A stretch of DNA of 64,000 nt from a virus (Duplodnaviria > Caudoviricetes). The stretch's first letter is position 1, and each line of letters starts with the position of its first letter. The notes below the pieces were generated by a model that was not told where the DNA came from, searched no databases, and worked only from the letters and a program-made list of their open reading frames with translations. A program made the position numbers and the translations under genes. The stretch is from positions 12,618-76,617 of the IMG/VR virus record IMGVR_UViG_2772190730_000001. One strand, 5' to 3'. Shown in pieces: positions 1 to 64,000 of the stretch.

Positions 1-3000
1 GATGAAGTACGGGTTATCGCCAGCGCCGCCAGCAGCGGAACCGACGAGCGCCCATTCCTCCACGCCGATCTGTTTCGAGTTGGCGCGGCACCAGGTGGCA
101 ATATCGTTGAACCCGGGGGACTCGTTGAGGGTGCCGTTCCAGTTCCCCGAGTTCGTTGCCGGATACCAGTCGTACGTGTCGTACCCGACAACATCGAAAA
201 TGGTCCCGTACGCGTGGGTGCCGAGGAGCTGGTTGTAGACCGACTGCCAAGTCGTGCCCGCGCGCTTCTGACCGCGGGTCATGTTGATGCTGATCTGCAC
301 GTTCGGCGCGTACTTCTTCACCGACAGGCTGACGTTCTTCACGGCCTGCACGTACGAGTCCACGCTGTTCTGTGTCGGCTTGCCGCCGTTCTCGTTTCCC
401 CAGCTCCACTTGTACCAGTACCCATTGCATTCCCAGCCCAGGCGAAGAATGAAACGGCGGGTATTCAGGCCCCGTGCCACGAGAGTCTGAGCGAACGCTT
501 CCCACCGGGCATTGTTGTTGCCCGCGGCTGTCGCCGAGTTGTTCTGCGCGCCCTCCGTTTCCGGCTGCGGCGGAATGCAGTAGACGATGTACCCCGGCCA
601 GCTCGTCCACTCCGTGGGGATGTGACCATGCATGTCGTCCCACGTCTGCCGCGGCGGGAAGTGCAGGAACCCGTCGACCGGGCGGTCCCGCCACGTGCCG
701 AAGCTGTTGGCCAAGGCGGGGGTGTCCGGCGCGTTGCCCCACTTGGCCACGCCCGAGTTCCAGGGCATCCCGGACCGGCCGACCAGCGGAACACCCGTGC
801 CACTCGGCTCCGGCGCTCCACCTCCACCGCCGCCCGGGCCAGCGCTGCCCCCGCCGCCGGAGCCCGGCTCGGTGGTGCCGTCCCCACCGAACGCCTCCTC
901 CGGGTCCACATAGGTGGTCCCGGTGACCGCGGACCCAATGCTCTCCGTGCCGCCGTCGGCCAGGCCCGACTGCAGCGTGATACCCGAGCTCGCGGTGCCA
1001 GCCCGGGTGTAGCTCCCGGTGCCGGGGAAGATCTCGTTCGACCGGAACAGGGCGCCCGTGTTGCCGCCGCCGTCGAAGAACTCGGCTCCACCCAGGTCGT
1101 GCATAGTGTTGCCGGTGACCCGGGCGTTCGGGCAGTTCGTCAGGGCGACGCCCTTCGGCGACCAGGACAGGTCACAGCCGTCGATGCGGATCGTGTCGCA
1201 GCCCCACGCCATGATCTGCCAGCCCGACCCGATCGGGTCCTCGATCGTGACCCGCGACAGGTGCGTCCCCGGCGCGTTCACCAGCTGCAGCGGCCCACAC
1301 CGGTGGAGCGCCACGTTCTCCAGGGTCAGGTTCCGCACCACGTCGTTCGGTCCGCCGTCGATCTGGAACGGAGCAATCACATCCCAGAACTCGCTGTCCC
1401 GCACGACGAACCCAGTGGAAAGCTGAGTGTCGTCGCCAGGCAGCTTCACCATCTTGATCCCGATGCGCGCACCACGGACGACGCCCTGCCAAATGTTGTC
1501 CGCGCAGTCCGGGATGACCTCGATCGCGGCCCCGTGGTAATCCACGACGAGGCAGTCGACCGCCGTGTTCGCGTTATCCCCGGGCCGGTGCGACGGGTTC
1601 CCCCACTTCCACGCGGTCCGCTCGTGGTCGCTGTCCGGGGTCCGCCTGGTGCCGCCCTGCGCCGTGCACGAAACCGTCTTGTTCCGGCCGCAGTCCGCGC
1701 CGTGCCAGTCGTAGTCGCTGATCCGGGCATCCGTGGAAACGCAGCCGTGCGCCTCGCATCCGGCGGCCCCGTTGAACCACAGCACCGAGTGACGGCAGCC
1801 CGTGACGGCCAGGCCCTTCACCGTGCAGTTTGTGGCCCCGTAGAAGCTCACTCCGTACCCGCGGCCGGCGTCGGTGTCGCTGGGATTGGCGATGGCCCCG
1901 CCGATGGCGTGGCAGTCCAAGGAGTCCGTGAACCGGATGGCGTGGCCGCTCCAGCTGACGCCGCCGTCGCCCCCGCCGATGATGTGCGCGTTCGTGATCA
2001 CCACGTTGTGCGCGTACCGCACCTCGATGGCGTGCTGCCCGTCCGCCTGCTGCGCTGCGAAGCTAATCCGGAAGTTCCGCAGCTCCACGTCCTTCAGCGC
2101 CTCGAGCCGCTCGACCCGAGCCGTCTGCGCCAGGTCGTAGGTGTGCTTCAGAGGATGCGAAAGCTTCAGGTGAGTCGCGTCTGGGACCTCCGCGACGATC
2201 GCGACCTCTTTGTGCGCGAAGTTGCCCGTCTGCACGTCGCCGTTGCCATCGAGCGTATTGGTGTCGTCGAGGATCCGGACCACGTCGCCGACGTGGAAGA
2301 TCCCCGCGGTGGCCAACGTGATGAGGGTGTCCCCGAGCGCGTTGGAACCGGCGGTCATCGCCGACTGCACCACCAGAGTCAGCTGTGATTCCTTGTTGCT
2401 GAAGGTCGTGTCGTTGACCGCCTTGAACTCCTTCGGCAGGCCGTCGACCACGGTGATGGTCAGGGCGGTCCGGTCGATCGCCGAGACGAAGCTGTGAAAG
2501 ATCTCGGTGTTCGGCACGCTGCCGCTGGCCGTGCGCTTCCCCCGCAGGCCGATGTAGATGCCGGGCACCCAGTCCGCTGGGATCTGGTCGACGTGCAGGA
2601 CATGCGAGCCCAGCGGCGCATCAGCAGTGAGAGCAGGCTTCGCGTTGAAATCGGTGGGCTGCTCCTCGATCACACCCCACGGACGGATCCGGGCGTCCGT
2701 GCCCAGCAGCAGCTCGACATCGGACTCCAGCACCACGCCGCTGGCCGAGATCGTCACCGTCGAGTTGATGTAGCACTTCGCCCCCGGCGGACCATGGATC
2801 AGCAGGTGCGTGGACAGTTCACCGTCCTCGACCGCGTCCAGCGCCGCCTGGATTGCCGGTCCGTCGTCGGTCACCCCGTCACACGCCAAGCCCGGGATTA
2901 CCGCACCAGCGCCAGCCACCCCTGCCACCGCAGCGTCCGCAGTGGCCTGCGCTGCAGCAGCTGCAGCGACCGCCTCGATCAGGCCGTCCTCGATGTGATC

Positions 3001-3078
3001 CAGCGCCGCGGCCATGATCGGCGTGGTGTGGTTCGGCTCGTCTTTCCACAACCCCGGGTAGTAGCGGTTATAGGCCAC
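1..3078 (-). CDS. Tail/receptor-binding protein, 3'-truncated by the window edge: pectin-lyase-like beta-helix, Gly/Pro linker, C-terminal GH26-like glycoside hydrolase
   Basis: Hand-translated from GTG at 3078 (MAYNRYYPGLWKDEPN); no stop in the stretches checked and the frame runs off the left edge, so it is absent from the ORF track. Motifs: CDGVTDDGPAIQAALD, beta-helix repeats, RLGWECNGYWYKW, DVVGYDTYD, GVEEW..GDNPYFI. Confidence 0.85.
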   Translation of the reverse strand, partial: MAYNRYYPGLWKDEPNHTTPIMAAALDHIEDGLIEAVAAAAAAQATADAAVAGVAGAGAVIPGLACDGVTDDGPAIQAALDAVEDGELSTHLLIHGPPGAKCYINSTVTISASGVVLESDVELLLGTDARIRPWGVIEEQPTDFNAKPALTADAPLGSHVLHVDQIPADWVPGIYIGLRGKRTASGSVPNTEIFHSFVSAIDRTALTITVVDGLPKEFKAVNDTTFSNKESQLTLVVQSAMTAGSNALGDTLITLATAGIFHVGDVVRILDDTNTLDGNGDVQTGNFAHKEVAIVAEVPDATHLKLSHPLKHTYDLAQTARVERLEALKDVELRNFRISFAAQQADGQHAIEVRYAHNVVITNAHIIGGGDGGVSWSGHAIRFTDSLDCHAIGGAIANPSDTDAGRGYGVSFYGATNCTVKGLAVTGCRHSVLWFNGAAGCEAHGCVSTDARISDYDWHGADCGRNKTVSCTAQGGTRRTPDSDHERTAWKWGNPSHRPGDNANTAVDCLVVDYHGAAIEVIPDCADNIWQGVVRGARIGIKMVKLPGDDTQLSTGFVVRDSEFWDVIAPFQIDGGPNDVVRNLTLENVALHRCGPLQLVNAPGTHLSRVTIEDPIGSGWQIMAWGCDTIRIDGCDLSWSPKGVALTNCPNARVTGNTMHDLGGAEFFDGGGNTGALFRSNEIFPGTGSYTRAGTASSGITLQSGLADGGTESIGSAVTGTTYVDPEEAFGGDGTTEPGSGGGGSAGPGGGGGGAPEPSGTGVPLVGRSGMPWNSGVAKWGNAPDTPALANSFGTWRDRPVDGFLHFPPRQTWDDMHGHIPTEWTSWPGYIVYCIPPQPETEGAQNNSATAAGNNNARWEAFAQTLVARGLNTRRFILRLGWECNGYWYKWSWGNENGGKPTQNSVDSYVQAVKNVSLSVKKYAPNVQISINMTRGQKRAGTTWQSVYNQLLGTHAYGTIFDVVGYDTYDWYPATNSGNWNGTLNESPGFNDIATWCRANSKQIGVEEWALVGSAAGGAGDNPYFI

Positions 3079-3081
3079 GGG

Positions 3082-5859
3082 TCACCGCCTTCCGGTCGTA
3101 GCGAGGGTCTGCGGCCGGTACCCGCGCGACACCGCGCGCTTGGCCATGCCGTCGAGCTGGCGGAAGACGTTGGATTCGTCGATCACCGCACCGGCGTGCA
3201 GGTGGTAGTGGTTGTGGACCTCTCCGCCGGAGTACCGCTGGCTGCCGGACAGGGCGACCGCCCCGGGCCGCGAGAGGCCCGACAGGGCACGGGATGCCGC
3301 CTTGTGCTGCGACTGCACACCCATCACGAACCCCAGGCCCGCGTACCGTCCGTCCTCGGCCAGCGCCCGCGATGGGCTCTTGATCTTCAGCTCGTCGCGG
3401 ATCGCCTTCCGCAGATCCTTGGCCAGCCCCTTGGCCGTCTTGATCAACGCGCCCCGGGACTTCTTCAAACCGGCCACCAGGCCCTTGGCCGCCTGGACCC
3501 CGACGTTGAAGTACTGGTTCCCCAGGCCCGTCCCGAGGCCGGACGCCGTCTTGCCGATGGCCCGCTGGATCCCGTTGATCTGCTTGACGGCCTTCGCCCC
3601 ACCAGACGCCAGAGCAGCCGCATCGTCGGCGCCGCCGTCGACCCCGGCGTTCAGGATCTGCTCCAGCGTGGTCCGGTTCAGACCCCGCTTACGCAGGGCA
3701 TTGATGTTCGCCGTGAATGCCCGCAGCTGCTTGAGGCGGTTGCGGAGGTAGTTGACGTAGTAGTCGGCCTTCGGTGTGCCGCGCCGGTCCGGGTCCTGCT
3801 CGAATCCGGTGAGAGCCGTCGCGGCGATGAGGTTGTCGTGGATCTGCTTGATGTAGTCGGCACGCTTCTTCACGATGTCCGTGAGCTTCGACATCGCCGT
3901 CTGCAACTTGGCGGTAAGGCTTTTCGCGAGCTTGACCAGCTTGTTGTTGCTGTAGTCCTTGGTCTTCTCGATGCCCTTACCGACACCCTTGCCGAGGCCC
4001 TCCCCGAAGCCCTTGCCCACGCCGAGGCCGCCGCTGTACGTCGGTGGCGGCGCGGAAACGTTCGGGGTTCCGAGGGTGACCTGCTGGGTTCCGGCCGGGT
4101 CCTTGATGACCCCGAGACCCTGCCCGAAGCCGCCGTACTTGCCGTAGCCGAGCAGTCCCGCCGGGCCGGTCGCGGACACGTTGTACCGCACGTTCACCGC
4201 GGTGCTGACCGACGTCGGGATCGCGGCCAGGCTGGTGCGGACACCGTCGATGTAACCGCGGGCGTTGGCGAAGGCGCCCGCGACACTGCTCATGGCCCCG
4301 CCGATGCCGGGGATGTGACTGGCTGCCGAGAAGAGCTTTTCGAAGGCCGACAGGATCCCCGACACCGCGGCCAGCACCACGCTGGCCGCCGCCCGGAACG
4401 CAGCCTGGACGATGGCCCGGAAGGTATCCGACTTCTTGTACGCGATGACCAGGCCGACGACGAGCAGGCCGATCGCCGTCACGAGCAAGCCGATCGGGTT
4501 CATGTTCAGGGCCAGGCCCAGAACCCGGAAATAGGTCACGGCGATCTTGATCGCCTGTCCCAGCTTCCCGAAGACCTCGATTCCCTTTTCGACGCCACCA
4601 ACGACCTTTTGGATGGGCCCGATCGTCCGGGCCACCCCAGCACCGATGACGAGCATCGGCATGATCGACGGGGCGAGCAGCGCGAACTGGGCGGCCAGGG
4701 AGTTGATGGTCGGGGCCAGGGTGATGATCAGACCCGAGATCGTCGTCAGCGTCCCAGCGAAACCACCGGCCAGGCCCTGGACCACGGACCCGATGGCCGG
4801 GGCGATCGAGGCCAGCGCGGCCCCCACCGCAGGCAGGGCCGCCGAGATCTGCTGGGCGCCCACCGACAGGGCAGCGAACACGGTCTGCAGGCCGCCCTGG
4901 AACGCGGGCCCCTGCACGGTGGTGGCCACCGACTGCAGGACGGCGTTCAGGTTGGCCAGCGGCGCCAGGCTGCCCCCGGCCGAAGCGGCACCGAACACCG
5001 AGGCCAGGATCGACCCGACCGTGCCCAGCGCCTGGCCCAGCTGCATCGTCACCTGCAGGCCGGACGCCATGAACGCCTGCAGCTGCCCGGTCTGGCTGAC
5101 ATGGTCCAGGAACACGGCCAGCGACTGCGCTGCGAGGCCGAGCTGCTGGGCCAGGCCCGGCAGGAACTGGGTACCGGTCGTCGTCAGGGTCAGCAGCGAC
5201 GCCGCGGCCGGCCGCAGCGCCTGGCCCAGGATGTAGACCGCGGTGGCCGTGTTCCTGAGGATGACCTGGATCTGCTGCAGCTGCTCCGGCTGACCCAGGA
5301 AGCTGCCGAGACCGGAGGCTCCCGCGCCGGCGTTCGCGGCGATCGCCGAGAGCTGAGTCCGGAAGGCCGGGATCAACTTGCTCGACAGGGACTGGATCTG
5401 GCCCGCGAACTGCTGGAAGAAGTTCTGCTGGATGTTCAGCCGCAAGTTGTCCAGCGCGGGCAGCATCGTCCGGATCGACCTGGCAGCCTGCTGCGCGGCT
5501 GGGCTCAGGTATTTCAGCTGCTCGGCGAACTTGTCCTTGTCCCGGATCTGCTCGAGCGCGTCGCTGAATCCGAGGGTTGCGAGCTTGAGCGTGCCGAAGG
5601 CCGCCCCGCCTGCAGCCGCCACCGCGGGCAGGACGGCCGCGGCCCCCGCCAACCCGACCACCGCGGCCGAGAGGAGGTTCATGGTGCCGGGCAGGGCGGT
5701 GGCGGCCGCACCCCCAGCGAAAACCTTCATGGCCGTGCCGAGGCCCTTGAGCTTCAGCCCGGCCTTGTCGGCCTCGTCGCCGACCTTCTTCAGGGTCTTG
5801 CTGGCGTTGACGTCCCGGCCGAAGAGGCGGAAGACGAGGTCCTTGTTGCCGTCGCCCAT
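3082..5859 (-). CDS. Tail tape measure protein
   Basis: 925 aa, Ala/Gly/Leu-rich. NPIGLLVTAIGLLVVGLVIAYKKSDTFR and LKIKSPSR motifs. Lies downstream of the tail chaperone. Confidence 0.93.
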   Translation of the reverse strand: MGDGNKDLVFRLFGRDVNASKTLKKVGDEADKAGLKLKGLGTAMKVFAGGAAATALPGTMNLLSAAVVGLAGAAAVLPAVAAAGGAAFGTLKLATLGFSDALEQIRDKDKFAEQLKYLSPAAQQAARSIRTMLPALDNLRLNIQQNFFQQFAGQIQSLSSKLIPAFRTQLSAIAANAGAGASGLGSFLGQPEQLQQIQVILRNTATAVYILGQALRPAAASLLTLTTTGTQFLPGLAQQLGLAAQSLAVFLDHVSQTGQLQAFMASGLQVTMQLGQALGTVGSILASVFGAASAGGSLAPLANLNAVLQSVATTVQGPAFQGGLQTVFAALSVGAQQISAALPAVGAALASIAPAIGSVVQGLAGGFAGTLTTISGLIITLAPTINSLAAQFALLAPSIMPMLVIGAGVARTIGPIQKVVGGVEKGIEVFGKLGQAIKIAVTYFRVLGLALNMNPIGLLVTAIGLLVVGLVIAYKKSDTFRAIVQAAFRAAASVVLAAVSGILSAFEKLFSAASHIPGIGGAMSSVAGAFANARGYIDGVRTSLAAIPTSVSTAVNVRYNVSATGPAGLLGYGKYGGFGQGLGVIKDPAGTQQVTLGTPNVSAPPPTYSGGLGVGKGFGEGLGKGVGKGIEKTKDYSNNKLVKLAKSLTAKLQTAMSKLTDIVKKRADYIKQIHDNLIAATALTGFEQDPDRRGTPKADYYVNYLRNRLKQLRAFTANINALRKRGLNRTTLEQILNAGVDGGADDAAALASGGAKAVKQINGIQRAIGKTASGLGTGLGNQYFNVGVQAAKGLVAGLKKSRGALIKTAKGLAKDLRKAIRDELKIKSPSRALAEDGRYAGLGFVMGVQSQHKAASRALSGLSRPGAVALSGSQRYSGGEVHNHYHLHAGAVIDESNVFRQLDGMAKRAVSRGYRPQTLATTGRR

Positions 5860-5885
5860 GCGGGGTCACCCCCGCCCGGAACTGG

Positions 5886-6242
5886 TCAGCTCACGCGGGC
5901 TCTGATGGATCCCGGGCCCGGCTCAGGGGTGCCGCTGCTTTCGGGCTGGGCTCGGGACCACTCGTCGGCCTCGTGGGCAAGGAGCCGGAACGTGTTGTGC
6001 GGCAGGTCCCAGATGGATCCCGGCTGACCGGACCGGTGCGGGGTCACGCCCGGCCAGAGGTGGCAGATGATGGTCAGTCGCTCGTAGACCGCACTGGCGA
6101 TGTCCGGGAACGGCCACCGCTCCGAGGCGTCACCTGAATGCCTGCCTTCTTCAGATCGGTCGTGGTCTTGGCGGGCTTTGAGCGCTTGGCGGCGGGCTTC
6201 TTCGTAGCGGCTGCCCGCGCGCGGCGGGCCTGCCGGTTTGGG
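5886..6242 (-). CDS. -1 frameshift extension of the tail assembly chaperone (lambda gpGT-like)
   Basis: Slippery heptamer C CCA AAC at 6242-6236. The -1 frame stays open to TGA at 5886 (YEEARRQALKARQD...ICHLWPGVTP...IWDL). Confidence 0.7.
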   Translation of the reverse strand, partial: PKPAGPPRAGSRYEEARRQALKARQDHDRSEEGRHSGDASERWPFPDIASAVYERLTIICHLWPGVTPHRSGQPGSIWDLPHNTFRLLAHEADEWSRAQPESSGTPEPGPGSIRARVS

Positions 6243-6604
6243 GCCGGCGCCTCGACCTCGTCACCGGGCTCGGGCCGGAACTCCAGTCGGGACAGGCCGA
6301 ACTTGCAGGCCTGCTCCAGGGTCAGGTCGGTCTCTCCGGCGTCGCGCCGGGCGAGCCACACCAGCACCGCGATAGCGATGATCATCTCTTCGGTCATGTC
6401 GCCGAAGGAGACGTCGTCCCCCGCGGTCTGCACGTCGCTCAGCGCCTTGTCCAGGACTGACACGTCGTACCCGGTCTGACGTTTGATCGCGAGGATATCC
6501 ATCAGCCCGATGTCGTCCAGGTCCGGCAGGGGGTAGGTGCGCTCCGGCTCGGCCAGAGTCTGGCGAGCCGGGTTGGCCTCACGGGCTTTGATGACGAGAA
6601 GCAT
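6074..6604 (-). CDS. Tail assembly chaperone
   Basis: 176 aa, two genes downstream of the major tail gene and directly upstream of the tape measure; overlaps a -1 frame ORF. Confidence 0.75.
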   Translation of the reverse strand: MLLVIKAREANPARQTLAEPERTYPLPDLDDIGLMDILAIKRQTGYDVSVLDKALSDVQTAGDDVSFGDMTEEMIIAIAVLVWLARRDAGETDLTLEQACKFGLSRLEFRPEPGDEVEAPAPNRQARRARAAATKKPAAKRSKPAKTTTDLKKAGIQVTPRSGGRSRTSPVRSTSD

Positions 6605-6619
6605 GGCGGTGCTCCCCTT

Positions 6620-7102
6620 TCAGTTGATGTTGGATCGGCTGAGGATCTTCCGGGCGACCGCGTCCATGGCCTCCTGCATCTCCCGGCTGGACCGGTCGAC
6701 GGTCTTCTGCAGCCCCTTTTCCCAGAAGCCGGGTGGGACTGCCTGCGGGTACCAGTGGTGCCGGTTCCCGAACAGCATGTGCCGCAGGCGACCCCGGTTG
6801 ATCGCCCGCAGGTCGGCTTTCTTCCCGTCACTGCGTTTCTTCGACGCGATGATCAGAACCCCCGGGTTGCGGCTCATCCGCTTCTTCGTGCGGAACGAGG
6901 ACCGCGACACGTAAACGTTCAGGCCGCCCTTCTTCGGCAGGCTCTTACGTGCCTGCGCACGGATCTCCTTCACGGTGGGCCGGGTGGCCTTCGTGATGGC
7001 CTTGTTCAGCTCCCGCTTGAGGTCCCTGTTCGCAGCGCCCCGGAGTTGCTTTCCCAGGGCCCGGTATTGCTCGGCGCCCCGGAGTTCAACGAACGACGCC
7101 AC
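6620..7102 (-). CDS. HK97 gp10-like neck/tail-completion protein
   Basis: 160 aa, basic. GRLRHMLFGNRHHWYPQAVPPGFWEK pattern; position in the tail module. Confidence 0.65.
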   Translation of the reverse strand: MASFVELRGAEQYRALGKQLRGAANRDLKRELNKAITKATRPTVKEIRAQARKSLPKKGGLNVYVSRSSFRTKKRMSRNPGVLIIASKKRSDGKKADLRAINRGRLRHMLFGNRHHWYPQAVPPGFWEKGLQKTVDRSSREMQEAMDAVARKILSRSNIN

Positions 7103-7108
7103 CGGGGT

Positions 7109-8179
7109 CTACAGGGCGGTGTCGGCGGTCACCAGGGCGACGTAGAGTCCGACGCCGGAGGCGACGGTGCCGAGGATCTCGGCTTCGATTTCCATCATCG
7201 TCGGGCCGTCCGCGCTGGGCCCGGGCGGCGGACCGGAGTTCAGCATGGTGCCGGGCATGACCGCCTGGAACGTCGCGTAGGTCGTCCCGTTGATCAGCTC
7301 GGGTGAGACCAGGGTGAAGGTGAGCGGCGCGTACTTCTGCTGCAGATAAGCGTCCCGCAGAGCGATACCGCCGGAGCCCGTGAACCGCATGTTCCCGGAG
7401 ACCTGGGCGGAGCGCTTCACAGTGACGGCCCGGTTCCAGCCCCCGAGTCGCTGGTCCGCGTCGTCGCTGGACAGGCCGTTGTCAACCTTCAGGTTGAAGC
7501 TGGTCCACTGAGTGTCCGGGCTGCCGCCCGAGGCCAGCGCGGTGGTCGTCGGCAGGGTCACCGTCCCGCCGTACGTCACACCACCCGAGACAGCGTCCCG
7601 GCCCATAAAGAGACTCGGTGACGTCAGGGACGGCGTGAAAACCTGCGCCGGGTAGAGGCTGTCGACAGCGGTCGCAGCGATGGTGGTGTCCATGTACCGG
7701 ACGAGCCACTCGATCTGCAGCGTCGGCATCCCGTTACCCGGGACGTCCAACTCCCAGCTCTTCACCATCGCACCAGGGAACGTGTGCGGCCGCAGCGTGC
7801 CGCCATCATCCGCGATCAGGCACTGCAGCGTGTAGGACGGCATGAACGTGTCCGGCGTGATCAGCGAGAACAGCTGCTGCGACACCGGCGACGACCGAAC
7901 CGTGTGCACGCCCGTACCCAGGCAGGCACGCCACAGGTGCCCGTCTCCCCGAGTCATGAGGGCCGTCTTGGTGGTCACCGTCCCGGTGCCGATGCCCTGC
8001 CGGCGGCGCTCGGCCAGGTTGGTGGTGGAACCCTTCCGGATGCCCTCACCCTGCTCGGGCATGGCGTCCCACGAGATCGACGAGTCGCCGTACCACTCGT
8101 AGGCGCGGATCGGTGTGACAGCGGTCGGCCAGGTCGTCTCCGGCGCGAGCGAGAAGGACGAGTCGAGAATGGTGGGCAT
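7109..8179 (-). CDS. Major tail (tube) protein
   Basis: 356 aa, Thr/Gly-rich, beta-strand character (FPGAMVKSWEL, FNLKVDNGL). Lies between neck genes and chaperone. Confidence 0.8.
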   Translation of the reverse strand: MPTILDSSFSLAPETTWPTAVTPIRAYEWYGDSSISWDAMPEQGEGIRKGSTTNLAERRRQGIGTGTVTTKTALMTRGDGHLWRACLGTGVHTVRSSPVSQQLFSLITPDTFMPSYTLQCLIADDGGTLRPHTFPGAMVKSWELDVPGNGMPTLQIEWLVRYMDTTIAATAVDSLYPAQVFTPSLTSPSLFMGRDAVSGGVTYGGTVTLPTTTALASGGSPDTQWTSFNLKVDNGLSSDDADQRLGGWNRAVTVKRSAQVSGNMRFTGSGGIALRDAYLQQKYAPLTFTLVSPELINGTTYATFQAVMPGTMLNSGPPPGPSADGPTMMEIEAEILGTVASGVGLYVALVTADTAL

Positions 8180-8185
8180 GGTGGA

Positions 8186-8524
8186 TCAGTCCTCCGTCGC
8201 GGGGTTTTCGACCTGGGCCTCGGCCTTGGCCTGCGCCCTCGGGCGCTTGACCGGCGTCACCGGCTCCCAGTTGCCGGCCTGGGCGAGCAGCCCGGAACCC
8301 AGGTCCCAGACCTCCCGCACGTCGTCGTGGGTGCGAAGCTGCAGGTACGGCATCTCGCGTTCGCCCGGCTTCAGCGGCCGCCAGTAGCCGGGCTGGCCGG
8401 CCAGCCCTGCGGGGACCTCGATCGTGTCGCCAGGTCCGACGCCGCGGATATCGACCCCGTGCTCGGGGGAAACGACATCCGCCATGGTGCTGCCGAGAGA
8501 CCGGCGGATCTTCACGTTGCTCAC
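8186..8524 (-). CDS. Small virion/neck protein, hypothetical
   Basis: 112 aa, GGAGG RBS, position in the neck cluster. Confidence 0.55.
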   Translation of the reverse strand: MSNVKIRRSLGSTMADVVSPEHGVDIRGVGPGDTIEVPAGLAGQPGYWRPLKPGEREMPYLQLRTHDDVREVWDLGSGLLAQAGNWEPVTPVKRPRAQAKAEAQVENPATED

Positions 8525-8588
8525 TCAGGCCTCCAGGCATGACGAAGAGCCCCAGCACCAGGACGGCGGGGGCGATAGGGGATAGGGG

Positions 8589-9050
8589 TCAGGTGCTGGC
8601 GACGAAGACGGACACGGTCGCGGTCACGGCCGCGTACCGGCCCTTGGCCTGCAGCTCGTCATCGTCGGTCGACTCATCCAGCTCCATGCTCGACAGCCAG
8701 GCGTCGACATTCGCGCCCAGGCCGAGCGTCGGCCCGTCGGGCCCCGAGCGCAGGTGTTCCTCCAGCTGGCCGATCAGGGCGTACGCCAGCTCGGTCACCC
8801 GCTGCTGCTCGTCCGGGCCCGGACTGAAAACGGACGCGATCACGGTGACCTGGTGCGTCTCGTCCCGCTGCCGGCGGGTGCGGCCCATCAGGCTCCGCGC
8901 GACCTCGGTGCTGATCCCGGTGACGGCCATCGCGACCGGCCGCAGCTGGGTGGCGCGGGCCCCGTACAGGATCTGCACCCCGTCGGGTGCTGTGAGGTCA
9001 GTGACGAGCTGCACGAGTGCGGCTTTCACGAGAGGCGCCGTCGCTGCCAT
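8589..9050 (-). CDS. Tail terminator / head-tail joining protein
   Basis: 153 aa, follows the head-tail connector; size and position typical. Confidence 0.6.
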   Translation of the reverse strand: MAATAPLVKAALVQLVTDLTAPDGVQILYGARATQLRPVAMAVTGISTEVARSLMGRTRRQRDETHQVTVIASVFSPGPDEQQRVTELAYALIGQLEEHLRSGPDGPTLGLGANVDAWLSSMELDESTDDDELQAKGRYAAVTATVSVFVAST

Positions 9051-10112
9051 CTACGCCACCCCCGGAGCCTTGTAGGACTGGTAGGCGTTCCACTCCACGG
9101 GGGTGAGCTGGCCGAGGGCGGACATCATCGCGGTGGCCGCGAAGTCCCCACCACCGCCACCACCGCCCCCGTCGAACGCCGGGTGAGGGGAGTTCTGGCT
9201 GGTCTGCCACATCCGCTGCACAGCGTTCAGCGCGACCTTCTGCAGGACGGCCGGGACCGGGTCCATGCCGGCCAGGTACTCGACGGCGAAGCTGCCCCAC
9301 ACGCTGGCCGGCCACCCGGCCCGGGACCGGAGGATCCCGTACCGGTCGACCCGGTGGGAGTCGGCGACCACCGCGGTGCCACCGACGGAGACCAGCTCGA
9401 GCACGGGGGTCTGGGTGAGAAGCACCGCGGTGCTGCCCCCGGGCTCGACGTCCTCCCGGACGACCCGGCGAGCGATGATCCGGCCGATGTCCCGCTCGAG
9501 GCCCTCGCACGCGACCCGGCACAGCCAGCGCAGCTGCTCCCGGTCCTCGTGGGTCTGGATGATCCCAGCGGCCCGCAGGTGCGCGAGGGCCTGGCCGACC
9601 GAGATGAACGAGCCCTCGACCGCGACGACGGGGACAGCGTCCGCCCAGACCTGCCCGGCGCCCAGGACCCCGCCGGCGCCGAGCCAGGCCACAGTGTGTG
9701 TGCCGGCCCGCTCGGCCGTCCACGACGCCTGGAACACGCCCTGGCCCATCGCGGACACGTCGAGCGCAGTGGCCACTCCGGCGACCGTCACCGAGCACAC
9801 CACCGCGCCCACCTGGTCCGGCGTCGCCGGGGCCCCGGTGGAAGTGAGGACCTGCACGGCGACCGTGACGGTGTCGCCGACGTCGACCGGGCCGAGCGGC
9901 CATGTGTACATCTGCAGGACGCCGGTGGCGGCGGTGGGACCGCCCTCGATCGCAGCGAGCAGGGGTGACCCGAAGGTCTGCCGACCGAAGACCACGAACC
10001 CGCCGAGCGGGCTGTCCGGGGCGCTCGGCACGCTCAGCTGTTCAGGGCCAGGGCCACCGAAGGTCTCGCTGCCGAAGACGAGCAGGCCGCCGAACGCGGT
10101 GGGCTCGGACAT
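9051..10112 (-). CDS. Head-tail connector (gp6/gp15-like C-terminus) with an N-terminal Ig-like extension
   Basis: C-half FISVGQALAHL...LERDIGRIIARRVVRE...EYLAG..PVPAVLQ. Start placed at the ATG after a GGAGG RBS. Confidence 0.65.
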   Translation of the reverse strand: MSEPTAFGGLLVFGSETFGGPGPEQLSVPSAPDSPLGGFVVFGRQTFGSPLLAAIEGGPTAATGVLQMYTWPLGPVDVGDTVTVAVQVLTSTGAPATPDQVGAVVCSVTVAGVATALDVSAMGQGVFQASWTAERAGTHTVAWLGAGGVLGAGQVWADAVPVVAVEGSFISVGQALAHLRAAGIIQTHEDREQLRWLCRVACEGLERDIGRIIARRVVREDVEPGGSTAVLLTQTPVLELVSVGGTAVVADSHRVDRYGILRSRAGWPASVWGSFAVEYLAGMDPVPAVLQKVALNAVQRMWQTSQNSPHPAFDGGGGGGGGDFAATAMMSALGQLTPVEWNAYQSYKAPGVA

Positions 10113-10151
10113 GTGCACCACCTCCATATCGAGGTAGGTGGTGCATACGAG

Positions 10152-10463
10152 TCAGGACTTGAAGTGCCGCATCGAGAGACTGATCTTGTGTGTTCGCCCG
10201 GCGGAAGATGCATCAGGGGGTGACGTGTCCGCCAGCTTGGCGTCCGCGCTGATGGTGATCACCCGGGCAACAGCTGTGACTATCGCTCCGATAGCGATCA
10301 GTACGAAGGTCCACGCGAGCAGATCCCACTGCGATTGCTTGCGCTCAACGATGAGGGCAAGAGTCGCTGCCACTACGGCCCAACCAGCAGAGGTCAGGAT
10401 GGAGCCCAGCGCCTCGAGCCAAGCCGCCAGCTTTTTGTAGTAAATCGCGTCGTCTCTCGCCAT
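10152..10463 (-). CDS. Small two-TM membrane protein (moron-like)
   Basis: 103 aa with two hydrophobic segments; visibly lower GC than the flanking genes. Confidence 0.6.
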   Translation of the reverse strand: MARDDAIYYKKLAAWLEALGSILTSAGWAVVAATLALIVERKQSQWDLLAWTFVLIAIGAIVTAVARVITISADAKLADTSPPDASSAGRTHKISLSMRHFKS

Positions 10464-10545
10464 AGCGTCTCTTCGGCGCGCTTAGTGGCGCTCTTGATCG
10501 TGGCTCAGGAGCTCCGTCGTAACCGCCCTTACGCCCCGCTCTTAA

Positions 10546-10968
10546 TCATCCCCGAAGGTCCCGGACCCAAACAGCGAACTCGCGCAGTGCAGGCGGCCAG
10601 ACATCGGCTCCAGGCGGTTGGTCGGCGGGGTTGATCAGATTCAGCCTCTGCAGATAGCCCGTGGCATTGGGAGTCAACACCGCCGAATTCAGACAACCGA
10701 AGAGGATCGGCTCGGCGTCATCCGGTAAGCCTGCCCAGCCGATCGCCTCGTCCTGCCATCCGTGTTCGGTGACGGCGTTGAGAAACTCCTCGGCCGTTTC
10801 GGAGGGTTCAATCACGTCACCCGGGGCGAGAAGACCGGCGTGGACCTGCTTGGTTAAGGCCGATTCGGGCGTCGGCAGATCCCGGTTGCTCCACCAGGCC
10901 AGGACGTCCTCGCACTCGTGCGATTCGAGGCTCTTCCACCAGTGGAGCGCTGAGTCATCGCTGATCAT
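10546..10968 (-). CDS. Hypothetical protein (moron-like)
   Basis: 140 aa from ATG 10968, acidic, Trp-containing. Confidence 0.5.
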   Translation of the reverse strand: MISDDSALHWWKSLESHECEDVLAWWSNRDLPTPESALTKQVHAGLLAPGDVIEPSETAEEFLNAVTEHGWQDEAIGWAGLPDDAEPILFGCLNSAVLTPNATGYLQRLNLINPADQPPGADVWPPALREFAVWVRDLRG

Positions 10969-11121
10969 GAGGCGGGGATCGACTGCTGGGGCGCCCAACT
11001 TGAGTCGTCCGAACGCCCCACAACCGGCCAGTAGCCAAACCGGTCGCCTCGACGAGCGGGCACCCTGGGTGGTTGCGGTCGCCCGGGCCGCTTCCACCGT
11101 TCACCCAGGGGGATCCCCGCC

Positions 11122-12609
11122 GTGACCACTCAGCGCATCGAGACCACACCTGCTACGACCCCACTCGACCTGCCAAAGTGGTCAGTCCTGCCGACGGCCG
11201 CGGTCGTGGTCATAGTGGCGGTCTGTCTTGTCCTGCGGGCGGCCACTGACGACCCGAGCATCCTCATCGTCGCCGCGGTGCTGGCTATCACCTACGTCCA
11301 GGTCCATCTACTCAAGAAGCGAACCGGGAAACTCGTGCACCCGGTCACGATCATTGTCTGTGGAGTCAACCTAGGCGGACTGGGCGGCTACTTCGTCTTC
11401 CCAGCGATCGCTGGCAGCGCCCAGGTATCAGCAGCCATCCCACACACTCCAGAGGTCTACAACGGCGCGGCCCGCATCTTCGTAGCCGCCTCCCTCGCGC
11501 TCTGGGCCGGCGGCATGATCACCGGCAGGCCCACGGAGGTCCGGAGGGTCGCTCCGACCTCCGCCGGGCGCGTCATGTCCACGATCCCCGCATCCCGGGC
11601 CCTGCTGTTGGGGGCTCTACCGATTGCGCTGGCCGTGGTCGGCTACGGCCCTCACGGCCTGATCTCCAGGGGCCACTACCTTGCCTCGGTGGGTCCACGA
11701 TTCACGGTCTCGGCGGCGTCCATGTTTGCCGTCGTGGGTGTCGCCATCCTGGCATTCGTCCTATGCGACGCGCGCCGGACGTTCGACGTCCGCCTGGCCG
11801 CCGGTGTGCTCCTGGCCATTCAGACCGTCGTGCTATTCGCCATCGGTACTCGCCAGCTCGCCCTCGTGCCCGCCCTCATTTTCTTCGCGTGGTCACAGAC
11901 CGGGAAGCGGAAAGGGCTCCGCACCGTCGCCGCGATCACTGCGGGCATCGTGTGGTGGTGGATTCAGATCCCGCTCAACGTCCGCTCCACCTCCGACGGC
12001 GCCGGCCTCGCGCCGTTCCTGCACCGGCTACACGAGCACCCCGAACTCTGGTACCAGTCACACCCCGGACCGGTCCTCGGCAACCTGCTGTTCGGTGTCC
12101 CCCTAACCGGCCAGATCGCCCTGCTGCGCGGAAACACCTTGCCCATGCACACGTTCGTCACGTCCATCAACCCGCTGCCGGGCATGTTCACCGACTGGTC
12201 GACCGTCAACCAGAACCTCGGGCTGAACCAGTTCACTCCCTTCAACACGCTAGGCGAACTCGCTGGCTATGGGTGGGCCTATGTCATCGGCACCATGTTG
12301 GTCATCGGCCTCGTCCTGGGCTGGGCCCATCGCGCCAGCGCCCAGCTCACGCCGACCATGTCGACGATTGCCACGCTGGCGCTGACCGGCGCCAGCGCGA
12401 TCTACACATGCGATCTACTGCAGTACAACCTGCGGTCTGGGCTCCGGATCGTCTGGTACGCCCTTGCCCTCGTAGTTGTCATGCGCCTTCTCAGCCCCCG
12501 CACCGGTTCAGGAGAGGGCGGGGAACGGACGGCTGAGGGCAAGGCCCTGCCTGTTCCGGAGGTGACGGTCACCGTGGCGACACGAACCCGGCCAGCGCCT
12601 CACCGATGA
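11122..12609 (+). CDS. Wzy/O-antigen-polymerase-like polytopic membrane protein
   Basis: 495 aa, about 10 or more hydrophobic segments, GTRQLALVP motif, large loop (SINPLPG...FNTLGELAGYG). Antisense to the late operon. Confidence 0.65.
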   Translation: MTTQRIETTPATTPLDLPKWSVLPTAAVVVIVAVCLVLRAATDDPSILIVAAVLAITYVQVHLLKKRTGKLVHPVTIIVCGVNLGGLGGYFVFPAIAGSAQVSAAIPHTPEVYNGAARIFVAASLALWAGGMITGRPTEVRRVAPTSAGRVMSTIPASRALLLGALPIALAVVGYGPHGLISRGHYLASVGPRFTVSAASMFAVVGVAILAFVLCDARRTFDVRLAAGVLLAIQTVVLFAIGTRQLALVPALIFFAWSQTGKRKGLRTVAAITAGIVWWWIQIPLNVRSTSDGAGLAPFLHRLHEHPELWYQSHPGPVLGNLLFGVPLTGQIALLRGNTLPMHTFVTSINPLPGMFTDWSTVNQNLGLNQFTPFNTLGELAGYGWAYVIGTMLVIGLVLGWAHRASAQLTPTMSTIATLALTGASAIYTCDLLQYNLRSGLRIVWYALALVVVMRLLSPRTGSGEGGERTAEGKALPVPEVTVTVATRTRPAPHR

Positions 12610-13711
12610 CCCCGTGCCCCTTGTCGGTGGGGTGCACCCGGTCGGTGGAGATCAGCCCGTAGGGGTCGCCCGCACCGGCAGATCCGGGAGGGGACAGTCG
12701 TCGCGAGAAGTCCGCGACGGTGACCCCGCTGACGCCGCCCGGTCCGGCTGTGTCGGCGGCGGCGATGTCGTACATGGCCTTGACGTAGTTCTGCCAGGGC
12801 TCTGCAGGTGAGGAAACGTCACCACGCTGATGCAGCGGCACCAGCACGATGGACGGCTTCGTCACCGTCACGCTCGTTCTGATGGCCGCGATGCCAGCGA
12901 GGACATTGGTCTTGAACGTCGCTGACGAAATGCTGTTCTGGTAGTCATTCACCCCGATCGCGATGGTCACCAGATGCGGGTTGTACTGAGCCATGGCCGT
13001 CGCCCAGTAGTTCGTGCCGGTCGCGAAGTAGCCGGTAGAGGTGATGCCGTAGTGACCAGCCTCATTCATGTGGATCCCCTGGGCCTCGTCGCCGTTGTAG
13101 ACGAAGATGCCCGTGAAGTAGACCGACGCGGCCGTGGAAGTGATGGCAACCGTGTGCGTCCCCGCGGTGAGAGCCCCGCTGTTCCAGACGTTGCCGTCCG
13201 TGAGGGTGGCCGCAGTATTGATGGTGGTCGCGGCGCCGCCGTCGATGGTGATAGAGAGGGTGCCCGTGCTGGGGGCTTTGACGTACCGGACATCCACGGA
13301 TGTTCCGGTGATGGTGTAGGTGTACGTCTGCCCGACGGCAATGATGGCTGCTCGTCGCGTGCCGAATGACGAGTCCTTCCCGGGCGTTGTTCCCGTCAGC
13401 GCGGCCGGCTGCGGCGGAGTCGGGCCGTCGAAGTACGGGGCAAGGAACCCGACCCCGCCGCCCGCGCCGACCGTCGCTGATGGGAACCGCTGGCGGAGGG
13501 AGTCCCGGAAACGGGAAATGTACCGGGTATCACGGGTGGTGGAACCCGTCCCCTCGGTAATGCTGTCGCCGATCGACCATATGCGGGCCGGGGCGTTGTT
13601 CCGGTTGGCAAGTGCAGCAAACCACCCTTGGAGCGCCAAGGCTTGCGCGGAGGCCAGGCGGTCGGCGTTGGCGGTTGAGATCCCGAAGGGCGGGGCGTCG
13701 AGGATTCCCAT
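12569..13711 (-). CDS. SGNH/GDSL-family hydrolase (putative virion-associated esterase)
   Basis: Block I IGDSITEG, block III IGVND, block V DRVHP; internal jelly-roll-like segment. Confidence 0.85.
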   Translation of the reverse strand: MGILDAPPFGISTANADRLASAQALALQGWFAALANRNNAPARIWSIGDSITEGTGSTTRDTRYISRFRDSLRQRFPSATVGAGGGVGFLAPYFDGPTPPQPAALTGTTPGKDSSFGTRRAAIIAVGQTYTYTITGTSVDVRYVKAPSTGTLSITIDGGAATTINTAATLTDGNVWNSGALTAGTHTVAITSTAASVYFTGIFVYNGDEAQGIHMNEAGHYGITSTGYFATGTNYWATAMAQYNPHLVTIAIGVNDYQNSISSATFKTNVLAGIAAIRTSVTVTKPSIVLVPLHQRGDVSSPAEPWQNYVKAMYDIAAADTAGPGGVSGVTVADFSRRLSPPGSAGAGDPYGLISTDRVHPTDKGHGVIGEALAGFVSPR

Positions 13712-13713
13712 AT

Positions 13714-15585
13714 TCAGCTCACCGTATTCATAGGTCGGTTGGTGACGGCCCCTGTTGTGGGGTCGCGAGTTAGTGCGGGCTGGGCGACGGTCCGGGTCGT
13801 GGCGCCCAGGTAGGTGATCGTGTAGGAGTCCACGGCCCCCGGGAACGACGCCGATGGGGTGCCCGTGTAAACCCCGGCGATCCCGTCCGGCCAGAGGACC
13901 GGGGCCGACGTGGCCGCCCCATTGGCGTTACGGGTGATCGCCCCGGAGATCAGAGCGTCGGGGCTGGCTCCGTAGAAGGCGAGCCACACGTCCGTGCCTG
14001 GCCCGTCCGGGCGGACTAGGCCGTCAGCTGCCGCGGTGTCCCCTGCGACGGCCGGGTCTGCCCAGTACTCCGCTTCCAGCGCCAGGTAAGCGCCTGTTGG
14101 CACGGTGGCGTCGGTGGTGATCACGGCGCGCTTGCCGGTGTCTGCGGACGCGTTGTATCCAGGCCCGAAGCCGGCGCCCTGCGTTAGGTCTACCGAAACT
14201 CCGGCTACCAGTTGGCTGGACTGGGAATTCGTCAGGGTCGACGTTGCCCCGAGGTACAACGTGGAGATTCCCGTTGTGCTGGATGCGGTCGCCTTGACTT
14301 TCCTGAGTTGTCCAGATGGCATGGCGATCGCTACACCCTGCATGCTGGGCCGCAGAGGAATGATGCGCTTCCAGGTTCTGATGTCGGTGAAGAGGATGCC
14401 GTCCACATAAAGCCGTCGACTGATCATTGACGGGTTCATGATGGGGCGAGTGGCGGTGTAAAAGTAGGCGTCTGTGATTCTCAGATCGGTTCCCGACGTA
14501 CCACCATTGTCGGACAGATAAGAACCATTTCCCATTACATGTAGCGATCTAACATCGATCCGCGAATTGCCAAGGACCCCGATGACGGCAGTTGCGATGG
14601 AACGCCCAGGGAAAGTGTTCTTGAAAACAACCTTGTCGACCTCGACGCTTTCGCAGCGCCCCTCAGCAACGATGAGGGACCTCTCGACGTTCTCTGCCTG
14701 GATGAGGCCCACGCGAACGCCTCGGCATTCGGAAACGCCGAACACCCTTCCCTTGGCCGGGTGTCCGTTCTGCGCGATGGCCGATGTCGCCTTGATCGCG
14801 TCGATCGTCATGGACTCGACGAACTGGCCGCCCACAACCGCCGCCCCGCAGTCGGAGCCGACGATGGTGCCGACCTTCACGTTGTGGGCGTAGGCAATCG
14901 ACACGCCCGATTCAGCGTTCGACCCCGAGGTGAGGGGGTTGATCAGATTCCACGTCCCAGCAATCTCTACGTCGCTGACGAGCACCGGGATGGGGGCAAT
15001 GGAACGCTGCCCGACGGAGGGGATCGCGGCTACCGACATCGCGTATCCAACAGGCCGGTCCAGGGTGACGTGTGTGCTGTCGGGGATTGCCTGGACCTTC
15101 GCCCACAGCCAGAAGTCGGGCTCAGCCGCGTCGTACGCGGCCTGCCCCAAGCGCACGAACGCCCATTGACCGACTGTGAACGACGACGAGTCGACGACCA
15201 TGAGCGTCGTGTCGGTCGGAACCGTGTCGGCTGTGATCGTGACCCTGGTCCCGGTGACACTTCGAACGCCGATGAAGGCAGCGTTCGACGCCATGATCAG
15301 CGTTGCCCCATCCGAGCGCAGGGTGATGTTCGGCTGAGAGATACGGATACTGCCGCCCTGGTCATTGGTGGCATACCGGGAGAGCGTCCAGGGCCCGTCC
15401 TGGGCCTTGACCCGCACCTCACGGCAGCCGACCTCGACGGCCCGCGCAATGGCCGCGTTGATCTCCACCTGCGTCCGGCCCGGACCGAAGTCAGCTGCGT
15501 CGATGAACGAGGGTCGGTTCGCTGCCGTGGCCCTGCTGCCGTCCGGGTACTTGGCCGGGATCGCCGGTACGTCGAGCAGGCCCAT
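13714..15585 (-). CDS. Beta-helix tailspike-like protein with C-terminal WPDG module
   Basis: Start MGLLDVPAIP at 15585, overlapping the upstream stop. INAAIARA...ISQPNITLRSDG and parallel beta-helix repeats. Confidence 0.75.
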   Translation of the reverse strand: MGLLDVPAIPAKYPDGSRATAANRPSFIDAADFGPGRTQVEINAAIARAVEVGCREVRVKAQDGPWTLSRYATNDQGGSIRISQPNITLRSDGATLIMASNAAFIGVRSVTGTRVTITADTVPTDTTLMVVDSSSFTVGQWAFVRLGQAAYDAAEPDFWLWAKVQAIPDSTHVTLDRPVGYAMSVAAIPSVGQRSIAPIPVLVSDVEIAGTWNLINPLTSGSNAESGVSIAYAHNVKVGTIVGSDCGAAVVGGQFVESMTIDAIKATSAIAQNGHPAKGRVFGVSECRGVRVGLIQAENVERSLIVAEGRCESVEVDKVVFKNTFPGRSIATAVIGVLGNSRIDVRSLHVMGNGSYLSDNGGTSGTDLRITDAYFYTATRPIMNPSMISRRLYVDGILFTDIRTWKRIIPLRPSMQGVAIAMPSGQLRKVKATASSTTGISTLYLGATSTLTNSQSSQLVAGVSVDLTQGAGFGPGYNASADTGKRAVITTDATVPTGAYLALEAEYWADPAVAGDTAAADGLVRPDGPGTDVWLAFYGASPDALISGAITRNANGAATSAPVLWPDGIAGVYTGTPSASFPGAVDSYTITYLGATTRTVAQPALTRDPTTGAVTNRPMNTVS

Positions 15586-16367
15586 CAGCTCACGGTCACC
15601 GTCATGGCGCCGTTGATGATCGAGTTCGCGTCCCGGGGCACGGTCACCGTGACCGTCTTGCTGCCCAGGGGGCCGCCGGTCGTCGTCGCCGTGAACGCGG
15701 TGATCGCGCCGTTGGCATCGGTGCTGGTGGCCGTGAACACGCCGGTCGCCCCATCGGGCCACACGATGCTCCCGCCCGTGATCGTGCCGGCCGAGTTCGC
15801 GGTGGGCGCCGCCGAGAAGGTGAACGCCGCGGTGAGCGCCCATGCCTTCAGCTGCTCGGTCCGGTTGGCATAGGTGCCAGGAAGTGCGGCCAGCGCGGTG
15901 CTGACGTCGGCCGAGTTGGCCTTCGCGCCCAGCGCGGTGTTCACGTCCGAGGTGTTCGCCTTGGCGCCCAGGGCAGCGGAGACCTCGGCCACTGCCACGA
16001 CGTCCGCGCCGGTGACGTTGCCCGAGCTCTTGCCGAGCACCGTGCCGAACTGCGGCGTCCCAGTCGGCAGGCCGACGACCTGTGCTCCCGAGAAGTCCTG
16101 CTGCCCGGTGAACGAGTTCCCGCCCGTGCGCTGGGCTGCCCCGGTGATCCGGGAGTCGTTGCCCTGCGCAGCGGTGCCCGAGGTCGTTCCGAACGAGACC
16201 GTCCCCGAGGAGTACGGCAGGCTGTTCCAGGCGGTGGTGCCGTCGCCGTACTTGACCTTCTTGGTGTCGGTCTCCAGCCCGGGCTCCCCGAGCAGCAGGA
16301 CCGGGTTAACGGACGTCCAGTTTGCCGAGGTGTCGCGGCGGACCTGGATCGGCTTCAGCTGTGCCAT
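15585..16367 (-). CDS. Tail fibre/minor structural protein with Mtd_N/hyaluronidase-N-like N-terminus and WPDG module
   Basis: IQVRRDTSANWTSVNPVLLLGEPGLETDTKKVKYGDGTTAWNSLPY is the characteristic N-terminal motif. Confidence 0.75.
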   Translation of the reverse strand: MAQLKPIQVRRDTSANWTSVNPVLLLGEPGLETDTKKVKYGDGTTAWNSLPYSSGTVSFGTTSGTAAQGNDSRITGAAQRTGGNSFTGQQDFSGAQVVGLPTGTPQFGTVLGKSSGNVTGADVVAVAEVSAALGAKANTSDVNTALGAKANSADVSTALAALPGTYANRTEQLKAWALTAAFTFSAAPTANSAGTITGGSIVWPDGATGVFTATSTDANGAITAFTATTTGGPLGSKTVTVTVPRDANSIINGAMTVTVS

Positions 16368-16801
16368 CAGGCGGTACCTCCATCAATTCCCGTGCTCGTG
16401 TACGTGCTGGAGGCAGTGCCGCCGTCGATGCCGTCATCAGAACCGCCAGCGCCGACCAACTGGGTGAGGTTCGCGATAGCTGCCGTGTTCGCCGCCAGCT
16501 GCTGAGCGACCGTGTCCCACGAGCCCGCGGTCAGGCCCTGAGCGGCCTGCCACCCGGCCGTCACCGCCCGGGCCACGCTGCCCTCTACGGCCCGCGCCGA
16601 CAGCGTCAGCACGTCCCCGGAGATCGACTCCACGGTCACGACCTCGGCGTTGTCCGGGGTCGGTTCCCCGGCTGGCCACAGCACCAGCGAGCCCGTGCTG
16701 AAGCGGGATCCGTGCCCCGTCGAAACGGTCAAGGAAAGGCCCGAGATCGCGGGCGAGGGGGCCAGGGCAACGACGCTCTGGCCGAAGTTCTTGGATGCCA
16801 T
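16367..16801 (-). CDS. Minor structural protein, hypothetical
   Basis: 144 aa, ends IDGGTA..IDGGTA; lies in the fibre cluster. Confidence 0.6.
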   Translation of the reverse strand: MASKNFGQSVVALAPSPAISGLSLTVSTGHGSRFSTGSLVLWPAGEPTPDNAEVVTVESISGDVLTLSARAVEGSVARAVTAGWQAAQGLTAGSWDTVAQQLAANTAAIANLTQLVGAGGSDDGIDGGTASSTYTSTGIDGGTA

Positions 16802-16810
16802 GACCGCCTC

Positions 16811-17599
16811 TCAGTTCGGGCCGGTGTAGGCGAGGACGTTGACCGAGCCGGACCCGAGCGCGATTGCGACCAGGCCGGTGTTCGTAACCGTGAGCGTCAC
16901 TCCGGTCTTCGTTTTCGTGCCGGCCTTCGACGCCACGCTGAGTTTCCCCAGCACGGAGGCGCCACCGTCGAGAGTGGGCAGCACGGTGTACGTGGTGTTC
17001 GGCATCGGAGTCGACCAGGTGACCGCCAGGTCCGTGTTCCCCAGCGCGAGAGCCGGCAGAGACGGCGTTGCCGTGCGAATCTCGACCTTCGCCGCCTGCA
17101 GCGCCGCGATCGCAGCCTGGGCGTCAGCGAGAGCCGCCGACAGTTGCTGCCCGGCCGCGGTGCGCGCGGTGACCTCGGTGGCCAACTGGGCAGCGATCTG
17201 ATCGACCTGCCCGTGCAGCGCCTGCCGGTCTGTGAGCGATGCGGCCAGCTGCCCTTGATAGTCGGCGGCCAGCGACTGCAGGGTCACCGTCCGGGCGTCC
17301 GACGCTGCCGTGGCGGCGGCCAGCTGAGCCATCGTCGGAACCGGTGTGACGATGCGCGGCTGACCGCCCAGCACGGTGACCGGGTCGACGTTCAGGACGT
17401 TCCCAGCGCTGTCGGTCACGGTGAGCCGGACCGGCCCGTCCATCAGCCAGAACGTCGCCTCGCCAGTGAAAGTCACCGGCAGAGCGGCCAGGCTGCCTGC
17501 CCGGTCGGAGAACACCCGGACCGGGGTGCCCTCCTGATTGATGACGCGGGTCAGGGTGAGAGCCTGACCGGTCGCCCTGATCGTGATGCTTCCGGTCAC
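16811..17599 (-). CDS. Minor structural protein (coiled coil plus beta-rich C-terminus)
   Basis: 262 aa; VTWSTPMPNTTYTV-type C-terminal domain. Confidence 0.6.
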   Translation of the reverse strand: MTGSITIRATGQALTLTRVINQEGTPVRVFSDRAGSLAALPVTFTGEATFWLMDGPVRLTVTDSAGNVLNVDPVTVLGGQPRIVTPVPTMAQLAAATAASDARTVTLQSLAADYQGQLAASLTDRQALHGQVDQIAAQLATEVTARTAAGQQLSAALADAQAAIAALQAAKVEIRTATPSLPALALGNTDLAVTWSTPMPNTTYTVLPTLDGGASVLGKLSVASKAGTKTKTGVTLTVTNTGLVAIALGSGSVNVLAYTGPN

Positions 17600-17629
17600 G
17601 CCCCAACCCCCGTTGCGTTGCGCGGCCGA

Positions 17630-18196
17630 CTAGTTCGCGGTGCCCTTGGCCGGAGGACGCCGACGACCAGCAGGCTGCTTGCCCGTGGCGACGGTCTGCC
17701 CGGTGGCCTCGACCGCGGCCTTCCGTTCCTGCGCGGCCTCCTTCACCGCGGCGTCCTCGTCGTCGGCCGACTGCTCGTCGTCGGCCACGGTCGCCCCCAG
17801 GTTCTTCAGCTCCCGCTTGATCTGGGTGATGCGGGACTTCAGCTTCTTGTTGTCGTCGAACTCGGCCCGGCGGGCCAGGCCCTCGTACTCCTCGCGCAGG
17901 GCCCGCACCGTGTCCCGGTCCCGGTCGAGGACCAGCCGGTCGGCCTCCGCGGCCGCGGCGAGCTTGCCCTCCCGCTGGAGGACCTCCAGGTTCGCCTGCG
18001 TCGGCGACGGGATCACGTCCGGGTCGACGTGCGTGAGCCGGGTGCCGGACTCGTCGACCACGACGTCGGCGTTGGCGAGGTCGGGGGGCAGCGGCTTGTT
18101 GTCGCCGTCGAGCAGTTCGTTGGTGGGGTCCACCTCGACGTTCGGGGTGTGGGTGCCCTCGGCCGCGCGGGCCTTGTCCAGTGCGTCATCAGCCAT
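17630..18196 (-). CDS. Hypothetical capsid-adjacent protein
   Basis: 188 aa, charged and coiled-coil-like, directly downstream of the capsid gene. Confidence 0.6.
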   Translation of the reverse strand: MADDALDKARAAEGTHTPNVEVDPTNELLDGDNKPLPPDLANADVVVDESGTRLTHVDPDVIPSPTQANLEVLQREGKLAAAAEADRLVLDRDRDTVRALREEYEGLARRAEFDDNKKLKSRITQIKRELKNLGATVADDEQSADDEDAAVKEAAQERKAAVEATGQTVATGKQPAGRRRPPAKGTAN

Positions 18197-18301
18197 GTCG
18201 GCCGACCTCCCAATGTGTCTGACGGATGCGGGTTCTGGTGGTGCTGGTGCGCGAGCAGCCGACCCGGGGTTGCCCGGGTCGGCTGCTCGCGGGAGGTCGG
18301 A

Positions 18302-19816
18302 CTAGACGCCGGTCCAGCCGGGGGTGGCCAGGCCGGTGCCGGTGATCTTCTGCGCGTTGGGCAGCCGGGAGTGCGTGTACGCAAAGTAGCCGTACAAAAC
18401 GAGCAAAACGCCCAGGCTGGCTGCGGCGGGCTGCTCGGCCCGGATGAACAGCGGAGCCTCCGGGTCCTCCCAGAGGTGGCACTCGGACTTGTCGACGACG
18501 TAGACCTCGTCCTGGTTGGTGCCAGCGCCGAGGTTGACCGCGACGTTGGCGTCCACGATCACGGGCAGGCCGTTCGGGAGGACACCGCGCAGGCCCCGCC
18601 CGTAGACCTCGCCGTAGTTCGCGCCCAGGGTCTGCGCGAGGGTCTGCGGCTGGCTGATCAGCGGCCACGTCGAGGACATGGCCTGGTTGAGCCAGAACCA
18701 GCGACGCGAGTTCATGATCGCGATGTTGTCGCCGGTGGCCAGGTCCAGCATGGCCGCCTCGACCCCGGCCGCGGCCTGCGACAGGAGCGGAGCGAACTCT
18801 GCGACCGTCGGGGACGCGTCGGTGTAGGTGATGGTGTTCGCGACCGCCGACAGGCCCGTGGTCGCCTGGTTCAGCAGGATGCCGTCCAGGCCCGAGGAGT
18901 ACCGCCGGTACAGGTCGTCCATGACGACCGGCTCGGTGCCCGCCCCGCGCTCGATGGACTGCCGGGACATCGTCTGCTGGCCGGCGTTCGTCTGGACGCT
19001 GATGGTCAGCAGGGTGTCGTCGATGTCCTGGTTGACGACGGCGGTGTTCTCCGTCGCCTGCAGGCCGGTCGCGGTGGGGGTGGTGATCCGGGAGATGTTC
19101 ACGGTCATGCCCTGGGCGGGCAGGTCGTGGTGGTTGCAGACGTCCGCGAACGGCCGGCGGGCGGCGGTCGCGGGCGCGTACATGTCGGTGAGGTACTGCG
19201 GGACCGTGAGTCCGGCGAACGCGCCGGTGCCCACCGCGCGGGTCAGGTACTGGCCGCGCTCGACGCGCTCTTCGCGCATGTGCGCGCGGAGCCGGTCCTG
19301 GGCCTCGTAGTCGCCCATGAACGCGGCGGCCACGTCGGTCTCGAAACCGGCGCCCGGCTTCACACCCCGACGGAACCGGCCCGCACCCTGGTCGAAGCCG
19401 CGCTCCTTGTGCGGGGCGTACTGCCGCTCCTCCGACACGACCCGGTGGACCTGGTCGTAGGCGCGGGACTGCGGGGCACCGGCCTGGCCGGCGGGCTCAC
19501 CGGCGGCGACCCGGGCGGCCGGGGTCGGCGCGGTCTGCTCCTGCTCCCGCTCGACCTGGCCCTCGTCGGCGGACGCGGCGGTCAGCTCGTCCAGGGAACG
19601 CTTCGCGGTGTCGAACTGCCGCTCGGCCGTCGCAGCCTGCTCGCGCAGGGTCTGCATCTCCTGCTGCTCCAGGCCAGTCAGCTTGTCGCGGCCCTCGTCG
19701 CGGGCCTGCGTGGTGATCCCGCGCTGGCGGGCGATGGCCTGGTCGTAGGTGGTCTTGAACCCGGTGACCTCGGCGCGCTTGGCCTCGATCAGATCGGGCA
19801 GGGTCAGAGTCGGCAT
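18302..19816 (-). CDS. Major capsid protein (HK97 fold) with N-terminal delta/scaffold domain
   Basis: Start MPTLTLPDL after GAGGAG. Coiled-coil N-terminus, GLTVPQYL, GLPVIVDANV, LLVLYGYFAY. Confidence 0.92.
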   Translation of the reverse strand: MPTLTLPDLIEAKRAEVTGFKTTYDQAIARQRGITTQARDEGRDKLTGLEQQEMQTLREQAATAERQFDTAKRSLDELTAASADEGQVEREQEQTAPTPAARVAAGEPAGQAGAPQSRAYDQVHRVVSEERQYAPHKERGFDQGAGRFRRGVKPGAGFETDVAAAFMGDYEAQDRLRAHMREERVERGQYLTRAVGTGAFAGLTVPQYLTDMYAPATAARRPFADVCNHHDLPAQGMTVNISRITTPTATGLQATENTAVVNQDIDDTLLTISVQTNAGQQTMSRQSIERGAGTEPVVMDDLYRRYSSGLDGILLNQATTGLSAVANTITYTDASPTVAEFAPLLSQAAAGVEAAMLDLATGDNIAIMNSRRWFWLNQAMSSTWPLISQPQTLAQTLGANYGEVYGRGLRGVLPNGLPVIVDANVAVNLGAGTNQDEVYVVDKSECHLWEDPEAPLFIRAEQPAAASLGVLLVLYGYFAYTHSRLPNAQKITGTGLATPGWTGV

Positions 19817-19987
19817 GGCCGGACTCCTCTCGGCTCGTGATGGTGGGAGTTGGGCTGCCCGCCCGCACGCGCCAGTCACATCCGCCTGGCATGGCGAGAG
19901 CGCAGGACAACCGGCCACATCCGTCCGGCAGAGTCCTTGCAGCAGAACCGGAACCCGTCAGGGCCCCGGTGGTTGAGAGGGGGTGGA

Positions 19988-21025
19988 TCAGAAGGTGAGC
20001 TCGCGCGCAGCATCGAGCTCGGTGGCAAGGAAATCGACGCGCTCGGGCACGAACTCGGGCTTGCTCGCCTCGGCCCGGGACGCCGGGGTGGTGACGCCGA
20101 GCAGCACGCTCAGCGGCCCCTCACCGGCCAGGACGTCGAGGTCCCCGGTCGCGGCCCGCTCCAGGAGGGCGGCCAGGACGGCACGCTCTTCGTCGCCGAC
20201 CGAGTTCTGGAGGATGCACGCTCGCAGGTGCTGCACATCCTGCGCGGCCGCGGCGGCCACGCTCAGGCCGGCGCCCCGCTGGCCCTGGTCGTCAAGACGC
20301 TCAGCCAGGACACCCCGGGCCGCGTTCAGCGCGCCCTCGTCGATCTGCCGCAGCGCCCGCATCACCTCGGCCCGCAGCTCGAACTGGGCGGCCCTGGCCT
20401 CGATGCTGGTGTGGGGGTTCGCGCCGAACGTCACCGGCGAAACGTCGCCGCGCTCGAGGTCGAACTCGTTGATCCGGTACTCGGTGTAGTCCGGGGACCA
20501 CTGCCCGGCCGTGATGCCGAACATGAACGACATCTCGTTGATCGAGCCGTCCTCGACGGCCTGGTACAGGTTCTGGGCGTCCGAGCGTCCCGGGTTCAGG
20601 CGGGCCGTGTTCAGCAGGCCCGTGGTGTCTTCGAGCAGGTCGAGGGTCCCGGACGTGGTGCGGGCGAACGGCCACCCGCCGTGGTTCACCTGGTAGACCA
20701 CGTTCGGTCCCGTGGACAGCGTCTTCGCGCCGGCGCCGGCCGTCACGATCTCGGTGTAGGGGCCGGCCCAGTCCCACATCTCGTAGCCGCGCTCGTACAC
20801 CGTCGCGTACCCGGTGATCTGCAGGAAGTCCTTCCCGCCGACCTGGACACGTTCGGCGCGCATCTGCGCCGGCTGCGGCGCGGACCGGCGCAGGGCCGAC
20901 ACGTTGTCCGGCGGCGCGGACCGAAACGACTGCCCGGCCCGGCCCAGCTTGTCGCTGCTGCTGCGTACCGCCTTCTCCGCTGCTGCGGCGCGCTTCTGCG
21001 CGGCCTCCTGCATGCTGACGCTCAT
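19988..21025 (-). CDS. HK97-family prohead protease
   Basis: ITGYATVY, VNHG, EMSFMF and DVSPVTFGANPHTS motifs; between portal and capsid. Confidence 0.9.
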   Translation of the reverse strand: MSVSMQEAAQKRAAAAEKAVRSSSDKLGRAGQSFRSAPPDNVSALRRSAPQPAQMRAERVQVGGKDFLQITGYATVYERGYEMWDWAGPYTEIVTAGAGAKTLSTGPNVVYQVNHGGWPFARTTSGTLDLLEDTTGLLNTARLNPGRSDAQNLYQAVEDGSINEMSFMFGITAGQWSPDYTEYRINEFDLERGDVSPVTFGANPHTSIEARAAQFELRAEVMRALRQIDEGALNAARGVLAERLDDQGQRGAGLSVAAAAAQDVQHLRACILQNSVGDEERAVLAALLERAATGDLDVLAGEGPLSVLLGVTTPASRAEASKPEFVPERVDFLATELDAARELTF

Positions 21026-22320
21026 CTGCCGTCCCTTCCGCCCGGCGGCGTCCAGCCGCTTCCAATGGCCAGCCGCTCGGCTGGAAGATGTGTCGCAGTG
21101 ACCTCGATGACCGGTCGGCCACCGGGGAGTGCCCAGCCCCCGCCACGTTCCACGGGCTGCGGGGCTGGTTGCTTCGTCGGCCAGAGCCGGTCGAACTGGG
21201 CGTAGTCGCTGTCGGTCAGCGGCCGCAGATTGTCGTAGGCGCGCGCCTCGTCCGGGGTCCGCAGCCGGGCCGCTACCTGGCCGGCCAGGATCGCTGCGCG
21301 GGTCTGCGGGTCCATGCGCAGCATCGCGTCCGAGTTCAGCTTCACCAGCCGAGGCTCGGCCAGCGCACCCGACAGCGCCCGTTCCCGCCGGAAAACGGCC
21401 GGGCCCACGTTGATGACGAGCAGCTGCAGGTTCCGCTGGGTGACGTTGGCGTACGTGATGTTCCCCGTCGCCGAGTCCGCGTCGATCATGTCCGCGGGCA
21501 CATCGAGGAACCGGGCAACATCGGTCACGCCGTACCGCATCTCGTCCAGGAACGCGGCACTGTTCGCGTCGCCGGCTGCGGTGTTCCATTCCCAGTCCGA
21601 GCCGGTGACGAACGGTTCCCGGTTCGCGGCGGCAACCTTGAACCGGGCCTTCATCTCGGCAGCGGCCTCAGGGGTGAGGGTCTTCGCGGTGTTCTTCAGC
21701 GTCCCGCCCGGGTGAGCGCCGTTCGTGTACCAGTCCAGGGCGAACTGCTGCGCGGACAGGTACCCGCCGATCGACATAGCCGCATACGCGATTGGCGAGA
21801 GCCCCACCGGGGAACCCGCCACTACGTACTGCTTCTCGTGCCAGATCAGCGACGGATCCAAGATCTCCCCGCCGATGCGGTAGCCCGTGATCTTGCGGCC
21901 CTTCGTCAGCACCGAAACCTCACCGGCGGCCAGCAGCTCGATCTGTGCCGGCCGCCCGGCCGCGTCCTTCGCAGTGATCAGCCCGAACGTGTTGCCGTAC
22001 CGGTCCAGGTCGACCTGCGTGGACCACATCCACTGGGTGATGTCGACACCCGGCGAAGGGCTCTTCAGCCAGGCCGGTTTCGTTACCTCGACCAGGACGC
22101 CGTCCACGGTGCGGAAGACGTCCACCGGCATGGTGGAGATCAGGTTGGCCCGAAGCCGCAGGCATGCCCAGACAGCGGAGTGCCGCAGCGCTGACTCTGG
22201 GGTGACCCCGTGGGGGCCGCCCAGGCGCCGCCCGGACCGGTCCGTCCAGCCGATGACGTCCGAGGCCAGGTCCCGCTTGGACAGGCCGACCGCGTGGAGG
22301 GCGCGCTGGAGCCAGCTCAC
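21022..22320 (-). CDS. Portal protein (HK97 family)
   Basis: 432 aa; SAVWACLRLRANLIST, GLSPI, VARFLDVP, TPDEARA. Confidence 0.93.
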   Translation of the reverse strand: MSWLQRALHAVGLSKRDLASDVIGWTDRSGRRLGGPHGVTPESALRHSAVWACLRLRANLISTMPVDVFRTVDGVLVEVTKPAWLKSPSPGVDITQWMWSTQVDLDRYGNTFGLITAKDAAGRPAQIELLAAGEVSVLTKGRKITGYRIGGEILDPSLIWHEKQYVVAGSPVGLSPIAYAAMSIGGYLSAQQFALDWYTNGAHPGGTLKNTAKTLTPEAAAEMKARFKVAAANREPFVTGSDWEWNTAAGDANSAAFLDEMRYGVTDVARFLDVPADMIDADSATGNITYANVTQRNLQLLVINVGPAVFRRERALSGALAEPRLVKLNSDAMLRMDPQTRAAILAGQVAARLRTPDEARAYDNLRPLTDSDYAQFDRLWPTKQPAPQPVERGGGWALPGGRPVIEVTATHLPAERLAIGSGWTPPGGRDGR

Positions 22321-22354
22321 CGGCGCCTCCTCCCGGCCAGGCCAGTGCCGGGCA

Positions 22355-23845
22355 TCAATAGGCGCTCTGAAGCACGTCGTAGTCGCTTTCGCGTTCCCGT
22401 TCGGCCAGCCACATAGCGCCGGTCAGGGCCCGCAAGGGCGCGATGTTCGCGCCCGAGCTCGTTCGGCCCCAGTCCCAGCCGCCGTCACCGACGGTCCGTT
22501 TCACCGCCACCGTGAACGCGCCGTCCAGGATCGGGTCCTCGGTGTGCGTCCAGGCCTGATCGACGGACAGCTTCTGCAGGTGCGCGGCCGCCGCCCGGCA
22601 ATCCGTGCCGGACATCGGCTCCAGGTCCAGGCCGGCGGCCATCAGCTTCGGCAGCAGCGCCACCGCGGCCCCGGTCGCGTCGTAGGCCAAGTTCGCGTCC
22701 GGGTACCGCTGCCGCAGCTGCAGCAGGCGAGGGAGAACCCAGTCCGTTCCCGGCAGCGCGTCGGCCAGCTCCCCGTGAGGAACCGGAGACGCGATCGACG
22801 CCCCGATCGCGGCGGCCACCATGCCGGGCGCCACGTCGAGCACGAACGCGCGCCGGCCAACCGGCAGCTCCCGGGTGGTCGGGACGCTGGTCTGCGTCCA
22901 CTCGTCCTCGCTGATCGGCTTCTCCCCGTACGAAGCGTCGTCCCACCAGCCGAGCCGCTCCCGGGCGAACTCCGCCGCAGGCATCGCCCGCCGCTCCGAC
23001 CGCACGAACTCGATGTCGATGCGCCGGCCGATCGCAGGGTTCGCCTGGCGCCAGAAGTCCTCCCGGTCCAGCGAGCACCCCGGCGTACCGGGGATGTGCT
23101 GGCAGGACTCCAGCAGGCAGCCCGGCTCGGCCATCGACCCCGGAGCGCACCACTCGATGTACGCGGGCGCTCCGGCTCCACCGGCACGGCCCCGGTCCCG
23201 GACGCCCCGCAGGATCGCCGAGCCGGCCAGGCCAGCCGATGAGCAGTAGATGACCTTCGCGCGGCGACGGGTCGACAGCGTCGGCAGCAGCGAGCCCATG
23301 TGCGCGGGCAGCAGAGCGAACGCCTCGTCCAGGACCACGATGTCCCCGGTCAGGCCTCGGCCACCGGTCCGGACCCGGGCCCGGAACATCAGCCGCTTGC
23401 CGCCGGCGAACTCGAACTCTTCCTCGCCGTTCCCCCGGGACACCTTCGTGACCCGGCGGGACAGGAACGAATGTCCGGCGATCAGCTCGTCGAAGTGGCG
23501 GAACGTCTCCTGGGCGGTGCGGAACTCGTGCGCCGACCAGACGATCAGCCTCACCGGCTGTAGCCCGGGCCGGTCCGGCTCCACCAGGTGCGTCAGCACG
23601 ACCCGTTCCGCACAGAACGTCTTCAGGTTCTGCCGGCACGTGATGATCGCGCTCTCCAGCGTGGCCGGGCGCCCGTCGTCCCGCAGCGACGTGGCCACGT
23701 CCACAGCCAGCTGCTGCTCCGGGTCCATCGGCGTACCGATGGCCTCCGACAGCATCGCGACCTCACGGACCAGCGACCGATCCCGAGGAGGCGTCCACAC
23801 GTAGGCGGGCGGAACCTCGAGCCCCGCGAAGGCGGGGGCGCTCAC
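22355..23845 (-). CDS. terL: Terminase large subunit
   Basis: RQNLKT (Walker A-like), RGLTGDIVVLDEA (Walker B), ANPAIG, FARERLGWW, C-terminal nuclease. GTG start overlaps the terS stop. Confidence 0.9.
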   Translation of the reverse strand: MSAPAFAGLEVPPAYVWTPPRDRSLVREVAMLSEAIGTPMDPEQQLAVDVATSLRDDGRPATLESAIITCRQNLKTFCAERVVLTHLVEPDRPGLQPVRLIVWSAHEFRTAQETFRHFDELIAGHSFLSRRVTKVSRGNGEEEFEFAGGKRLMFRARVRTGGRGLTGDIVVLDEAFALLPAHMGSLLPTLSTRRRAKVIYCSSAGLAGSAILRGVRDRGRAGGAGAPAYIEWCAPGSMAEPGCLLESCQHIPGTPGCSLDREDFWRQANPAIGRRIDIEFVRSERRAMPAAEFARERLGWWDDASYGEKPISEDEWTQTSVPTTRELPVGRRAFVLDVAPGMVAAAIGASIASPVPHGELADALPGTDWVLPRLLQLRQRYPDANLAYDATGAAVALLPKLMAAGLDLEPMSGTDCRAAAAHLQKLSVDQAWTHTEDPILDGAFTVAVKRTVGDGGWDWGRTSSGANIAPLRALTGAMWLAERERESDYDVLQSAY

Positions 23846-24282
23846 CCGGCACCAAAGATGTGGTCGATGACGTCGGCCTCCGGTCGCGCGTCGGCCATGG
23901 CTGCCTCCATCGCGGCCCGAAGCTCTCGGGACAGTGAGGCGGCTCCAGCCGCCGTGTGGTTGCCCCGCCCCGCTGTCATCATCTGGGCGAGCTCCATCAC
24001 GAGAGCTCCCTCCGGGCAGTCCAGCCGGCCAACCGACTCGAGCTTCTGGCGGTACGAATCCACCAGCGAAGAGGGCGCATACAGCGGTTCGGTGTTTGTC
24101 GTCGTGGACGTGCGTTGAGATTGCCGTTTCGGTGCGGCTTTTGGCTTTGCCTCGTGCAGCTGGATCACCCGGGGGTTGCCCCGATTCCGAGGAGGCCTGC
24201 ACTTCTCGCAGAACTCCCGAGGCCGGGCTCGACCCTGCTGCGGCGGAATCACACCCCCGCACTCCTTGCACCTGCGCTCCAC
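23842..24282 (-). CDS. terS: Terminase small subunit
   Basis: 146 aa directly upstream of terL; AASLSRELRAAM..A...DVID helix pattern. Confidence 0.7.
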   Translation of the reverse strand: MERRCKECGGVIPPQQGRARPREFCEKCRPPRNRGNPRVIQLHEAKPKAAPKRQSQRTSTTTNTEPLYAPSSLVDSYRQKLESVGRLDCPEGALVMELAQMMTAGRGNHTAAGAASLSRELRAAMEAAMADARPEADVIDHIFGAG

Positions 24283-24288
24283 GACGGA

Positions 24289-24876
24289 TCACCCCACAAG
24301 GGCGAGCTGGACGACACCGCCCAGGCCTCGCCGTGAGTTGCAGCGCCGATGAGCCAGCGCCACGTTCGCGTAGGAGTGCTCACCGCCCAGAACGATCGGC
24401 ACCAGGTGATCGAGAGTCGGACCCATCGCGTGACGACCGCTCAGAGTCCGGTCCACCTCGCTGCCGCAAAGGTGGCAGCGCCAGCGGTCCCGATCGAACA
24501 CCACATCGGGCTCCACTAGATCCACGATGACCAACTGCAGCCGGGCACGGCGCGCAGCGCAGCGCGCACGGTCACGAGCCCTGCGGCTGGCGCGAGCCCG
24601 CACCGGGTCACGCTTGGTGGCCTTGAACAATTGGCCGCATCGCACACTGCACGTCTGCGTCGGTCCACCACCACCGGATTTCCGCCGGCGGAAGCGCGCC
24701 CCGCAGATCGGGCAAGTTGCCATACTGCGCTCCCCAGTTGCATAGGCCGCGACCGGCGCCTTGCCCTCGCGGCGACATGGCCGACACGTGGCCAACCCCG
24801 GCGGGAGGGATCCCCGACCCTGGAACAGAAGCGCGCCGCAGCCCCCGGCACATGGGGTATCCGCTCGTCGCGGCAT
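24289..24876 (-). CDS. HNH endonuclease with N-terminal Cys-rich zinc-binding segments
   Basis: RDRWRCHLCG...TLDHLVPIVLGGEHSYANVALAHRRCN. Confidence 0.9.
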   Translation of the reverse strand: MPRRADTPCAGGCGALLFQGRGSLPPGLATCRPCRREGKAPVAAYATGERSMATCPICGARFRRRKSGGGGPTQTCSVRCGQLFKATKRDPVRARASRRARDRARCAARRARLQLVIVDLVEPDVVFDRDRWRCHLCGSEVDRTLSGRHAMGPTLDHLVPIVLGGEHSYANVALAHRRCNSRRGLGGVVQLALVG

Positions 24877-24879
24877 CAC

Positions 24880-25120
24880 AGCTCCCGGGAATGGCGAAGG
24901 CCCCACGCCGGGAGACGTGGGGCCTTCTGGCCCGGCTGATCAGGCCGGACTGACTTAGTCGACTTACTAAACCGAGCGCTCTGGCTTAAACCCGCGCTCG
25001 GGGATTTGTGGGGGACGCAAGACGGGGTCCTGGAAGCTCCACCCAAAAAACTCGAATCGGACATACCTGCCGAGCGTCCCTCGGGTGCCCGTTTCGCCTG
25101 TACCGGTGGGTTCCTACTGC
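24880..25120. other. Candidate cos/packaging region
   Basis: Non-coding gap between two HNH genes upstream of terS, with an A6 run, G/C runs and several short inverted repeats (e.g. ccgagcgc...gcgctcgg). The position is typical of HNH-assisted cos phages; the cut site was not determined. Confidence 0.45.
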
Positions 25121-25124
25121 CTGG

Positions 25125-25838
25125 TCACCAGCGTGAGGCGGTCCCTGGGCGGGCCAGGGTGGGCCGCTTGCGGGCGTTGCCCGCGTGCCCACCAGCTGAC
25201 TGGTTGCACCTGCTGTGTTCAGGCCTCGTGTCTTCGATGGTCCAGGTGGTGCGGGTGTCGTGGACCCTGAGCTCTATGTGGCCGACGTCGAGGCTGTCTG
25301 GTCCGCGTCTGCCGTCGTATCTGATGGGCTGGCCGGGTAGGAGGCAGCGGGGGGCCTGGCAGGTGGGGAGGCGTAGGGCTTGCCAGTGGGCTCGGATGGC
25401 TCGCCATTGGCTGGTCTTGAGGTTGGGGTCGCCGGTGCTGCGCCGGGGTGCTGCCTGGCCCCGTGCTGGGGTGGCGCTGTCGGGGCGGTAGCGGGTCCAC
25501 CAGGTGTCGACGGCGGCCATCTGCCGGCGGATGTGCTGGCTGGTCTGGCCTCGCTGGGCGATGCGTTGGCGGCAGGTGTCGGCGTCGACCAGGAGGAGGC
25601 GCTGTTCGGTGGCTGCGACGAGGCGGGCTGCTTGGGCTCGGGCGTTGGGGGTTGAGCCGGCTCGGATGACGACGGCCTGGGCGTTGGGCTGCTGGGCGAG
25701 GGCGCTGATGGCTCGGCGGAAGTGGGCTTCGCTGGTCCAGCCGGGGTCGTCGCGGTCGTAGACGGCGAGGCCGAGGGTGCGGGCGAGGGTGGTCTTGCCG
25801 GAGCCGGGTGGGCCGAAGATCAGGACGACGCGGCGCAC
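25125..25838 (-). CDS. P-loop (AAA_33/kinase-like) domain fused to an HNH endonuclease
   Basis: GPPGSGKTT, then CQAPRC...SLDVGH...RPEHSRCNQSAG. Confidence 0.8.
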   Translation of the reverse strand: MRRVVLIFGPPGSGKTTLARTLGLAVYDRDDPGWTSEAHFRRAISALAQQPNAQAVVIRAGSTPNARAQAARLVAATEQRLLLVDADTCRQRIAQRGQTSQHIRRQMAAVDTWWTRYRPDSATPARGQAAPRRSTGDPNLKTSQWRAIRAHWQALRLPTCQAPRCLLPGQPIRYDGRRGPDSLDVGHIELRVHDTRTTWTIEDTRPEHSRCNQSAGGHAGNARKRPTLARPGTASRW

Positions 25839-25984
25839 CGGTGGGCCACGTTCGTGCTTCGAGGGCGCTCACCGCGCTTGGTCCAGCATCCACGCCAGCT
25901 GCACCGTGTGCAGCGCCAGCGGTCGGTGCTGCGGAACGGGTTCCAGGAGCGGACTCGGACCAGGGCGATGACGGTCTGCGGCAT
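25820..25984 (-). CDS. Small Cys-containing hypothetical protein (54 aa, below the track cut-off)
   Basis: MPQTVIALVRVRSWNPF...WRCTRCSWRGC; GAGGA RBS. Confidence 0.4.
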   Translation of the reverse strand: MPQTVIALVRVRSWNPFRSTDRWRCTRCSWRGCWTKRGERPRSTNVAHRCAASS

Positions 25985-25997
25985 GCCGTTCCTCGGT

Positions 25998-26312
25998 TCA
26001 GGTGGTGATCAGGAGGCGGGAGATGGTGGGCCGGATGAGGCCGAAGAGGTCGTCCGGGGTGCGGGAGCGCCGGGTCTCGAGAGGTGGGTCGTAGTCCGGT
26101 AGTTCTCCGCGGCGAGGCAGGACCAGGATCTGGCCGGGCGGGCAGAACTCGGAGGGCTGCACCTTGTAAATGCCGGGCAGATCCTCGATCGCTTCGCGGA
26201 TGGTGGTCTCGCGGTGGGGTTCGCAGACGATGGTCTGGCGCAGGCTGTCGACCCAGGCGTTGATGTCCCGGATGGGCGCGGGTACCTCGTCGTTTGGGTC
26301 GGTGGCGGCCAT
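25998..26312 (-). CDS. Hypothetical protein
   Basis: MAATDPNDEV..., 104 aa, GGGAG RBS. Confidence 0.55.
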   Translation of the reverse strand: MAATDPNDEVPAPIRDINAWVDSLRQTIVCEPHRETTIREAIEDLPGIYKVQPSEFCPPGQILVLPRRGELPDYDPPLETRRSRTPDDLFGLIRPTISRLLITT

Positions 26313-26326
26313 GGCGGATCTCCCGT

Positions 26327-26494
26327 TCAGGTGATGGCGACGATGAGCGCGCCGATGAAGATCAGGCCGAGGACCGTGGTGGTGAAGAACGCGAGGACCT
26401 GGTCGGCCTGGTCGCCGGTGGGCCGCATTGGCCGGCCGCAGTCGGGGCAGGCGCCGGGTGCTTGCCCGGGCTGGTGCGGGTGGCGGCCGGTCAC
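26327..26494 (-). CDS. Small membrane protein with CxxC
   Basis: CPDCG followed by a C-terminal TM helix; GTGA overlap. Confidence 0.5.
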   Translation of the reverse strand: MTGRHPHQPGQAPGACPDCGRPMRPTGDQADQVLAFFTTTVLGLIFIGALIVAIT

Positions 26495-26826
26495 CGGTCG
26501 GCTTGTCCTGGTGCGGGCCGGATCTCGTCGAGCCATTCGTGCTGCTCTCCGCTGTTCGGCGGGGATCCAGCCTCAGCCGAGCGGGGCACTTCGCGGCGGA
26601 CGGTGAGGGTGACCTGGATGGTGCAGGTGCGGCAGCGCCATTCGCTGGCGTCAGTCTGCTGGTCGCCGTCGTAGCCGGTCTCGCGGGTGGGCGAGTACAG
26701 GGGCTGACCGTGGCAGGTGAGGTGGAAGTCGAGCTGGTCCAGCGGGTAAGCGGTTGGCGCTTCGGGCTGGATGCCGAACATGCGTCGAGCCCCCGTCCTG
26801 GTGGTTGGGGGCTCGTGTCTGGGCAT
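26491..26826 (-). CDS. Hypothetical protein (possible zinc ribbon)
   Basis: MPRHEPP...WRCRTC; first gene after the promoter at 26880. Confidence 0.5.
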   Translation of the reverse strand: MPRHEPPTTRTGARRMFGIQPEAPTAYPLDQLDFHLTCHGQPLYSPTRETGYDGDQQTDASEWRCRTCTIQVTLTVRREVPRSAEAGSPPNSGEQHEWLDEIRPAPGQADR

Positions 26827-26880
26827 GGCGAATACGCCATGCCCGTGCCAATTATTTGCTGGGTTTCTGATCGGCGTCAA
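26821..26880 (-). promoter_or_regulatory. Sigma70-type promoter (TTGACG-N18-AATAAT) with a downstream 24-bp palindrome
   Basis: -35 at 26880-26875, -10 at 26856-26851. GGGCATGGCG-aata-CGCCATGCCC at 26821-26844. Confidence 0.55.
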
Positions 26881-26939
26881 CTACACCGGGTGATGTCCGC
26901 GTGGCGAGGCGCGCTACTCCGTTGCTGTCGGCGCATCGC

Positions 26940-27581
26940 TCACGGAGCGGCCCACGCCCCGATGCGGGACGGCTCTCCTTCGGGAGCGGTGATTCCGGGG
27001 ACCGCGGGCCATGCCTTCACCCGCAGTTCCACGCGGAGCTCGGGGACCGGGTAGCCGTCGGTGACGTCCGCGACGTAGCCGTCTGTGGTGAGCAGGTGGG
27101 TGAGGCGACGGTAGGCGTCTTCGACGGCTTCGGTGATCGCGCGGTGCAGGGCGCCGGGGCGGCTCAGGTACTCCAGTGGTGGGAGCGGGTGCATGGTGGC
27201 CGCGGTGCGCGCGTCGAGGGCCATGGGTTCGCTGGTTCCGCCGGTGAGGTGGTCGCCGTTGCGGGTCAGGGTGCCGGTGGCGCTGAGGTAGTGGAGGCGG
27301 TACTCGGCCGGTCGGATGGCCAGTGTGCTGACGGGGAGCTCGGGGAGTTTGCCTCGTAGGTGGTCTGCGGTCGTTCGGCCGGTGGGGAGTTCGGTGTCTT
27401 CGCCGAGCCAGGCGAGGATTTCGGCGAGGCCTTCGCGGACGATCGCGCGGCCTTCGGCCTGGGCGTCGGTGAGGGGCCGGGTGCCGATGAGGATGACGCT
27501 GTGTCCGTCGGCGTCAATGACGTGCGCGATGTGCCCGTCCTGAAGGGCTTCGGTCGTGGCCAGGCTGGCCGTAGCAGTCAT
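26940..27581 (-). CDS. Hypothetical protein (leaderless cassette)
   Basis: 213 aa; TACGCT-GAGCGC-ATG upstream. Confidence 0.65.
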   Translation of the reverse strand: MTATASLATTEALQDGHIAHVIDADGHSVILIGTRPLTDAQAEGRAIVREGLAEILAWLGEDTELPTGRTTADHLRGKLPELPVSTLAIRPAEYRLHYLSATGTLTRNGDHLTGGTSEPMALDARTAATMHPLPPLEYLSRPGALHRAITEAVEDAYRRLTHLLTTDGYVADVTDGYPVPELRVELRVKAWPAVPGITAPEGEPSRIGAWAAP

Positions 27582-27605
27582 GCGCTCAGCGTAGGGCGGG
27601 TGGTG

Positions 27606-27920
27606 TCATTCGCGGTCGTAGCTGAGGCCGAGCCAGGTGAAGGGGACGTCGGGCCCGATGATGCGGAGCACCTTGTCGGTGGCGCCCTGGAGGACGCCAA
27701 CGGGGTTGGCCGGGTCGCGGTGTTCGGCCGGGTCGGAACTCAGGGCTACGCCTTCGAAGTCGGCGAGCACGTGGCTGCGTTCGGCCGTGGCGTCGATGCC
27801 GAGCAGGATGTGCTCTCGTTCCGCGGCCTGACTCCAGCTGGCGAGGTCGAGCGGGGCCGACGTTTCGATGCGCACGTGAGCGGTCCAGCGCAACGCCATC
27901 GGTTCGGGCGCGGTGGTCAT
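27606..27920 (-). CDS. Hypothetical protein (leaderless cassette)
   Basis: 104 aa; TAGCCT-GAGCCC-ATG upstream. Confidence 0.65.
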   Translation of the reverse strand: MTTAPEPMALRWTAHVRIETSAPLDLASWSQAAEREHILLGIDATAERSHVLADFEGVALSSDPAEHRDPANPVGVLQGATDKVLRIIGPDVPFTWLGLSYDRE

Positions 27921-27929
27921 GGGCTCAGG

Positions 27930-28109
27930 CTACGTGCGGGTGAGGTTGCGGTCCCAGAACCCGCCGGGGTGGTGGCGTGGGAGGCGGCCTGCTGTGTGCA
28001 GTCGCTGGATCTCGGCCTCGGCGTCGTCGCGGATCCGCCGGGCCACGATGGGACCGACTATTTGGAACTGTCGGCGTAGCCAGCTCATCACCATCACGCC
28101 TGCATCCAT
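27930..28109 (-). CDS. Small hypothetical protein
   Basis: MDAGVMVMSWLRRQF..., AGAGGA RBS, overlaps the upstream stop. Confidence 0.45.
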   Translation of the reverse strand: MDAGVMVMSWLRRQFQIVGPIVARRIRDDAEAEIQRLHTAGRLPRHHPGGFWDRNLTRT

Positions 28110-28513
28110 TCCTCTTGCCAGCCCGGCCGACCCCGGTAGGGCTGGGCCATGAGGCGCAGCACGTCGTCGATGGCCTCCTCGTAGCCGGACGTGTGGCTTT
28201 CGCACACGGCGGTGTCGCTCCATTTCGCGAGCACGGCCTTTTTGGCAACGATCTCGGCCAGGACCCGGGTGGGCTGCCATGCCGTGATGTGGCGGGCGTC
28301 TGCCTCCGTGACATTGCCGCCATCGCCTGTAAACAGGCAGCTGGTGAGCTGGTGCCCTGGCCGGAGGCTGCTCTCCGCCTCAACCCGCAGCGGCGTCCGC
28401 CACGTCCAAGTGCCCGATGACGCGGCGCGAGCAACCTGCTCGTCAGCGTCCACCTGCGCGCGGAGCCAGCCGAGCAGGGTGACGGGCGGCGCGTCGGCGG
28501 CTCGGTGGATCAT
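28094..28513 (-). CDS. DUF6221-like actinophage protein (leaderless cassette)
   Basis: WLRAQVDADEQVARAA...RHITAWQPTRVLAEIVAKK...LRLMAQPYRGRPGWQEEW; TACTCT-TGAGCGC-ATG upstream. Confidence 0.7.
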   Translation of the reverse strand: MIHRAADAPPVTLLGWLRAQVDADEQVARAASSGTWTWRTPLRVEAESSLRPGHQLTSCLFTGDGGNVTEADARHITAWQPTRVLAEIVAKKAVLAKWSDTAVCESHTSGYEEAIDDVLRLMAQPYRGRPGWQEEWMQA

Positions 28514-28532
28514 GCGCTCAAGAGTAGGCCGA

Positions 28533-28961
28533 TCAGGTCGCCGTGACCTTGATGCGCGAAGAGGGCGATCGGACCATCTGCTTAATCAGCATGTCGCGTC
28601 GTAGTTCTTCGGCGAGTTCCGCCTGAGCGCAGTCCCGGAGGCTGGTCACCGTCCCCTGCTGCCATGGGTTGGCTTGCAGCCATGCGTCCAAGATTCCAAG
28701 GTCCGCTTTCGCTTCCCGGCGCTGGTTTACCCAGACGCCGGGTTCCTCGAGCGCCAGCTTCAGGAGCGGGTCCCACTGGTAGGCGTCCATAGCCACGACG
28801 CCAGCGCGTTCGGTCCGGGTGCCTCGGTTCGCGGTGATCGAGCAGCTGGTGATGCCGAATGCGAGGCCGTGGTAGCGGACCTCGGCGTTGGGGTTGGCGT
28901 CGAGGTACTCGCGCAACGCCGGACGCTTGTCGAGGAACTGGGTCACGACGTCAGCGGTCAT
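28533..28961 (-). CDS. Hypothetical protein (leaderless cassette)
   Basis: 142 aa; TACGCT-GAGTGC-ATG upstream. Confidence 0.65.
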   Translation of the reverse strand: MTADVVTQFLDKRPALREYLDANPNAEVRYHGLAFGITSCSITANRGTRTERAGVVAMDAYQWDPLLKLALEEPGVWVNQRREAKADLGILDAWLQANPWQQGTVTSLRDCAQAELAEELRRDMLIKQMVRSPSSRIKVTAT

Positions 28962-28979
28962 GCACTCAGCGTAGGGCTG

Positions 28980-29306
28980 TCAGGTGCCCCAGATCCGGCG
29001 GGCGAGCCGGGTTACGAGCTGGCGGTTGCGGCTGCAGCAGCTGCGGTGGGTCCAGGCCCACCGCAGCTGGTCGTGGGTGGGGCAGTAGCCGCGCAGCCCG
29101 ACCCGGTAGGCGAGGTGGACTACTGCGGCCCGCCAGTAGCCCGGGCTAGTCCACCAGGGCCACCGGGAGCTCCGGGCTGGGATCGGGGGCTCGTGGAGTT
29201 CGGGCCGATCGCAACAGGTTTCGAAGCCGCCGCACGTGGGGCATTCGTTTTCGCCGGATGCAGGGCACCAGTAGACCTGCGGGTGCGTGCACAGGGCCTG
29301 GTCCAT
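28980..29306 (-). CDS. Cys-rich hypothetical protein (leaderless cassette)
   Basis: 108 aa, CPTCGG/CC motifs; TACCCT-GAGCGC-ATG upstream. Confidence 0.6.
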   Translation of the reverse strand: MDQALCTHPQVYWCPASGENECPTCGGFETCCDRPELHEPPIPARSSRWPWWTSPGYWRAAVVHLAYRVGLRGYCPTHDQLRWAWTHRSCCSRNRQLVTRLARRIWGT

Positions 29307-29388
29307 GCGCTCAGGGTAGGGCTGGGGGTGGGCTCGGGTCCGCCCCTCCGGTACGTGGGCGGTCCCGAGCCGCGTGGCAACGCGCTGG

Positions 29389-29730
29389 TCAGGCTACCGG
29401 CCGCTGCACGTCGGGTCTTGGTGGGCCAGGGCTGACGTCGGGGTCGACCCGGTAGGGGGCCTCGAAGCCGGTGGGGTCTGCTGGCCCGGTGTAGGGGGTG
29501 CCGGGTTCGCGGATGTCTCGGGTGGGGATGGGGTCGGTGCGTACCCCGATGCCTGAGCCTGCGTCCCAGAGGATGAGGGTGGTTTCTGCGGCGTCGCCTA
29601 TGGCCCAGGCTTGGACGTCGCGGGCGAGGTGCATGCTGCGCCACCAGAGTCGGGCGATGACGGGGCGGGGCTGGCAGGGGGTGATGTCGCCGGCGGGCAT
29701 GGAGCGGAGGATGCGGGGGACGCTGGGCAT
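29389..29730 (-). CDS. Hypothetical protein
   Basis: 113 aa, AGGAG RBS. Confidence 0.5.
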   Translation of the reverse strand: MPSVPRILRSMPAGDITPCQPRPVIARLWWRSMHLARDVQAWAIGDAAETTLILWDAGSGIGVRTDPIPTRDIREPGTPYTGPADPTGFEAPYRVDPDVSPGPPRPDVQRPVA

Positions 29731-29888
29731 GGGAGCTCCTACTGGTGCCCCGCAGGCGCCGGTCTGCGGGGTGTGGGCTCGACCCGGGTCCGAGGCTATC
29801 GGTGGGCTGGGGGGTGCGCTTCGGCCGTCTGGGCGACACGTCGTTGGACGGTCGGCCTGGTGGAGGGGTGGGGTGGCACGGTGTGGGG

Positions 29889-30137
29889 ATGCCTCGCCCT
29901 GAGCATCGGCCGTCCGCGCGGTACCTGGCGTTGATGAACGGCCAGTACGACGTGATCCGGGAGCGGGCGTGGGATGGGCAACTGCTGTTGGAGTACGGCG
30001 ACGAGGGCTGGGTGGCGCAGGTCGCGGTCCGGCCGCCGGGTGCGCATGACCGGTGGGTGTCGGGTGAGGACGTGACGCTGGAGCTCGCGGTGGCCGCGCT
30101 GGAGCGGTCCCTCGGGCTGCCGAAGTGGTCCGGGTGA
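29889..30137 (+). CDS. Hypothetical protein
   Basis: MPRPEHRPSARYLALMNGQYDV..., 82 aa, ordinary globular composition. Confidence 0.5.
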   Translation: MPRPEHRPSARYLALMNGQYDVIRERAWDGQLLLEYGDEGWVAQVAVRPPGAHDRWVSGEDVTLELAVAALERSLGLPKWSG

Positions 30138-30192
30138 ACGTGAGGCGGCCCCAGCGCCGCGCGAGCGGGACCGGGGCCTCCTGGGATCGAGC

Positions 30193-30369
30193 TTAGATGA
30201 ACGAGTTGAATCGGGCGCCGGTCACCGGATGCTCGCCGCTGTCTTCGGCCTTTCGGCGGTCCTGGGCCCGTTGGAGCCAGGTGTCCGGCTGGGTCTGAGG
30301 TGCGGGCGTCTCGGGTGGCGTCATGAGTTTGATTATCGGTGCTGCCGTCGGCTTCACCGGCCTGGACAT
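30193..30369 (-). CDS. Small hypothetical protein (start uncertain)
   Basis: MSRPVKPTAAPIIKLM...ARFNSFI. Confidence 0.35.
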   Translation of the reverse strand: MSRPVKPTAAPIIKLMTPPETPAPQTQPDTWLQRAQDRRKAEDSGEHPVTGARFNSFI

Positions 30370-30462
30370 GCCTCGGCCCCGGTGCGCCGGGGGTGAAGGG
30401 CGCGGCCGGGGCCGAGGCGATGCGGTCTGACCGGGCCGCATGGGGGTGATGCTCAACCGACG

Positions 30463-30621
30463 CTACCCGCCGGTCCGGTCGCTGTCCGGGGAATCGGGTA
30501 GCGGCTGGAGCTTGCCTGCCCGGTGGAGCCGGACAACCTCGGCCGCCAGCTTCTCGGCGAACGCGGCCAGCGCCTGCTCGCGCGGCACGGGCTCTCGGCT
30601 CATCGGCCAGGTGCTGGTCAT
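30463..30621 (-). CDS. Small hypothetical protein (52 aa)
   Basis: Hand-translated MTSTWPMSREPVPREQALAAFAEKLAAEVVRLH; ATGA overlap. Confidence 0.4.
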   Translation of the reverse strand: MTSTWPMSREPVPREQALAAFAEKLAAEVVRLHRAGKLQPLPDSPDSDRTGG

Positions 30622-30791
30622 GCTCGGTCCTGGTGCCAGGACCAGATGAGGCCGACGCCGAGCATCGCGGTCGAGAAGAGCCCGGCCGCTGCTGCTCCGG
30701 CGGCCACCAGCGCTCCGGGCCCGGGCGGCAGGTGAGGGGCGAGCAGGAGAGCGACGATCGAGGCCACGAGGGTCCAGAGGCAGGCGCGCAC
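30618..30791 (-). CDS. Small membrane protein
   Basis: Hand-translated, two hydrophobic stretches, coupled to the next gene. Confidence 0.4.
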   Translation of the reverse strand: MRACLWTLVASIVALLLAPHLPPGPGALVAAGAAAAGLFSTAMLGVGLIWSWHQDRA

Positions 30792-30795
30792 CCGG

Positions 30796-30969
30796 TCAGG
30801 GTGCCGGGTTGGGCTCCGGCGCTGAGGTGCTTTCCTCGGCGGGTGCAGTGGGCATCCACTGGGAGCACGCCTCGAGGTAGGTGCCGATCTTGGGGCGGTG
30901 GCCCCGGAACTCGGGCCGCCAGTGGCACTCCTCGCACTGCGGGCCGAGGATCTCGTCAGCGTCAGTCAC
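30796..30969 (-). CDS. Small CxxC protein
   Basis: MTDADEILGPQCEECHW...EACSQW. Confidence 0.4.
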   Translation of the reverse strand: MTDADEILGPQCEECHWRPEFRGHRPKIGTYLEACSQWMPTAPAEESTSAPEPNPAP

Positions 30970-30995
30970 CCGAGCATCATCACACCGCAGCCAGG

Positions 30996-31358
30996 TCAGG
31001 CCCGGCGGGGGGCCAGCGCATCCAGGTGCGCCTTCCACCGGTCCCCATCAGGGTTGGCCAGCCAGGTGAGCGAGAGGTACACGCCATCGGCCCAGGGGTC
31101 ACCGCTCTTGCGTGCCTTGCCGGCGGCCATGAACTCCAGCAGGAGGTCGTGGGTCGTTCCCTCGACCTCGAGGTGCCGGGCCGGCGAGAGCTGGACCTGA
31201 CCGTTGGCCCACTCCATCGCTTCGACGGCGCCGCCCATGGCGATCCGCTCGGCCCTTGTGGCTGGCATCGCGAAGTAGGACTGAACGCCGCGCATGAGGT
31301 GCTGCCAGCGGGCGGCAAACTCGGCCTCGCTGCGGTCTACCCCCGGGCGTAGTGCCAT
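30996..31358 (-). CDS. Hypothetical protein
   Basis: 120 aa from ATG 31358, helical composition. Confidence 0.5.
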   Translation of the reverse strand: MALRPGVDRSEAEFAARWQHLMRGVQSYFAMPATRAERIAMGGAVEAMEWANGQVQLSPARHLEVEGTTHDLLLEFMAAGKARKSGDPWADGVYLSLTWLANPDGDRWKAHLDALAPRRA

Positions 31359-31387
31359 GCCACCAGCATCGCACTGCCCACCGACAA

Positions 31388-31430
31388 AGTGCAGGCCCCG
31401 GCCGGCGGATAGCCGAACGGGGCCTGCACT
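31388..31430 (-). terminator. GC-rich hairpin, probable intrinsic terminator
   Basis: Perfect 13-bp stem agtgcaggccccg/cggggcctgcact just past the stop at 31437, followed by a short T run on the minus strand. Confidence 0.55.
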
Positions 31431-31436
31431 CACAGG

Positions 31437-31919
31437 TCAGGGGGTCTGCGTGTGCCCGGTGACGTGGACCGTTTCAGGCTGGTGGTCGTACACCGTGAGG
31501 TCGACCTGCTGCGGGGTGGTCGCGGCGACCACCGCCCGGTCCAGGCGGTCCTCGGCTGTTAGAGCGTCCACGATCGCCTCGGCCACGGCCAGGTCCTCAT
31601 CGTGCCGCTCAGGCCAGTAGTCGTGACCGTCCAGGCCGTCCTCTCCGGGCGCCTCGTACACCGCGGCGCGGTCGTCCGTGGGAAGGCCCACGTTGGCCAA
31701 CTGGTCGATGACGAGTGCGTCTTCCTGGTCGCGTTCCTGGCAGTACTGAGTTTCGGCGGCTTCCTGGGCGCTTTCGACCTGCTCGTAGTAGTAATCATCA
31801 GTGTCGATGTACTCCGGGTGGTCCGGGTGGTATTCGACTCGACCGCCGTGCAGACGCGAATAGTCGCCCATGGGCCCGTCCTGCCAGCCTTCCGGAACCT
31901 CAGGCCGCTGCTCGCTCAT
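31437..31919 (-). CDS. Highly acidic hypothetical protein
   Basis: 160 aa; hand count about 39 D+E, 8 R, no K. Confidence 0.65.
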   Translation of the reverse strand: MSEQRPEVPEGWQDGPMGDYSRLHGGRVEYHPDHPEYIDTDDYYYEQVESAQEAAETQYCQERDQEDALVIDQLANVGLPTDDRAAVYEAPGEDGLDGHDYWPERHDEDLAVAEAIVDALTAEDRLDRAVVAATTPQQVDLTVYDHQPETVHVTGHTQTP

Positions 31920-32260
31920 CGGATCACCACCGCAGCTTCTCGGGCGGCCAGGGCCTGATCGCGCTGCGCCTTGACCTCAGCCACGTGCGCCTCCAGGTCG
32001 GCATCGACCCTGACCTGGCACAGCTGAACCTTGGACAGCACCGGCGGCACTGATCCTGCGTACGGGTTCGGCATGAACCGGTGTGACCAGCGAGCGTTGA
32101 TTTGCTGCTGGATGGAGCACCGCTGCTTAGGGGTGAACCTGCTGGCGTTTGCGGGACGGGTGTCGTTGATCTTCTGGTGCGCGATGTAGCACCCGACGAG
32201 GCCGCAGAAGATCAGGGCCACCAAAGCGGCGGAAAGAATGATGCTTCCGAGCGCGCTCAT
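31916..32260 (-). CDS. Membrane-anchored hypothetical protein
   Basis: N-terminal TM helix; coupled to both neighbours by overlaps. Confidence 0.6.
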   Translation of the reverse strand: MSALGSIILSAALVALIFCGLVGCYIAHQKINDTRPANASRFTPKQRCSIQQQINARWSHRFMPNPYAGSVPPVLSKVQLCQVRVDADLEAHVAEVKAQRDQALAAREAAVVIR

Positions 32261-32880
32261 CGGGACCTCACCCCATCGAGCTGCACGAGCCCTGGGGCCG
32301 GGACGCCCTCGGCCCCCCGGAACGTGACCCACCACTCGGCGACCTCCATGAGGGTCAGCTCCGGTGGGTCGGTCAGCTGGAAGCAGACTGCATGCTCCAG
32401 GGACGTAGCGTCCCGGTGCCGTGTCTCATCGCAGTGCGTCATGGCCTCGGTGATCCCGTCGATGATCGGCCGGCGGGCTTGCACCAGCCATCCGGTCATC
32501 AGCGCTGGCGCCGCCGGGGAGTCGCAGGCGGCCTTCCAGGTTGCCCTCATGGCGCGGAGATCTTCGACGACCCGGGGGTGCAGGGGCCAGCACGGTGAAA
32601 GCTTGGGATGATGGTGAAGCCAGACGGTACCGACCCACTGCCACGTCTCGACGAGGACGTCTGCCGCCTTCTGCGGGTCGGTCATGGTCAGCCACTCCGG
32701 GGTGGCAGCTCCCTCTTCGGATGTGGTGGCCGCGCCTCGTTCCTGCAGCGTCGCGAGGCTGTTCATTGCCTTCGTCAACTGCCGGGTGAGGACCTGCATG
32801 GTCTTTTCGGTTGCGCTCTGCCGGGAAGCGATTCCGTTCACCTGCACGCCGAGCTGGTCGAGTTTCGTCTGCTCACTCAT
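32257..32880 (-). CDS. DUF4913-like protein (typical neighbour of actinobacterial coupling proteins)
   Basis: CWPLHPRVVEDLRAMRATWKAA...MTGW motif; directly downstream of the T4CP. Confidence 0.55.
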   Translation of the reverse strand: MSEQTKLDQLGVQVNGIASRQSATEKTMQVLTRQLTKAMNSLATLQERGAATTSEEGAATPEWLTMTDPQKAADVLVETWQWVGTVWLHHHPKLSPCWPLHPRVVEDLRAMRATWKAACDSPAAPALMTGWLVQARRPIIDGITEAMTHCDETRHRDATSLEHAVCFQLTDPPELTLMEVAEWWVTFRGAEGVPAPGLVQLDGVRSR

Positions 32881-34837
32881 GAGTGCCGACCTCCTCGGCT
32901 TCGAGCTCGGCCTGGTCGTCGTCCTGCCGTGGATCCGGCACCACGACATCCCGCGGCGGTGCCCAGCGCGGCGCGTGGTCGTGGTCGGCGTTGACGCCGT
33001 CGAGACGATGCGAGCGCTCCGACCCATCGCACACCGTGCACAGGGTCGCGGCCCGAACATCAGCCCGCTCGAATGACTTCGGAGTCGTCACCCGAACCGG
33101 CCGCATGCCGTTGACGATCATCAGTGCCTCGTGCGGCTTCATCTGCGAGATCGCAGCCTCGCTCATGGTGGCCACTGGACGGTCGTCGTCCGCGTCGAAC
33201 CGCTTCATCCGGCCACCTGTCAGCGTCGACAGCAGCGACAGGTCTTTCTCGCTCTTCGTGCCTCCGAGAACCGTGAGGACGCCTGCGTTTCCGGCGATGA
33301 CCTCAGCGGCGCCCGCGCCCCAGCCCATGTTCAGCTGAGCCAGGGACTGCAGGGTGATGACGCCCGGGATGCCGGCACCACCGTTGTCGCTGGTCCACTT
33401 CGCCAGGTCCACGCCCGGGCACGTCAGGAACGCCTCGTCCAGGGCCATCAGGAACGGCGGGTCCAGGCGGCCGCCGTCAGCGACCCGGATGGCCTGGAAC
33501 GCCAGCTCTGAGGTGAGCGCGTTCGTCAGCGGTGTGATCCCTGAATGATCCCGAGGGCACACCAGGTAGAGGGTGTCGGTGCCCGACCGGATCAGGTCGG
33601 CGATGTCGAGGAAGCGCGGGTCGTCCAGTGCGGCGTCACCGATCACGGCGGCCCCGGGGGACCGCAGCCACCGCAGTGCCTCGCTCATCGGGGACATGTA
33701 CCCGAACTTCTGCCGGCCATCCTGCTCCAGGGTGTCCTTCACCTTCCGGATCAGGTCGGCGTTGCCGTCGAGGTATTTCTTGATCAGCGCGGTCATCTCG
33801 AACACGGTGGTGCTCGTGTTCTCGCTCTCCACCCACCGGGCGACGTCCCGCAGTCGAAGGCCAGCAGCGGCTGCCACGTGCAGGAAGATCGGGAACCTCT
33901 CGCGGGCCTTCTCCGTCCAGGACGCCGACTCTCCCTGTGTCGAGGAGATCAGCTCACCAGCGCGCCGCTCCGCGGTGACCATGTCGGTGCAGCCCGCCAG
34001 CGGCGACCACCGGACCGTGCTCCTGATCGAGTCCAGGCCCAACGGATTGAAGATGACGATCCGGCCCCTGCTGCGCCGCATCGCTCCGGTGGTCTTCAGC
34101 AGGTCGACGCGCGTCGATGTCACTAGCGCAGACCCGGGGTGGTCGATGATCCGGCACGCGAGCTTGGTCGTCTTCCCCATCTGCGGTCCGCCCGTGCAGA
34201 TTTCCCAGAGCTTCAGCGAGGTGCGCAGGTCCTGGCGCCATGTGTACGGGCCTAGCTTCGCGCCGAGCGTGCCCTGATGCACTGACCAGTCGGTGGCCGG
34301 CAGGTCCCGCAGATTGCGGCCCTCCAGTGACGGGCGGAGCACGGCGGCGTCGGCCTGCAGCGCGGCGTTGTTCTCGCCGACGTCCATCCAGCTGGCCATG
34401 CCGTGGTTGTGATCGCTGTGCTCGTCGGCGCGCAGGATCACTTCGTCCGACGCCAGCGGCCGCACCAGCCGATCCCACAGCCACCATCCGATGACCCCGG
34501 TGGCCGTGCCGTACGCGACGAGCACCGACACGGTTGCGCTACCCAGCAGCAGGCCGGCGACCCAGGCCAGCACCCACACTGACCCACCGATCCGGGCCGG
34601 CCGATCGTGGCCGAAGAACCCCACGACCAGGAGCCCGACGAGTCCGGCCACGGGCCCGGCCAGCGCGGTAACGACCCAGGTCGTCGGTGAACCGATCAGG
34701 ATGCCGAGGCCCACGGCCAGGGTGGTCGAGGCGATGGCGGACCGGAGGGCAACGTCGGGGCGCCACAAAAAGCGAGCCTCGCGGGCCATAGCCCAGGGCG
34801 CGCAGGTACGGTTGAGCACGATGGTCTTCCTCTCCAA
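32873..34837 (-). CDS. VirD4/TraG-TraD-like type IV coupling protein
   Basis: N-terminal TM helices, GGPQMGKT (Walker A), FNPLG, LMALDEA (Walker B), TLQSLAQLNMGWG, AGNAGVLTVLGG. Confidence 0.88.
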   Translation of the reverse strand: MERKTIVLNRTCAPWAMAREARFLWRPDVALRSAIASTTLAVGLGILIGSPTTWVVTALAGPVAGLVGLLVVGFFGHDRPARIGGSVWVLAWVAGLLLGSATVSVLVAYGTATGVIGWWLWDRLVRPLASDEVILRADEHSDHNHGMASWMDVGENNAALQADAAVLRPSLEGRNLRDLPATDWSVHQGTLGAKLGPYTWRQDLRTSLKLWEICTGGPQMGKTTKLACRIIDHPGSALVTSTRVDLLKTTGAMRRSRGRIVIFNPLGLDSIRSTVRWSPLAGCTDMVTAERRAGELISSTQGESASWTEKARERFPIFLHVAAAAGLRLRDVARWVESENTSTTVFEMTALIKKYLDGNADLIRKVKDTLEQDGRQKFGYMSPMSEALRWLRSPGAAVIGDAALDDPRFLDIADLIRSGTDTLYLVCPRDHSGITPLTNALTSELAFQAIRVADGGRLDPPFLMALDEAFLTCPGVDLAKWTSDNGGAGIPGVITLQSLAQLNMGWGAGAAEVIAGNAGVLTVLGGTKSEKDLSLLSTLTGGRMKRFDADDDRPVATMSEAAISQMKPHEALMIVNGMRPVRVTTPKSFERADVRAATLCTVCDGSERSHRLDGVNADHDHAPRWAPPRDVVVPDPRQDDDQAELEAEEVGTHE

Positions 34838-34932
34838 GGGGGTTGCTCATCACTGGCGTGGTGGGGTGTCACGACCCCGCCACGCCGCTTTCGTTTGCGG
34901 CCGGTAGTCACGAGTACCGATCGCGAACGCTC

Positions 34933-35193
34933 TTACTCCCCGGTCTGCGGGGTCTTTCTCTTTCGGCCGGGCGGCCGCGGGCCGATCCCGACCTCGCGGG
35001 CGATTCGCCGAAGGTGCTGAATCGTGTAAACCCCCCGCTCCTCGAGCTGCTCCAGGGGCACACCACCGCGAATGGCGGCTTTCACCGCTTCCCGTTTTCG
35101 TTCGCTGGCGGCCTCGCTCTCTGCCGCAGCCGCCTCGGCTGCTACGACGGCCTCATCCACAGCCTTCATGAGGCGGTCCTGGTCGGTGGTCAC
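34933..35193 (-). CDS. Small putative DNA-binding protein (HTH-like; possible relaxosome accessory or regulator)
   Basis: 86 aa; AIRGGVPLEQLEERGVYTIQHLRRIAREVG; basic C-terminal tail. Confidence 0.55.
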   Translation of the reverse strand: MTTDQDRLMKAVDEAVVAAEAAAAESEAASERKREAVKAAIRGGVPLEQLEERGVYTIQHLRRIAREVGIGPRPPGRKRKTPQTGE

Positions 35194-35229
35194 ACGTCAT
35201 TGTCTCGATCTCCTCCTTCCGGGTGCCGG

Positions 35230-35325
35230 GATCACCGTACACGACAATGCGAACCCGATGTTCGTATTTCCGTGTACAGTCTCCCCCTGTCGGTGCGTGA
35301 CCACCGGCGCACTACACAGCGTCAC
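35230..35325. promoter_or_regulatory. Candidate oriT / divergent control region
   Basis: Intergenic between the divergent T4CP and relaxase operons, with nested inverted repeats. Minus strand CTGTGT^AGTGC resembles the F-type MOBF nic GGTGT^GGTGC. Confidence 0.4.
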
Positions 35326-35340
35326 TTGGAGGACGGGCAC

Positions 35341-36408
35341 ATGACCGACCCGCAGCACCCCCAGGCCACCCCAGACCGAAAGACCCGCACCGCCATCGGC
35401 GTCGCCCTGGCCGGCGTCGGCATCTCAGCCCTCGCCGGTGCCGCCATGGGCTTCGAGCACACCGTCACCGTCGCCCGGGCCTACGGCGCCCCCGCCTACT
35501 GGGACATCGTCACCGCCGCATCCGTCGAGGTCCTGCCCATCACCGGCACGGCCCTGCTCTACGTCTGCCACCGCCTCGGCTGGCCCACCCATTGGCCATA
35601 CCGGGTGATCATGCTCGGCTCGATCTTGACCCTCGGCGCGCAGCTCTCCTGGTACGGCAACGAGGGCCAGGGCAACGCCACGGCAGACCCACAGGTCCTC
35701 GGGTACGCAGTCGCGTCCCTGCCCTCAGCGGTGACGCTCATCCTCGTCGCCATCGGCCACGCCGCCCTCGGGTACGCCAACCAATTCCCGGCGCCCGCGG
35801 CTGACCCGGTACCCGAAGCCGCTGTGCCGCCTACTCCGATCCCCCAACACGAACCGCTTCCTACCCCAGAGCCGGTCCCTACCCCACCCCCTACCCCGGA
35901 GGTGGCGGCCGTGACCCCTACTCCGGTCCCCGTCGCGCCTACCCGCCCTCAAGTCCCTCGGCCGGTGCCAGCTACCCGGGTAGCTGGCACCCCCGACACC
36001 CCGGTGCAGGCCGCGGTGCGGAACTTCCTGGAGGCAGCCCTCGGCGCCGCTGATGCTGACCAGCTCGAGGTCGTGAGGAGCTTGCCGCGCGGCAAGACCG
36101 GGAGGCCCAGCGTCGCCGCGATCCGGGAGGCCCTCAAGGTCGGGCAGACCAAGGCGCAGGAATTGAGGGACGAGGCATTCCCAGCTGGAAGCCAGGACAA
36201 GAAGGACAAGCCAAAGATATTGAAAGTTGAAGGAAACGCGAGAGTAATAGAACGGGATTCTCATGTGGACAAGGAGGGGGAAGGTAAAAGCGAAGGAAAG
36301 AAGAAAGGGGAAGGGACCAATACAACTTCCGTTGATCAAGGTTCGGCCCGGCCTGCGGCCGGTCCGGAGCCGACTGCGCTGCGCGTCGTCGGCGGGGGCC
36401 GTGCGTGA
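35341..36408 (+). CDS. DUF2637/SpdA-like membrane protein with Pro-rich linker
   Basis: Four N-terminal hydrophobic segments (AMGFEHTVTVARAYG, ASLPSAVTL), Pro-Thr linker, HTH-like SVAAIREALKVGQTKAQEL. Confidence 0.65.
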   Translation: MTDPQHPQATPDRKTRTAIGVALAGVGISALAGAAMGFEHTVTVARAYGAPAYWDIVTAASVEVLPITGTALLYVCHRLGWPTHWPYRVIMLGSILTLGAQLSWYGNEGQGNATADPQVLGYAVASLPSAVTLILVAIGHAALGYANQFPAPAADPVPEAAVPPTPIPQHEPLPTPEPVPTPPPTPEVAAVTPTPVPVAPTRPQVPRPVPATRVAGTPDTPVQAAVRNFLEAALGAADADQLEVVRSLPRGKTGRPSVAAIREALKVGQTKAQELRDEAFPAGSQDKKDKPKILKVEGNARVIERDSHVDKEGEGKSEGKKKGEGTNTTSVDQGSARPAAGPEPTALRVVGGGRA

Positions 36409-39400
36409 TCACGATCGCGAAGATTCAGGGCAATGTGGACTACTACATTGCGGGGGAGCGGAGCGACGCCGACCGGGCCGCTGGCTACTACCTGGACGGC
36501 GCCAGCGGGGAGCCCCCGGCGTTCTGGTCGGGCGCCGGCGCGGAAGCCCTCAGCCTGTCCGGGCAGATCGACGAGGCCGAGTTCGCGGCACTCTTCACCA
36601 CCCACGCTGACCCGCGAGACCCGAAGTTCGCCGACCCAGCTACCCGCGGTGAGGCCGCCCTACTCGGTTCGAAGCTCCCTACCTACCGATCCACAGGTGA
36701 CCTACTCGCGGCGAAGCTGGCCGCCTACCCGGGTACCCCTACTCCGGAGGACCAGGCCCGCCTACTCGTCGCCGCGGAGAAGGAGACCCGGCGGGCGCTA
36801 CTCGGGTATGACCTGACGTTCTCGCCGCCGAAGGATTTCACGCTCCTCCTGATGGCGGCCGGGTATGCCGAGCAGGCCGCTCGGGACAGCGGGAACGTCG
36901 AGGAGATGAACCGGTGGGCTGCCCGCCGGACCGACCTGACCCAGGCCGCGCTCGATGCGAACAAGGTGGCCCTGGAGTACGCGGCCGAGCAGGCGGCCTA
37001 CTCGCGGCAGCAGGTGGCCGGCACGCAGTTGATCGTCAAGGGCAAGGGATTCGTGCACGCAAGCTTCGAGCAGCACGACAACCGGGCCGGTGCCCCGTCG
37101 TTCCACGTCCACAATCCGACGCTGAACAAGATCGAGAACGAGGACGGGAAGTGGCGGACGCCGGAGGGCCCGGGGATTGTCGCGGCCCGGCCGGCGGTGT
37201 CGGCGGTGGCCGACCGGGCACTGCGCGAGCGCGTCGAGGAACTGGGTTACTCCACCGTGGCGCGGGCCGAGGCCCGTACGTGGGCAGTCGAAGGGATCAC
37301 CGATGAGGTTCGTGAATCGGTGTCAGAGCGCTCACAGGAGGTGAACGCAAAGACGCAGGAACTGTTGGACTTGTACGCGGAGCGTTACGGGCGGGAGGCC
37401 ACCGCCCGGGAGGCATCGAAGCTTCACCGGGCGGCGAACAAGCAGACCCGGGCAGCGAAGGTGAAGGGCGGGCAGTCCACAGCAGACCTGATCGAGCGGA
37501 CCCACGAGGCGGTCCAGCGGGAGATGGCCGGTGGCCTTGAGGCCCTGGCCGCCCGGCACCGGGACATCAGCCCACCGGCGGTCGGCAGCGAAACGGCGTG
37601 GTCACGGCGAGCCGTGATCGCACAGGCGCTGGACGCCGTGCAGGCAGCGGACGCGACGTGGACACGGTGGGACCTGACGCAGCGCCTCGAGGAACTGCTG
37701 CCGCCGCTGGCCCTGGCGACCGAGGACGTGCCCAAGCTGCTGCATGAGTTGACGACCGAGGCGCTGCATCAGGGGTACGAGCCGATCGCGAAAATCTCAG
37801 GTGGCATCCATGCACCGGATGCCCCCACCCAGCTGCGCCGCGCGGACGGCGCCCTGGTCTATGAGACCCCGACACAGCACCGGTACGCGCTGCGCTCTCA
37901 CCTGGACAAGGAGGCATCTCTCCAAGCTGCTGCTGTGATCCGGGACCGGGCCGCGGTGGAGCCGGAGGCGGCTCGGAAGGCCCTGGCCGCATACGCCGAT
38001 GGCCAGGATCCGGGCTACCGGTTGTCGGTTGATCAGCAGGCGGTCGCGGGGCAGCTGCTGACGGGCGGTGCCCGGCTGGCCACGGTGATCGGCCCGGCCG
38101 GCACGGGGAAGTCCACCACGATCGGTGCGGTCTCGCAGGTGTGGCCGGAGGTGTCCTCCGGCGGCCGGGTCGTGGGCGTCGCGGTGAGCGAGAAAGCTGC
38201 GATGGCGCTGCGGGATGCCGGGGTCCCTCATGTGCTGAACGCGGCACGGTTCGAGGCCACCCAGGTGCGGCTGGCTGAGGGCCGGGACTGGACCGATGAC
38301 GGTCCTTACCGGCTGCAGGCGAACGACAAGCTGGTGATCGACGAGGCCAGCATGATGACCACGCAGCTGTGGGATCGGCTGATGCAGATGGCCGACCGGT
38401 CCGCGACCGCGGTGGTGGCGACGGGTGACCCGTTTCAGATGGGCGCGGTCGGTGCCGGCGGGGTGATGGCCGATATTGCTGCGGATCCCACGGCTGAGGT
38501 CATGACCTTGCGGCAGGTGCACCGGTTCGCTGAGCCGTGGGAGGGCGAGGCCTCGCTGCGGCTGCGGGACGGCGACCAGGACGTCGTCCGGGAGTACGCC
38601 CGCCACGGGCGGCTGTACGCAGCGGGTGACGCGGCAGGGATGCAGCAGCAGGCCGCGGAGATGTACGTGGCTGCGCGGGCCGCCGGGAAGACGGCCGCGG
38701 TCATGGCCGAGACGAACGCGACCGCGAACACGATCTCCGCTCTGATCCGTGACCAGCTGGTGGACCTCGGTCTCGTTGCGGACGGGCCGGTGGTGGAGCT
38801 GGGCCGCGACGGCAACGTTGGCGGGGTCGGGGACGTCATCGCCTGCCGGCACCCGGATCGTGCGCTCGGTCTGGTGAATCGCGAGAAGCTCGAGGTGCTG
38901 GCCCTGGGCGAGGACGGCTCCATGGACGCGGTCACCAAGTCTGGTGCGGTCAAGCACATTCCGGCCGACTACGTGTCCCAGCACGTGAGCCTCGGCTACG
39001 CCGCGACCATTCATGGCGAGCAGGGCGGCACCGTCGACGTCGGCATCACCGCGGTCACGAAAGATTCGTCGCGATCAGCCCTTTACACCGGGGCGACCCG
39101 GGGCCGAGAGCGGAACGTCGTGGTCGCCCAGACGGTGTACCCCGACAAGCTCCGCGGGCAGGAGAAACTTGACGAACGGGTCGAACCAATGCGGCCGGAG
39201 GCCGTGCTGGCGGCCGTCCTTGACGGCGATGGCCCGGAGCAGTCAGCGACGGCCCAGGCAGCCGAGCATGCCGAGCACCGTGCGTCGTGGGGCACGGTGG
39301 GTGGCGAGCACGAGCACGCCATGGAGGTTGCCTGCCGGGAGCGCACCGACCGGGCGCTGGACCGGCTCGCTGCCGATGGCCGGATGACGGAGGCCGATCG

Positions 39401-40637
39401 AGCCCGATTCGCCGCTGATTCCGCTACCGGTCAGCTGTCGCGGATGCTCCGTAGCGCGGAGCAGGCTGGCCACGACTCCGAGAAGGTCCTCGTAGATGCT
39501 CTGGCCGCGGGATCGCTGAAGGGCGCCAAATCGGTCGGCCAGGTGATGTGCGCGCGGGTCGACAAGTTGGGCCTGCCCATGGAGCCGCAGCCGGGGCACG
39601 TCCCGGTGGCGGGCATCGGTGGCGAGTGGGCTGCTCATCTCGTGGCGCAGCACGAGCACGCTGCGGCGCGGGAGGCCGAGCTGGGCGAGCGGGTCGCGGA
39701 GGCCGCACCAGCGTGGGCGGTGACCGCTTTCGGTCCGGTCCCAGAGGAGCCCTCTGCACGAGGCGATTGGGTGGCGGCTGCTGGCCGTACGGAGCGGGCC
39801 CGGGAACGGCTGGGCTGGGAGGACGAGCAGCGGCCGCTCGGTCCGTCGCCGTCGACGCTGCAGCCGGAGGCTCGGGCGGAGTGGTTCGGCGCCTGGAATC
39901 AGCTCGGCCGGCCGGAAGCGGTGGCCGAGGAGGGCGGCATGAGTGAGGGGCGGCTCCGTGCCCGGATTGAGGCGGCCGAGCGGGTCGAGCGGGAGGCCCC
40001 GGCCCACCTGGACCGTCAGGCGGGGGCGACGTGGCAGGCCGCGGATGTGGCCGGCCGAGACGCTGCGCTGGCCGAGGCCCGGGGAGATCAGGCTGCCGCT
40101 GACGCTGCGGCCGAGGACGCTGTGCGGCTCGAGCAGAGGGCTCGGCTGCTGGAGCCTGCGGTGATCGCCCGGGACGAGCACGTCGAGGAGGTTCGGTCGC
40201 TTATGGAGACACGTCGCCGGGCCGAGGAGGAGCTGCTGGCCCGGGGCATCGACCTGGCGGTGGAGGAGAAGGCGACGGCTCAGGAGCACCTGGATGAGTT
40301 GCTCCCGCAGGACCCAGAGGAGGTGCTTGAGACCGACATCGATCTGGTGAGCGAGAAGGACCGGGCCGAGCTGGCTGCGGACCTGGCGGCCGAGATGGCT
40401 GACCTCTCACCCGAGGTGCACATCCCGGCTCAGCTTGAGCGGCCGGAGCCGGTGGGTGAGGTCGTTTCTGCGGAGTTCGCTCTTGAGGCGGCCGAGTTCG
40501 CGGCCACCTGGCAGAGGGATCACGACTACCGGGTGGCGCAGGTAGCGGAGTTCGAGGCGTCGCACGCGCTGGTGCCTGAGTCGCAGGTCCGGCGCCGCGA
40601 TCAAGAGGCCACGGAGGGCATGCAACAGACCCAGTAA
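36405..40637 (+). CDS. mobF: MOBF (TrwC/TraI-like) relaxase-helicase
   Basis: DYY...GYY, GYDLTFSPPK, H..RAGAPSFHVH; RecD-like helicase motifs GPAGTGKS, VIDEASM, GDPFQMGAVGAGG, GYAATIH, TRGRE. Confidence 0.93.
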   Translation: MITIAKIQGNVDYYIAGERSDADRAAGYYLDGASGEPPAFWSGAGAEALSLSGQIDEAEFAALFTTHADPRDPKFADPATRGEAALLGSKLPTYRSTGDLLAAKLAAYPGTPTPEDQARLLVAAEKETRRALLGYDLTFSPPKDFTLLLMAAGYAEQAARDSGNVEEMNRWAARRTDLTQAALDANKVALEYAAEQAAYSRQQVAGTQLIVKGKGFVHASFEQHDNRAGAPSFHVHNPTLNKIENEDGKWRTPEGPGIVAARPAVSAVADRALRERVEELGYSTVARAEARTWAVEGITDEVRESVSERSQEVNAKTQELLDLYAERYGREATAREASKLHRAANKQTRAAKVKGGQSTADLIERTHEAVQREMAGGLEALAARHRDISPPAVGSETAWSRRAVIAQALDAVQAADATWTRWDLTQRLEELLPPLALATEDVPKLLHELTTEALHQGYEPIAKISGGIHAPDAPTQLRRADGALVYETPTQHRYALRSHLDKEASLQAAAVIRDRAAVEPEAARKALAAYADGQDPGYRLSVDQQAVAGQLLTGGARLATVIGPAGTGKSTTIGAVSQVWPEVSSGGRVVGVAVSEKAAMALRDAGVPHVLNAARFEATQVRLAEGRDWTDDGPYRLQANDKLVIDEASMMTTQLWDRLMQMADRSATAVVATGDPFQMGAVGAGGVMADIAADPTAEVMTLRQVHRFAEPWEGEASLRLRDGDQDVVREYARHGRLYAAGDAAGMQQQAAEMYVAARAAGKTAAVMAETNATANTISALIRDQLVDLGLVADGPVVELGRDGNVGGVGDVIACRHPDRALGLVNREKLEVLALGEDGSMDAVTKSGAVKHIPADYVSQHVSLGYAATIHGEQGGTVDVGITAVTKDSSRSALYTGATRGRERNVVVAQTVYPDKLRGQEKLDERVEPMRPEAVLAAVLDGDGPEQSATAQAAEHAEHRASWGTVGGEHEHAMEVACRERTDRALDRLAADGRMTEADRARFAADSATGQLSRMLRSAEQAGHDSEKVLVDALAAGSLKGAKSVGQVMCARVDKLGLPMEPQPGHVPVAGIGGEWAAHLVAQHEHAAAREAELGERVAEAAPAWAVTAFGPVPEEPSARGDWVAAAGRTERARERLGWEDEQRPLGPSPSTLQPEARAEWFGAWNQLGRPEAVAEEGGMSEGRLRARIEAAERVEREAPAHLDRQAGATWQAADVAGRDAALAEARGDQAAADAAAEDAVRLEQRARLLEPAVIARDEHVEEVRSLMETRRRAEEELLARGIDLAVEEKATAQEHLDELLPQDPEEVLETDIDLVSEKDRAELAADLAAEMADLSPEVHIPAQLERPEPVGEVVSAEFALEAAEFAATWQRDHDYRVAQVAEFEASHALVPESQVRRRDQEATEGMQQTQ

Positions 40638-40710
40638 TCCGAGGACGGCACCGGCCAGTTTCTGAGGCCGGACCGGTGCCGCCACCCCGAAAAGAGGCAG
40701 GGGCAGCATA

Positions 40711-41115
40711 GTGACGACTGAACCCATTGAGCCCACACCCGAAGACCATGGACCCGCAGCCGAGTTGCAATGGGTCGCGGCCGACCCGGACCTGTGGTCG
40801 GCGTACAGCGCCGGCCTGGTCCGGGGCCAGGAGATCGGATACGCCGATGGTGCCGCAGCGGCCGAGGTCTACGACATCGCCCTGGAGGACGGCTACCAGC
40901 AGGGCCTTGCGGACGGGCTGAGGTCGGGGACCGCCGAGCGGCGCCTCGACCAGGCGCCCGAGCCGATGTTCCGGGTACCCACGGTGGCCGACCTCGGGGG
41001 TAGCGCTGAGGCCGGTGAAGCACTACGCCGACAGGCGGCCGAGTCCTGGAACATGGAGTACACCCCGACCTCGGACCAGGCCACGAGTCAGGACCGGCAC
41101 GACTTGGCCTCCTGA
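40711..41115 (+). CDS. Hypothetical protein
   Basis: 134 aa, acidic, GxxxGYxDG repeats. Confidence 0.55.
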   Translation: MTTEPIEPTPEDHGPAAELQWVAADPDLWSAYSAGLVRGQEIGYADGAAAAEVYDIALEDGYQQGLADGLRSGTAERRLDQAPEPMFRVPTVADLGGSAEAGEALRRQAAESWNMEYTPTSDQATSQDRHDLAS

Positions 41116-41117
41116 CC

Positions 41118-41159
41118 CTGGGGGCGGTGCCGGTTCACCCGAACCGGTGCCGCCCCCAG
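41118..41159 (+). terminator. Hairpin, probable terminator
   Basis: 19-bp stem with two G-U pairs, immediately after the stop at 41115. Confidence 0.55.
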
Positions 41160-41202
41160 CGCCACCCCGTACCCTGACCACACCGACCAAGGGGGACCGA
41201 CC

Positions 41203-41484
41203 ATGCGACGACTGCTCACCGACGCAGAGATCGAGCGCCTACCCGCAGACGTCCGCGACCATTACCGACACCACGACTACCTCCGGCACATCGACGACGT
41301 CCCGTACTTCCCCGACTTCAAACGCGAATGGTTCGAGGCCCAGCACGCCCGGTCAGTGGCCCGGGTCGTCGAGCACATCCGCAGCCGGGAAGGCGACCAG
41401 GCCGCCGAGGAAGCCGCAGCAGCCGTGAAGGAAGCCCGCGCCGAACGCGACCGCCTCGCCCTCCACCTCGCCCAGGCGTCGTGA
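41203..41484 (+). CDS. Small helical protein (possible antitoxin)
   Basis: 93 aa, AAGGGG RBS, GTGA-coupled to the next gene. Confidence 0.55.
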   Translation: MRRLLTDAEIERLPADVRDHYRHHDYLRHIDDVPYFPDFKREWFEAQHARSVARVVEHIRSREGDQAAEEAAAAVKEARAERDRLALHLAQAS

Positions 41485-41813
41485 CCCGCCACCACACCCG
41501 GCTCACCACGACCTGGCTGACCTCCCTCGCCGAAGAACTCCCCGAGCACCGCACCGCCACCCGCCCGGCCCGCTGGGACTTCGTGGCCCGCGACCTGCCC
41601 CCGATCCTCGAACGTCTCGCCACCAGCTGGGACCACCTGGTCGACTTCATCCCCGGCCGCCCCGAGTACCGGGAGTTCGACGGCACCAGCGACCTTGGCC
41701 TGACGTACCGAATCGAGTGCATGGCCGGCCGGGACGGGATCGTTGAGCCGGTCGGCGTGGAGATCGACGAGGCACCGCCGTGGATGGGCGAGGAACCCTC
41801 GGTCGACGTCTGA
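41481..41813 (+). CDS. Hypothetical protein, possibly RelE/ParE-like
   Basis: 110 aa; DFVARDLPPILERLATSWDHL...IPGRPEYR...VEID. Confidence 0.45.
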   Translation: MTRHHTRLTTTWLTSLAEELPEHRTATRPARWDFVARDLPPILERLATSWDHLVDFIPGRPEYREFDGTSDLGLTYRIECMAGRDGIVEPVGVEIDEAPPWMGEEPSVDV

Positions 41814-41824
41814 CCCGCAAACGA

Positions 41825-41865
41825 ACGAGGACCCCCGCGCCTGCCCGAAGCGCGGGGGTCCTCGT
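41825..41865. terminator. Bidirectional terminator-like hairpin
   Basis: Perfect 16-bp stem acgaggacccccgcgc/gcgcgggggtcctcgt between convergent genes. Confidence 0.7.
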
Positions 41866-41880
41866 CGTTCATGGGGCGGG

Positions 41881-42138
41881 TCAGGCCCGGCGGCGGATGC
41901 TCCCGGTCGCCTGGCCTCGCCATGGCTTGTGGATCCATTCGCCCCAGCGCAGGACGTAGGGCGCCCAGCCGTCGGCTCTCAGGTCCACGATCAGCGGGGT
42001 GTCCCGGGGCAGGACCTCCACCTGGCGCTCGCCCGGTGTGGGCTCGGTTACGCGGACGAAGACGACGCCGGCCGAGCTGGGTACGGCGTCAACGGTCAGG
42101 CCGTCGGCGGGTCCTCGGACCAGCTGTAGCTGTGGCAT
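41881..42138 (-). CDS. Hypothetical protein
   Basis: 85 aa, GGAT-preceded ATG, converges on the hairpin. Confidence 0.45.
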   Translation of the reverse strand: MPQLQLVRGPADGLTVDAVPSSAGVVFVRVTEPTPGERQVEVLPRDTPLIVDLRADGWAPYVLRWGEWIHKPWRGQATGSIRRRA

Positions 42139-42205
42139 CCATGCCCCCAGAGGTGGTGGGTGCACCTCGGCCTGGCGGTCTTAGATCCAGGGCGCCAGGT
42201 CCGAG

Positions 42206-42279
42206 GTGACTGACAGATCAGTGACCCGCCGCAGACGGGTGTAACCGATCTGGTGACATCCTGCACCTGATCCGGTGAC
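42206..42279 (+). repeat. Phased GATC-N1-2-GTGAC direct repeats
   Basis: GTGAC at 42206, 42221, 42253 and 42275; the last three are preceded by GATC. Confidence 0.5.
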
Positions 42280-42331
42280 TGGTGCTACCCAATCGGCGCA
42301 CTTGGCCACCAATTCAGGTCACCTGGTCACC

Positions 42332-42586
42332 GTGACCAGTACTTTCGACGCCTCCTTACTGCGGGCCATCAAGGCCGAGCGGGCTCGCCTGGGCATCAGC
42401 CAGGCCGAGCTGGGGGAGCGCCTGGGCGGCTGGCACCGGCAGACCGTGTGGAAGCTGGAGAACGGGCAGCGGGCGCTGCTGGCCCGGGAGCTCCCGGAGC
42501 TGTGCCAGGCGCTGGAGCTGACGGTTGCTCAGTTGTTCGCGCGGGCGTCGAAACGGGACGCGGAGATGCTGGGCCTGAACCGGTAG
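42332..42586 (+). CDS. XRE-family HTH regulator
   Basis: AIKAERARLGISQAELGERL...TVWKLENGQR. Confidence 0.88.
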   Translation: MTSTFDASLLRAIKAERARLGISQAELGERLGGWHRQTVWKLENGQRALLARELPELCQALELTVAQLFARASKRDAEMLGLNR

Positions 42587-42588
42587 AG

Positions 42589-42849
42589 CTACGGAGTCTC
42601 GGGCAGGCCGAGGGTCCGGCGGACCCTCGGGTCGGCGTCGCGCAGGAGCTGGTTGAGGGTGACGCCCAGGGCCTGGCAGACGGTCGCGAGTTCGCGGGTG
42701 GTGAGTTCGCGTTTGCCGTGTTCGATGTCGGACAGGACTGGCCGGCTGATGGCGAGCAGGGCTGCGAGTTCGGCTTGTTTCATGCCGGCGCCGTTCCGTT
42801 CGGCGCGGATGGCTGCGCCGAGGGTGCGGGTGAGGGCGTCGGGTGTCAC
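42589..42849 (-). CDS. XRE-family HTH regulator (paralogue of 42332..42586)
   Basis: AIRAERNGAGMKQAELAALL...LSDIEHGKR. Confidence 0.88.
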   Translation of the reverse strand: MTPDALTRTLGAAIRAERNGAGMKQAELAALLAISRPVLSDIEHGKRELTTRELATVCQALGVTLNQLLRDADPRVRRTLGLPETP

Positions 42850-43233
42850 GCGTCCAGTACGGACTGGCGGCGTTGGTGTTGGCCGGTGGGTGCGACATGG
42901 GGTCGCTGTTGCGGTGAGCGGGGTCGGGAATTCCGACATCCGGTCTGGCCGGTTTCCGTCCGCCTCGTGGCTGCTGGGACACCAGATGTATCTGGACGGC
43001 TGACCGAAACGTAGGACGTCCGGCCAATTTACCGCCGACTCCTCTACTGGCCGGTCGCTTCCATCGGAGGATGCAAGGCACCCGGTGATTCGCCCAGACA
43101 ACCATCGCCGATCCCACCGGGGGACGCAGCAGGCTCGTGGGGATGCGGGCACCAGTGGAGCACGGCAGGCGCAGGCGGGCACGGCGCGGGAGCGATCCAA
43201 ACCGAGCGGTCGACCGACCCAGGGGAGCAGCAC

Positions 43234-43533
43234 GTGACGATTCCGCGACCGAGGCCAGGGCACCACGATCAGTGCGACGGATCCGATGACGCCCTCGACG
43301 AGGGTGCCCCGTGCATGTGGGGGGCCGTCGAGTCCGGCGACGTCACCCTCTTCAACCGGCGCATCCAGGGCCAGGACACCATCCAGGTGGTTCTGCTCCC
43401 GCCGCGGGCAACGCTGGCCCTGGACGAACCTGAGGGCGTCGACCTAATCGTGCGTGCGGTACAGCGGGCCCTGGCGGCCGGCTGGTCGCTGGCTCCGGTG
43501 ATGGCTGCGCTCGGACCGCACCTCCGCCACTAG
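43234..43533 (+). CDS. Hypothetical protein
   Basis: 99 aa, GGGGAG RBS. Confidence 0.45.
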   Translation: MTIPRPRPGHHDQCDGSDDALDEGAPCMWGAVESGDVTLFNRRIQGQDTIQVVLLPPRATLALDEPEGVDLIVRAVQRALAAGWSLAPVMAALGPHLRH

Positions 43534-43534
43534 C

Positions 43535-44041
43535 TCACGCCGGATCGACCGGTTCGTCGATCCAGGCGAGGGCCCGCCGCGGGTCGAGCCGGCCTGGCAG
43601 CATCGCGGCCAGGGTGACCGCCACTTCGTTCAGCTGATCCCTGTTCAGGCCGGCGAGGATGGCGGCGATCTCGGCCTGGTCTTGGGCGCGGACCGCGTCG
43701 TGCAGCTCGGCGGCCACCGGGACTGCGGGGTGCGGCGGTTCGATCGGTCCCCTCGGCTCCGGGGCGGGGCGAGGCTTCCACGGCCGCTTCGGCCGGGCTG
43801 GAGCCCGCGGCGCAGGGACCGCTGCCCTCAAGGCGGCCCGCTGGATCCGGCCGTTGAGGCTGGCCGCGGCAGCCCGCAGCTTCAGCTGGTCCGGCCAGCC
43901 TTCCTCGGTGAGCACGGCCTCGACGGTGGCGCGGTCGATGGGCACGGTCCGGGCGATGGAAGCGACTCGGGACCCGTTGACGGCGAGCCGCAGGATCTGC
44001 AGCCGCTGCGCATCGGTCAGCTCGGCGTCGAGCATGGTCAC
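43535..44041 (-). CDS. Putative HTH DNA-binding protein
   Basis: QRLQILRLAVNGSRVASIARTVPIDRATVEAVL. Confidence 0.6.
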   Translation of the reverse strand: MTMLDAELTDAQRLQILRLAVNGSRVASIARTVPIDRATVEAVLTEEGWPDQLKLRAAAASLNGRIQRAALRAAVPAPRAPARPKRPWKPRPAPEPRGPIEPPHPAVPVAAELHDAVRAQDQAEIAAILAGLNRDQLNEVAVTLAAMLPGRLDPRRALAWIDEPVDPA

Positions 44042-44472
44042 GCTGGCTCCTTCGGTTCGTACTGTCGGCAGGCTGGCCACCAGCGCCTCAGATCGGTTGC
44101 CAGGCCGTGGCTGGTGCGGGGTTCGCGGATGGTGACCTTGGGCCCGAACTTCGTCTGCCGCTCGCGTGGGATGGGTGTGACGGTGCGCCCGGCCCAGCAT
44201 TTGGCGTAGGTGCGGGAGTGGCCGCCGACCCGGGTGTAGAAGACGCAGCCGCCGCAGCGCAGTCCGGTGATGACGTGGTCGTCCTCGGTGGGCTGGTCGG
44301 CGGCCGGGTGGAGTCGGATGTTCCCGGCGACGAGGGACAGCGGGTGCATGCCGGTCGCGATGGCAGCGGCCTGGCGCCGGCGCATCTGTGCTCCGGGTGT
44401 GAGGCCGGGTTCGTCGGTGGCCGGTGCGACGCGCAGCTGCTCGGCGTCGAACAGGCCGGCCTGCTCGGTCAC
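44038..44472 (-). CDS. Cys-containing hypothetical phage protein
   Basis: LRCGGCVF...YAKCW...WWPACRQY; coupled overlaps. Confidence 0.6.
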   Translation of the reverse strand: MTEQAGLFDAEQLRVAPATDEPGLTPGAQMRRRQAAAIATGMHPLSLVAGNIRLHPAADQPTEDDHVITGLRCGGCVFYTRVGGHSRTYAKCWAGRTVTPIPRERQTKFGPKVTIREPRTSHGLATDLRRWWPACRQYEPKEPA

Positions 44473-44825
44473 CGCTCAAGCACCAGGCTGAGGGCGGCGA
44501 GAACCGCGGCGCTGTTGGTGCGGTCGAGTCCGGACAGCATCCGCTGGAGAGTCCAGTCATGGGTGAGGCCGGTGTCGGGTGTCGCTCCGACCAGGTGGCA
44601 GGAGAGCCGGGCCAGGGCCCGCTCGCTGGAGGACCAGGGCGTGGAGTCGATGCCGTCGGCGAGGTTGACCCAGTCGATGCCCCAGCCGTCGGCGTACTTG
44701 GTCACGTAGGGCTCGATTTTGTAGATGAGGCTGGTGTCGGTGACGACCGCGACGGCGGCGCGGCGGTCAAGGTCGTCGGTGGCGTAGGTCTTTCGCAGCT
44801 GCTGGGTGATTTCGCTGGTGCGCAT
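44469..44825 (-). CDS. Hypothetical protein
   Basis: 118 aa, AGGAGG RBS. Confidence 0.6.
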   Translation of the reverse strand: MRTSEITQQLRKTYATDDLDRRAAVAVVTDTSLIYKIEPYVTKYADGWGIDWVNLADGIDSTPWSSSERALARLSCHLVGATPDTGLTHDWTLQRMLSGLDRTNSAAVLAALSLVLER

Positions 44826-44907
44826 GATGGTCCTCCTGGTCGGTGGTCTGAGATGCACTCCCGCCGCCCGGCCCGAGCCCGTCAGGGCCGGGAGACGAGA
44901 GAAGACC

Positions 44908-45489
44908 TCAGACCTCGCAGGCGGCCCAGGCCAGCAGTCGTTCGATGACGTCCTCGGGGGTGTGTCCGTCCCAGGCTGGGGCGCGGTCCCGGATCGGGAT
45001 GGGACCGCACTTGGTGTCCCAGTAAGACAAGGGCAGGTGGTAGCTGACCGTGCCGGTGGGCAGGTCGATACCTGCGATGAAGTAGCCGTCGTGCATGGTG
45101 CCGTCGTCGTGCAGCTTGGACCGCCAGGCTCGGTGCAATAGGCCGCTGTTGGCCAGGGCGAGGAATAGAGCGTGCCGGTGCTCGTAGAGCTCGGCGAAGG
45201 TGTGGAACCCGTCGGAGATCTGGCTGCGATCGGTCTGGGGGCTCGGCAGTTCGGCGAACACGACCTGGGTCGTCTTGAACCCGTAGTCCTCCAGGGACTC
45301 GGCCTCGGTCAGATCTGCCTGGGCGTCGTCCGCCGTTGCGGCCCGCTCATACTTCAGCGTCAGCAGGGCGTTCTCGGCGTCGTACACGCCCGTGGTGTAG
45401 CCGCCGCAGCCGTCGTTGTAGTCGCTGCTCTTGTCGCCGATGGTGAACTCGACGAGCTTGCTGGTGGGCATCGTGGGCAGGTCGGTCAT
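44908..45489 (-). CDS. Conserved phage protein with WDGH(T)-motif domain
   Basis: SDGFHTFAELYEHRHALF...AWRSKLHDDG...SYHLP...APAWDGHT. Confidence 0.7.
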   Translation of the reverse strand: MTDLPTMPTSKLVEFTIGDKSSDYNDGCGGYTTGVYDAENALLTLKYERAATADDAQADLTEAESLEDYGFKTTQVVFAELPSPQTDRSQISDGFHTFAELYEHRHALFLALANSGLLHRAWRSKLHDDGTMHDGYFIAGIDLPTGTVSYHLPLSYWDTKCGPIPIRDRAPAWDGHTPEDVIERLLAWAACEV

Positions 45490-45577
45490 GGTTTCCCCCA
45501 TCGTGGGTTTCGGGTCGGCACCGGCTGGTGGTGTCGCCCCCGCGCCCGGAGATCGGCCGGGCGCGAGAGCGGCACAA

Positions 45578-46069
45578 TCAGCCGCGAGCTGCCGCGCGAG
45601 CCGTGGCGTGCGTAATCCCGGTGCCGGGCCAGCGGTACCCGCCCGGTGCGAGGTGGTGATCCACGGTGTGCGTGGCCCCGTACGTGCAGCGCCGGCCGTC
45701 CTCGTCCTCAGCCGCGCACCACTCGCCGCGCGTCGGGGTCTTGCCGTACCGCTCCCCGTACTGCCGCAGCAGCCGGATCGCCATACCGATCGCAGTCTCG
45801 TCCTCGGTCGGTCCGCCGAACTCCTCGACAAGAACCTTCTGCAGGTCCGCCGTCTGCCGCTGCGGGGTCGGCCCCGGCATCAGCCTGCTGATGCCGATGA
45901 GGAACGAATCGACCTGACTGTTCTCGTCTTCCACGGCGATGACGAGTTCCTCGCCATGGTCGGTGACCTCGACGATCACGCACTCCTGGCCAGAGGCGAT
46001 GATGTCGTCGCCTTCGAGGTGGTTCTTCAGGGCGGTGGCGATGTCGCCCGGGCTGATCGTTTCGGACAT
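45578..46069 (-). CDS. Hypothetical protein
   Basis: 163 aa, GAGGA RBS, C-terminal C/H cluster. Confidence 0.55.
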   Translation of the reverse strand: MSETISPGDIATALKNHLEGDDIIASGQECVIVEVTDHGEELVIAVEDENSQVDSFLIGISRLMPGPTPQRQTADLQKVLVEEFGGPTEDETAIGMAIRLLRQYGERYGKTPTRGEWCAAEDEDGRRCTYGATHTVDHHLAPGGYRWPGTGITHATARAAARG

Positions 46070-46103
46070 GGTTTCCTCGTTCTGGGATTCGTAGTGGGTG
46101 TGG

Positions 46104-46141
46104 CACCGTCGGGCCCGGCCACCAGCGCGGGCCCGACGGTG
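46104..46141. terminator. Intergenic hairpin
   Basis: 14-bp stem caccgtcgggcccg/cgggcccgacggtg. Confidence 0.5.
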
Positions 46142-46190
46142 GATCGGTGGTGCGGTCCGGGCCGGGCTTCTCCTCCCGACCCGGACCGGC

Positions 46191-46418
46191 TCAGAGGCCG
46201 GGCAGCTCGTGCTGGCCGGTCGTGACGGCGACCGGAGTAAGACAGGCCGGATGCCAGACCTCGCCGGTCGGCCGGTGCCGGATGTGCTCCGCGCAGGACG
46301 GCAGCAGACCGCCGCAGCGCGCACACCGGAGAGCCCCGACGTACCAAGCCGCTGACGGGTGGTCGGCAGGCAGGTCGACGGTGCCGGTGGCGGTCCGCAG
46401 CAGGGTCGGCGTGCTCAC
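46191..46418 (-). CDS. Small zinc-binding protein (CxxC...HxxC)
   Basis: RCARCGG...WHPAC. Confidence 0.5.
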   Translation of the reverse strand: MSTPTLLRTATGTVDLPADHPSAAWYVGALRCARCGGLLPSCAEHIRHRPTGEVWHPACLTPVAVTTGQHELPGL

Positions 46419-46624
46419 CGTTTTCCCCACCTGCGCCAAGACGCCAGCGTCCAGGTGAGCGGCCATGCAAGGCACGAGAACGCTGCCCACAAGGCCATCC
46501 GTGTCGGTGATGCCTCCGGGAATTCGTCGGCAATCTTGATGACCACGGAGCGGGTCACGTGCGCCGTGAAGAGAAGTCCAAGCACGTAAACGACGCCCGC
46601 CCAGACAATGAGACTCTCAAACAT
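46415..46624 (-). CDS. Small membrane protein
   Basis: 69 aa, two hydrophobic segments, LAWPLTW. Confidence 0.55.
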   Translation of the reverse strand: MFESLIVWAGVVYVLGLLFTAHVTRSVVIKIADEFPEASPTRMALWAAFSCLAWPLTWTLASWRRWGKR

Positions 46625-47039
46625 TGAGTGCCCCCAGTTCCCGGACGATCCGGTGCGCGGTCCGGGCCAGGTTCTCCAGCTCGTGAGCCCTTGTCTTGGC
46701 GACGCCACGCACCGCAGGAGTGGCCTGGGCGTCCTCCGCGGTGGCCCGCCAGGTGATGGCCACGTCATCGAGCATGCGCACGATCCGGGCGAGGGCGGCC
46801 TTGTCGGCCTGGCTGCCGTTCAGCTGCCCGGCCACCGTGTGCGCCAGGTCCTCCGGGGTGTGCGCCGCCCGGATCACCGCGAGCAGGGACGGGACAGCGT
46901 TACTGCCCGGGTCGACGCCCCGGACCGTCCAGATCGTCGCCTGGCCGGCAGCGCTGTCCCGCACCGCCGTCCAGGTGAACCCGTCGCAGGGCGGGATCCG
47001 GGCCGGCACATCCGGGACCTGGGCCTGAGTGGCGGTCAT
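46617..47039 (-). CDS. Hypothetical protein
   Basis: 140 aa; ATGA overlap with the methylase stop. Confidence 0.55.
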   Translation of the reverse strand: MTATQAQVPDVPARIPPCDGFTWTAVRDSAAGQATIWTVRGVDPGSNAVPSLLAVIRAAHTPEDLAHTVAGQLNGSQADKAALARIVRMLDDVAITWRATAEDAQATPAVRGVAKTRAHELENLARTAHRIVRELGALNV

Positions 47040-47557
47040 GATGCGTTCTCCTTTTGCCAGATCAGCAGGCAGCACCCGAAGGGCGGCCGCTCGTTCGGCC
47101 CGATCTCGGTCTGGCCCGGGCGGATGAATAGGAGTCTGCCGCGGAGGAACTCGACCTTCAGCGGCGAACCGGGCCGGTCGCGGTACGGCTCGACGCCTTC
47201 CTGCCACCAGCCCTGCTCCACCCGGTTGGCCGGCAGGAGCATCACGATGAGCTCGGCCCGGCCGATGTTGAATTCGTGCCAGGCTTTGGCCACCCAGTTC
47301 ACGAGGTTTCTGTACGGGGGGTTGCACCAGACGCGGCCGTTCCAGTCCTGCGCCAGGCCGTCATCGGCGCGGGTGTAGAACCTCGCGCACTTCGCGTTGC
47401 ACGGTGCCGCCGCCACGTCGAGGTCGAACCCGCCGAACCGCTCAGCCAGGGGGTTGAAGGTGTCGGGGTGGGTGCCCCGGCCGTCGACCTCGTCCAGTGC
47501 GCCGCGCTTATCGGTCTGCTGCGGGTGGTTCTGGCCCTTGAACCCGACCATGCTCAC
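47036..47557 (-). CDS. Phage DNA N6-adenine methyltransferase (phage Dam family)
   Basis: FDLDVAA, DDGLAQDW, VWCNPPY, VMLLPA, FLRGRL.F. Confidence 0.9.
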   Translation of the reverse strand: MSMVGFKGQNHPQQTDKRGALDEVDGRGTHPDTFNPLAERFGGFDLDVAAAPCNAKCARFYTRADDGLAQDWNGRVWCNPPYRNLVNWVAKAWHEFNIGRAELIVMLLPANRVEQGWWQEGVEPYRDRPGSPLKVEFLRGRLLFIRPGQTEIGPNERPPFGCCLLIWQKENAS

Positions 47558-48031
47558 AGCTGGCCCCTTCCCAGTTCGGCCTGCACGAGGCGGTCGAGCT
47601 GCTCGCCGCGGTCGCCCTGGATGTCCCGCAGGACGTCATCGGTGGGCGTCCACAGGCCGAGCGCGCCCCGGGCCGGGACCGGCTCCATCAGCGACCAGGC
47701 GTCCTCCAGCTGCCAGTGCCACAGGCCGGGCATCGCCCAGTCGGAGGCGCAGCAGCCGGGCTCCTGGTGGTGGCAGCCGGTCAGGTTGGCGCCACCGAGG
47801 ATTACCCCGGACGTGTCGACCCGGCCCCGATCGTGGCGGTCAGCCGCTGCGGCCCATGCCTCCTGGAGCGGAGTGCAGGCCGTCACGGTCCTGCGCTTTG
47901 CCCTGGTGGGCGAGCAGGTCACCGCGGTAGTCCGTTGACCAGGAGCGGTTTTCGACGTCCTTCCCGCCGTACACAATCGCCCAGCCCCACGGCTTCTGGA
48001 GGTTAAGGGCCTTCGGCTTCTGCCCGGTCAT
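47554..48031 (-). pseudogene. ASCH-domain gene split by a frameshift near 47870-47885
   Basis: Frame 1: ALNLQKPWGWAIVYGGKDVENRSWSTDYRG, ending at a stop at 47840. The continuation GVILG...WHWQL...PVPARGALGLW is in another frame. Confidence 0.75.
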
Positions 48032-48399
48032 GCTTCGACCTTCTGGGCGGAGAGCACCAGGATGGCCAGGCTCACCGCGTGCCCGTCCGGCATCCCGGTG
48101 GCTTCCTGGGCCAGCCACTCGGCGAGAACGGATGCCACGTGCGGGCTCATGGTCGCGAGGAAGGGCGCGATCGGGCCGGGCCCGGTCTCGTCCAGGCCGA
48201 CCTGGTCGGTGCTGGCGACCACGCACGTCCACGGCCCGGGGTCGTAAGCCTCGACCTCGACGGGACCCGCGCCGGAGCCCCCGGACACGCTCCACGGTGA
48301 GGGGCAGATGGCCTCAGCCGCAGCGGCCATCGCGCGCAGAATCTCGGCCGCCTTGGCCACACCGGCGACCGACTCATCCATGTTCCGAAAGGTGATCAC
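48028..48399 (-). CDS. Hypothetical phage protein
   Basis: 123 aa; SPWS...APFLATMSPHVASVLAEWL; GTGA overlap. Confidence 0.6.
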   Translation of the reverse strand: MITFRNMDESVAGVAKAAEILRAMAAAAEAICPSPWSVSGGSGAGPVEVEAYDPGPWTCVVASTDQVGLDETGPGPIAPFLATMSPHVASVLAEWLAQEATGMPDGHAVSLAILVLSAQKVEA

Positions 48400-48713
48400 C
48401 GCTGGGCCTCCTGATTCGCAATGGCCATCAGCCAGTCGGCGTGGCACGGCTGGCCGACGGGGCAGTAACACATGAGCGTCTTGCCGCGGAGCTCTTGGCG
48501 GATCTGGTCGAGCCAGCCGCGCTCGGTGCAGTACGCCTCGAACAGGCTCACGGCTAGCTCAGGGGTGATGATGAGAGTCAGCTCGGTCGAGCCGCATTCG
48601 AGGAGGTCACCGACGCGGTAGGGGTTTCCCCAGTCCGAACCCCGCGTTACGTTCACCGCGTCCTGCGGTGCCCGCCATCCCTTGGTGCGCTTCCTCTGGA
48701 TCCGCTCAGCCAC
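48396..48713 (-). CDS. DUF4326-domain protein
   Basis: RIQRKRTKGWR..VTRGSDWGNPY...ELRGKTLMCYC...CHADWL. Confidence 0.88.
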   Translation of the reverse strand: MAERIQRKRTKGWRAPQDAVNVTRGSDWGNPYRVGDLLECGSTELTLIITPELAVSLFEAYCTERGWLDQIRQELRGKTLMCYCPVGQPCHADWLMAIANQEAQR

Positions 48714-49986
48714 GGGGCTCGACCTCCTGCGGCCGGTTCTGCGAGATGCGGTACGCAGCGCCCAGCAGCTGCTCGCGAGCCGGGTCAACCTGCGGAATCG
48801 GGATGACGACCGTGACCGAGTCCGGCATGCCCGCCTCGACGTCCCGGTCCCACAACGGCGCGACAGCCCGGGCGACAGGTTCGGCCAGCAGCGACAACTC
48901 GTTGAGCCACTTCTCGATGATCGAGTCCTGCGACTCTTCGCCGTCGTACTCCTCGGGCATCCGGTCGGCGATTCCGTTCTGCCAGTCCTCCAGTTCGGTT
49001 GCGGCAGCGTTCGCCTCGCGGGCGCGCTGCTCCCACTTTTCGGCGTCAGCGCGCCGCTGGTCCCGATCGGCGGCCATCGTGGTGAGCGCGTTGGTCAGCC
49101 GGATCACGTCAGCCTCAGCCGCGGCCAGCCGCTGCTTCAGGAGCCGGTTCTCCTCCAGGCGCACGCTGTACTTCCGGGCCCACTCACCGTTCGACCGGGC
49201 CAGCGCCTCGTTCGCCGCGGTGTCACCGGACAGGAGCCCGGTGGAGTCCATGGCCAGCAACTGGTCGATCTCGTCCCGCGCGGACAGCAGGAGCCGCTGC
49301 CTGGCCCGCCCGGGGTTCTCCACGGCCAGGGCCTGGGCAGGCAGGTCGGTGTCCTCGAATCCGGCCGGCCCCACCGGCGGCCGGGAACCGGAGAGCAGGG
49401 CGTCCCTTCGGGACCGCGGCACGAACCAGCCAGGGTCTGTCGCCGCACGCGCCCGGGCGTCGGCCTCAGCCATCCGAGCCGACAGGTCCGGGTCCGTGTC
49501 GACCAGCGAACCCGGCTCGGCGCGCTCAAGCGCAGGCAGGAACGCCCAGTGGTCGACGCACCAGCCCTCCGGGTCCTGGTCCTCATCGTCGTTGAGGACC
49601 AGTTCGGCGAACTGCACGACCGGCAGACCGAGATGCACCGAGGTGACGCGGCCGATCTTCCCGGCAGCTGCTGAGACCTTGGCCGCACCGAGCACCAGGA
49701 TTCGTGCACCGATAAGCGGCTGCACCCTGGGCAGCTGGAATCCGCCCACGATCGCCCAGGCCGTAGCGGCAATGCCCAGCCCTTCCGAACTGATGCGGGA
49801 AGTCGAGAGGACATCATCACCGGGGAGCAAGTCGAAGTCGGCCGTGACGATCTCGCCGACCGGCAGTGCAGCGTTCGCTCGGCCCAGGACCAAGACGCGC
49901 TGGCCCTGCCTCACCGACGGCTTGAACCGTTCTGGGTGCTCGGTGACCTCGGCGGCGAGTTCCGCGGGGATCTCGATGAGCGTCAC
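48706..49986 (-). CDS. Large hypothetical protein with coiled-coil C-half
   Basis: 426 aa, coupled to both neighbours. Confidence 0.6.
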   Translation of the reverse strand: MTLIEIPAELAAEVTEHPERFKPSVRQGQRVLVLGRANAALPVGEIVTADFDLLPGDDVLSTSRISSEGLGIAATAWAIVGGFQLPRVQPLIGARILVLGAAKVSAAAGKIGRVTSVHLGLPVVQFAELVLNDDEDQDPEGWCVDHWAFLPALERAEPGSLVDTDPDLSARMAEADARARAATDPGWFVPRSRRDALLSGSRPPVGPAGFEDTDLPAQALAVENPGRARQRLLLSARDEIDQLLAMDSTGLLSGDTAANEALARSNGEWARKYSVRLEENRLLKQRLAAAEADVIRLTNALTTMAADRDQRRADAEKWEQRAREANAAATELEDWQNGIADRMPEEYDGEESQDSIIEKWLNELSLLAEPVARAVAPLWDRDVEAGMPDSVTVVIPIPQVDPAREQLLGAAYRISQNRPQEVEPRG

Positions 49987-50645
49987 CGGTCCTCGACCTC
50001 CCGCCGCGTCGGCAGGCCACCGTAGGGGGATGGCACGAGGCCCTCTTCCGGCTCGTCGTCCCGCGGGTCATCCGGCTCATGGTCGAAGCACACCTCGCCC
50101 GCGTGGTCGACCGGCTCGGCGCAGCCGTCCTCGGCGCACTCGATCACCTTGCGCATGGTCGAGGTCATTTCCCGCCACAGGCGCTCCACGAAGCCGTCGG
50201 GGTAGCGGGTGTAGAAGCCGCGGTGCAGGCCAGCGTTCAGGTCGTCCTTGGTGAACCCGAGCTGGTATTTGCCATCCTCGTAGATGAACACGGCCGGGGT
50301 GCCGTCCTCGTCGCAGGGCCCGACCCGCAGGTCCAGGCTCGCCCCGGGCAGGGCGGGGCCGTGCTCGTCGATCGTCTGCACCTTGCCCGGTCGGGGCGTC
50401 TCGGCAACGGCCCACTTGGTGACCGACCAGGCAATCTCGCGGAACTCGGCCGGACCGTAGGCAACCTGCGTCATGACCTCCCGGGTGCTGGGGAAGGTGA
50501 ACGCGACGACACCGATCATTCCCTCGATGTCAGGAATGGCAGGCGCAGTGACAATGTGGATCTGATCGCCGACGTTCGGCATGGGGGTGTTCGGATCCTC
50601 GCTGGAGCCGACGACGGCCCCTGGCGGGATGGCGATTTCGGGCAT
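49983..50645 (-). CDS. Acidic hypothetical protein
   Basis: 220 aa, GAGGGG RBS, C-terminal CxxxxC..C..H. Confidence 0.6.
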   Translation of the reverse strand: MPEIAIPPGAVVGSSEDPNTPMPNVGDQIHIVTAPAIPDIEGMIGVVAFTFPSTREVMTQVAYGPAEFREIAWSVTKWAVAETPRPGKVQTIDEHGPALPGASLDLRVGPCDEDGTPAVFIYEDGKYQLGFTKDDLNAGLHRGFYTRYPDGFVERLWREMTSTMRKVIECAEDGCAEPVDHAGEVCFDHEPDDPRDDEPEEGLVPSPYGGLPTRREVEDR

Positions 50646-50680
50646 AGCTGTCCCCTCGAATGTGGGTGCGGTGGTTTTTG

Positions 50681-51283
50681 TTACGCGGTGATGGCGGTGC
50701 GGGCCCGGCGGGCCTCGGTGCGCTCACGGATCACGTGGCGGCGGATGACGGCCAGCACGGTGAGGCCGGTCAGGATCACGGCCGGGACGGTGACGGCGGG
50801 CGACAGAGGGCCGACCAGGGCGGGCAGCAGCCCGAACACGGCGCCGAGCAGGATCACGTTCAGCAGGCTGGCCGAACCAGCGTCACGGGTGGCCTGCGCA
50901 GAGACCGGTGTGCGGTCAGTCGGCCGAGCGGGCAGCAGTTCACGGCGGATCAGCACCTCGACGACCTCGTCCACGTACTGCCGGGTGCAGCCCACCTCCA
51001 GCCCAATCCGGTGCATGGACGGCCACTCGGTGCCCGGGTACCGGACCATGTGCTGCTGGATGATCGTGTAGATCTCGCGTTGGATCTTCGTCAGGCCGAG
51101 CGCGTTCACGACGTTCGCGGCCTGGGCGAGCTTCTGCTGCTCGGCCAGCTCCTGCTCGGGGGTGAGGTCCAGCGGCGGGCCGGACTTCACGCGGACGGTC
51201 AGCTCCAGGACCCGGCCTGCGGTGTCGTGACCGCAGGTCCTGCCGTCGTCCTCGACGTGCCAGACAGCGTCGAAGGATCCCAT
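50681..51283 (-). CDS. Winged-HTH (LexA-DBD-like) protein with two C-terminal TM helices
   Basis: LTKIQREIYTIIQQH...PSMHRIGLEVGCTRQYVDEVVEVLIRRELL, then two hydrophobic segments. Confidence 0.65.
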   Translation of the reverse strand: MGSFDAVWHVEDDGRTCGHDTAGRVLELTVRVKSGPPLDLTPEQELAEQQKLAQAANVVNALGLTKIQREIYTIIQQHMVRYPGTEWPSMHRIGLEVGCTRQYVDEVVEVLIRRELLPARPTDRTPVSAQATRDAGSASLLNVILLGAVFGLLPALVGPLSPAVTVPAVILTGLTVLAVIRRHVIRERTEARRARTAITA

Positions 51284-51696
51284 CAGAGAGCCCCTTCCGG
51301 GATCCTGGCGACGAGGGTGGCTCGGAGCCTGGTCAGGGCGGCGCGGGCGCTCTGCTCGCTGCCGTCCTGGTCGACGCGGCAGGCGTCCTCGATCACACCC
51401 AGCTCGATGCGGGTGAGGGGCCGGTTCGCGAGCTGGGCCATGGCGGCGGTTATGTCGTCCTGAGCAGCGGTTCGCTGCCCGGGGATGGCCGGGGTTCCGG
51501 TCCAGGTGACGACGGTCTGTGTGAACGGGTCGCGGGCGATCAGGTGGCCCGAGTCCTTGATGCCGACCCAGTAGCCGCGGGCGAACTCGCGGATGGTGAG
51601 GGCGGCTTCGGCGGTGCTCTTCGCTCCGTCGAGGCGGGCCCCGTTGTCGGCCTCCCAGGTGTAGACCACGAGGGCGGGGGCGAGGGTGTCAGCCAC
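51283..51696 (-). CDS. Hypothetical protein
   Basis: 137 aa, AGGAG RBS. Confidence 0.55.
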   Translation of the reverse strand: MADTLAPALVVYTWEADNGARLDGAKSTAEAALTIREFARGYWVGIKDSGHLIARDPFTQTVVTWTGTPAIPGQRTAAQDDITAAMAQLANRPLTRIELGVIEDACRVDQDGSEQSARAALTRLRATLVARIPEGAL

Positions 51697-51829
51697 GGGG
51701 AGTCTCCTGGCTGGCGGGGGATCCGGTCGCGGGCCGCGGGGCCGGGATGATCCGGTTCTCCCAGGCGTCGATCGCGATGTCCCGGGGGTCGGGCTCTTCG
51801 TCGGCGAATTGGCCGAGGTTGTTGCTCAC
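51689..51829 (-). CDS. Small hypothetical protein
   Basis: MSNNLGQFADEEPDPRDIAIDAWE; GGGAGGA RBS; GTGA overlap. Confidence 0.45.
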   Translation of the reverse strand: MSNNLGQFADEEPDPRDIAIDAWENRIIPAPRPATGSPASQETPRG

Positions 51830-52029
51830 AGGGAGTCCTCCCGGTTGAGGTCGAGAAGTTCGTAACACGCCTTGTCGTGGGCTGTTTCGTGGGTGTCGCA
51901 CACGGTCTTGTTGCAGCAGTGCATGCAGCGCACGGGCCCGGCGCAGGTGGTGCTGGTCGGCCACTGGCAGGCGATGGTTTCGATGGCGGGTGGTGCGGCC
52001 TGGGCCGGCACGAGTTGTTTGCCGAGCAC
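51826..52029 (-). CDS. Small Cys/His-rich (zinc-finger-like) protein
   Basis: CQW...C...RCMHCCNKTVCDTH...H..AC. Confidence 0.5.
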   Translation of the reverse strand: MLGKQLVPAQAAPPAIETIACQWPTSTTCAGPVRCMHCCNKTVCDTHETAHDKACYELLDLNREDSL

Positions 52030-52046
52030 TGCCGCCGCCTTCCGCC

Positions 52047-52120
52047 GTCAACCATTGCCTGCATTTGTAAGGTAGTACCTACGCGACGGCGGCACAAGAC
52101 GAATGCAGGCAGCGGTTTAC
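52047..52120. promoter_or_regulatory. Inverted pair of 17-bp operator-like motifs around a candidate leftward promoter
   Basis: GTCAACCATTGCCTGCA (+, 52047-52063) and GTAAACCGCTGCCTGCA (-, 52120-52104) flank TTGTGC-N17-TACCTT on the minus strand. Confidence 0.5.
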
Positions 52121-52165
52121 GGATAGGCGGTTCGGGCGAGGCCACTCAGGCCGAGCGGACGATGC

Positions 52166-52381
52166 TCACCACGAGCCCACCGCCTGGACGACGTCGGCCA
52201 GCTCGACCGCGGTGACCCAGACACCGAGCAGCACCCACACCTCGGCCCAGTGCAGGGCCTCATGGGCGAGCGGCCAGGAGCCCCACAGCAGGGCCGAAAC
52301 CATCCCACCGACCGTCAGGGCCAGGACCACGTCATCGACCAGCCTGGACGGCTGCAGCGGGCGCCGGAACTCATGCTTCAC
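52166..52381 (-). CDS. Small membrane protein
   Basis: 71 aa, two hydrophobic segments. Confidence 0.5.
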   Translation of the reverse strand: MKHEFRRPLQPSRLVDDVVLALTVGGMVSALLWGSWPLAHEALHWAEVWVLLGVWVTAVELADVVQAVGSW

Positions 52382-52590
52382 CGGGGCTCACCGCCCGCCG
52401 ACTCCCGCAACCGGGCCAGCTCCAGCTCCCGGACCTGCTGAGCCCGCTCCCGGAAGTACGGGTACGCGACCTTCAGCCAGCCCGGCCGAGTGCGGCAATC
52501 GGTGCACTCGACCACCGGGTCACCCGCATGCAGGCGGCAGCCCGTGCGCTCGTCGCCCTGCACTCCAGGGCTCGCCACTGGCCCGCTCAT
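52378..52590 (-). CDS. Small zinc-finger-like protein
   Basis: CRLH...ECTDCR. Confidence 0.55.
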   Translation of the reverse strand: MSGPVASPGVQGDERTGCRLHAGDPVVECTDCRTRPGWLKVAYPYFRERAQQVRELELARLRESAGGEPR

Positions 52591-53768
52591 ACCCCGGCCG
52601 CCTCGAGCACCGCGACCGCCGGAAGATCATCGGCCGTCAGCTCGCGCAGCTGCGCCACGGTCGGGTCCTCGACCTCGGCCAGCCGGACCGCCTGCTCGGT
52701 CACCGCAGCATCCAGCAGGTTCCGCATCGCCCGGCCGTTCCCGAACTGCGGGCCCCGGGCCGTCGCCGCCAGCATCAGCATGAGCGCCAGCTCGGCGTCC
52801 GGGTTCACCTCGTAGTCGGCGCCGTCCGCCAGCGCCCGGAACACCGCGACCAGCTCCTGGTCGGAGTAGTCCGCGAACTCCACCGTCGTCCTGAACCGCG
52901 ACGCGAGACCCGGGTTCGACCGGACGAACTCGCCCATCTGCTCCGGGTAGCCGGCCGCGATCACGACCAGGTCCTCGCGGTGGTCCTCCATCAGCTTGAC
53001 CAGGGTGTCGATCGCCTCGCCACCAAAGTCCCGCTCGCCGGTCGGGGTGAGCGTGTAGGCCTCATCGATGAACAGCACGCCGCCCAGCGCGGACTCGACG
53101 ACGTCAGTGGTCTTGATCGCCGTGTGCCCGATGTACGCGCCGACCAGGCCGGCACGGTCGGTCTCGACCAGGTGCCCGCGGGAAAGCATCCCCATCGCAT
53201 TGAAGATCGCGGCGACCAGCCGGGCCACCGTGGTCTTGCCGGTGCCGGGGTTGCCGGTGAACACCATGTGCCGAGTCGTGGCCGCGACTCGCAGCCCCGC
53301 AGCACGCCGGCGGTCGTTCCCGCGCAGGAGCTTCACCAGCCGGTGCACCTCGGCCTTCACGCCACCGAGGCCGACCATGGCGTCGAGCTCGGCCAGCAGC
53401 GGCTCCAGCTGCTCGCGCCCGTCCGGCTGCGCTGGTGCGGCCGTCGACTGCTCGGCGACGTCGAACAGCGTCGGCGCCCCGGGCGACTTGGACGGGGTCT
53501 TCTTCCCGGCGCACGTCCGGCTGTGCGGCGTCCTTCGCCGCTCGCCCGACACCGGCCCCTCCCCGGCCGGCAGGAACCGAACCCTCTGCGACCGCGGCGA
53601 GAATCCCTCGACAGCGGCAGTCGCCGTCTCATCGTCGTCGGCGCACTCGCCCGCGTTCAGGGGGATCCACTGGCGGCGTTGCTGGACGCGGACGTCGTCC
53701 ATGCTCCACAGCAGCACCAGGTCGATCGGCTCCCGGCACGTCGAGCACTTCGTCCTGCTGGCGCTCAT
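52587..53768 (-). CDS. CbbX/CfxQ/SpoVK/EccA-type AAA+ ATPase with N-terminal CxxC...HxxxC domain
   Basis: LDAMVGLGGVK, HMVFTGNPGTGKTTVAR, LVGAYIGHTA, GGVLFIDEAY, VVIAAGY, NPGLASRF, FGNGRAMRNL. Confidence 0.92.
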   Translation of the reverse strand: MSASRTKCSTCREPIDLVLLWSMDDVRVQQRRQWIPLNAGECADDDETATAAVEGFSPRSQRVRFLPAGEGPVSGERRRTPHSRTCAGKKTPSKSPGAPTLFDVAEQSTAAPAQPDGREQLEPLLAELDAMVGLGGVKAEVHRLVKLLRGNDRRRAAGLRVAATTRHMVFTGNPGTGKTTVARLVAAIFNAMGMLSRGHLVETDRAGLVGAYIGHTAIKTTDVVESALGGVLFIDEAYTLTPTGERDFGGEAIDTLVKLMEDHREDLVVIAAGYPEQMGEFVRSNPGLASRFRTTVEFADYSDQELVAVFRALADGADYEVNPDAELALMLMLAATARGPQFGNGRAMRNLLDAAVTEQAVRLAEVEDPTVAQLRELTADDLPAVAVLEAAGV

Positions 53769-54670
53769 GCCGACTCACCGACCGCCCGCAGATGCGGCCG
53801 GCAGGCCGGGCACGGGATGGGCCGCTCTTCGTGGTCGTAGCCCAGGTACCCGTCGATGCAGCCCGGCCGCCCGCAGCCTTCGGGCGGACGAATGTCCGCG
53901 TCGGGATCGAGGCGGGCGTCAGCGGCACGCAGGGCCTCGCGCTCCCGGGCCTTGCGTAGCCAGCCCAGCCAGGCACCGCGTTCGTCCCGCGCCGGTCGGT
54001 CACCGTTGCGCGCAAGGTACGCCCGCGCCTCAGCTTCGAGGTCCACTCCCGGCCCCGCGATCTCCCGCCACGACTCAATGACCTCGGCCGGCGGCGGCTG
54101 GCTGACGCTCGCGTCACTAGCCGCCAGCCTAGAAACGAAGGTGAGCAGAGAGGGGGTTGTCTTTGCCCTTTGCCCTTTACTCTCTGCCTTTGCATAGCTC
54201 TCCGCACCGGCACCTGCATTGCCGGGAGGTATGCCCTTCGCATTGCGATCCGCATTGCCATCCGTATCCGGATCGGGCTTCGGCTTCTTCTTCGCCCACC
54301 GTGCCGCGGCCGCAGCCTCCGCGTCCGAGCGGGCCTTCTCCCGCTCCGCGCGCAGGGTCTGGTGCTGTCCGAAGTCGTGGATGAACACCTCGCCCTTGCG
54401 GGGCTGGGGGCACCGTTCGCAGTCGTGCCCGGGCTCGTGCCAGATGCCCTCCTCGACCAGGCGCCGGGTCCACTTCGCAGGGACGTTGGCGCGGCGCTCC
54501 ACGACCCGCGGGGGGATGTGCCCGTCAGTCAGATTCGCTCCGGCGTAGCAGAGCCCGGTGACCATGAGCCAACCCGCCCGGGGGTCGTCAATCGCCGCCA
54601 GCTTCGGGTTGTCGGGCAGGTCCACGGCGACGCGGACGTAGTCGCGCCTATCGCGTGGCTTGGGCGGCAT
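53765..54670 (-). CDS. Phage replication initiator-like protein
   Basis: DNPKL...GLCYAGANLTDGHIP...LVEEGIW...IHDFGQHQ N-domain typical of actinophage initiators; low-complexity linker with DNA repeats. Confidence 0.7.
   Translation of the reverse strand: MPPKPRDRRDYVRVAVDLPDNPKLAAIDDPRAGWLMVTGLCYAGANLTDGHIPPRVVERRANVPAKWTRRLVEEGIWHEPGHDCERCPQPRKGEVFIHDFGQHQTLRAEREKARSDAEAAAAARWAKKKPKPDPDTDGNADRNAKGIPPGNAGAGAESYAKAESKGQRAKTTPSLLTFVSRLAASDASVSQPPPAEVIESWREIAGPGVDLEAEARAYLARNGDRPARDERGAWLGWLRKAREREALRAADARLDPDADIRPPEGCGRPGCIDGYLGYDHEERPIPCPACRPHLRAVGESA
54190..54270. repeat. 12-bp-periodic iteron-like repeats inside the initiator gene (candidate ori)
   Basis: GCATTGC at 54216, 54240 and 54252; GCATAGC at 54192; T-rich TTTGCCC repeats just to the left. 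Confidence 0.45.
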
Positions 54671-55607
54671 CGACGCGTACCTCTTTCCTGGACGCTGCCT
54701 GACGCTGCTTCCGCGCGGCTTCATCGGTGGGCCCCCAGGGCTTGGTTCGCGAGATCCGCGGGTCGCCGCCGGTGCACCCGTCGGAGTGGCGGGGGTGGAA
54801 GTCGTGATCGGCGTGGCAATCGCAGATCGGCCGCGGCTCTTCGGCAGGCAGCGCCTCCTCGGCGTCGGCCAGCTCGACAGCCCGCTGGGCGATGTCGGGG
54901 TACGAATACAGTCGGACCTCGTCCTCCGGCTTGGCCTTCAACTTCCCGGCCAGGATCCGGGTGATCCGCGCGTCCCGCTTCGCTGCGTTGCCGCCGGTGA
55001 TCCGGTCGTACACCACCACGCTGGTCTTGCCGCACCGGACCCTGGGTCGGCCAGGCGCGTACATGCCGGCCTGCCCGTCGGAGTACCACTCAGCGAGACG
55101 CAGCGCTTCCGCTAGTCGGTCGACCGCGCTGCTGATGTCGTCGGCCCGGGAACCTCCGAGCAGGCAGCCCGTGACATAGGTCAGCTCGTCCTCGGATTCC
55201 TTGGCTTCCACCAGGTGGAGAAGGTCGGTCCGACCAGTCAGCAGCAGGTGCTTCCGCAAACGCTCCCGCTCGTCGGGGTAGAGGGCGTTTCGATCCTGGC
55301 TGGCGCGGACGATGAATCGGTGGGCCTCGATGCGCTGCACTCGGCAGAAGGTCGCCGCCAGGGACGCACGATCGGGTTTGAGGCCGTGGGCTCCTTCGAT
55401 CCCCTCGAGCAGTCCGGCTTCTCGGAGCTCGACGTCACCGCAGAGCCAGCACCTGCGGCCGATTCCATCCGGAGTAGCGGTCCGGCGATCGAACTCCGCA
55501 CGGAACTCAGCGTCGCGAGCCGAACCCAGGGCACGGCCGAGGTCCTGAACGTCGAGCGCATCAAGGAGATCGAGCTGCCCGGCGATTGTCATCACGGCCG
55601 GGCTCAC
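54648..55607 (-). CDS. Hypothetical protein
   Basis: 319 aa with CxxC and C-x-C-H motifs; coupled to the antirepressor. Confidence 0.6.
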   Translation of the reverse strand: MSPAVMTIAGQLDLLDALDVQDLGRALGSARDAEFRAEFDRRTATPDGIGRRCWLCGDVELREAGLLEGIEGAHGLKPDRASLAATFCRVQRIEAHRFIVRASQDRNALYPDERERLRKHLLLTGRTDLLHLVEAKESEDELTYVTGCLLGGSRADDISSAVDRLAEALRLAEWYSDGQAGMYAPGRPRVRCGKTSVVVYDRITGGNAAKRDARITRILAGKLKAKPEDEVRLYSYPDIAQRAVELADAEEALPAEEPRPICDCHADHDFHPRHSDGCTGGDPRISRTKPWGPTDEAARKQRQAASRKEVRVDAAQATR

Positions 55608-56479
55608 GCCCCACCGCCGATCGGCAGAACCTGCTGCACGATCCGCTCCGCGCCGATCTCGGCCAGGAGTTTCTCGACACCCTTGAGCGTCACCTGCACC
55701 TGAGCCGGAGCGATCTTCCGGGCCCCGGACCGCGCATCATCACCGCGGTCCGGCCGGGTCTGCGGCTTCATCACCAGGCGCCCGGCATCGACCTGGGACT
55801 GCATCGCCCGGTAGCCACCGCCCTTGGCGCTCACCCGGTAGATCCACCGGTGGTGCTCAAGCCAGGCGAAGAGCCGGTTCTGGCCGATCAGGATCCCGGC
55901 GTTGGCCAGCATCTTCGCCGCGTCACCCACCGAGACAGATCCCTGATTCGCGGCGATCTCCCGCCAGGCTTCGGCAGCGGGAGTCAGCTCGGCGATTGCC
56001 ATGCCAGCCTCTACCTCCCGTTGCTCGGACGCGAGAGCGCGAGCAACCGCTGCGTCCTTCTGTTCGACCGTGGCGGCCAGCTCGCGCAGCGCCTCGGCGT
56101 ACGACTGCGGCAGAGCCAGGCGTTCCGGCTCTGGTCGGCGAGGAGTCGGGATCGAGTAGCTGCCGGTGGCGGCGATCGCCGGCATGACCTCCTCAGCGAG
56201 CCAGTCCTGAACCTCTTCGGCTCGATCCGTTTTCGCTCGCATGATGAGCCGGTTCACGCCGGACTCGGCCAGCACGGTCATCTTCTGCTGGCCGCCAAGG
56301 GTGTTGAGGATCGCAACACCCTTCATCCGCTCGGGCAGCCGAGCGATTGCGGCACGCGCACCACCGGCGTAGCCGAGGACTGCAGCAACGTCTGCAGCAA
56401 CGAACTGGGGCGTGCCGTCGAGGGCCAGGACCACTCGGACTTCGATGCCTTCGTAGGTGAACAACTCCAGCGCGCTCAC
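55604..56479 (-). CDS. Phage antirepressor (BRO-N plus ANT/KilA-C)
   Basis: FVAADVAAVLGY, ESGVNRLIMR, WLAEEVMPAIAATGSY, PQSYAEALRELA, GQNRLFAWL, VTLKG. Confidence 0.92.
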   Translation of the reverse strand: MSALELFTYEGIEVRVVLALDGTPQFVAADVAAVLGYAGGARAAIARLPERMKGVAILNTLGGQQKMTVLAESGVNRLIMRAKTDRAEEVQDWLAEEVMPAIAATGSYSIPTPRRPEPERLALPQSYAEALRELAATVEQKDAAVARALASEQREVEAGMAIAELTPAAEAWREIAANQGSVSVGDAAKMLANAGILIGQNRLFAWLEHHRWIYRVSAKGGGYRAMQSQVDAGRLVMKPQTRPDRGDDARSGARKIAPAQVQVTLKGVEKLLAEIGAERIVQQVLPIGGGA

Positions 56480-56865
56480 GCCACCTCCCGAACAGTGAGG
56501 TCGGCGGCATCCGATGCCCGGACGATGGCCAGGGCTTCGCGGCGGCGGCGGGCGCAGTCCACCGGGGATAATGCGCCACCGGGCCGCAGGACGCAGGCTC
56601 GCAGGGCTCGGACCAGGTCGGCCCAGTCCTCGTCACCACAATCCTGGGCCCGGGCAATGGACCGGTTCAGTGACGCCAGGATCGAGTAGTGCTGGATCCC
56701 GAGCACGAAGGGCAACCGATCGGGGTTCTCGCCACTGACCAGAAGGTCACGGACGGCGTGGACGGTGCAGTCGCGTGACGGCTGTGCGATCAGGCGCCGC
56801 ACGGAGCGTGGGCGAGTCTTGTTGTCGAGGCTGATCTGTACCGTGGCAGGTACGTTGGTGTTCAT
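56476..56865 (-). CDS. Hypothetical protein
   Basis: 129 aa from ATG 56865. Confidence 0.5.
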   Translation of the reverse strand: MNTNVPATVQISLDNKTRPRSVRRLIAQPSRDCTVHAVRDLLVSGENPDRLPFVLGIQHYSILASLNRSIARAQDCGDEDWADLVRALRACVLRPGGALSPVDCARRRREALAIVRASDAADLTVREVA

Positions 56866-56915
56866 CACGAGTCTCCGCTCTGTGATCCGTTGGTGCCGCT
56901 CTGCGGGACTGACCG

Positions 56916-56949
56916 TGCGGCCCCACCCCCTGGCAGGGGTGGGGCCGCA
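56916..56949. terminator. Hairpin, probable terminator/attenuator
   Basis: Perfect 14-bp stem tgcggccccacccc/ggggtggggccgca. Confidence 0.6.
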
Positions 56950-57061
56950 ACGTTTTGGCCAGTTCGAAGCAGCGGTATGTGCAGACAGTACGCGACGAAG
57001 GTACACCGCTGCCTGCAATGGTGAGCACAAGGCATCCTCGGTCGATCGCTGGGCTCCGGCG

Positions 57062-57655
57062 TCAGGCTTCGGCCGTTTGCCTCTGCTCGGTAGCCAGGCG
57101 CCTGGGTTTCCCCAGTCCCTTGATGTATCCGGCCGTGGCCGGCAACTGCCAGGCGCCGCGCTCGGCCCCGAGCGTCACGTCCCAAGCGCTGCGTGCATGC
57201 CGGATCAGCGCCGAAGTCGGCGCGGGCCTATTCAGGCCGTGACGGCGTTCGCCATCCGTCACCAGATCGGTGGGATAGCCAGCGAGTAGCCCACCGCCAT
57301 GGCTATTCGGTGCGACCACTACGGCATCCGGCCAGACGCCCCGCAGCCAGCCGAACATGATCCCCAGACCCAACAGGTCGCGCGGCTTAACGAAACCGCC
57401 CTTGGCGTGGCCCGTGGGCGTGCTCACCCCTTCCACTGCTACGCGCAGGGAAAGATCACGCACAGCGCAGAATTCGCCCAGTTCGTTTACGGAGCGGATG
57501 ATCGTGTCCAGGTAGTCGTCGGTGACGCCGTGATCCCTGGGGTGCCGGCCAGTGTTAGCCAGGACCCTGTGCTGGAGCAGTTCATTCCCGCAACGGACCA
57601 CGATGCCCGTCCACGACGGGCCCGGATCGATACCCATCCAGGCCGAACGGATCAC
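57062..57655 (-). CDS. RuvC-like Holliday junction resolvase
   Basis: MGIDPGPSWTGIV, VAVEG, and H.RSAWD (variant of the distal acidic motif). Confidence 0.75.
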   Translation of the reverse strand: MIRSAWMGIDPGPSWTGIVVRCGNELLQHRVLANTGRHPRDHGVTDDYLDTIIRSVNELGEFCAVRDLSLRVAVEGVSTPTGHAKGGFVKPRDLLGLGIMFGWLRGVWPDAVVVAPNSHGGGLLAGYPTDLVTDGERRHGLNRPAPTSALIRHARSAWDVTLGAERGAWQLPATAGYIKGLGKPRRLATEQRQTAEA

Positions 57656-58035
57656 ACTTCACCACGCAGGATCCGGTCGACCCGCATCCGGAAGCTCGCG
57701 TTGTCGCAGTCCGGGTCATGAACGAGCGACAGCACCTCCCGAACCCGACCCACCATGCAGGTGAGCAGAGCTGATGAGTCCGGCTCGCCGGTCGCTCGCT
57801 CCGGCTGAACCACTCGCAGTGTGCGGGGCTTTCCCGGTTCCCGAGTAACCAGGCCCTGCTTGGCCAGCTCATCGACCTGGTAGTGCACGCCTGAAGCGGT
57901 CCGCATGCCGAGCTCAGCAGCGACCTCGAGCATCGTCGGTGGCCGGCCACACCGGTTGGTCAGCGCGGTGATGCAGTCCAGGAGAGACTCCTGGCGAGAG
58001 GTAAGGCGCCCGGCCAGCACCAGTTCCCGGCTCAT
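57652..58035 (-). CDS. LexA-type DNA-binding-domain protein (no S24 peptidase domain)
   Basis: LTSRQESLLDCI...GRPPTMLEVAAELGMRTASGVHYQVDELAKQGLVTREPGKPRTLRV. Confidence 0.85.
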   Translation of the reverse strand: MSRELVLAGRLTSRQESLLDCITALTNRCGRPPTMLEVAAELGMRTASGVHYQVDELAKQGLVTREPGKPRTLRVVQPERATGEPDSSALLTCMVGRVREVLSLVHDPDCDNASFRMRVDRILRGEV

Positions 58036-59084
58036 CGGGTGCTCACCGTGCTGGTTTCCAGCTCCGCCGTATAGCGCAGCAGCAGTTCCCTCAGCTCGGA
58101 CACCTCGTCGGAGTCCGGCACGTCCACCTCCACGTTCAGCAGCCACTCGGCCGCGGCTTCCTTCCACAGCCCGCGGACCTCATCGACGCTGCCCGCAGCG
58201 TGCGCCCGCCGGGCCAGGTCCTCAGCGGCTGACCGCTTGCTCAGGGCCTGAACGTTCGCCAGGGCCTCAACGGCTCGCGGCGCCTGGGCCGGGACGGAAG
58301 CTCCGGACGGCGCGGCGGTGATCGCCCGGACCGGCTGCACCTGCGGGGGCAGCGACGCTCGCAGCGGCGTGCCTTCCAGCACCGCAGCATGAATGTCCCG
58401 CAGCGACACCAGCGGCTCCAGCACCGGCACCGGATACGACCGCTGCTCCGGCTCAGAGTCCGGGCCTCGATAGATCCGCCGCTCCCGCTGCTCGATCCGC
58501 AGCTGCGCCGGGATCGTCATCCCCCGGGAACCCACCGACGCCAGCATCTCCGCGACCCCGGTCATCTCGACCGCCGCGTAGTAGCCGTGCGACTCCAGCA
58601 TCCACACACCCACACCGGGCAGGTCCGGGATCATCAGCTGGATCCGCGTCGTCATCCTGCACGCCTCACCCCGCGCTGCAGCGGCAGCACGCCGGTCGAG
58701 GTCGGGCGGGCAGGGGCAGGCCTGCTGCGACATCTGCTCGGTCGCTCCGTCGCAGCGGCGCACGCACATCTTCGGCTGCCACATCTCGTACCAGGAGTCG
58801 ATCGCCTTCGGCCCCGGCGGAAGTATCACGCCGACCTCGGACCGCTCGGTGAACACCTCCCACTGCCCTGCCGTCGGTGCGTCCTCCCACGGCCGCGGCT
58901 CACCACCCAGCAGGGCAGCCACCGCCTCGGCGGCGTGCCGGGAACCGGTCGTGAACCGGAACGTCTCCAGCTTCGCGGGTCGGGTGTACGCCTTGTTCGT
59001 TCGCTTCGACACCCCGGACACCTTGTGGCCGAGGCGGATCCGGCCGGCCTGCGCGGCCTGCTTCTGCAGCGCCAGGATCCCCAT
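58032..59084 (-). CDS. Gp3-like (recombination-directionality-factor-like) phage protein
   Basis: GRIRLGHK...RPAKLETFRFTT...RRCDG...C..TTRIQLMIPDLPGVGVWMLESHGYYAAVE. Confidence 0.75.
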   Translation of the reverse strand: MGILALQKQAAQAGRIRLGHKVSGVSKRTNKAYTRPAKLETFRFTTGSRHAAEAVAALLGGEPRPWEDAPTAGQWEVFTERSEVGVILPPGPKAIDSWYEMWQPKMCVRRCDGATEQMSQQACPCPPDLDRRAAAAARGEACRMTTRIQLMIPDLPGVGVWMLESHGYYAAVEMTGVAEMLASVGSRGMTIPAQLRIEQRERRIYRGPDSEPEQRSYPVPVLEPLVSLRDIHAAVLEGTPLRASLPPQVQPVRAITAAPSGASVPAQAPRAVEALANVQALSKRSAAEDLARRAHAAGSVDEVRGLWKEAAAEWLLNVEVDVPDSDEVSELRELLLRYTAELETSTVSTR

Positions 59085-60241
59085 CAGGCGACCTCGCTCT
59101 TCTGCTCGCCGTTGAACGTGAGGTTGTGCTCGGCCATGACCGAGGCCAGGGCGTCGACGGTCTTCGGACCCACGCCCGGCAGCTTCAGCACCTCGGCCCG
59201 GTCCAGGACCGCGAGGTCGGACAGCCAGGTGATGTTCGCCTTCGCCAGCGGCTTCACCGCGCGCGAGCAGCCCGGCGCCGAGCGCAGATCCTCGACCATC
59301 GGCGCCGGCTGCGACCCGTCCGGCAGCGGCGGGTAGAACGCCCGACCGAACCGGTCCGAGACCTGCTCGGCCACACTCACCTGGGCGCGGCAGGCCAGCC
59401 ACCATTCCCAGCCCAAGTCCAGTTCGGCCCGGGTGACCCGGATCAGCTTGTAGCCCCGGGCATAGGACGGGCGCAGGTGCAGGATCGCCCATCCGTCCAG
59501 GGCCGGCCGAGGAACGACGAGCCCGGAGCGCAACCACACCTGGTCGAACTTGTCGTAGGCACCGACCTGGGCGAGCATCTCCCGGCCCAGGTGCGCGCCC
59601 GTCTTGGTGTCCCCGCCGATGATCTCGCCGGTCACACCGAGGCGGCCCATGAAGTCCACGGTGCCCGCGCCCTGGTGCTCATCGGACGCGACCGTGCACT
59701 CGGCCGCCTCGGGCTCGAACTGGAAGTCCTCGACGAAAGCGAGGAACCCGTCGACGATCTGATCCAGCCACTCCCGGCTGATCACGATCAGTTCTTCGTC
59801 CCACTCGACGATCCGGCCGTCCAGGTGGTCGGGGATCCCGGGTGTCGGCGCGTCGGTGAGCATGGCCTCGATGACGTCGTGGACGAACGTCCCGATGTCG
59901 GCTTTGATCTCGCGGTTGGCTGCCGCGGTGGTGGTGATCTCCTTGACCGCTGCGTCCCGGCCGTCCTTGCGGAAGGTGGCGTGCCAGTGCTGGGAGAAGT
60001 CCACGGCGTACTGGGCGGCGATCTTCGCGGCCCAAGGGGCGAGCCACGGCTTGGACGTGGCGGCGCCGATGACGTGGGTGACAGATAGGTAAGGGGCCCC
60101 GGTCTCGGGGTGGTTGTACCAGCGGCTGCTGCCGTCGCCCTGGGCCTCGACCCGGCCGGCGCCGAGCAGGCTGGTCTGGTCCGGCTCGCCATCGCGCGGC
60201 GCCGGGAGTCGGGTGGTGGTGGTCGTGGTCGTGGTGGTCAT
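59084..60241 (-). CDS. Cas4-like/PD-(D/E)XK exonuclease with a C-terminal RNAP alpha-CTD-like (HhH) domain
   Basis: YLSVTHVI..ATSKPWLAPWAAK, GTFVH, AGTVD...GDTKTG, AQVGAY; C-terminus KPLAKANITWLSDL...LKLPGVGPKT. Confidence 0.8.
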   Translation of the reverse strand: MTTTTTTTTTRLPAPRDGEPDQTSLLGAGRVEAQGDGSSRWYNHPETGAPYLSVTHVIGAATSKPWLAPWAAKIAAQYAVDFSQHWHATFRKDGRDAAVKEITTTAAANREIKADIGTFVHDVIEAMLTDAPTPGIPDHLDGRIVEWDEELIVISREWLDQIVDGFLAFVEDFQFEPEAAECTVASDEHQGAGTVDFMGRLGVTGEIIGGDTKTGAHLGREMLAQVGAYDKFDQVWLRSGLVVPRPALDGWAILHLRPSYARGYKLIRVTRAELDLGWEWWLACRAQVSVAEQVSDRFGRAFYPPLPDGSQPAPMVEDLRSAPGCSRAVKPLAKANITWLSDLAVLDRAEVLKLPGVGPKTVDALASVMAEHNLTFNGEQKSEVA

Positions 60242-60765
60242 CGGGCCCCTCCCCGGATCATCGTTAAAGCAGCTCGGACGCAGTTCGTGCACTCCGCTAG
60301 GGCACCCAGGTCGCGGGCCCAGAAGTTCGGGCCTTCCCGACCGCACAGAGCGGTCATGCGGCTGGCCTGCATCCTGTTGTCGTCGAAGTCCGCCCGGGCC
60401 ACGCTGACCAGGTGCTTCCGGTCGGCCGCCTTGTAGTAGTAGTTCGGTCCGCCCCACTCGTAACCGTCCGGGATGGGCGTCACAACAACGCCCCACTTCG
60501 GGTCATGCTCACAGTCCGAGACCAGCAGGTTGACGTCCGAGCGGCGCCCGAGACGAACGGTGTAACCCGCCTTCTTGTCCTGCGCTGCACGGGCCTTCGT
60601 CTCGAAGTAGTGGAGTGCGTCCCATGCCTGCTCGGGGGTGGCGATGACCTCGCTGCCCGACTCGGCAACATGGATGCCGCACGCACATCCGCATGGGGCG
60701 ATCTCCAGCCAGGACAGCTCATTGATCGGCACCGGGCCGCCCTCGAACTCCAGGAAGAGGGTCAT
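60238..60765 (-). CDS. Hypothetical Cys-containing protein
   Basis: 175 aa; PCGCACG, ALCG...CTNCVR. Confidence 0.6.
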   Translation of the reverse strand: MTLFLEFEGGPVPINELSWLEIAPCGCACGIHVAESGSEVIATPEQAWDALHYFETKARAAQDKKAGYTVRLGRRSDVNLLVSDCEHDPKWGVVVTPIPDGYEWGGPNYYYKAADRKHLVSVARADFDDNRMQASRMTALCGREGPNFWARDLGALAECTNCVRAALTMIRGGAR

Positions 60766-61148
60766 CGGGCACCCGCAAGACTCTTCTCGGCAGCGTCCCG
60801 CTGGCCGTCCGCCTTGAGAACCGCTGCCGTCCAGCAGTCCACGTCATCCGGGACCATCCAGAACCCGACCCGATCCATCGGCGAGCCCAGCAGCCGGGCC
60901 AGGAACTCGGTGCTCCGTAGCTCCATGTCGGCCAGCGCGAACACGGTTAAGCCGGTCGAGAACATCGCGTCTGCTGGTTCGTAGACCGCGCGGATCGGCC
61001 GGCCACCCCGTGCCTCCAGGGCCTCTCGGACGAAGTCCTCCATGGCCTGGCGGCCGCGGGCCGCAACCTGACGGGCGGTCTCCTCGGTGATCGGTGCTAC
61101 CTCGGTGCTAGCGCTCACGGGCGCGGCCTCCTCTACCATCAGTCGCAT
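60762..61148 (-). CDS. Hypothetical protein
   Basis: 128 aa, AAGGAG RBS. Confidence 0.55.
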   Translation of the reverse strand: MRLMVEEAAPVSASTEVAPITEETARQVAARGRQAMEDFVREALEARGGRPIRAVYEPADAMFSTGLTVFALADMELRSTEFLARLLGSPMDRVGFWMVPDDVDCWTAAVLKADGQRDAAEKSLAGAR

Positions 61149-61245
61149 CGCGCGACTCCTTTCTTGGGTGGTTGTTCGGTCCCGGGTCGCCGGTGTCCCC
61201 GCTGCTTGGTCGGCGTGTGGGGGATGCAGGCGGCCCGGTCGTACG

Positions 61246-61548
61246 TCAGGACGCAACCCGCACCGGCTGAGCCGGAGCGGCGGCCGAGAACGGGATCTCC
61301 AGCAGCTCCAGCAGCGACCGGCGAGTGGCGCGCAGCGGCCTGCTGACGCCCGATACCGGTCGCAGTCCGGACTCCGGGTCGCCGAGCATTTCCCGGACCT
61401 TGTCCTCGCCCACGTTGAGGGCCTTCGCGGCGTCCTCGACGGCCACCGATGCAGGCAGTGCCAGCACTTCAGCCTCAGTAAGCGGCACCCGTCGCGTCGT
61501 GGAGCCGGATGCACGTGGCGTGGGCTGGAATTTCTGGCGGCCCGTCAT
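61246..61548 (-). CDS. Excisionase-like HTH protein
   Basis: VLALPASVAVEDAAKALNVGEDKVREML; near the integrase. Confidence 0.7.
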   Translation of the reverse strand: MTGRQKFQPTPRASGSTTRRVPLTEAEVLALPASVAVEDAAKALNVGEDKVREMLGDPESGLRPVSGVSRPLRATRRSLLELLEIPFSAAAPAQPVRVAS

Positions 61549-61844
61549 GCCACACCGGCGCAGGCAGCGCTTGCAATCTGCATAGCCGGGTCGTCGACCG
61601 GGAGATTAAAGTCGAGCTTGAACAGGTCGTTGATGTCCCGATCAACCAGAACCGAGATCTGCTTGGCGACCGTCTCCGTGGTGCGGATGCGGCCCGACGT
61701 GATCTGGCTGAGCGTGTCGCGCCTGACCTGCAAGATAGCTGCCAGACGCGAAGGCGCGTAGCCGCTCTTGCTGATGGCGATCCGCAGGGTCTCCGGATCC
61801 CTGACCTTGACCCGCTTCGCTTCGGTCGCCGCCGTTACTGCCAT
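61545..61844 (-). CDS. Cro-like XRE HTH regulator
   Basis: LRIAISKSGYAPSRLAAILQVRRDTLSQITSGR; divergent from the repressor; GGAAGGGG RBS. Confidence 0.8.
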   Translation of the reverse strand: MAVTAATEAKRVKVRDPETLRIAISKSGYAPSRLAAILQVRRDTLSQITSGRIRTTETVAKQISVLVDRDINDLFKLDFNLPVDDPAMQIASAACAGVA

Positions 61845-61895
61845 CGCAGTGCCCCCTTCCTCCGGGCTCGTCCTCACGAGATTCGAAGGTAGCAC

Positions 61896-62085
61896 CTGAC
61901 CAGCGTAAACCGCTACCTACGTTTAACGGTGTGTCACGGCTGGTGGGCGTAGGAGTGATTTACGGCGACGGCCGGAACGCTGTAAACGCGTGGCAGTAAG
62001 GTGACGCCTGACATCGGCAGGCCGCAGGGGTATTGAGCCGCCCCGCAGGCTTGACGACCACGCCGACCGCCGGGAGCATCCGCCT
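61896..62085. promoter_or_regulatory. Lysis-lysogeny switch region with an operator-like motif
   Basis: Divergent intergenic region; GTAAACCGCTACCTACG at 61905-61921 and further GTAAAC/TTTAC half-sites. Confidence 0.6.
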
Positions 62086-62511
62086 ATGTCCGAAACGGGC
62101 GCAGACGATAAAGGGATGTACTTCGCGAAGCTCCTCCTGGATGCCATCCAGTCCAAGAGGAACAAGGCGACGGTCCCGGCGGACTCCGTATGGCTTGCCG
62201 ACAAGGCCATCGATCCGCTCACCGGCAAGAAGGCCCTGACCCGCCAGAGCGCGAGCGAGCTCCTTACCGAACCCCGCAAGGGAGCACTCGCTACCTCCAC
62301 CGAGCGCGCACTGGCGCACCTGCTCTGGGACGACGACGACAGCGTCATCTACATCGCCGTTGCCATCAGCCGTGGCAGCCGGCCCCCCAAGGGCAAGTCC
62401 GCCTGGGCCCAGGCCATCCCGTCCTACATCGATCAGCTCCCCGAGGGCTACAAGTCCGCCACCAGTAGCGCGATCTACTACACGGCCCGCGCGTACGGGC
62501 TCACCGACTAA
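62086..62511 (+). CDS. Putative immunity repressor (atypical)
   Basis: 141 aa; the call rests mainly on position between cro and int. Weak HTH-like LTRQSASELL. Confidence 0.5.
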   Translation: MSETGADDKGMYFAKLLLDAIQSKRNKATVPADSVWLADKAIDPLTGKKALTRQSASELLTEPRKGALATSTERALAHLLWDDDDSVIYIAVAISRGSRPPKGKSAWAQAIPSYIDQLPEGYKSATSSAIYYTARAYGLTD

Positions 62512-62533
62512 CGCACACCGTCGGAAGGCAGCC

Positions 62534-64000
62534 ATGAAGGGGCAGACCTACAAGCGGTGTGCCGAGCACGGCAACACTGGAGTCGACGGCATCCCCGCCT
62601 GCCGGAAGGATCACGGCAGCTGGTACTTCCGCGCCGATGGCGAGAAGAACACCCGCACCGGCCGGCGCCGCCAGGTCAACAAGGGCGGCTTCCGGATCCG
62701 CGACGACGCTCAGGACGCGCTGACCAAGCACCTCGCGTCCATCGGTGCCGGGACCTACGCCGACGACGAGGGCATGACCCTGGGCCAGTGGTTCGACCTC
62801 TGGCTCGCGCAGCTGGCCGAGAAGGGTCGAGCGAAGCGGACCCTGACCACGTACCGGTCCCATATCGAGAACGTCCTGCGCCCCGCCCTGGGCGACGAGC
62901 GGCTGCGTGATATCCGCCGCCGCGACATCGACACGATGCTCCGCCGAGCCGTCCACCCTGACCATGGGTCGCTGCCCTCGCGTGACGAGCTGGCCGCCGA
63001 GGGGCGCGAGAAGTGCCCGCAGATCAAGGACAACGGGGAGCCTTGCAAGAACTGGAAGGTCTGGGGCGGCGACTTCTGTGGAGCCCACGGCGGGAAGCCA
63101 GCTGAGGTCCGGAGTAACGGCGGGCGACGCGTTGCGAAACGTGAGCCAGGAACCCTCGACTCCTACCGGCGGACCCTGCGCTCCTGCCTGTCCGCTGCCC
63201 AGCGGCAGGGCCGGATCCAGGTCAATCATGCTCGCGGAGAGCTGGACTCGATCCCCACGGTCCGGCCCCGCCGGGGCAAAGCCTGGGAACCGGAGGACGC
63301 CGCGAAGTTCCTTGCAGGGGTCCAGGGTGACGACCTGGAGGCCATGTGGGAGATCGCTACGTTCTACGGCCAGCGCCGCGGTGAGCTCATCGGGATCGCC
63401 CGCTCCGACATCGACCTCACCAGCGCCCGGAAGGGATTCGAGATCCATCAGACTGTGTCCGACCTGGCCGGTCCGCAGGACTGCGCGCTGTGTGGGGGAG
63501 TCCACCGCGGCTGGCAGATCAAGGGTCTCGAGCTGACCGGTGAGCTCGGCACGAAGGGTGAGCGGGGCGAGCGGTGGCAGCCCCTGGTCGGCACGATCCC
63601 GGCATCCCTGGCCGCGCACTTCGCCCGGCAGGACGAGCACATCAAGGCCTGGCGGGACGAGGACCTGCCCTACCGCGACCATGGCCTGGCGTTCTGCCAG
63701 GCGAACGGTGACGCGCTGCGCCCGGACTGGGTGACGAAGCGCCACGGTGAGCTGTGCGAGGAGCTCGGCCTGCCCCGGATTCGGCTGCACGACATGCGCC
63801 ACGGCGCCGCCAGCCTGCTGCTGATGGCCGGCGTCACCCGCGAGACCGTCGCGATGATCCTCGGCCACGACCCGGCGGTCACGATGAAGACCTATGCCCA
63901 CCAGCTGCACGGCCCGGCGGCCGACGCGATCACCGCGGCGATGACCCTGGTCCTCGGCGAGGGCGGGTCGATCCGGGGCGGGCTGCGGTCGACGGGGTGA
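62534..64000 (+). CDS. int: Tyrosine integrase with Cys/His insertions
   Basis: Arm-binding N-domain (NKGGFR), GQRRGEL, RLHDMRH, ILGH, TMKTYAH. GGAAGG RBS before ATG 62534; TGA at 63998-64000. Confidence 0.96.
   Translation: MKGQTYKRCAEHGNTGVDGIPACRKDHGSWYFRADGEKNTRTGRRRQVNKGGFRIRDDAQDALTKHLASIGAGTYADDEGMTLGQWFDLWLAQLAEKGRAKRTLTTYRSHIENVLRPALGDERLRDIRRRDIDTMLRRAVHPDHGSLPSRDELAAEGREKCPQIKDNGEPCKNWKVWGGDFCGAHGGKPAEVRSNGGRRVAKREPGTLDSYRRTLRSCLSAAQRQGRIQVNHARGELDSIPTVRPRRGKAWEPEDAAKFLAGVQGDDLEAMWEIATFYGQRRGELIGIARSDIDLTSARKGFEIHQTVSDLAGPQDCALCGGVHRGWQIKGLELTGELGTKGERGERWQPLVGTIPASLAAHFARQDEHIKAWRDEDLPYRDHGLAFCQANGDALRPDWVTKRHGELCEELGLPRIRLHDMRHGAASLLLMAGVTRETVAMILGHDPAVTMKTYAHQLHGPAADAITAAMTLVLGEGGSIRGGLRSTG

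Follow-up and report, generated by a model that had tools for sequence, protein, structure and literature searches.

Some IMEs and mobilisable plasmids encode a relaxase together with their own T4CP and no mating pore (PMC5704250, PMC11389934), and actinobacterial T4SS-type ICEs are defined by the combination of an integrase, a TrwC-like relaxase, a VirD4-like T4CP and VirB4 (Ghinet 2011, PMC3218068; Bordeleau 2012, PMC3429521). In phage-ICE tandems two elements, one with full ICE machinery, have accreted side by side, and their authors do not regard them as hybrids (Huang et al., Sci Adv 2026, PMC13651849). Phage and plasmid-type functions are also combined in phage-plasmids of the P1, N15 and SSU5 types (PMC12282955, PMC10879196).

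Here we describe a transfer module that lies inside a prophage. The window analysed, in which all coordinates are given, comprises 64,000 nt of the record IMGVR_UViG_2772190730_000001 (12,618 to 76,617) and is part of a 71.9-kb prophage, integrated in a tRNA-Lys gene within a 1.1-Mb chromosomal contig of a Kineosporiaceae actinobacterium and flanked by 48-bp att repeats at both ends. The first-pass annotation had seen a largely complete prophage in the window; the anatomy agrees, but the prophage extends past the window at both sides, with attL 7.7 kb to the left of base 1 and attR at 64142-64189. In the congener G038 the tRNA-Lys site is empty, its left and right flanks lying about 350 bp apart. 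A whole-genome scan gave a single integrase for the prophage, which also encodes a lysin and is apparently a complete temperate siphophage of its Kineosporiaceae host. The module consists of a VirD4-type T4CP, a DUF4913-like partner, a DUF2637-like membrane protein, a MOBF relaxase-helicase and small genes, arranged in two divergent operons. Its features and those of the surrounding phage are as follows.

3082..5859, minus strand: tape measure protein (phrog_305, E 7.5e-45)
18302..19918, minus strand: major capsid protein (phrog_2263 major head protein, E 8e-42)
21022..22320, minus strand: phage portal (Pfam Phage_portal, E 1.5e-46)
22355..24292, minus strand: large terminase, terL (tblastn to annotated Mycobacterium and Gordonia phage terminase large subunits, E 1e-59)
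28094..28513, minus strand: DUF6221 / phrog_6326 protein (Pfam DUF6221, E 7e-25; phrog_6326, E 2e-20)
31437..31919, minus strand: very acidic protein, 160 aa, pI 4.1, no significant match
31916..32260, minus strand: single-pass membrane protein by hydropathy, 114 aa, start taken at an internal Met, no family match
32257..32880, minus strand: DUF4913-like helical partner protein, 207 aa, overlapping the T4CP stop by 8 nt
32873..34837, minus strand: VirD4/TrwB-type T4CP, 654 aa in the longest ORF (Pfam TraG-D_C, E 2e-10; T4SS-DNA_transf and TrwB_AAD_bind above cut-offs)
34933..35193, minus strand: 86-aa protein encoded at the head of the T4CP operon (coding GC pattern 0.78/0.51/0.77)
35194..35340: divergent intergenic region and candidate oriT, 147 bp, between the two transfer operons
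35341..36408, plus strand: membrane protein, 355 aa, with an N-terminal DUF2637-like multi-TM region, a Pro-rich linker and a charged tail
36405..40637, plus strand: MOBF relaxase of TrwC/TraI type with a fused RecD-like helicase, 1,410 aa (Pfam TrwC, E 5e-47; AAA_30, E 6e-41)
40711..41115, plus strand: very acidic protein, 134 aa, pI 4.1, downstream of the relaxase
41203..41484, plus strand: 93-aa protein, downstream of the relaxase
42275..42586, plus strand: XRE-family HTH regulator at the end of the plus-strand block (Pfam HTH_3, E 4e-9; PHROG transcriptional repressor families)
42589..42849, minus strand: another XRE-family HTH regulator, in convergent orientation to the preceding one (Pfam HTH_3, E 4e-11, at residues 153-206 of the long ORF 42589-43266); its start at 42849, the right edge of the finding, is as placed in the first-pass annotation
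53765..54724, minus strand: replication initiation protein (phrog_3926, E 8e-15; phrog_2447, E 3e-13)
62360..64000, plus strand: tyrosine integrase with an arm-binding domain (Pfam Phage_integrase, Arm-DNA-bind_4, Phage_int_SAM_3), the sole integrase

Like the IMEs, this prophage lacks VirB4 and channel genes but has a relaxase, a T4CP and a candidate oriT, and its own integrase inserts it at a tRNA gene, dependence on a helper channel being presumed. In contrast to them, the vehicle is a 72-kb temperate tailed phage equipped with genes for packaging, head, tail, lysis and replication, and the phage integrase is the only integrase. With the actinobacterial T4SS-type ICEs it shares a MOBF relaxase, a VirD4-like T4CP of actinobacterial type and tRNA integration, but it carries virion genes and no VirB4. 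As in the phage-ICE tandems and the conjugative prophage Phi1207.3 (PMC4260502), a prophage excised by the phage integrase is proposed or shown to conjugate; unlike the tandems, the prophage is delimited by a single att pair with a single integrase, and the DNA-transfer-and-replication (Dtr) genes are internal. Phage-plasmids likewise join the two kinds of function, yet they are extrachromosomal whereas this prophage is chromosomally integrated, and its plasmid-type part concerns transfer rather than maintenance. The anatomy first noticed stands: a single-integrase, att-bounded, apparently complete prophage, without mating-pore genes, contains a relaxase and T4CP that are intact and a candidate oriT. 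Logan contigs from runs of one sample, possibly the source sample, span 30796-34302, and no alternative joints were seen. We hold, with moderate confidence, that the stretch is an intact Dtr module in a prophage, which would be mobilised through a helper channel encoded elsewhere.

The VirD4-like T4CP and the MOBF relaxase are both borne out by Pfam matches, those of the T4CP all above cut-offs, and the two genes are divergent. Relaxase residues Y28/Y29 align with Y18/Y19 of TrwC, and H224/H234/H236 with its H150/H161/H163; no variation is seen at Y28, Y29, H234 and H236 in alignments of 16 and of 6 sequences, nor at H224 in one of 3 sequences, and a Walker A motif (GPAGTGKS) is present at 563. 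The T4CP has three N-terminal hydrophobic segments, a Walker A motif GGPQMGKT and a Walker B motif LDE, and its P218, G221, K222, T223, D467 and E468 are invariant in the alignment. The fold family of the relaxase, its catalytic Tyr and His triad and the T4CP domain families all match those of TrwC/TrwB of R388, the prototypes of MOBF relaxases and T4CPs (PDB 1omh). The sequence is, however, very distant (E 9e-12 to TrwC, with no PDB match for the T4CP), the alignment with TrwC gives no counterpart of its second catalytic Tyr pair, and no TrwA-like accessory protein was identified.

The labels DUF4913 and DUF2637, proposed earlier for two of the smaller proteins, fared less well in Pfam, although other leads exist. 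The partner protein matches Pfam DUF4913 at E 0.06, below the cut-off, with an Atlas score of 0.92, and its AF2 model (pLDDT 81.6) gave no PDB fold match; its C97, H101, C150 and H155 are invariant in the alignment. It is conserved beside the T4CP in all related modules, its homologues following the T4CP in G049, G050, G051, G052, the circular element L010 and about 35 genome loci. The 355-aa membrane protein has no Pfam match, but it scores 0.88 against Atlas DUF2637 clusters (TM 0.63-0.67) and has a weak BLASTP match (E 0.009) to an annotated DUF2637 protein of plasmid pPaSha3. Its gene, whose stop overlaps the relaxase start, had been read as a 521-aa ORF; this needs correcting, the real start being the ATG at 35341, behind a GGAGGA ribosome-binding site. 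Furthermore, the 86-aa gene, missing from the ORF list of the first-pass annotation, has GGAGGAG 12 nt upstream of its GTG; its product has no Pfam or PDB match and is possibly a relaxosome accessory or regulator. Since this gene heads the T4CP operon, the divergent gap measures 147 bp and not about 500 bp. The proposal of an oriT between the operons is otherwise supported by position and by an inverted repeat (35234-35254/35260-35280) with 21-nt arms, 81% complementary, and a 5-nt loop.

As noticed before, phage genes lie on either side of the module, which falls between the early and the packaging genes: to its left are terL, the portal, an HNH/terS-like gene and the phrog_6326 gene, whose homologues also adjoin the relaxase module in G049, G051 and G052, and to its right are the replication initiator with an adjoining AAA ATPase, an exonuclease, a methyltransferase and an antirepressor. 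Could the module then serve the phage itself, in DNA metabolism (rolling-circle initiation or processing), or in lysogen exclusion or defence against conjugative DNA or phages? In actinophages, defence genes expressed during lysogeny are often located close to the integration cassette, and the module adjoins the integrase in the G049 lineage and tail genes in L166 and L171. Moreover, PHROGs matches cover the helicase part of the relaxase alone, as Dda-like helicase and exonuclease V. We nevertheless consider such a role very improbable. The phage has its own conventional replication initiator, so that the relaxase is not needed for phage replication, as well as a loader-like ATPase and a recombination exonuclease, and G049 has a prim-pol; the T4CP retains its membrane anchor and TraG-D_C domain, and the entire set is that of plasmids annotated with conjugative-transfer genes.

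These plasmid-type relatives bear on where the module came from. The same gene core is found on L010, a metagenomic circular element of 13,406 bp with a 55-bp end overlap (37% identity to the window in the relaxase, 29% in the T4CP), and on the 26-kb Pseudonocardia alni plasmid pPaSha3 (NZ_CP052774.1). The module belongs to a widespread actinobacterial T4CP/DUF4913-like/MobF family. Both the circle and the plasmid share with the window the set of DUF2637, T4CP, hypothetical protein and MobF, and the order of T4CP then partner; they are small autonomous replicons, whereas the window has these genes within a phage, divided between two divergent operons. In addition, a T4CP relative is absent from 27/27 IMG/VR records with the window's portal type. 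The alternative offered in the first-pass annotation is therefore probably right as to origin: a fragment of a plasmid or IME would have entered the phage by recombination. The plus-strand block at 35.3-42.6 kb runs opposite to all the phage genes and has a slightly lower GC3 (0.834 vs 0.879), both compatible with a foreign insertion, and the two copies of a 15-bp direct repeat, at 30994 and 41879, enclose 10.9 kb, where about 0.2 such matches are estimated to be expected by chance.

That the roughly 11-kb element is passive cargo in one phage, with no transfer route, is a different matter, and we think it unlikely. In its favour are the plasmid-type relatives, the inverted block with its lower GC3, the direct repeat and the head-gene relatives without a T4CP relative. 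The complete genomes among the 27 head-gene relatives, recognised by terminal repeats, measure 32.6-61.4 kb, so that the 71.9-kb genome may exceed the capsid capacity and the prophage may be oversized and stranded. Against this, all module ORFs are intact with conserved catalytic residues, and the module GC is, as described earlier, mostly like that of the phage (0.690 vs 0.703 and 0.692 in the flanks). Logan contigs from runs of one sample, possibly the source sample, span 30796-34302, and no alternative joints were seen.

Relatives in other phages also speak against mere cargo. Among 50,697 GenBank phage records no relative spans more than 12% of the relaxase, and full-length relatives occur on at least 8 IMG/VR actinophage contigs, which are machine-classified. 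One of these, the 72-kb G049, has terS/terL at the contig start, an SPP1-type portal, a P22-type coat protein, a serine integrase and the prim-pol, and carries the T4CP, partner protein and relaxase internally. The module is collinear across its lineage (G049, G051, G052, L168; DNA identity 66-84%), with a relaxase dN/dS of 0.13 between G049 and G052. The closest viral-contig relative of the window relaxase, L166 (60% over residues 410-1404), has its relaxase 3-7 kb from phage genes for a tape measure and a minor tail protein, and L171 shows the same divergent layout. In the relaxase tree the window, L166 and L008 form one clade, and a second comprises seven viral contigs and one Pseudonocardia locus; the viral label is clustered, requiring 6 changes, a number as low being reached in 0/500 shuffles. 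The module is thus lacking in the head-gene relatives, but not in phages in general. Its recurrence in actinophages, the phage-specific relaxase clades and the purifying selection strengthen the idea that it is useful to phages.

So which channel would the module use? In agreement with the first-pass annotation of the window, no VirB4/AAA_10, FtsK/SpoIIIE or second integrase was found inside the prophage element; nor was a second TrwC. Host contig C1 has a cluster with a VirB4-like ATPase, a polytopic (VirB6-like) membrane protein and an NlpC/P60 gene, which is a candidate helper channel, linked to the module by co-occurrence in one genome; another T4CP and relaxase, on C27, may be that cluster's own partners. 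Conversely, the relaxase, T4CP, DUF2637 and DUF4913 set could move ssDNA between touching mycelial cells without a VirB4-type channel, which would make the phage truly conjugative. TraB alone moves dsDNA between cells, and the named hosts of the module are all actinomycetes, of groups generally described as mycelial. Both the 13.4-kb circle and the 26-kb plasmid bear the module without VirB4, and the two membrane/partner proteins are always co-inherited with the T4CP. A search of 48 genome loci with the host VirB4-like protein, a single divergent query, gave no homologue in the 10 kb around the T4CP, and in a complete chromosome of Kribbella one Pfam model gave a single strong AAA_10 match, about 540 kb from the module. 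A VirB4-like gene is, however, present in 4/5 genomes tested and could act in trans, and relaxase-dependent transfer without a VirB4 ATPase has no known precedent (PMC3429521), so we rate this self-sufficiency as quite improbable.

In the helper-dependent transfer that we favour, the phage integrase would excise the 71.9-kb circle, and the relaxase would nick an oriT in the 35194-35340 gap and remain bound to the 5' end. The membrane-anchored T4CP would then deliver the relaxase with its bound ssDNA to a mating channel that is encoded outside the prophage, for which the C1 cluster is a candidate, and in the recipient the strand would be recircularised and subsequently integrated by the phage integrase. 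To our knowledge, no phage has so far been demonstrated to combine infection with spread through contact between cells. If this reading is correct, the phage would gain a receptor-independent, contact-dependent means of spread besides its virions, and would be a "mobilisable prophage". Given the intact relaxase and coupling ATPase, and the related modules kept under selection in other actinophages, such phages may spread by cell contact too.

We find that the module of relaxase and coupling protein (T4CP) is intact and lies inside one phage-type mobile element. The host, of the family Kineosporiaceae, has a 9.0-Mb genome of 70% GC, in which the window is located mid-contig, at G000:C6:456581-520580, in a contig of 1,106,288 bp. 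The prophage measures 71.9 kb and is bounded by a 48-bp exact direct repeat, at window positions -7727 to -7680 and 64142 to 64189, that constitutes the 3' part of tRNA-Lys(TTT). Beyond the integrase, and outside the element, lies an MFS transporter gene. In the congener genome G038, the left flank, at its tRNA end, and the beginning of the right flank are separated by approximately 350 bp, which means that the site is empty there and that all 71.9 kb represent a single insertion. The phage genes are almost all on the minus strand, and the functions identified are the following:

Antirepressor and AAA ATPase
Replication initiator, exonuclease and methyltransferase
HNH/terS-like gene and phrog_6326/DUF6221 gene
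Large terminase (terL)
Portal and tail tube
Major capsid protein and tape measure protein
Beta-helix fibre and peptidoglycan-binding-domain protein (lysin)
62360-64000, tyrosine integrase with arm-binding domain, right end of the element

The first-pass annotation had described a largely complete prophage, and this is borne out by the presence of packaging, head, tail, lysis, replication and integration genes inside one att-bounded unit; with all six of these module types together, the element has the make-up of a temperate tailed phage of the siphovirus type.

Just inside both prophage ends we observed a 19-bp sequence, TGGTCACCGACTGGTCACA, at L001:12394-12412 near attL and at 64002-64020 near attR, which may be an arm-type binding site for the integrase. 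Another Phage_integrase match, outside the prophage, is located about 10 kb to the right of the window, at G000:C6:530520-530702 on the same host contig; it contains an in-frame TAA stop and appears to be the remnant of an integrase. Furthermore, GC dips to 0.654 inside the structural gene block, at window positions 10100-16400. The genes within this stretch, listed here, possibly encode virion-associated enzymes or morons:

11122-12609, plus strand, lone 495-aa ORF with no family match
12569-13711, GDSL/CE2-type esterase
13714-15843, 709-aa ORF
15585-16367, tail-fibre-like 260-aa protein

The MOBF relaxase of the module is 1,410 aa long, and its start is overlapped by the stop of the gene for a 355-aa membrane protein. 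Its N-terminal TrwC domain (Pfam PF08751, E 5e-47, residues 13-368) is the only TrwC match in the 9-Mb host genome. Y28/Y29 align with the motif I tyrosines Y18/Y19 of TrwC, and H224/H234/H236 align with H150/H161/H163, the His triad of the HUH-type metal site; Y28, Y29, H234 and H236 do not vary across alignments with 16 relatives (A1) and with 6 (A5). The second Tyr pair of TrwC (Y26) has no counterpart and falls in an alignment gap, so that only one Tyr pair is evident in the window relaxase. The relaxase is fused to a RecD-like helicase (AAA_30, E 6e-41), with the Walker A motif GPAGTGKS at 563, and with D646 and E647 invariant in the 16-relative alignment. A relaxase with 61% identity, P0003, sits on a 5-kb contig of the Logan collection of assembled contigs.

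Divergent from the relaxase operon lies the operon of the T4CP, headed by a small gene:

32873-34837, minus strand, T4CP
34933-35193, minus strand, 86-aa gene at the head of the T4CP operon

The T4CP exceeds the curated cut-offs of three Pfam T4CP families, reaching 41 bits against 22 for TraG-D_C, 21.2 against 20.1 for T4SS-DNA_transf and 21.4 against 20.5 for TrwB_AAD_bind; a PDB sequence search gave no significant match. It has the membrane anchor and P-loop of such proteins, in the form of three N-terminal hydrophobic segments (residues 29-101) and GGPQMGKT, as well as a Walker B LDE. Coupled to it by an 8-nt overlap is the gene of a 207-aa helical partner protein, of which the AF2 model is all-helical and confident (pLDDT 81.6), and for which Foldseek returned nothing from the PDB at E <= 0.001. 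The T4CP-linked partner family is about 220 aa long and has a 50-residue N-terminal helix. In an alignment of the window protein (32257-32880) with 26 homologues (A6), W63, W82, C97, W98, H101, C150 and H155 are invariant, and the pattern C-x3-H ... C-x4-H among them possibly represents a metal site.

The first-pass annotation had omitted the 86-aa gene, and the plus-strand operon begins at the ATG at 35341, across a 147-bp gap, rather than at 34843. The first gene of this operon encodes the 355-aa membrane protein, whose N-terminus is DUF2637-like by Atlas features and structure, and which weakly matches the annotated DUF2637 protein of pPaSha3, a 26-kb plasmid of Pseudonocardia alni; its Pfam search was empty. 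The genes downstream of the 207-aa partner encode a single-pass membrane protein of 114 aa and an acidic protein of 160 aa; those 3' of the relaxase encode proteins of 134 aa (acidic) and 93 aa and a convergent pair of XRE regulators. Pfam and PHROGs returned nothing for the 86-aa, 114-aa, 160-aa, 134-aa and 93-aa proteins, nor did PDB sequence searches give anything significant for the 86-aa and 160-aa proteins, and the host genome holds no paralogues of module genes elsewhere except for the XRE regulators. Within the divergent gap, an inverted repeat with 21-nt arms at 35234-35280 is a candidate oriT hairpin; in the closest relatives, L008 and L166, the contig breaks off at the relaxase start or ahead of it. 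The GC of the module equals that of its phage flanks, with GC3 slightly lower in the module. Contigs from two DNA runs bridge 30796-34302 and no alternative joints were seen, so that the assembly is not visibly chimeric there, these runs being from one sample, probably the source sample, and as such not independent evidence on the assembly.

Two kinds of repeat were observed in this region. Seven of the eight CCTACTC heptamers of the window lie at 35830-37003, all on the plus strand and in three reading frames, spanning the end of the DUF2637-like gene and the relaxase start, with five CCTACCC copies alongside. By chance, 3.4 copies are expected in the whole 64-kb window, and no equivalent repeat was found in the relatives examined; possibly, the cluster is a protein-binding array. 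In addition, a 15-bp direct repeat, GGTCAGGCCCGGCGG, is found at 30994-31008 and 41879-41893, each copy coinciding with the stop codon of a minus-strand ORF, and brackets 10.9 kb that carry the T4CP, the relaxase and small neighbours, to 41.9 kb. These copies may mark where an inserted plasmid or IME joins the phage; about 0.2 such 15-bp matches are expected by chance, which places the repeat barely above chance level.

So how does this element relate to known systems? Like an IME, the prophage combines an integrase and att sites with a relaxase and has no mating pore, but where an IME lacks virion genes, it carries terL, portal, capsid, tail tube, tape measure, fibre and lysin. Phage-ICE tandems, reported in 2026, consist of two adjacent elements accreted at one site, each with its own integrase and att, and according to their authors are not hybrids (PMC13651849); the present element instead has a single integrase and a single att pair, and its module is flanked by phage genes on either side. 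A phage-plasmid is extrachromosomal in lysogeny, whereas this prophage is integrated at tRNA-Lys in the 1,106,288-bp contig.

In 50,697 GenBank phage records, matches to the relaxase are limited to fragments of 8-12% of its length, whereas 2,234 plasmid records match it; PHROGs contains neither a T4CP family nor one for the relaxase domain. Scans of IMG/VR for close relatives with single relaxase and single T4CP sequences returned nothing, hence alignments were needed as queries, and it is by alignment-based scans that phage relatives were found. The IMG/VR contig G049 (72,180 bp, CheckV 93%) begins with terS/terL, followed by an SPP1-type portal, a P22-type coat protein, a 1,209-aa ORF in the tape-measure position and tail genes; after this tail and pre-module region come the module, on one strand, a serine integrase and early genes with a prim-pol. 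Its right-end genes match those just upstream of terS in a second contig, G051, indicating that G049 is a whole phage unit in which the module is internal. G051 (55 kb, CheckV 100%) has head, tail and module in common with G049, and G052 (69 kb) shares the tail, lysis region and module of the lineage, not its head genes. Together with a fourth member, L168, their module blocks are collinear at 66-84% DNA identity, and the relaxase dN/dS, taken from the least saturated pair of the lineage, is 0.13. The SPP1-portal family was found in only one of five further records, a count of little weight, as three of the four viral ones are 56-64% complete.

More distant relaxases, with 51-53% identity to that of G051, occur in L169, L172 and L173, which have a few neighbour genes like those of the G049 lineage; L173, an IMG/VR provirus called in an isolate genome, additionally carries the T4CP and partner protein. 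Cultured material could come from the L173 host or from the source strain, if the latter exists as a culture. L171 has the divergent layout of the window beside tail-type genes, its neighbours including an 832-aa ORF in the tape-measure position and a gene homologous to the one that adjoins the tail tube in the window. The closest viral-contig relative of the window relaxase is that of L166 (60% over residues 410-1404). At a distance of 3-7 kb from it lie genes for a tape measure protein and a minor tail protein, both typed by matches to Gordonia and Streptomyces phages; the neighbour genes of L166, L171 and L008 were typed by BLAST only. No related T4CP was found in 27 IMG/VR records with the portal type of the window (50-59% identity), which argues that the module is a lineage-specific gain in the window's phage. 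Eight of these 27 have terminal repeats and measure 32.6-61.4 kb, all smaller than the prophage, which may be too large to be packaged whole. G079 combines a window-type portal (52%) with a distant MOBF-like gene, and a related T4CP was not found in it either. The related Kineosporiaceae prophage on G007:C43 (L004/L005; portal 54%) has no module between prim-pol and terL. A T4CP gene on that contig begins, with an Xis-like HTH gene, about 7 kb past the integrase, behind a peptide-deformylase-domain gene, and was for this reason taken as part of a separate element next to the prophage. This prophage and transfer element lying side by side suggest a possible route to fusion.

Outside phages, the trio of T4CP, partner of about 220 aa and MobF is widespread, at about 35 genome loci in Pseudonocardia, Amycolatopsis, Kribbella, Actinopolymorpha, Streptosporangiaceae and Kineosporiaceae, and it is present on the 26-kb pPaSha3 with a DUF2637 gene and without VirB4. 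A scan of genome contigs with an alignment of the window, P0003 and P0004 relaxases returned nothing. In a FastTree phylogeny of 65 relaxases, a quick tree with long branches flagged, the window relaxase groups with L166 and next with L008 in a clade that has full support. A second clade (98), whose sister group consists of non-viral Pseudonocardia loci, comprises seven viral contigs and one chromosomal locus of Pseudonocardia zijingensis (L075). The viral label requires at least six changes on this tree and is far more clustered than in shuffles. With at least two phage-linked relaxase clades, and with collinearity and purifying selection in one lineage, the module is more than a one-off insertion. 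Recurrence, phage-linked clades and selection argue that phages keep the module because it is functional; that it is passive cargo is a less likely rival reading.

Neither VirB4 nor mating-pore genes, as carried by conjugative elements of the T4SS-type ICE kind, are found in the element. The first-pass annotation had seen no VirB4 or TraB/FtsK in the window, in agreement with the genome scan: there is no FtsK/SpoIIIE match inside the element, and the only AAA_10 (VirB4-like) match in the 9-Mb genome, of which the prophage holds no homologue, is on contig C1 of the host, in the following locus:

G000:C1:908448-916107, mating-pore-like cluster (L006)

In this cluster, two small membrane proteins are encoded together with an AAA_10 ATPase of 992 aa, a polytopic membrane protein of 759 aa, a further small protein with two TM segments and a secreted hydrolase of the NlpC/P60 type, and its gene content reads like that of a monoderm-type mating-pore cluster; searches of contig C1 gave neither a T4CP nor a TrwC relaxase. 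On contig C27 (90 kb, lower GC), which may represent a plasmid or an ICE of this host, an unrelated 1,018-aa T4CP adjoins a Replic_Relax-family protein (L007, G000:C27:16057-20258). Four other actinomycete genomes carrying the T4CP/MobF module have one strong AAA_10 match each, and in a complete Kribbella chromosome the sole strong match is about 540 kb from the module. Queries with the host VirB4-like, 759-aa and NlpC/P60 proteins gave no homologue in the T4CP neighbourhood of 48 genome loci, nor in viral contigs. A helper channel from the C1 cluster is plausible, its link to the prophage being co-occurrence in one genome only.

Because of the known roles of these protein families, we infer a mechanism in which the phage integrase would excise the prophage, nicking would take place in the 35.2-kb hairpin region, and the T4CP would hand over to a channel supplied in trans. 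Alternatively, though with less probability, the module may be a minimal transfer system that is independent of such a channel. Here the 13,406-bp circle found in two ENA metagenome assemblies (L010 and L009, 55-bp end overlap) is of relevance, as it encodes only the MOBF relaxase, T4CP, DUF4913-like partner and small genes, and is a minimal autonomous form of the module; the AAA_10 matches of the module-bearing hosts are to be set beside it. The furthest-reaching version of this, in which temperate phages of mycelial actinomycetes have repeatedly domesticated the relaxase/T4CP/DUF2637/DUF4913 set for moving the excised prophage as ssDNA between contacting hyphae, without a VirB4-type channel, we consider improbable. 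A role other than transfer is a further rival, and an improbable one.

Phages and conjugative elements are usually treated as separate routes of gene flow. Equipped with a relaxase, a coupling protein and an oriT of its own, a phage could evade the limits that receptors set on host range, pass by contact among phage-resistant cells and, from the integrated state, mobilise the adjoining chromosome in the manner of an Hfr. If transfer between hyphae without a VirB4-type channel were true, these would be truly conjugative phages, and a previously unrecognised, channel-independent form of relaxase-driven conjugation. The recurrence of the module turns a curiosity into a testable class, and the finding bears on how such regions are classified by prophage and ICE predictors.
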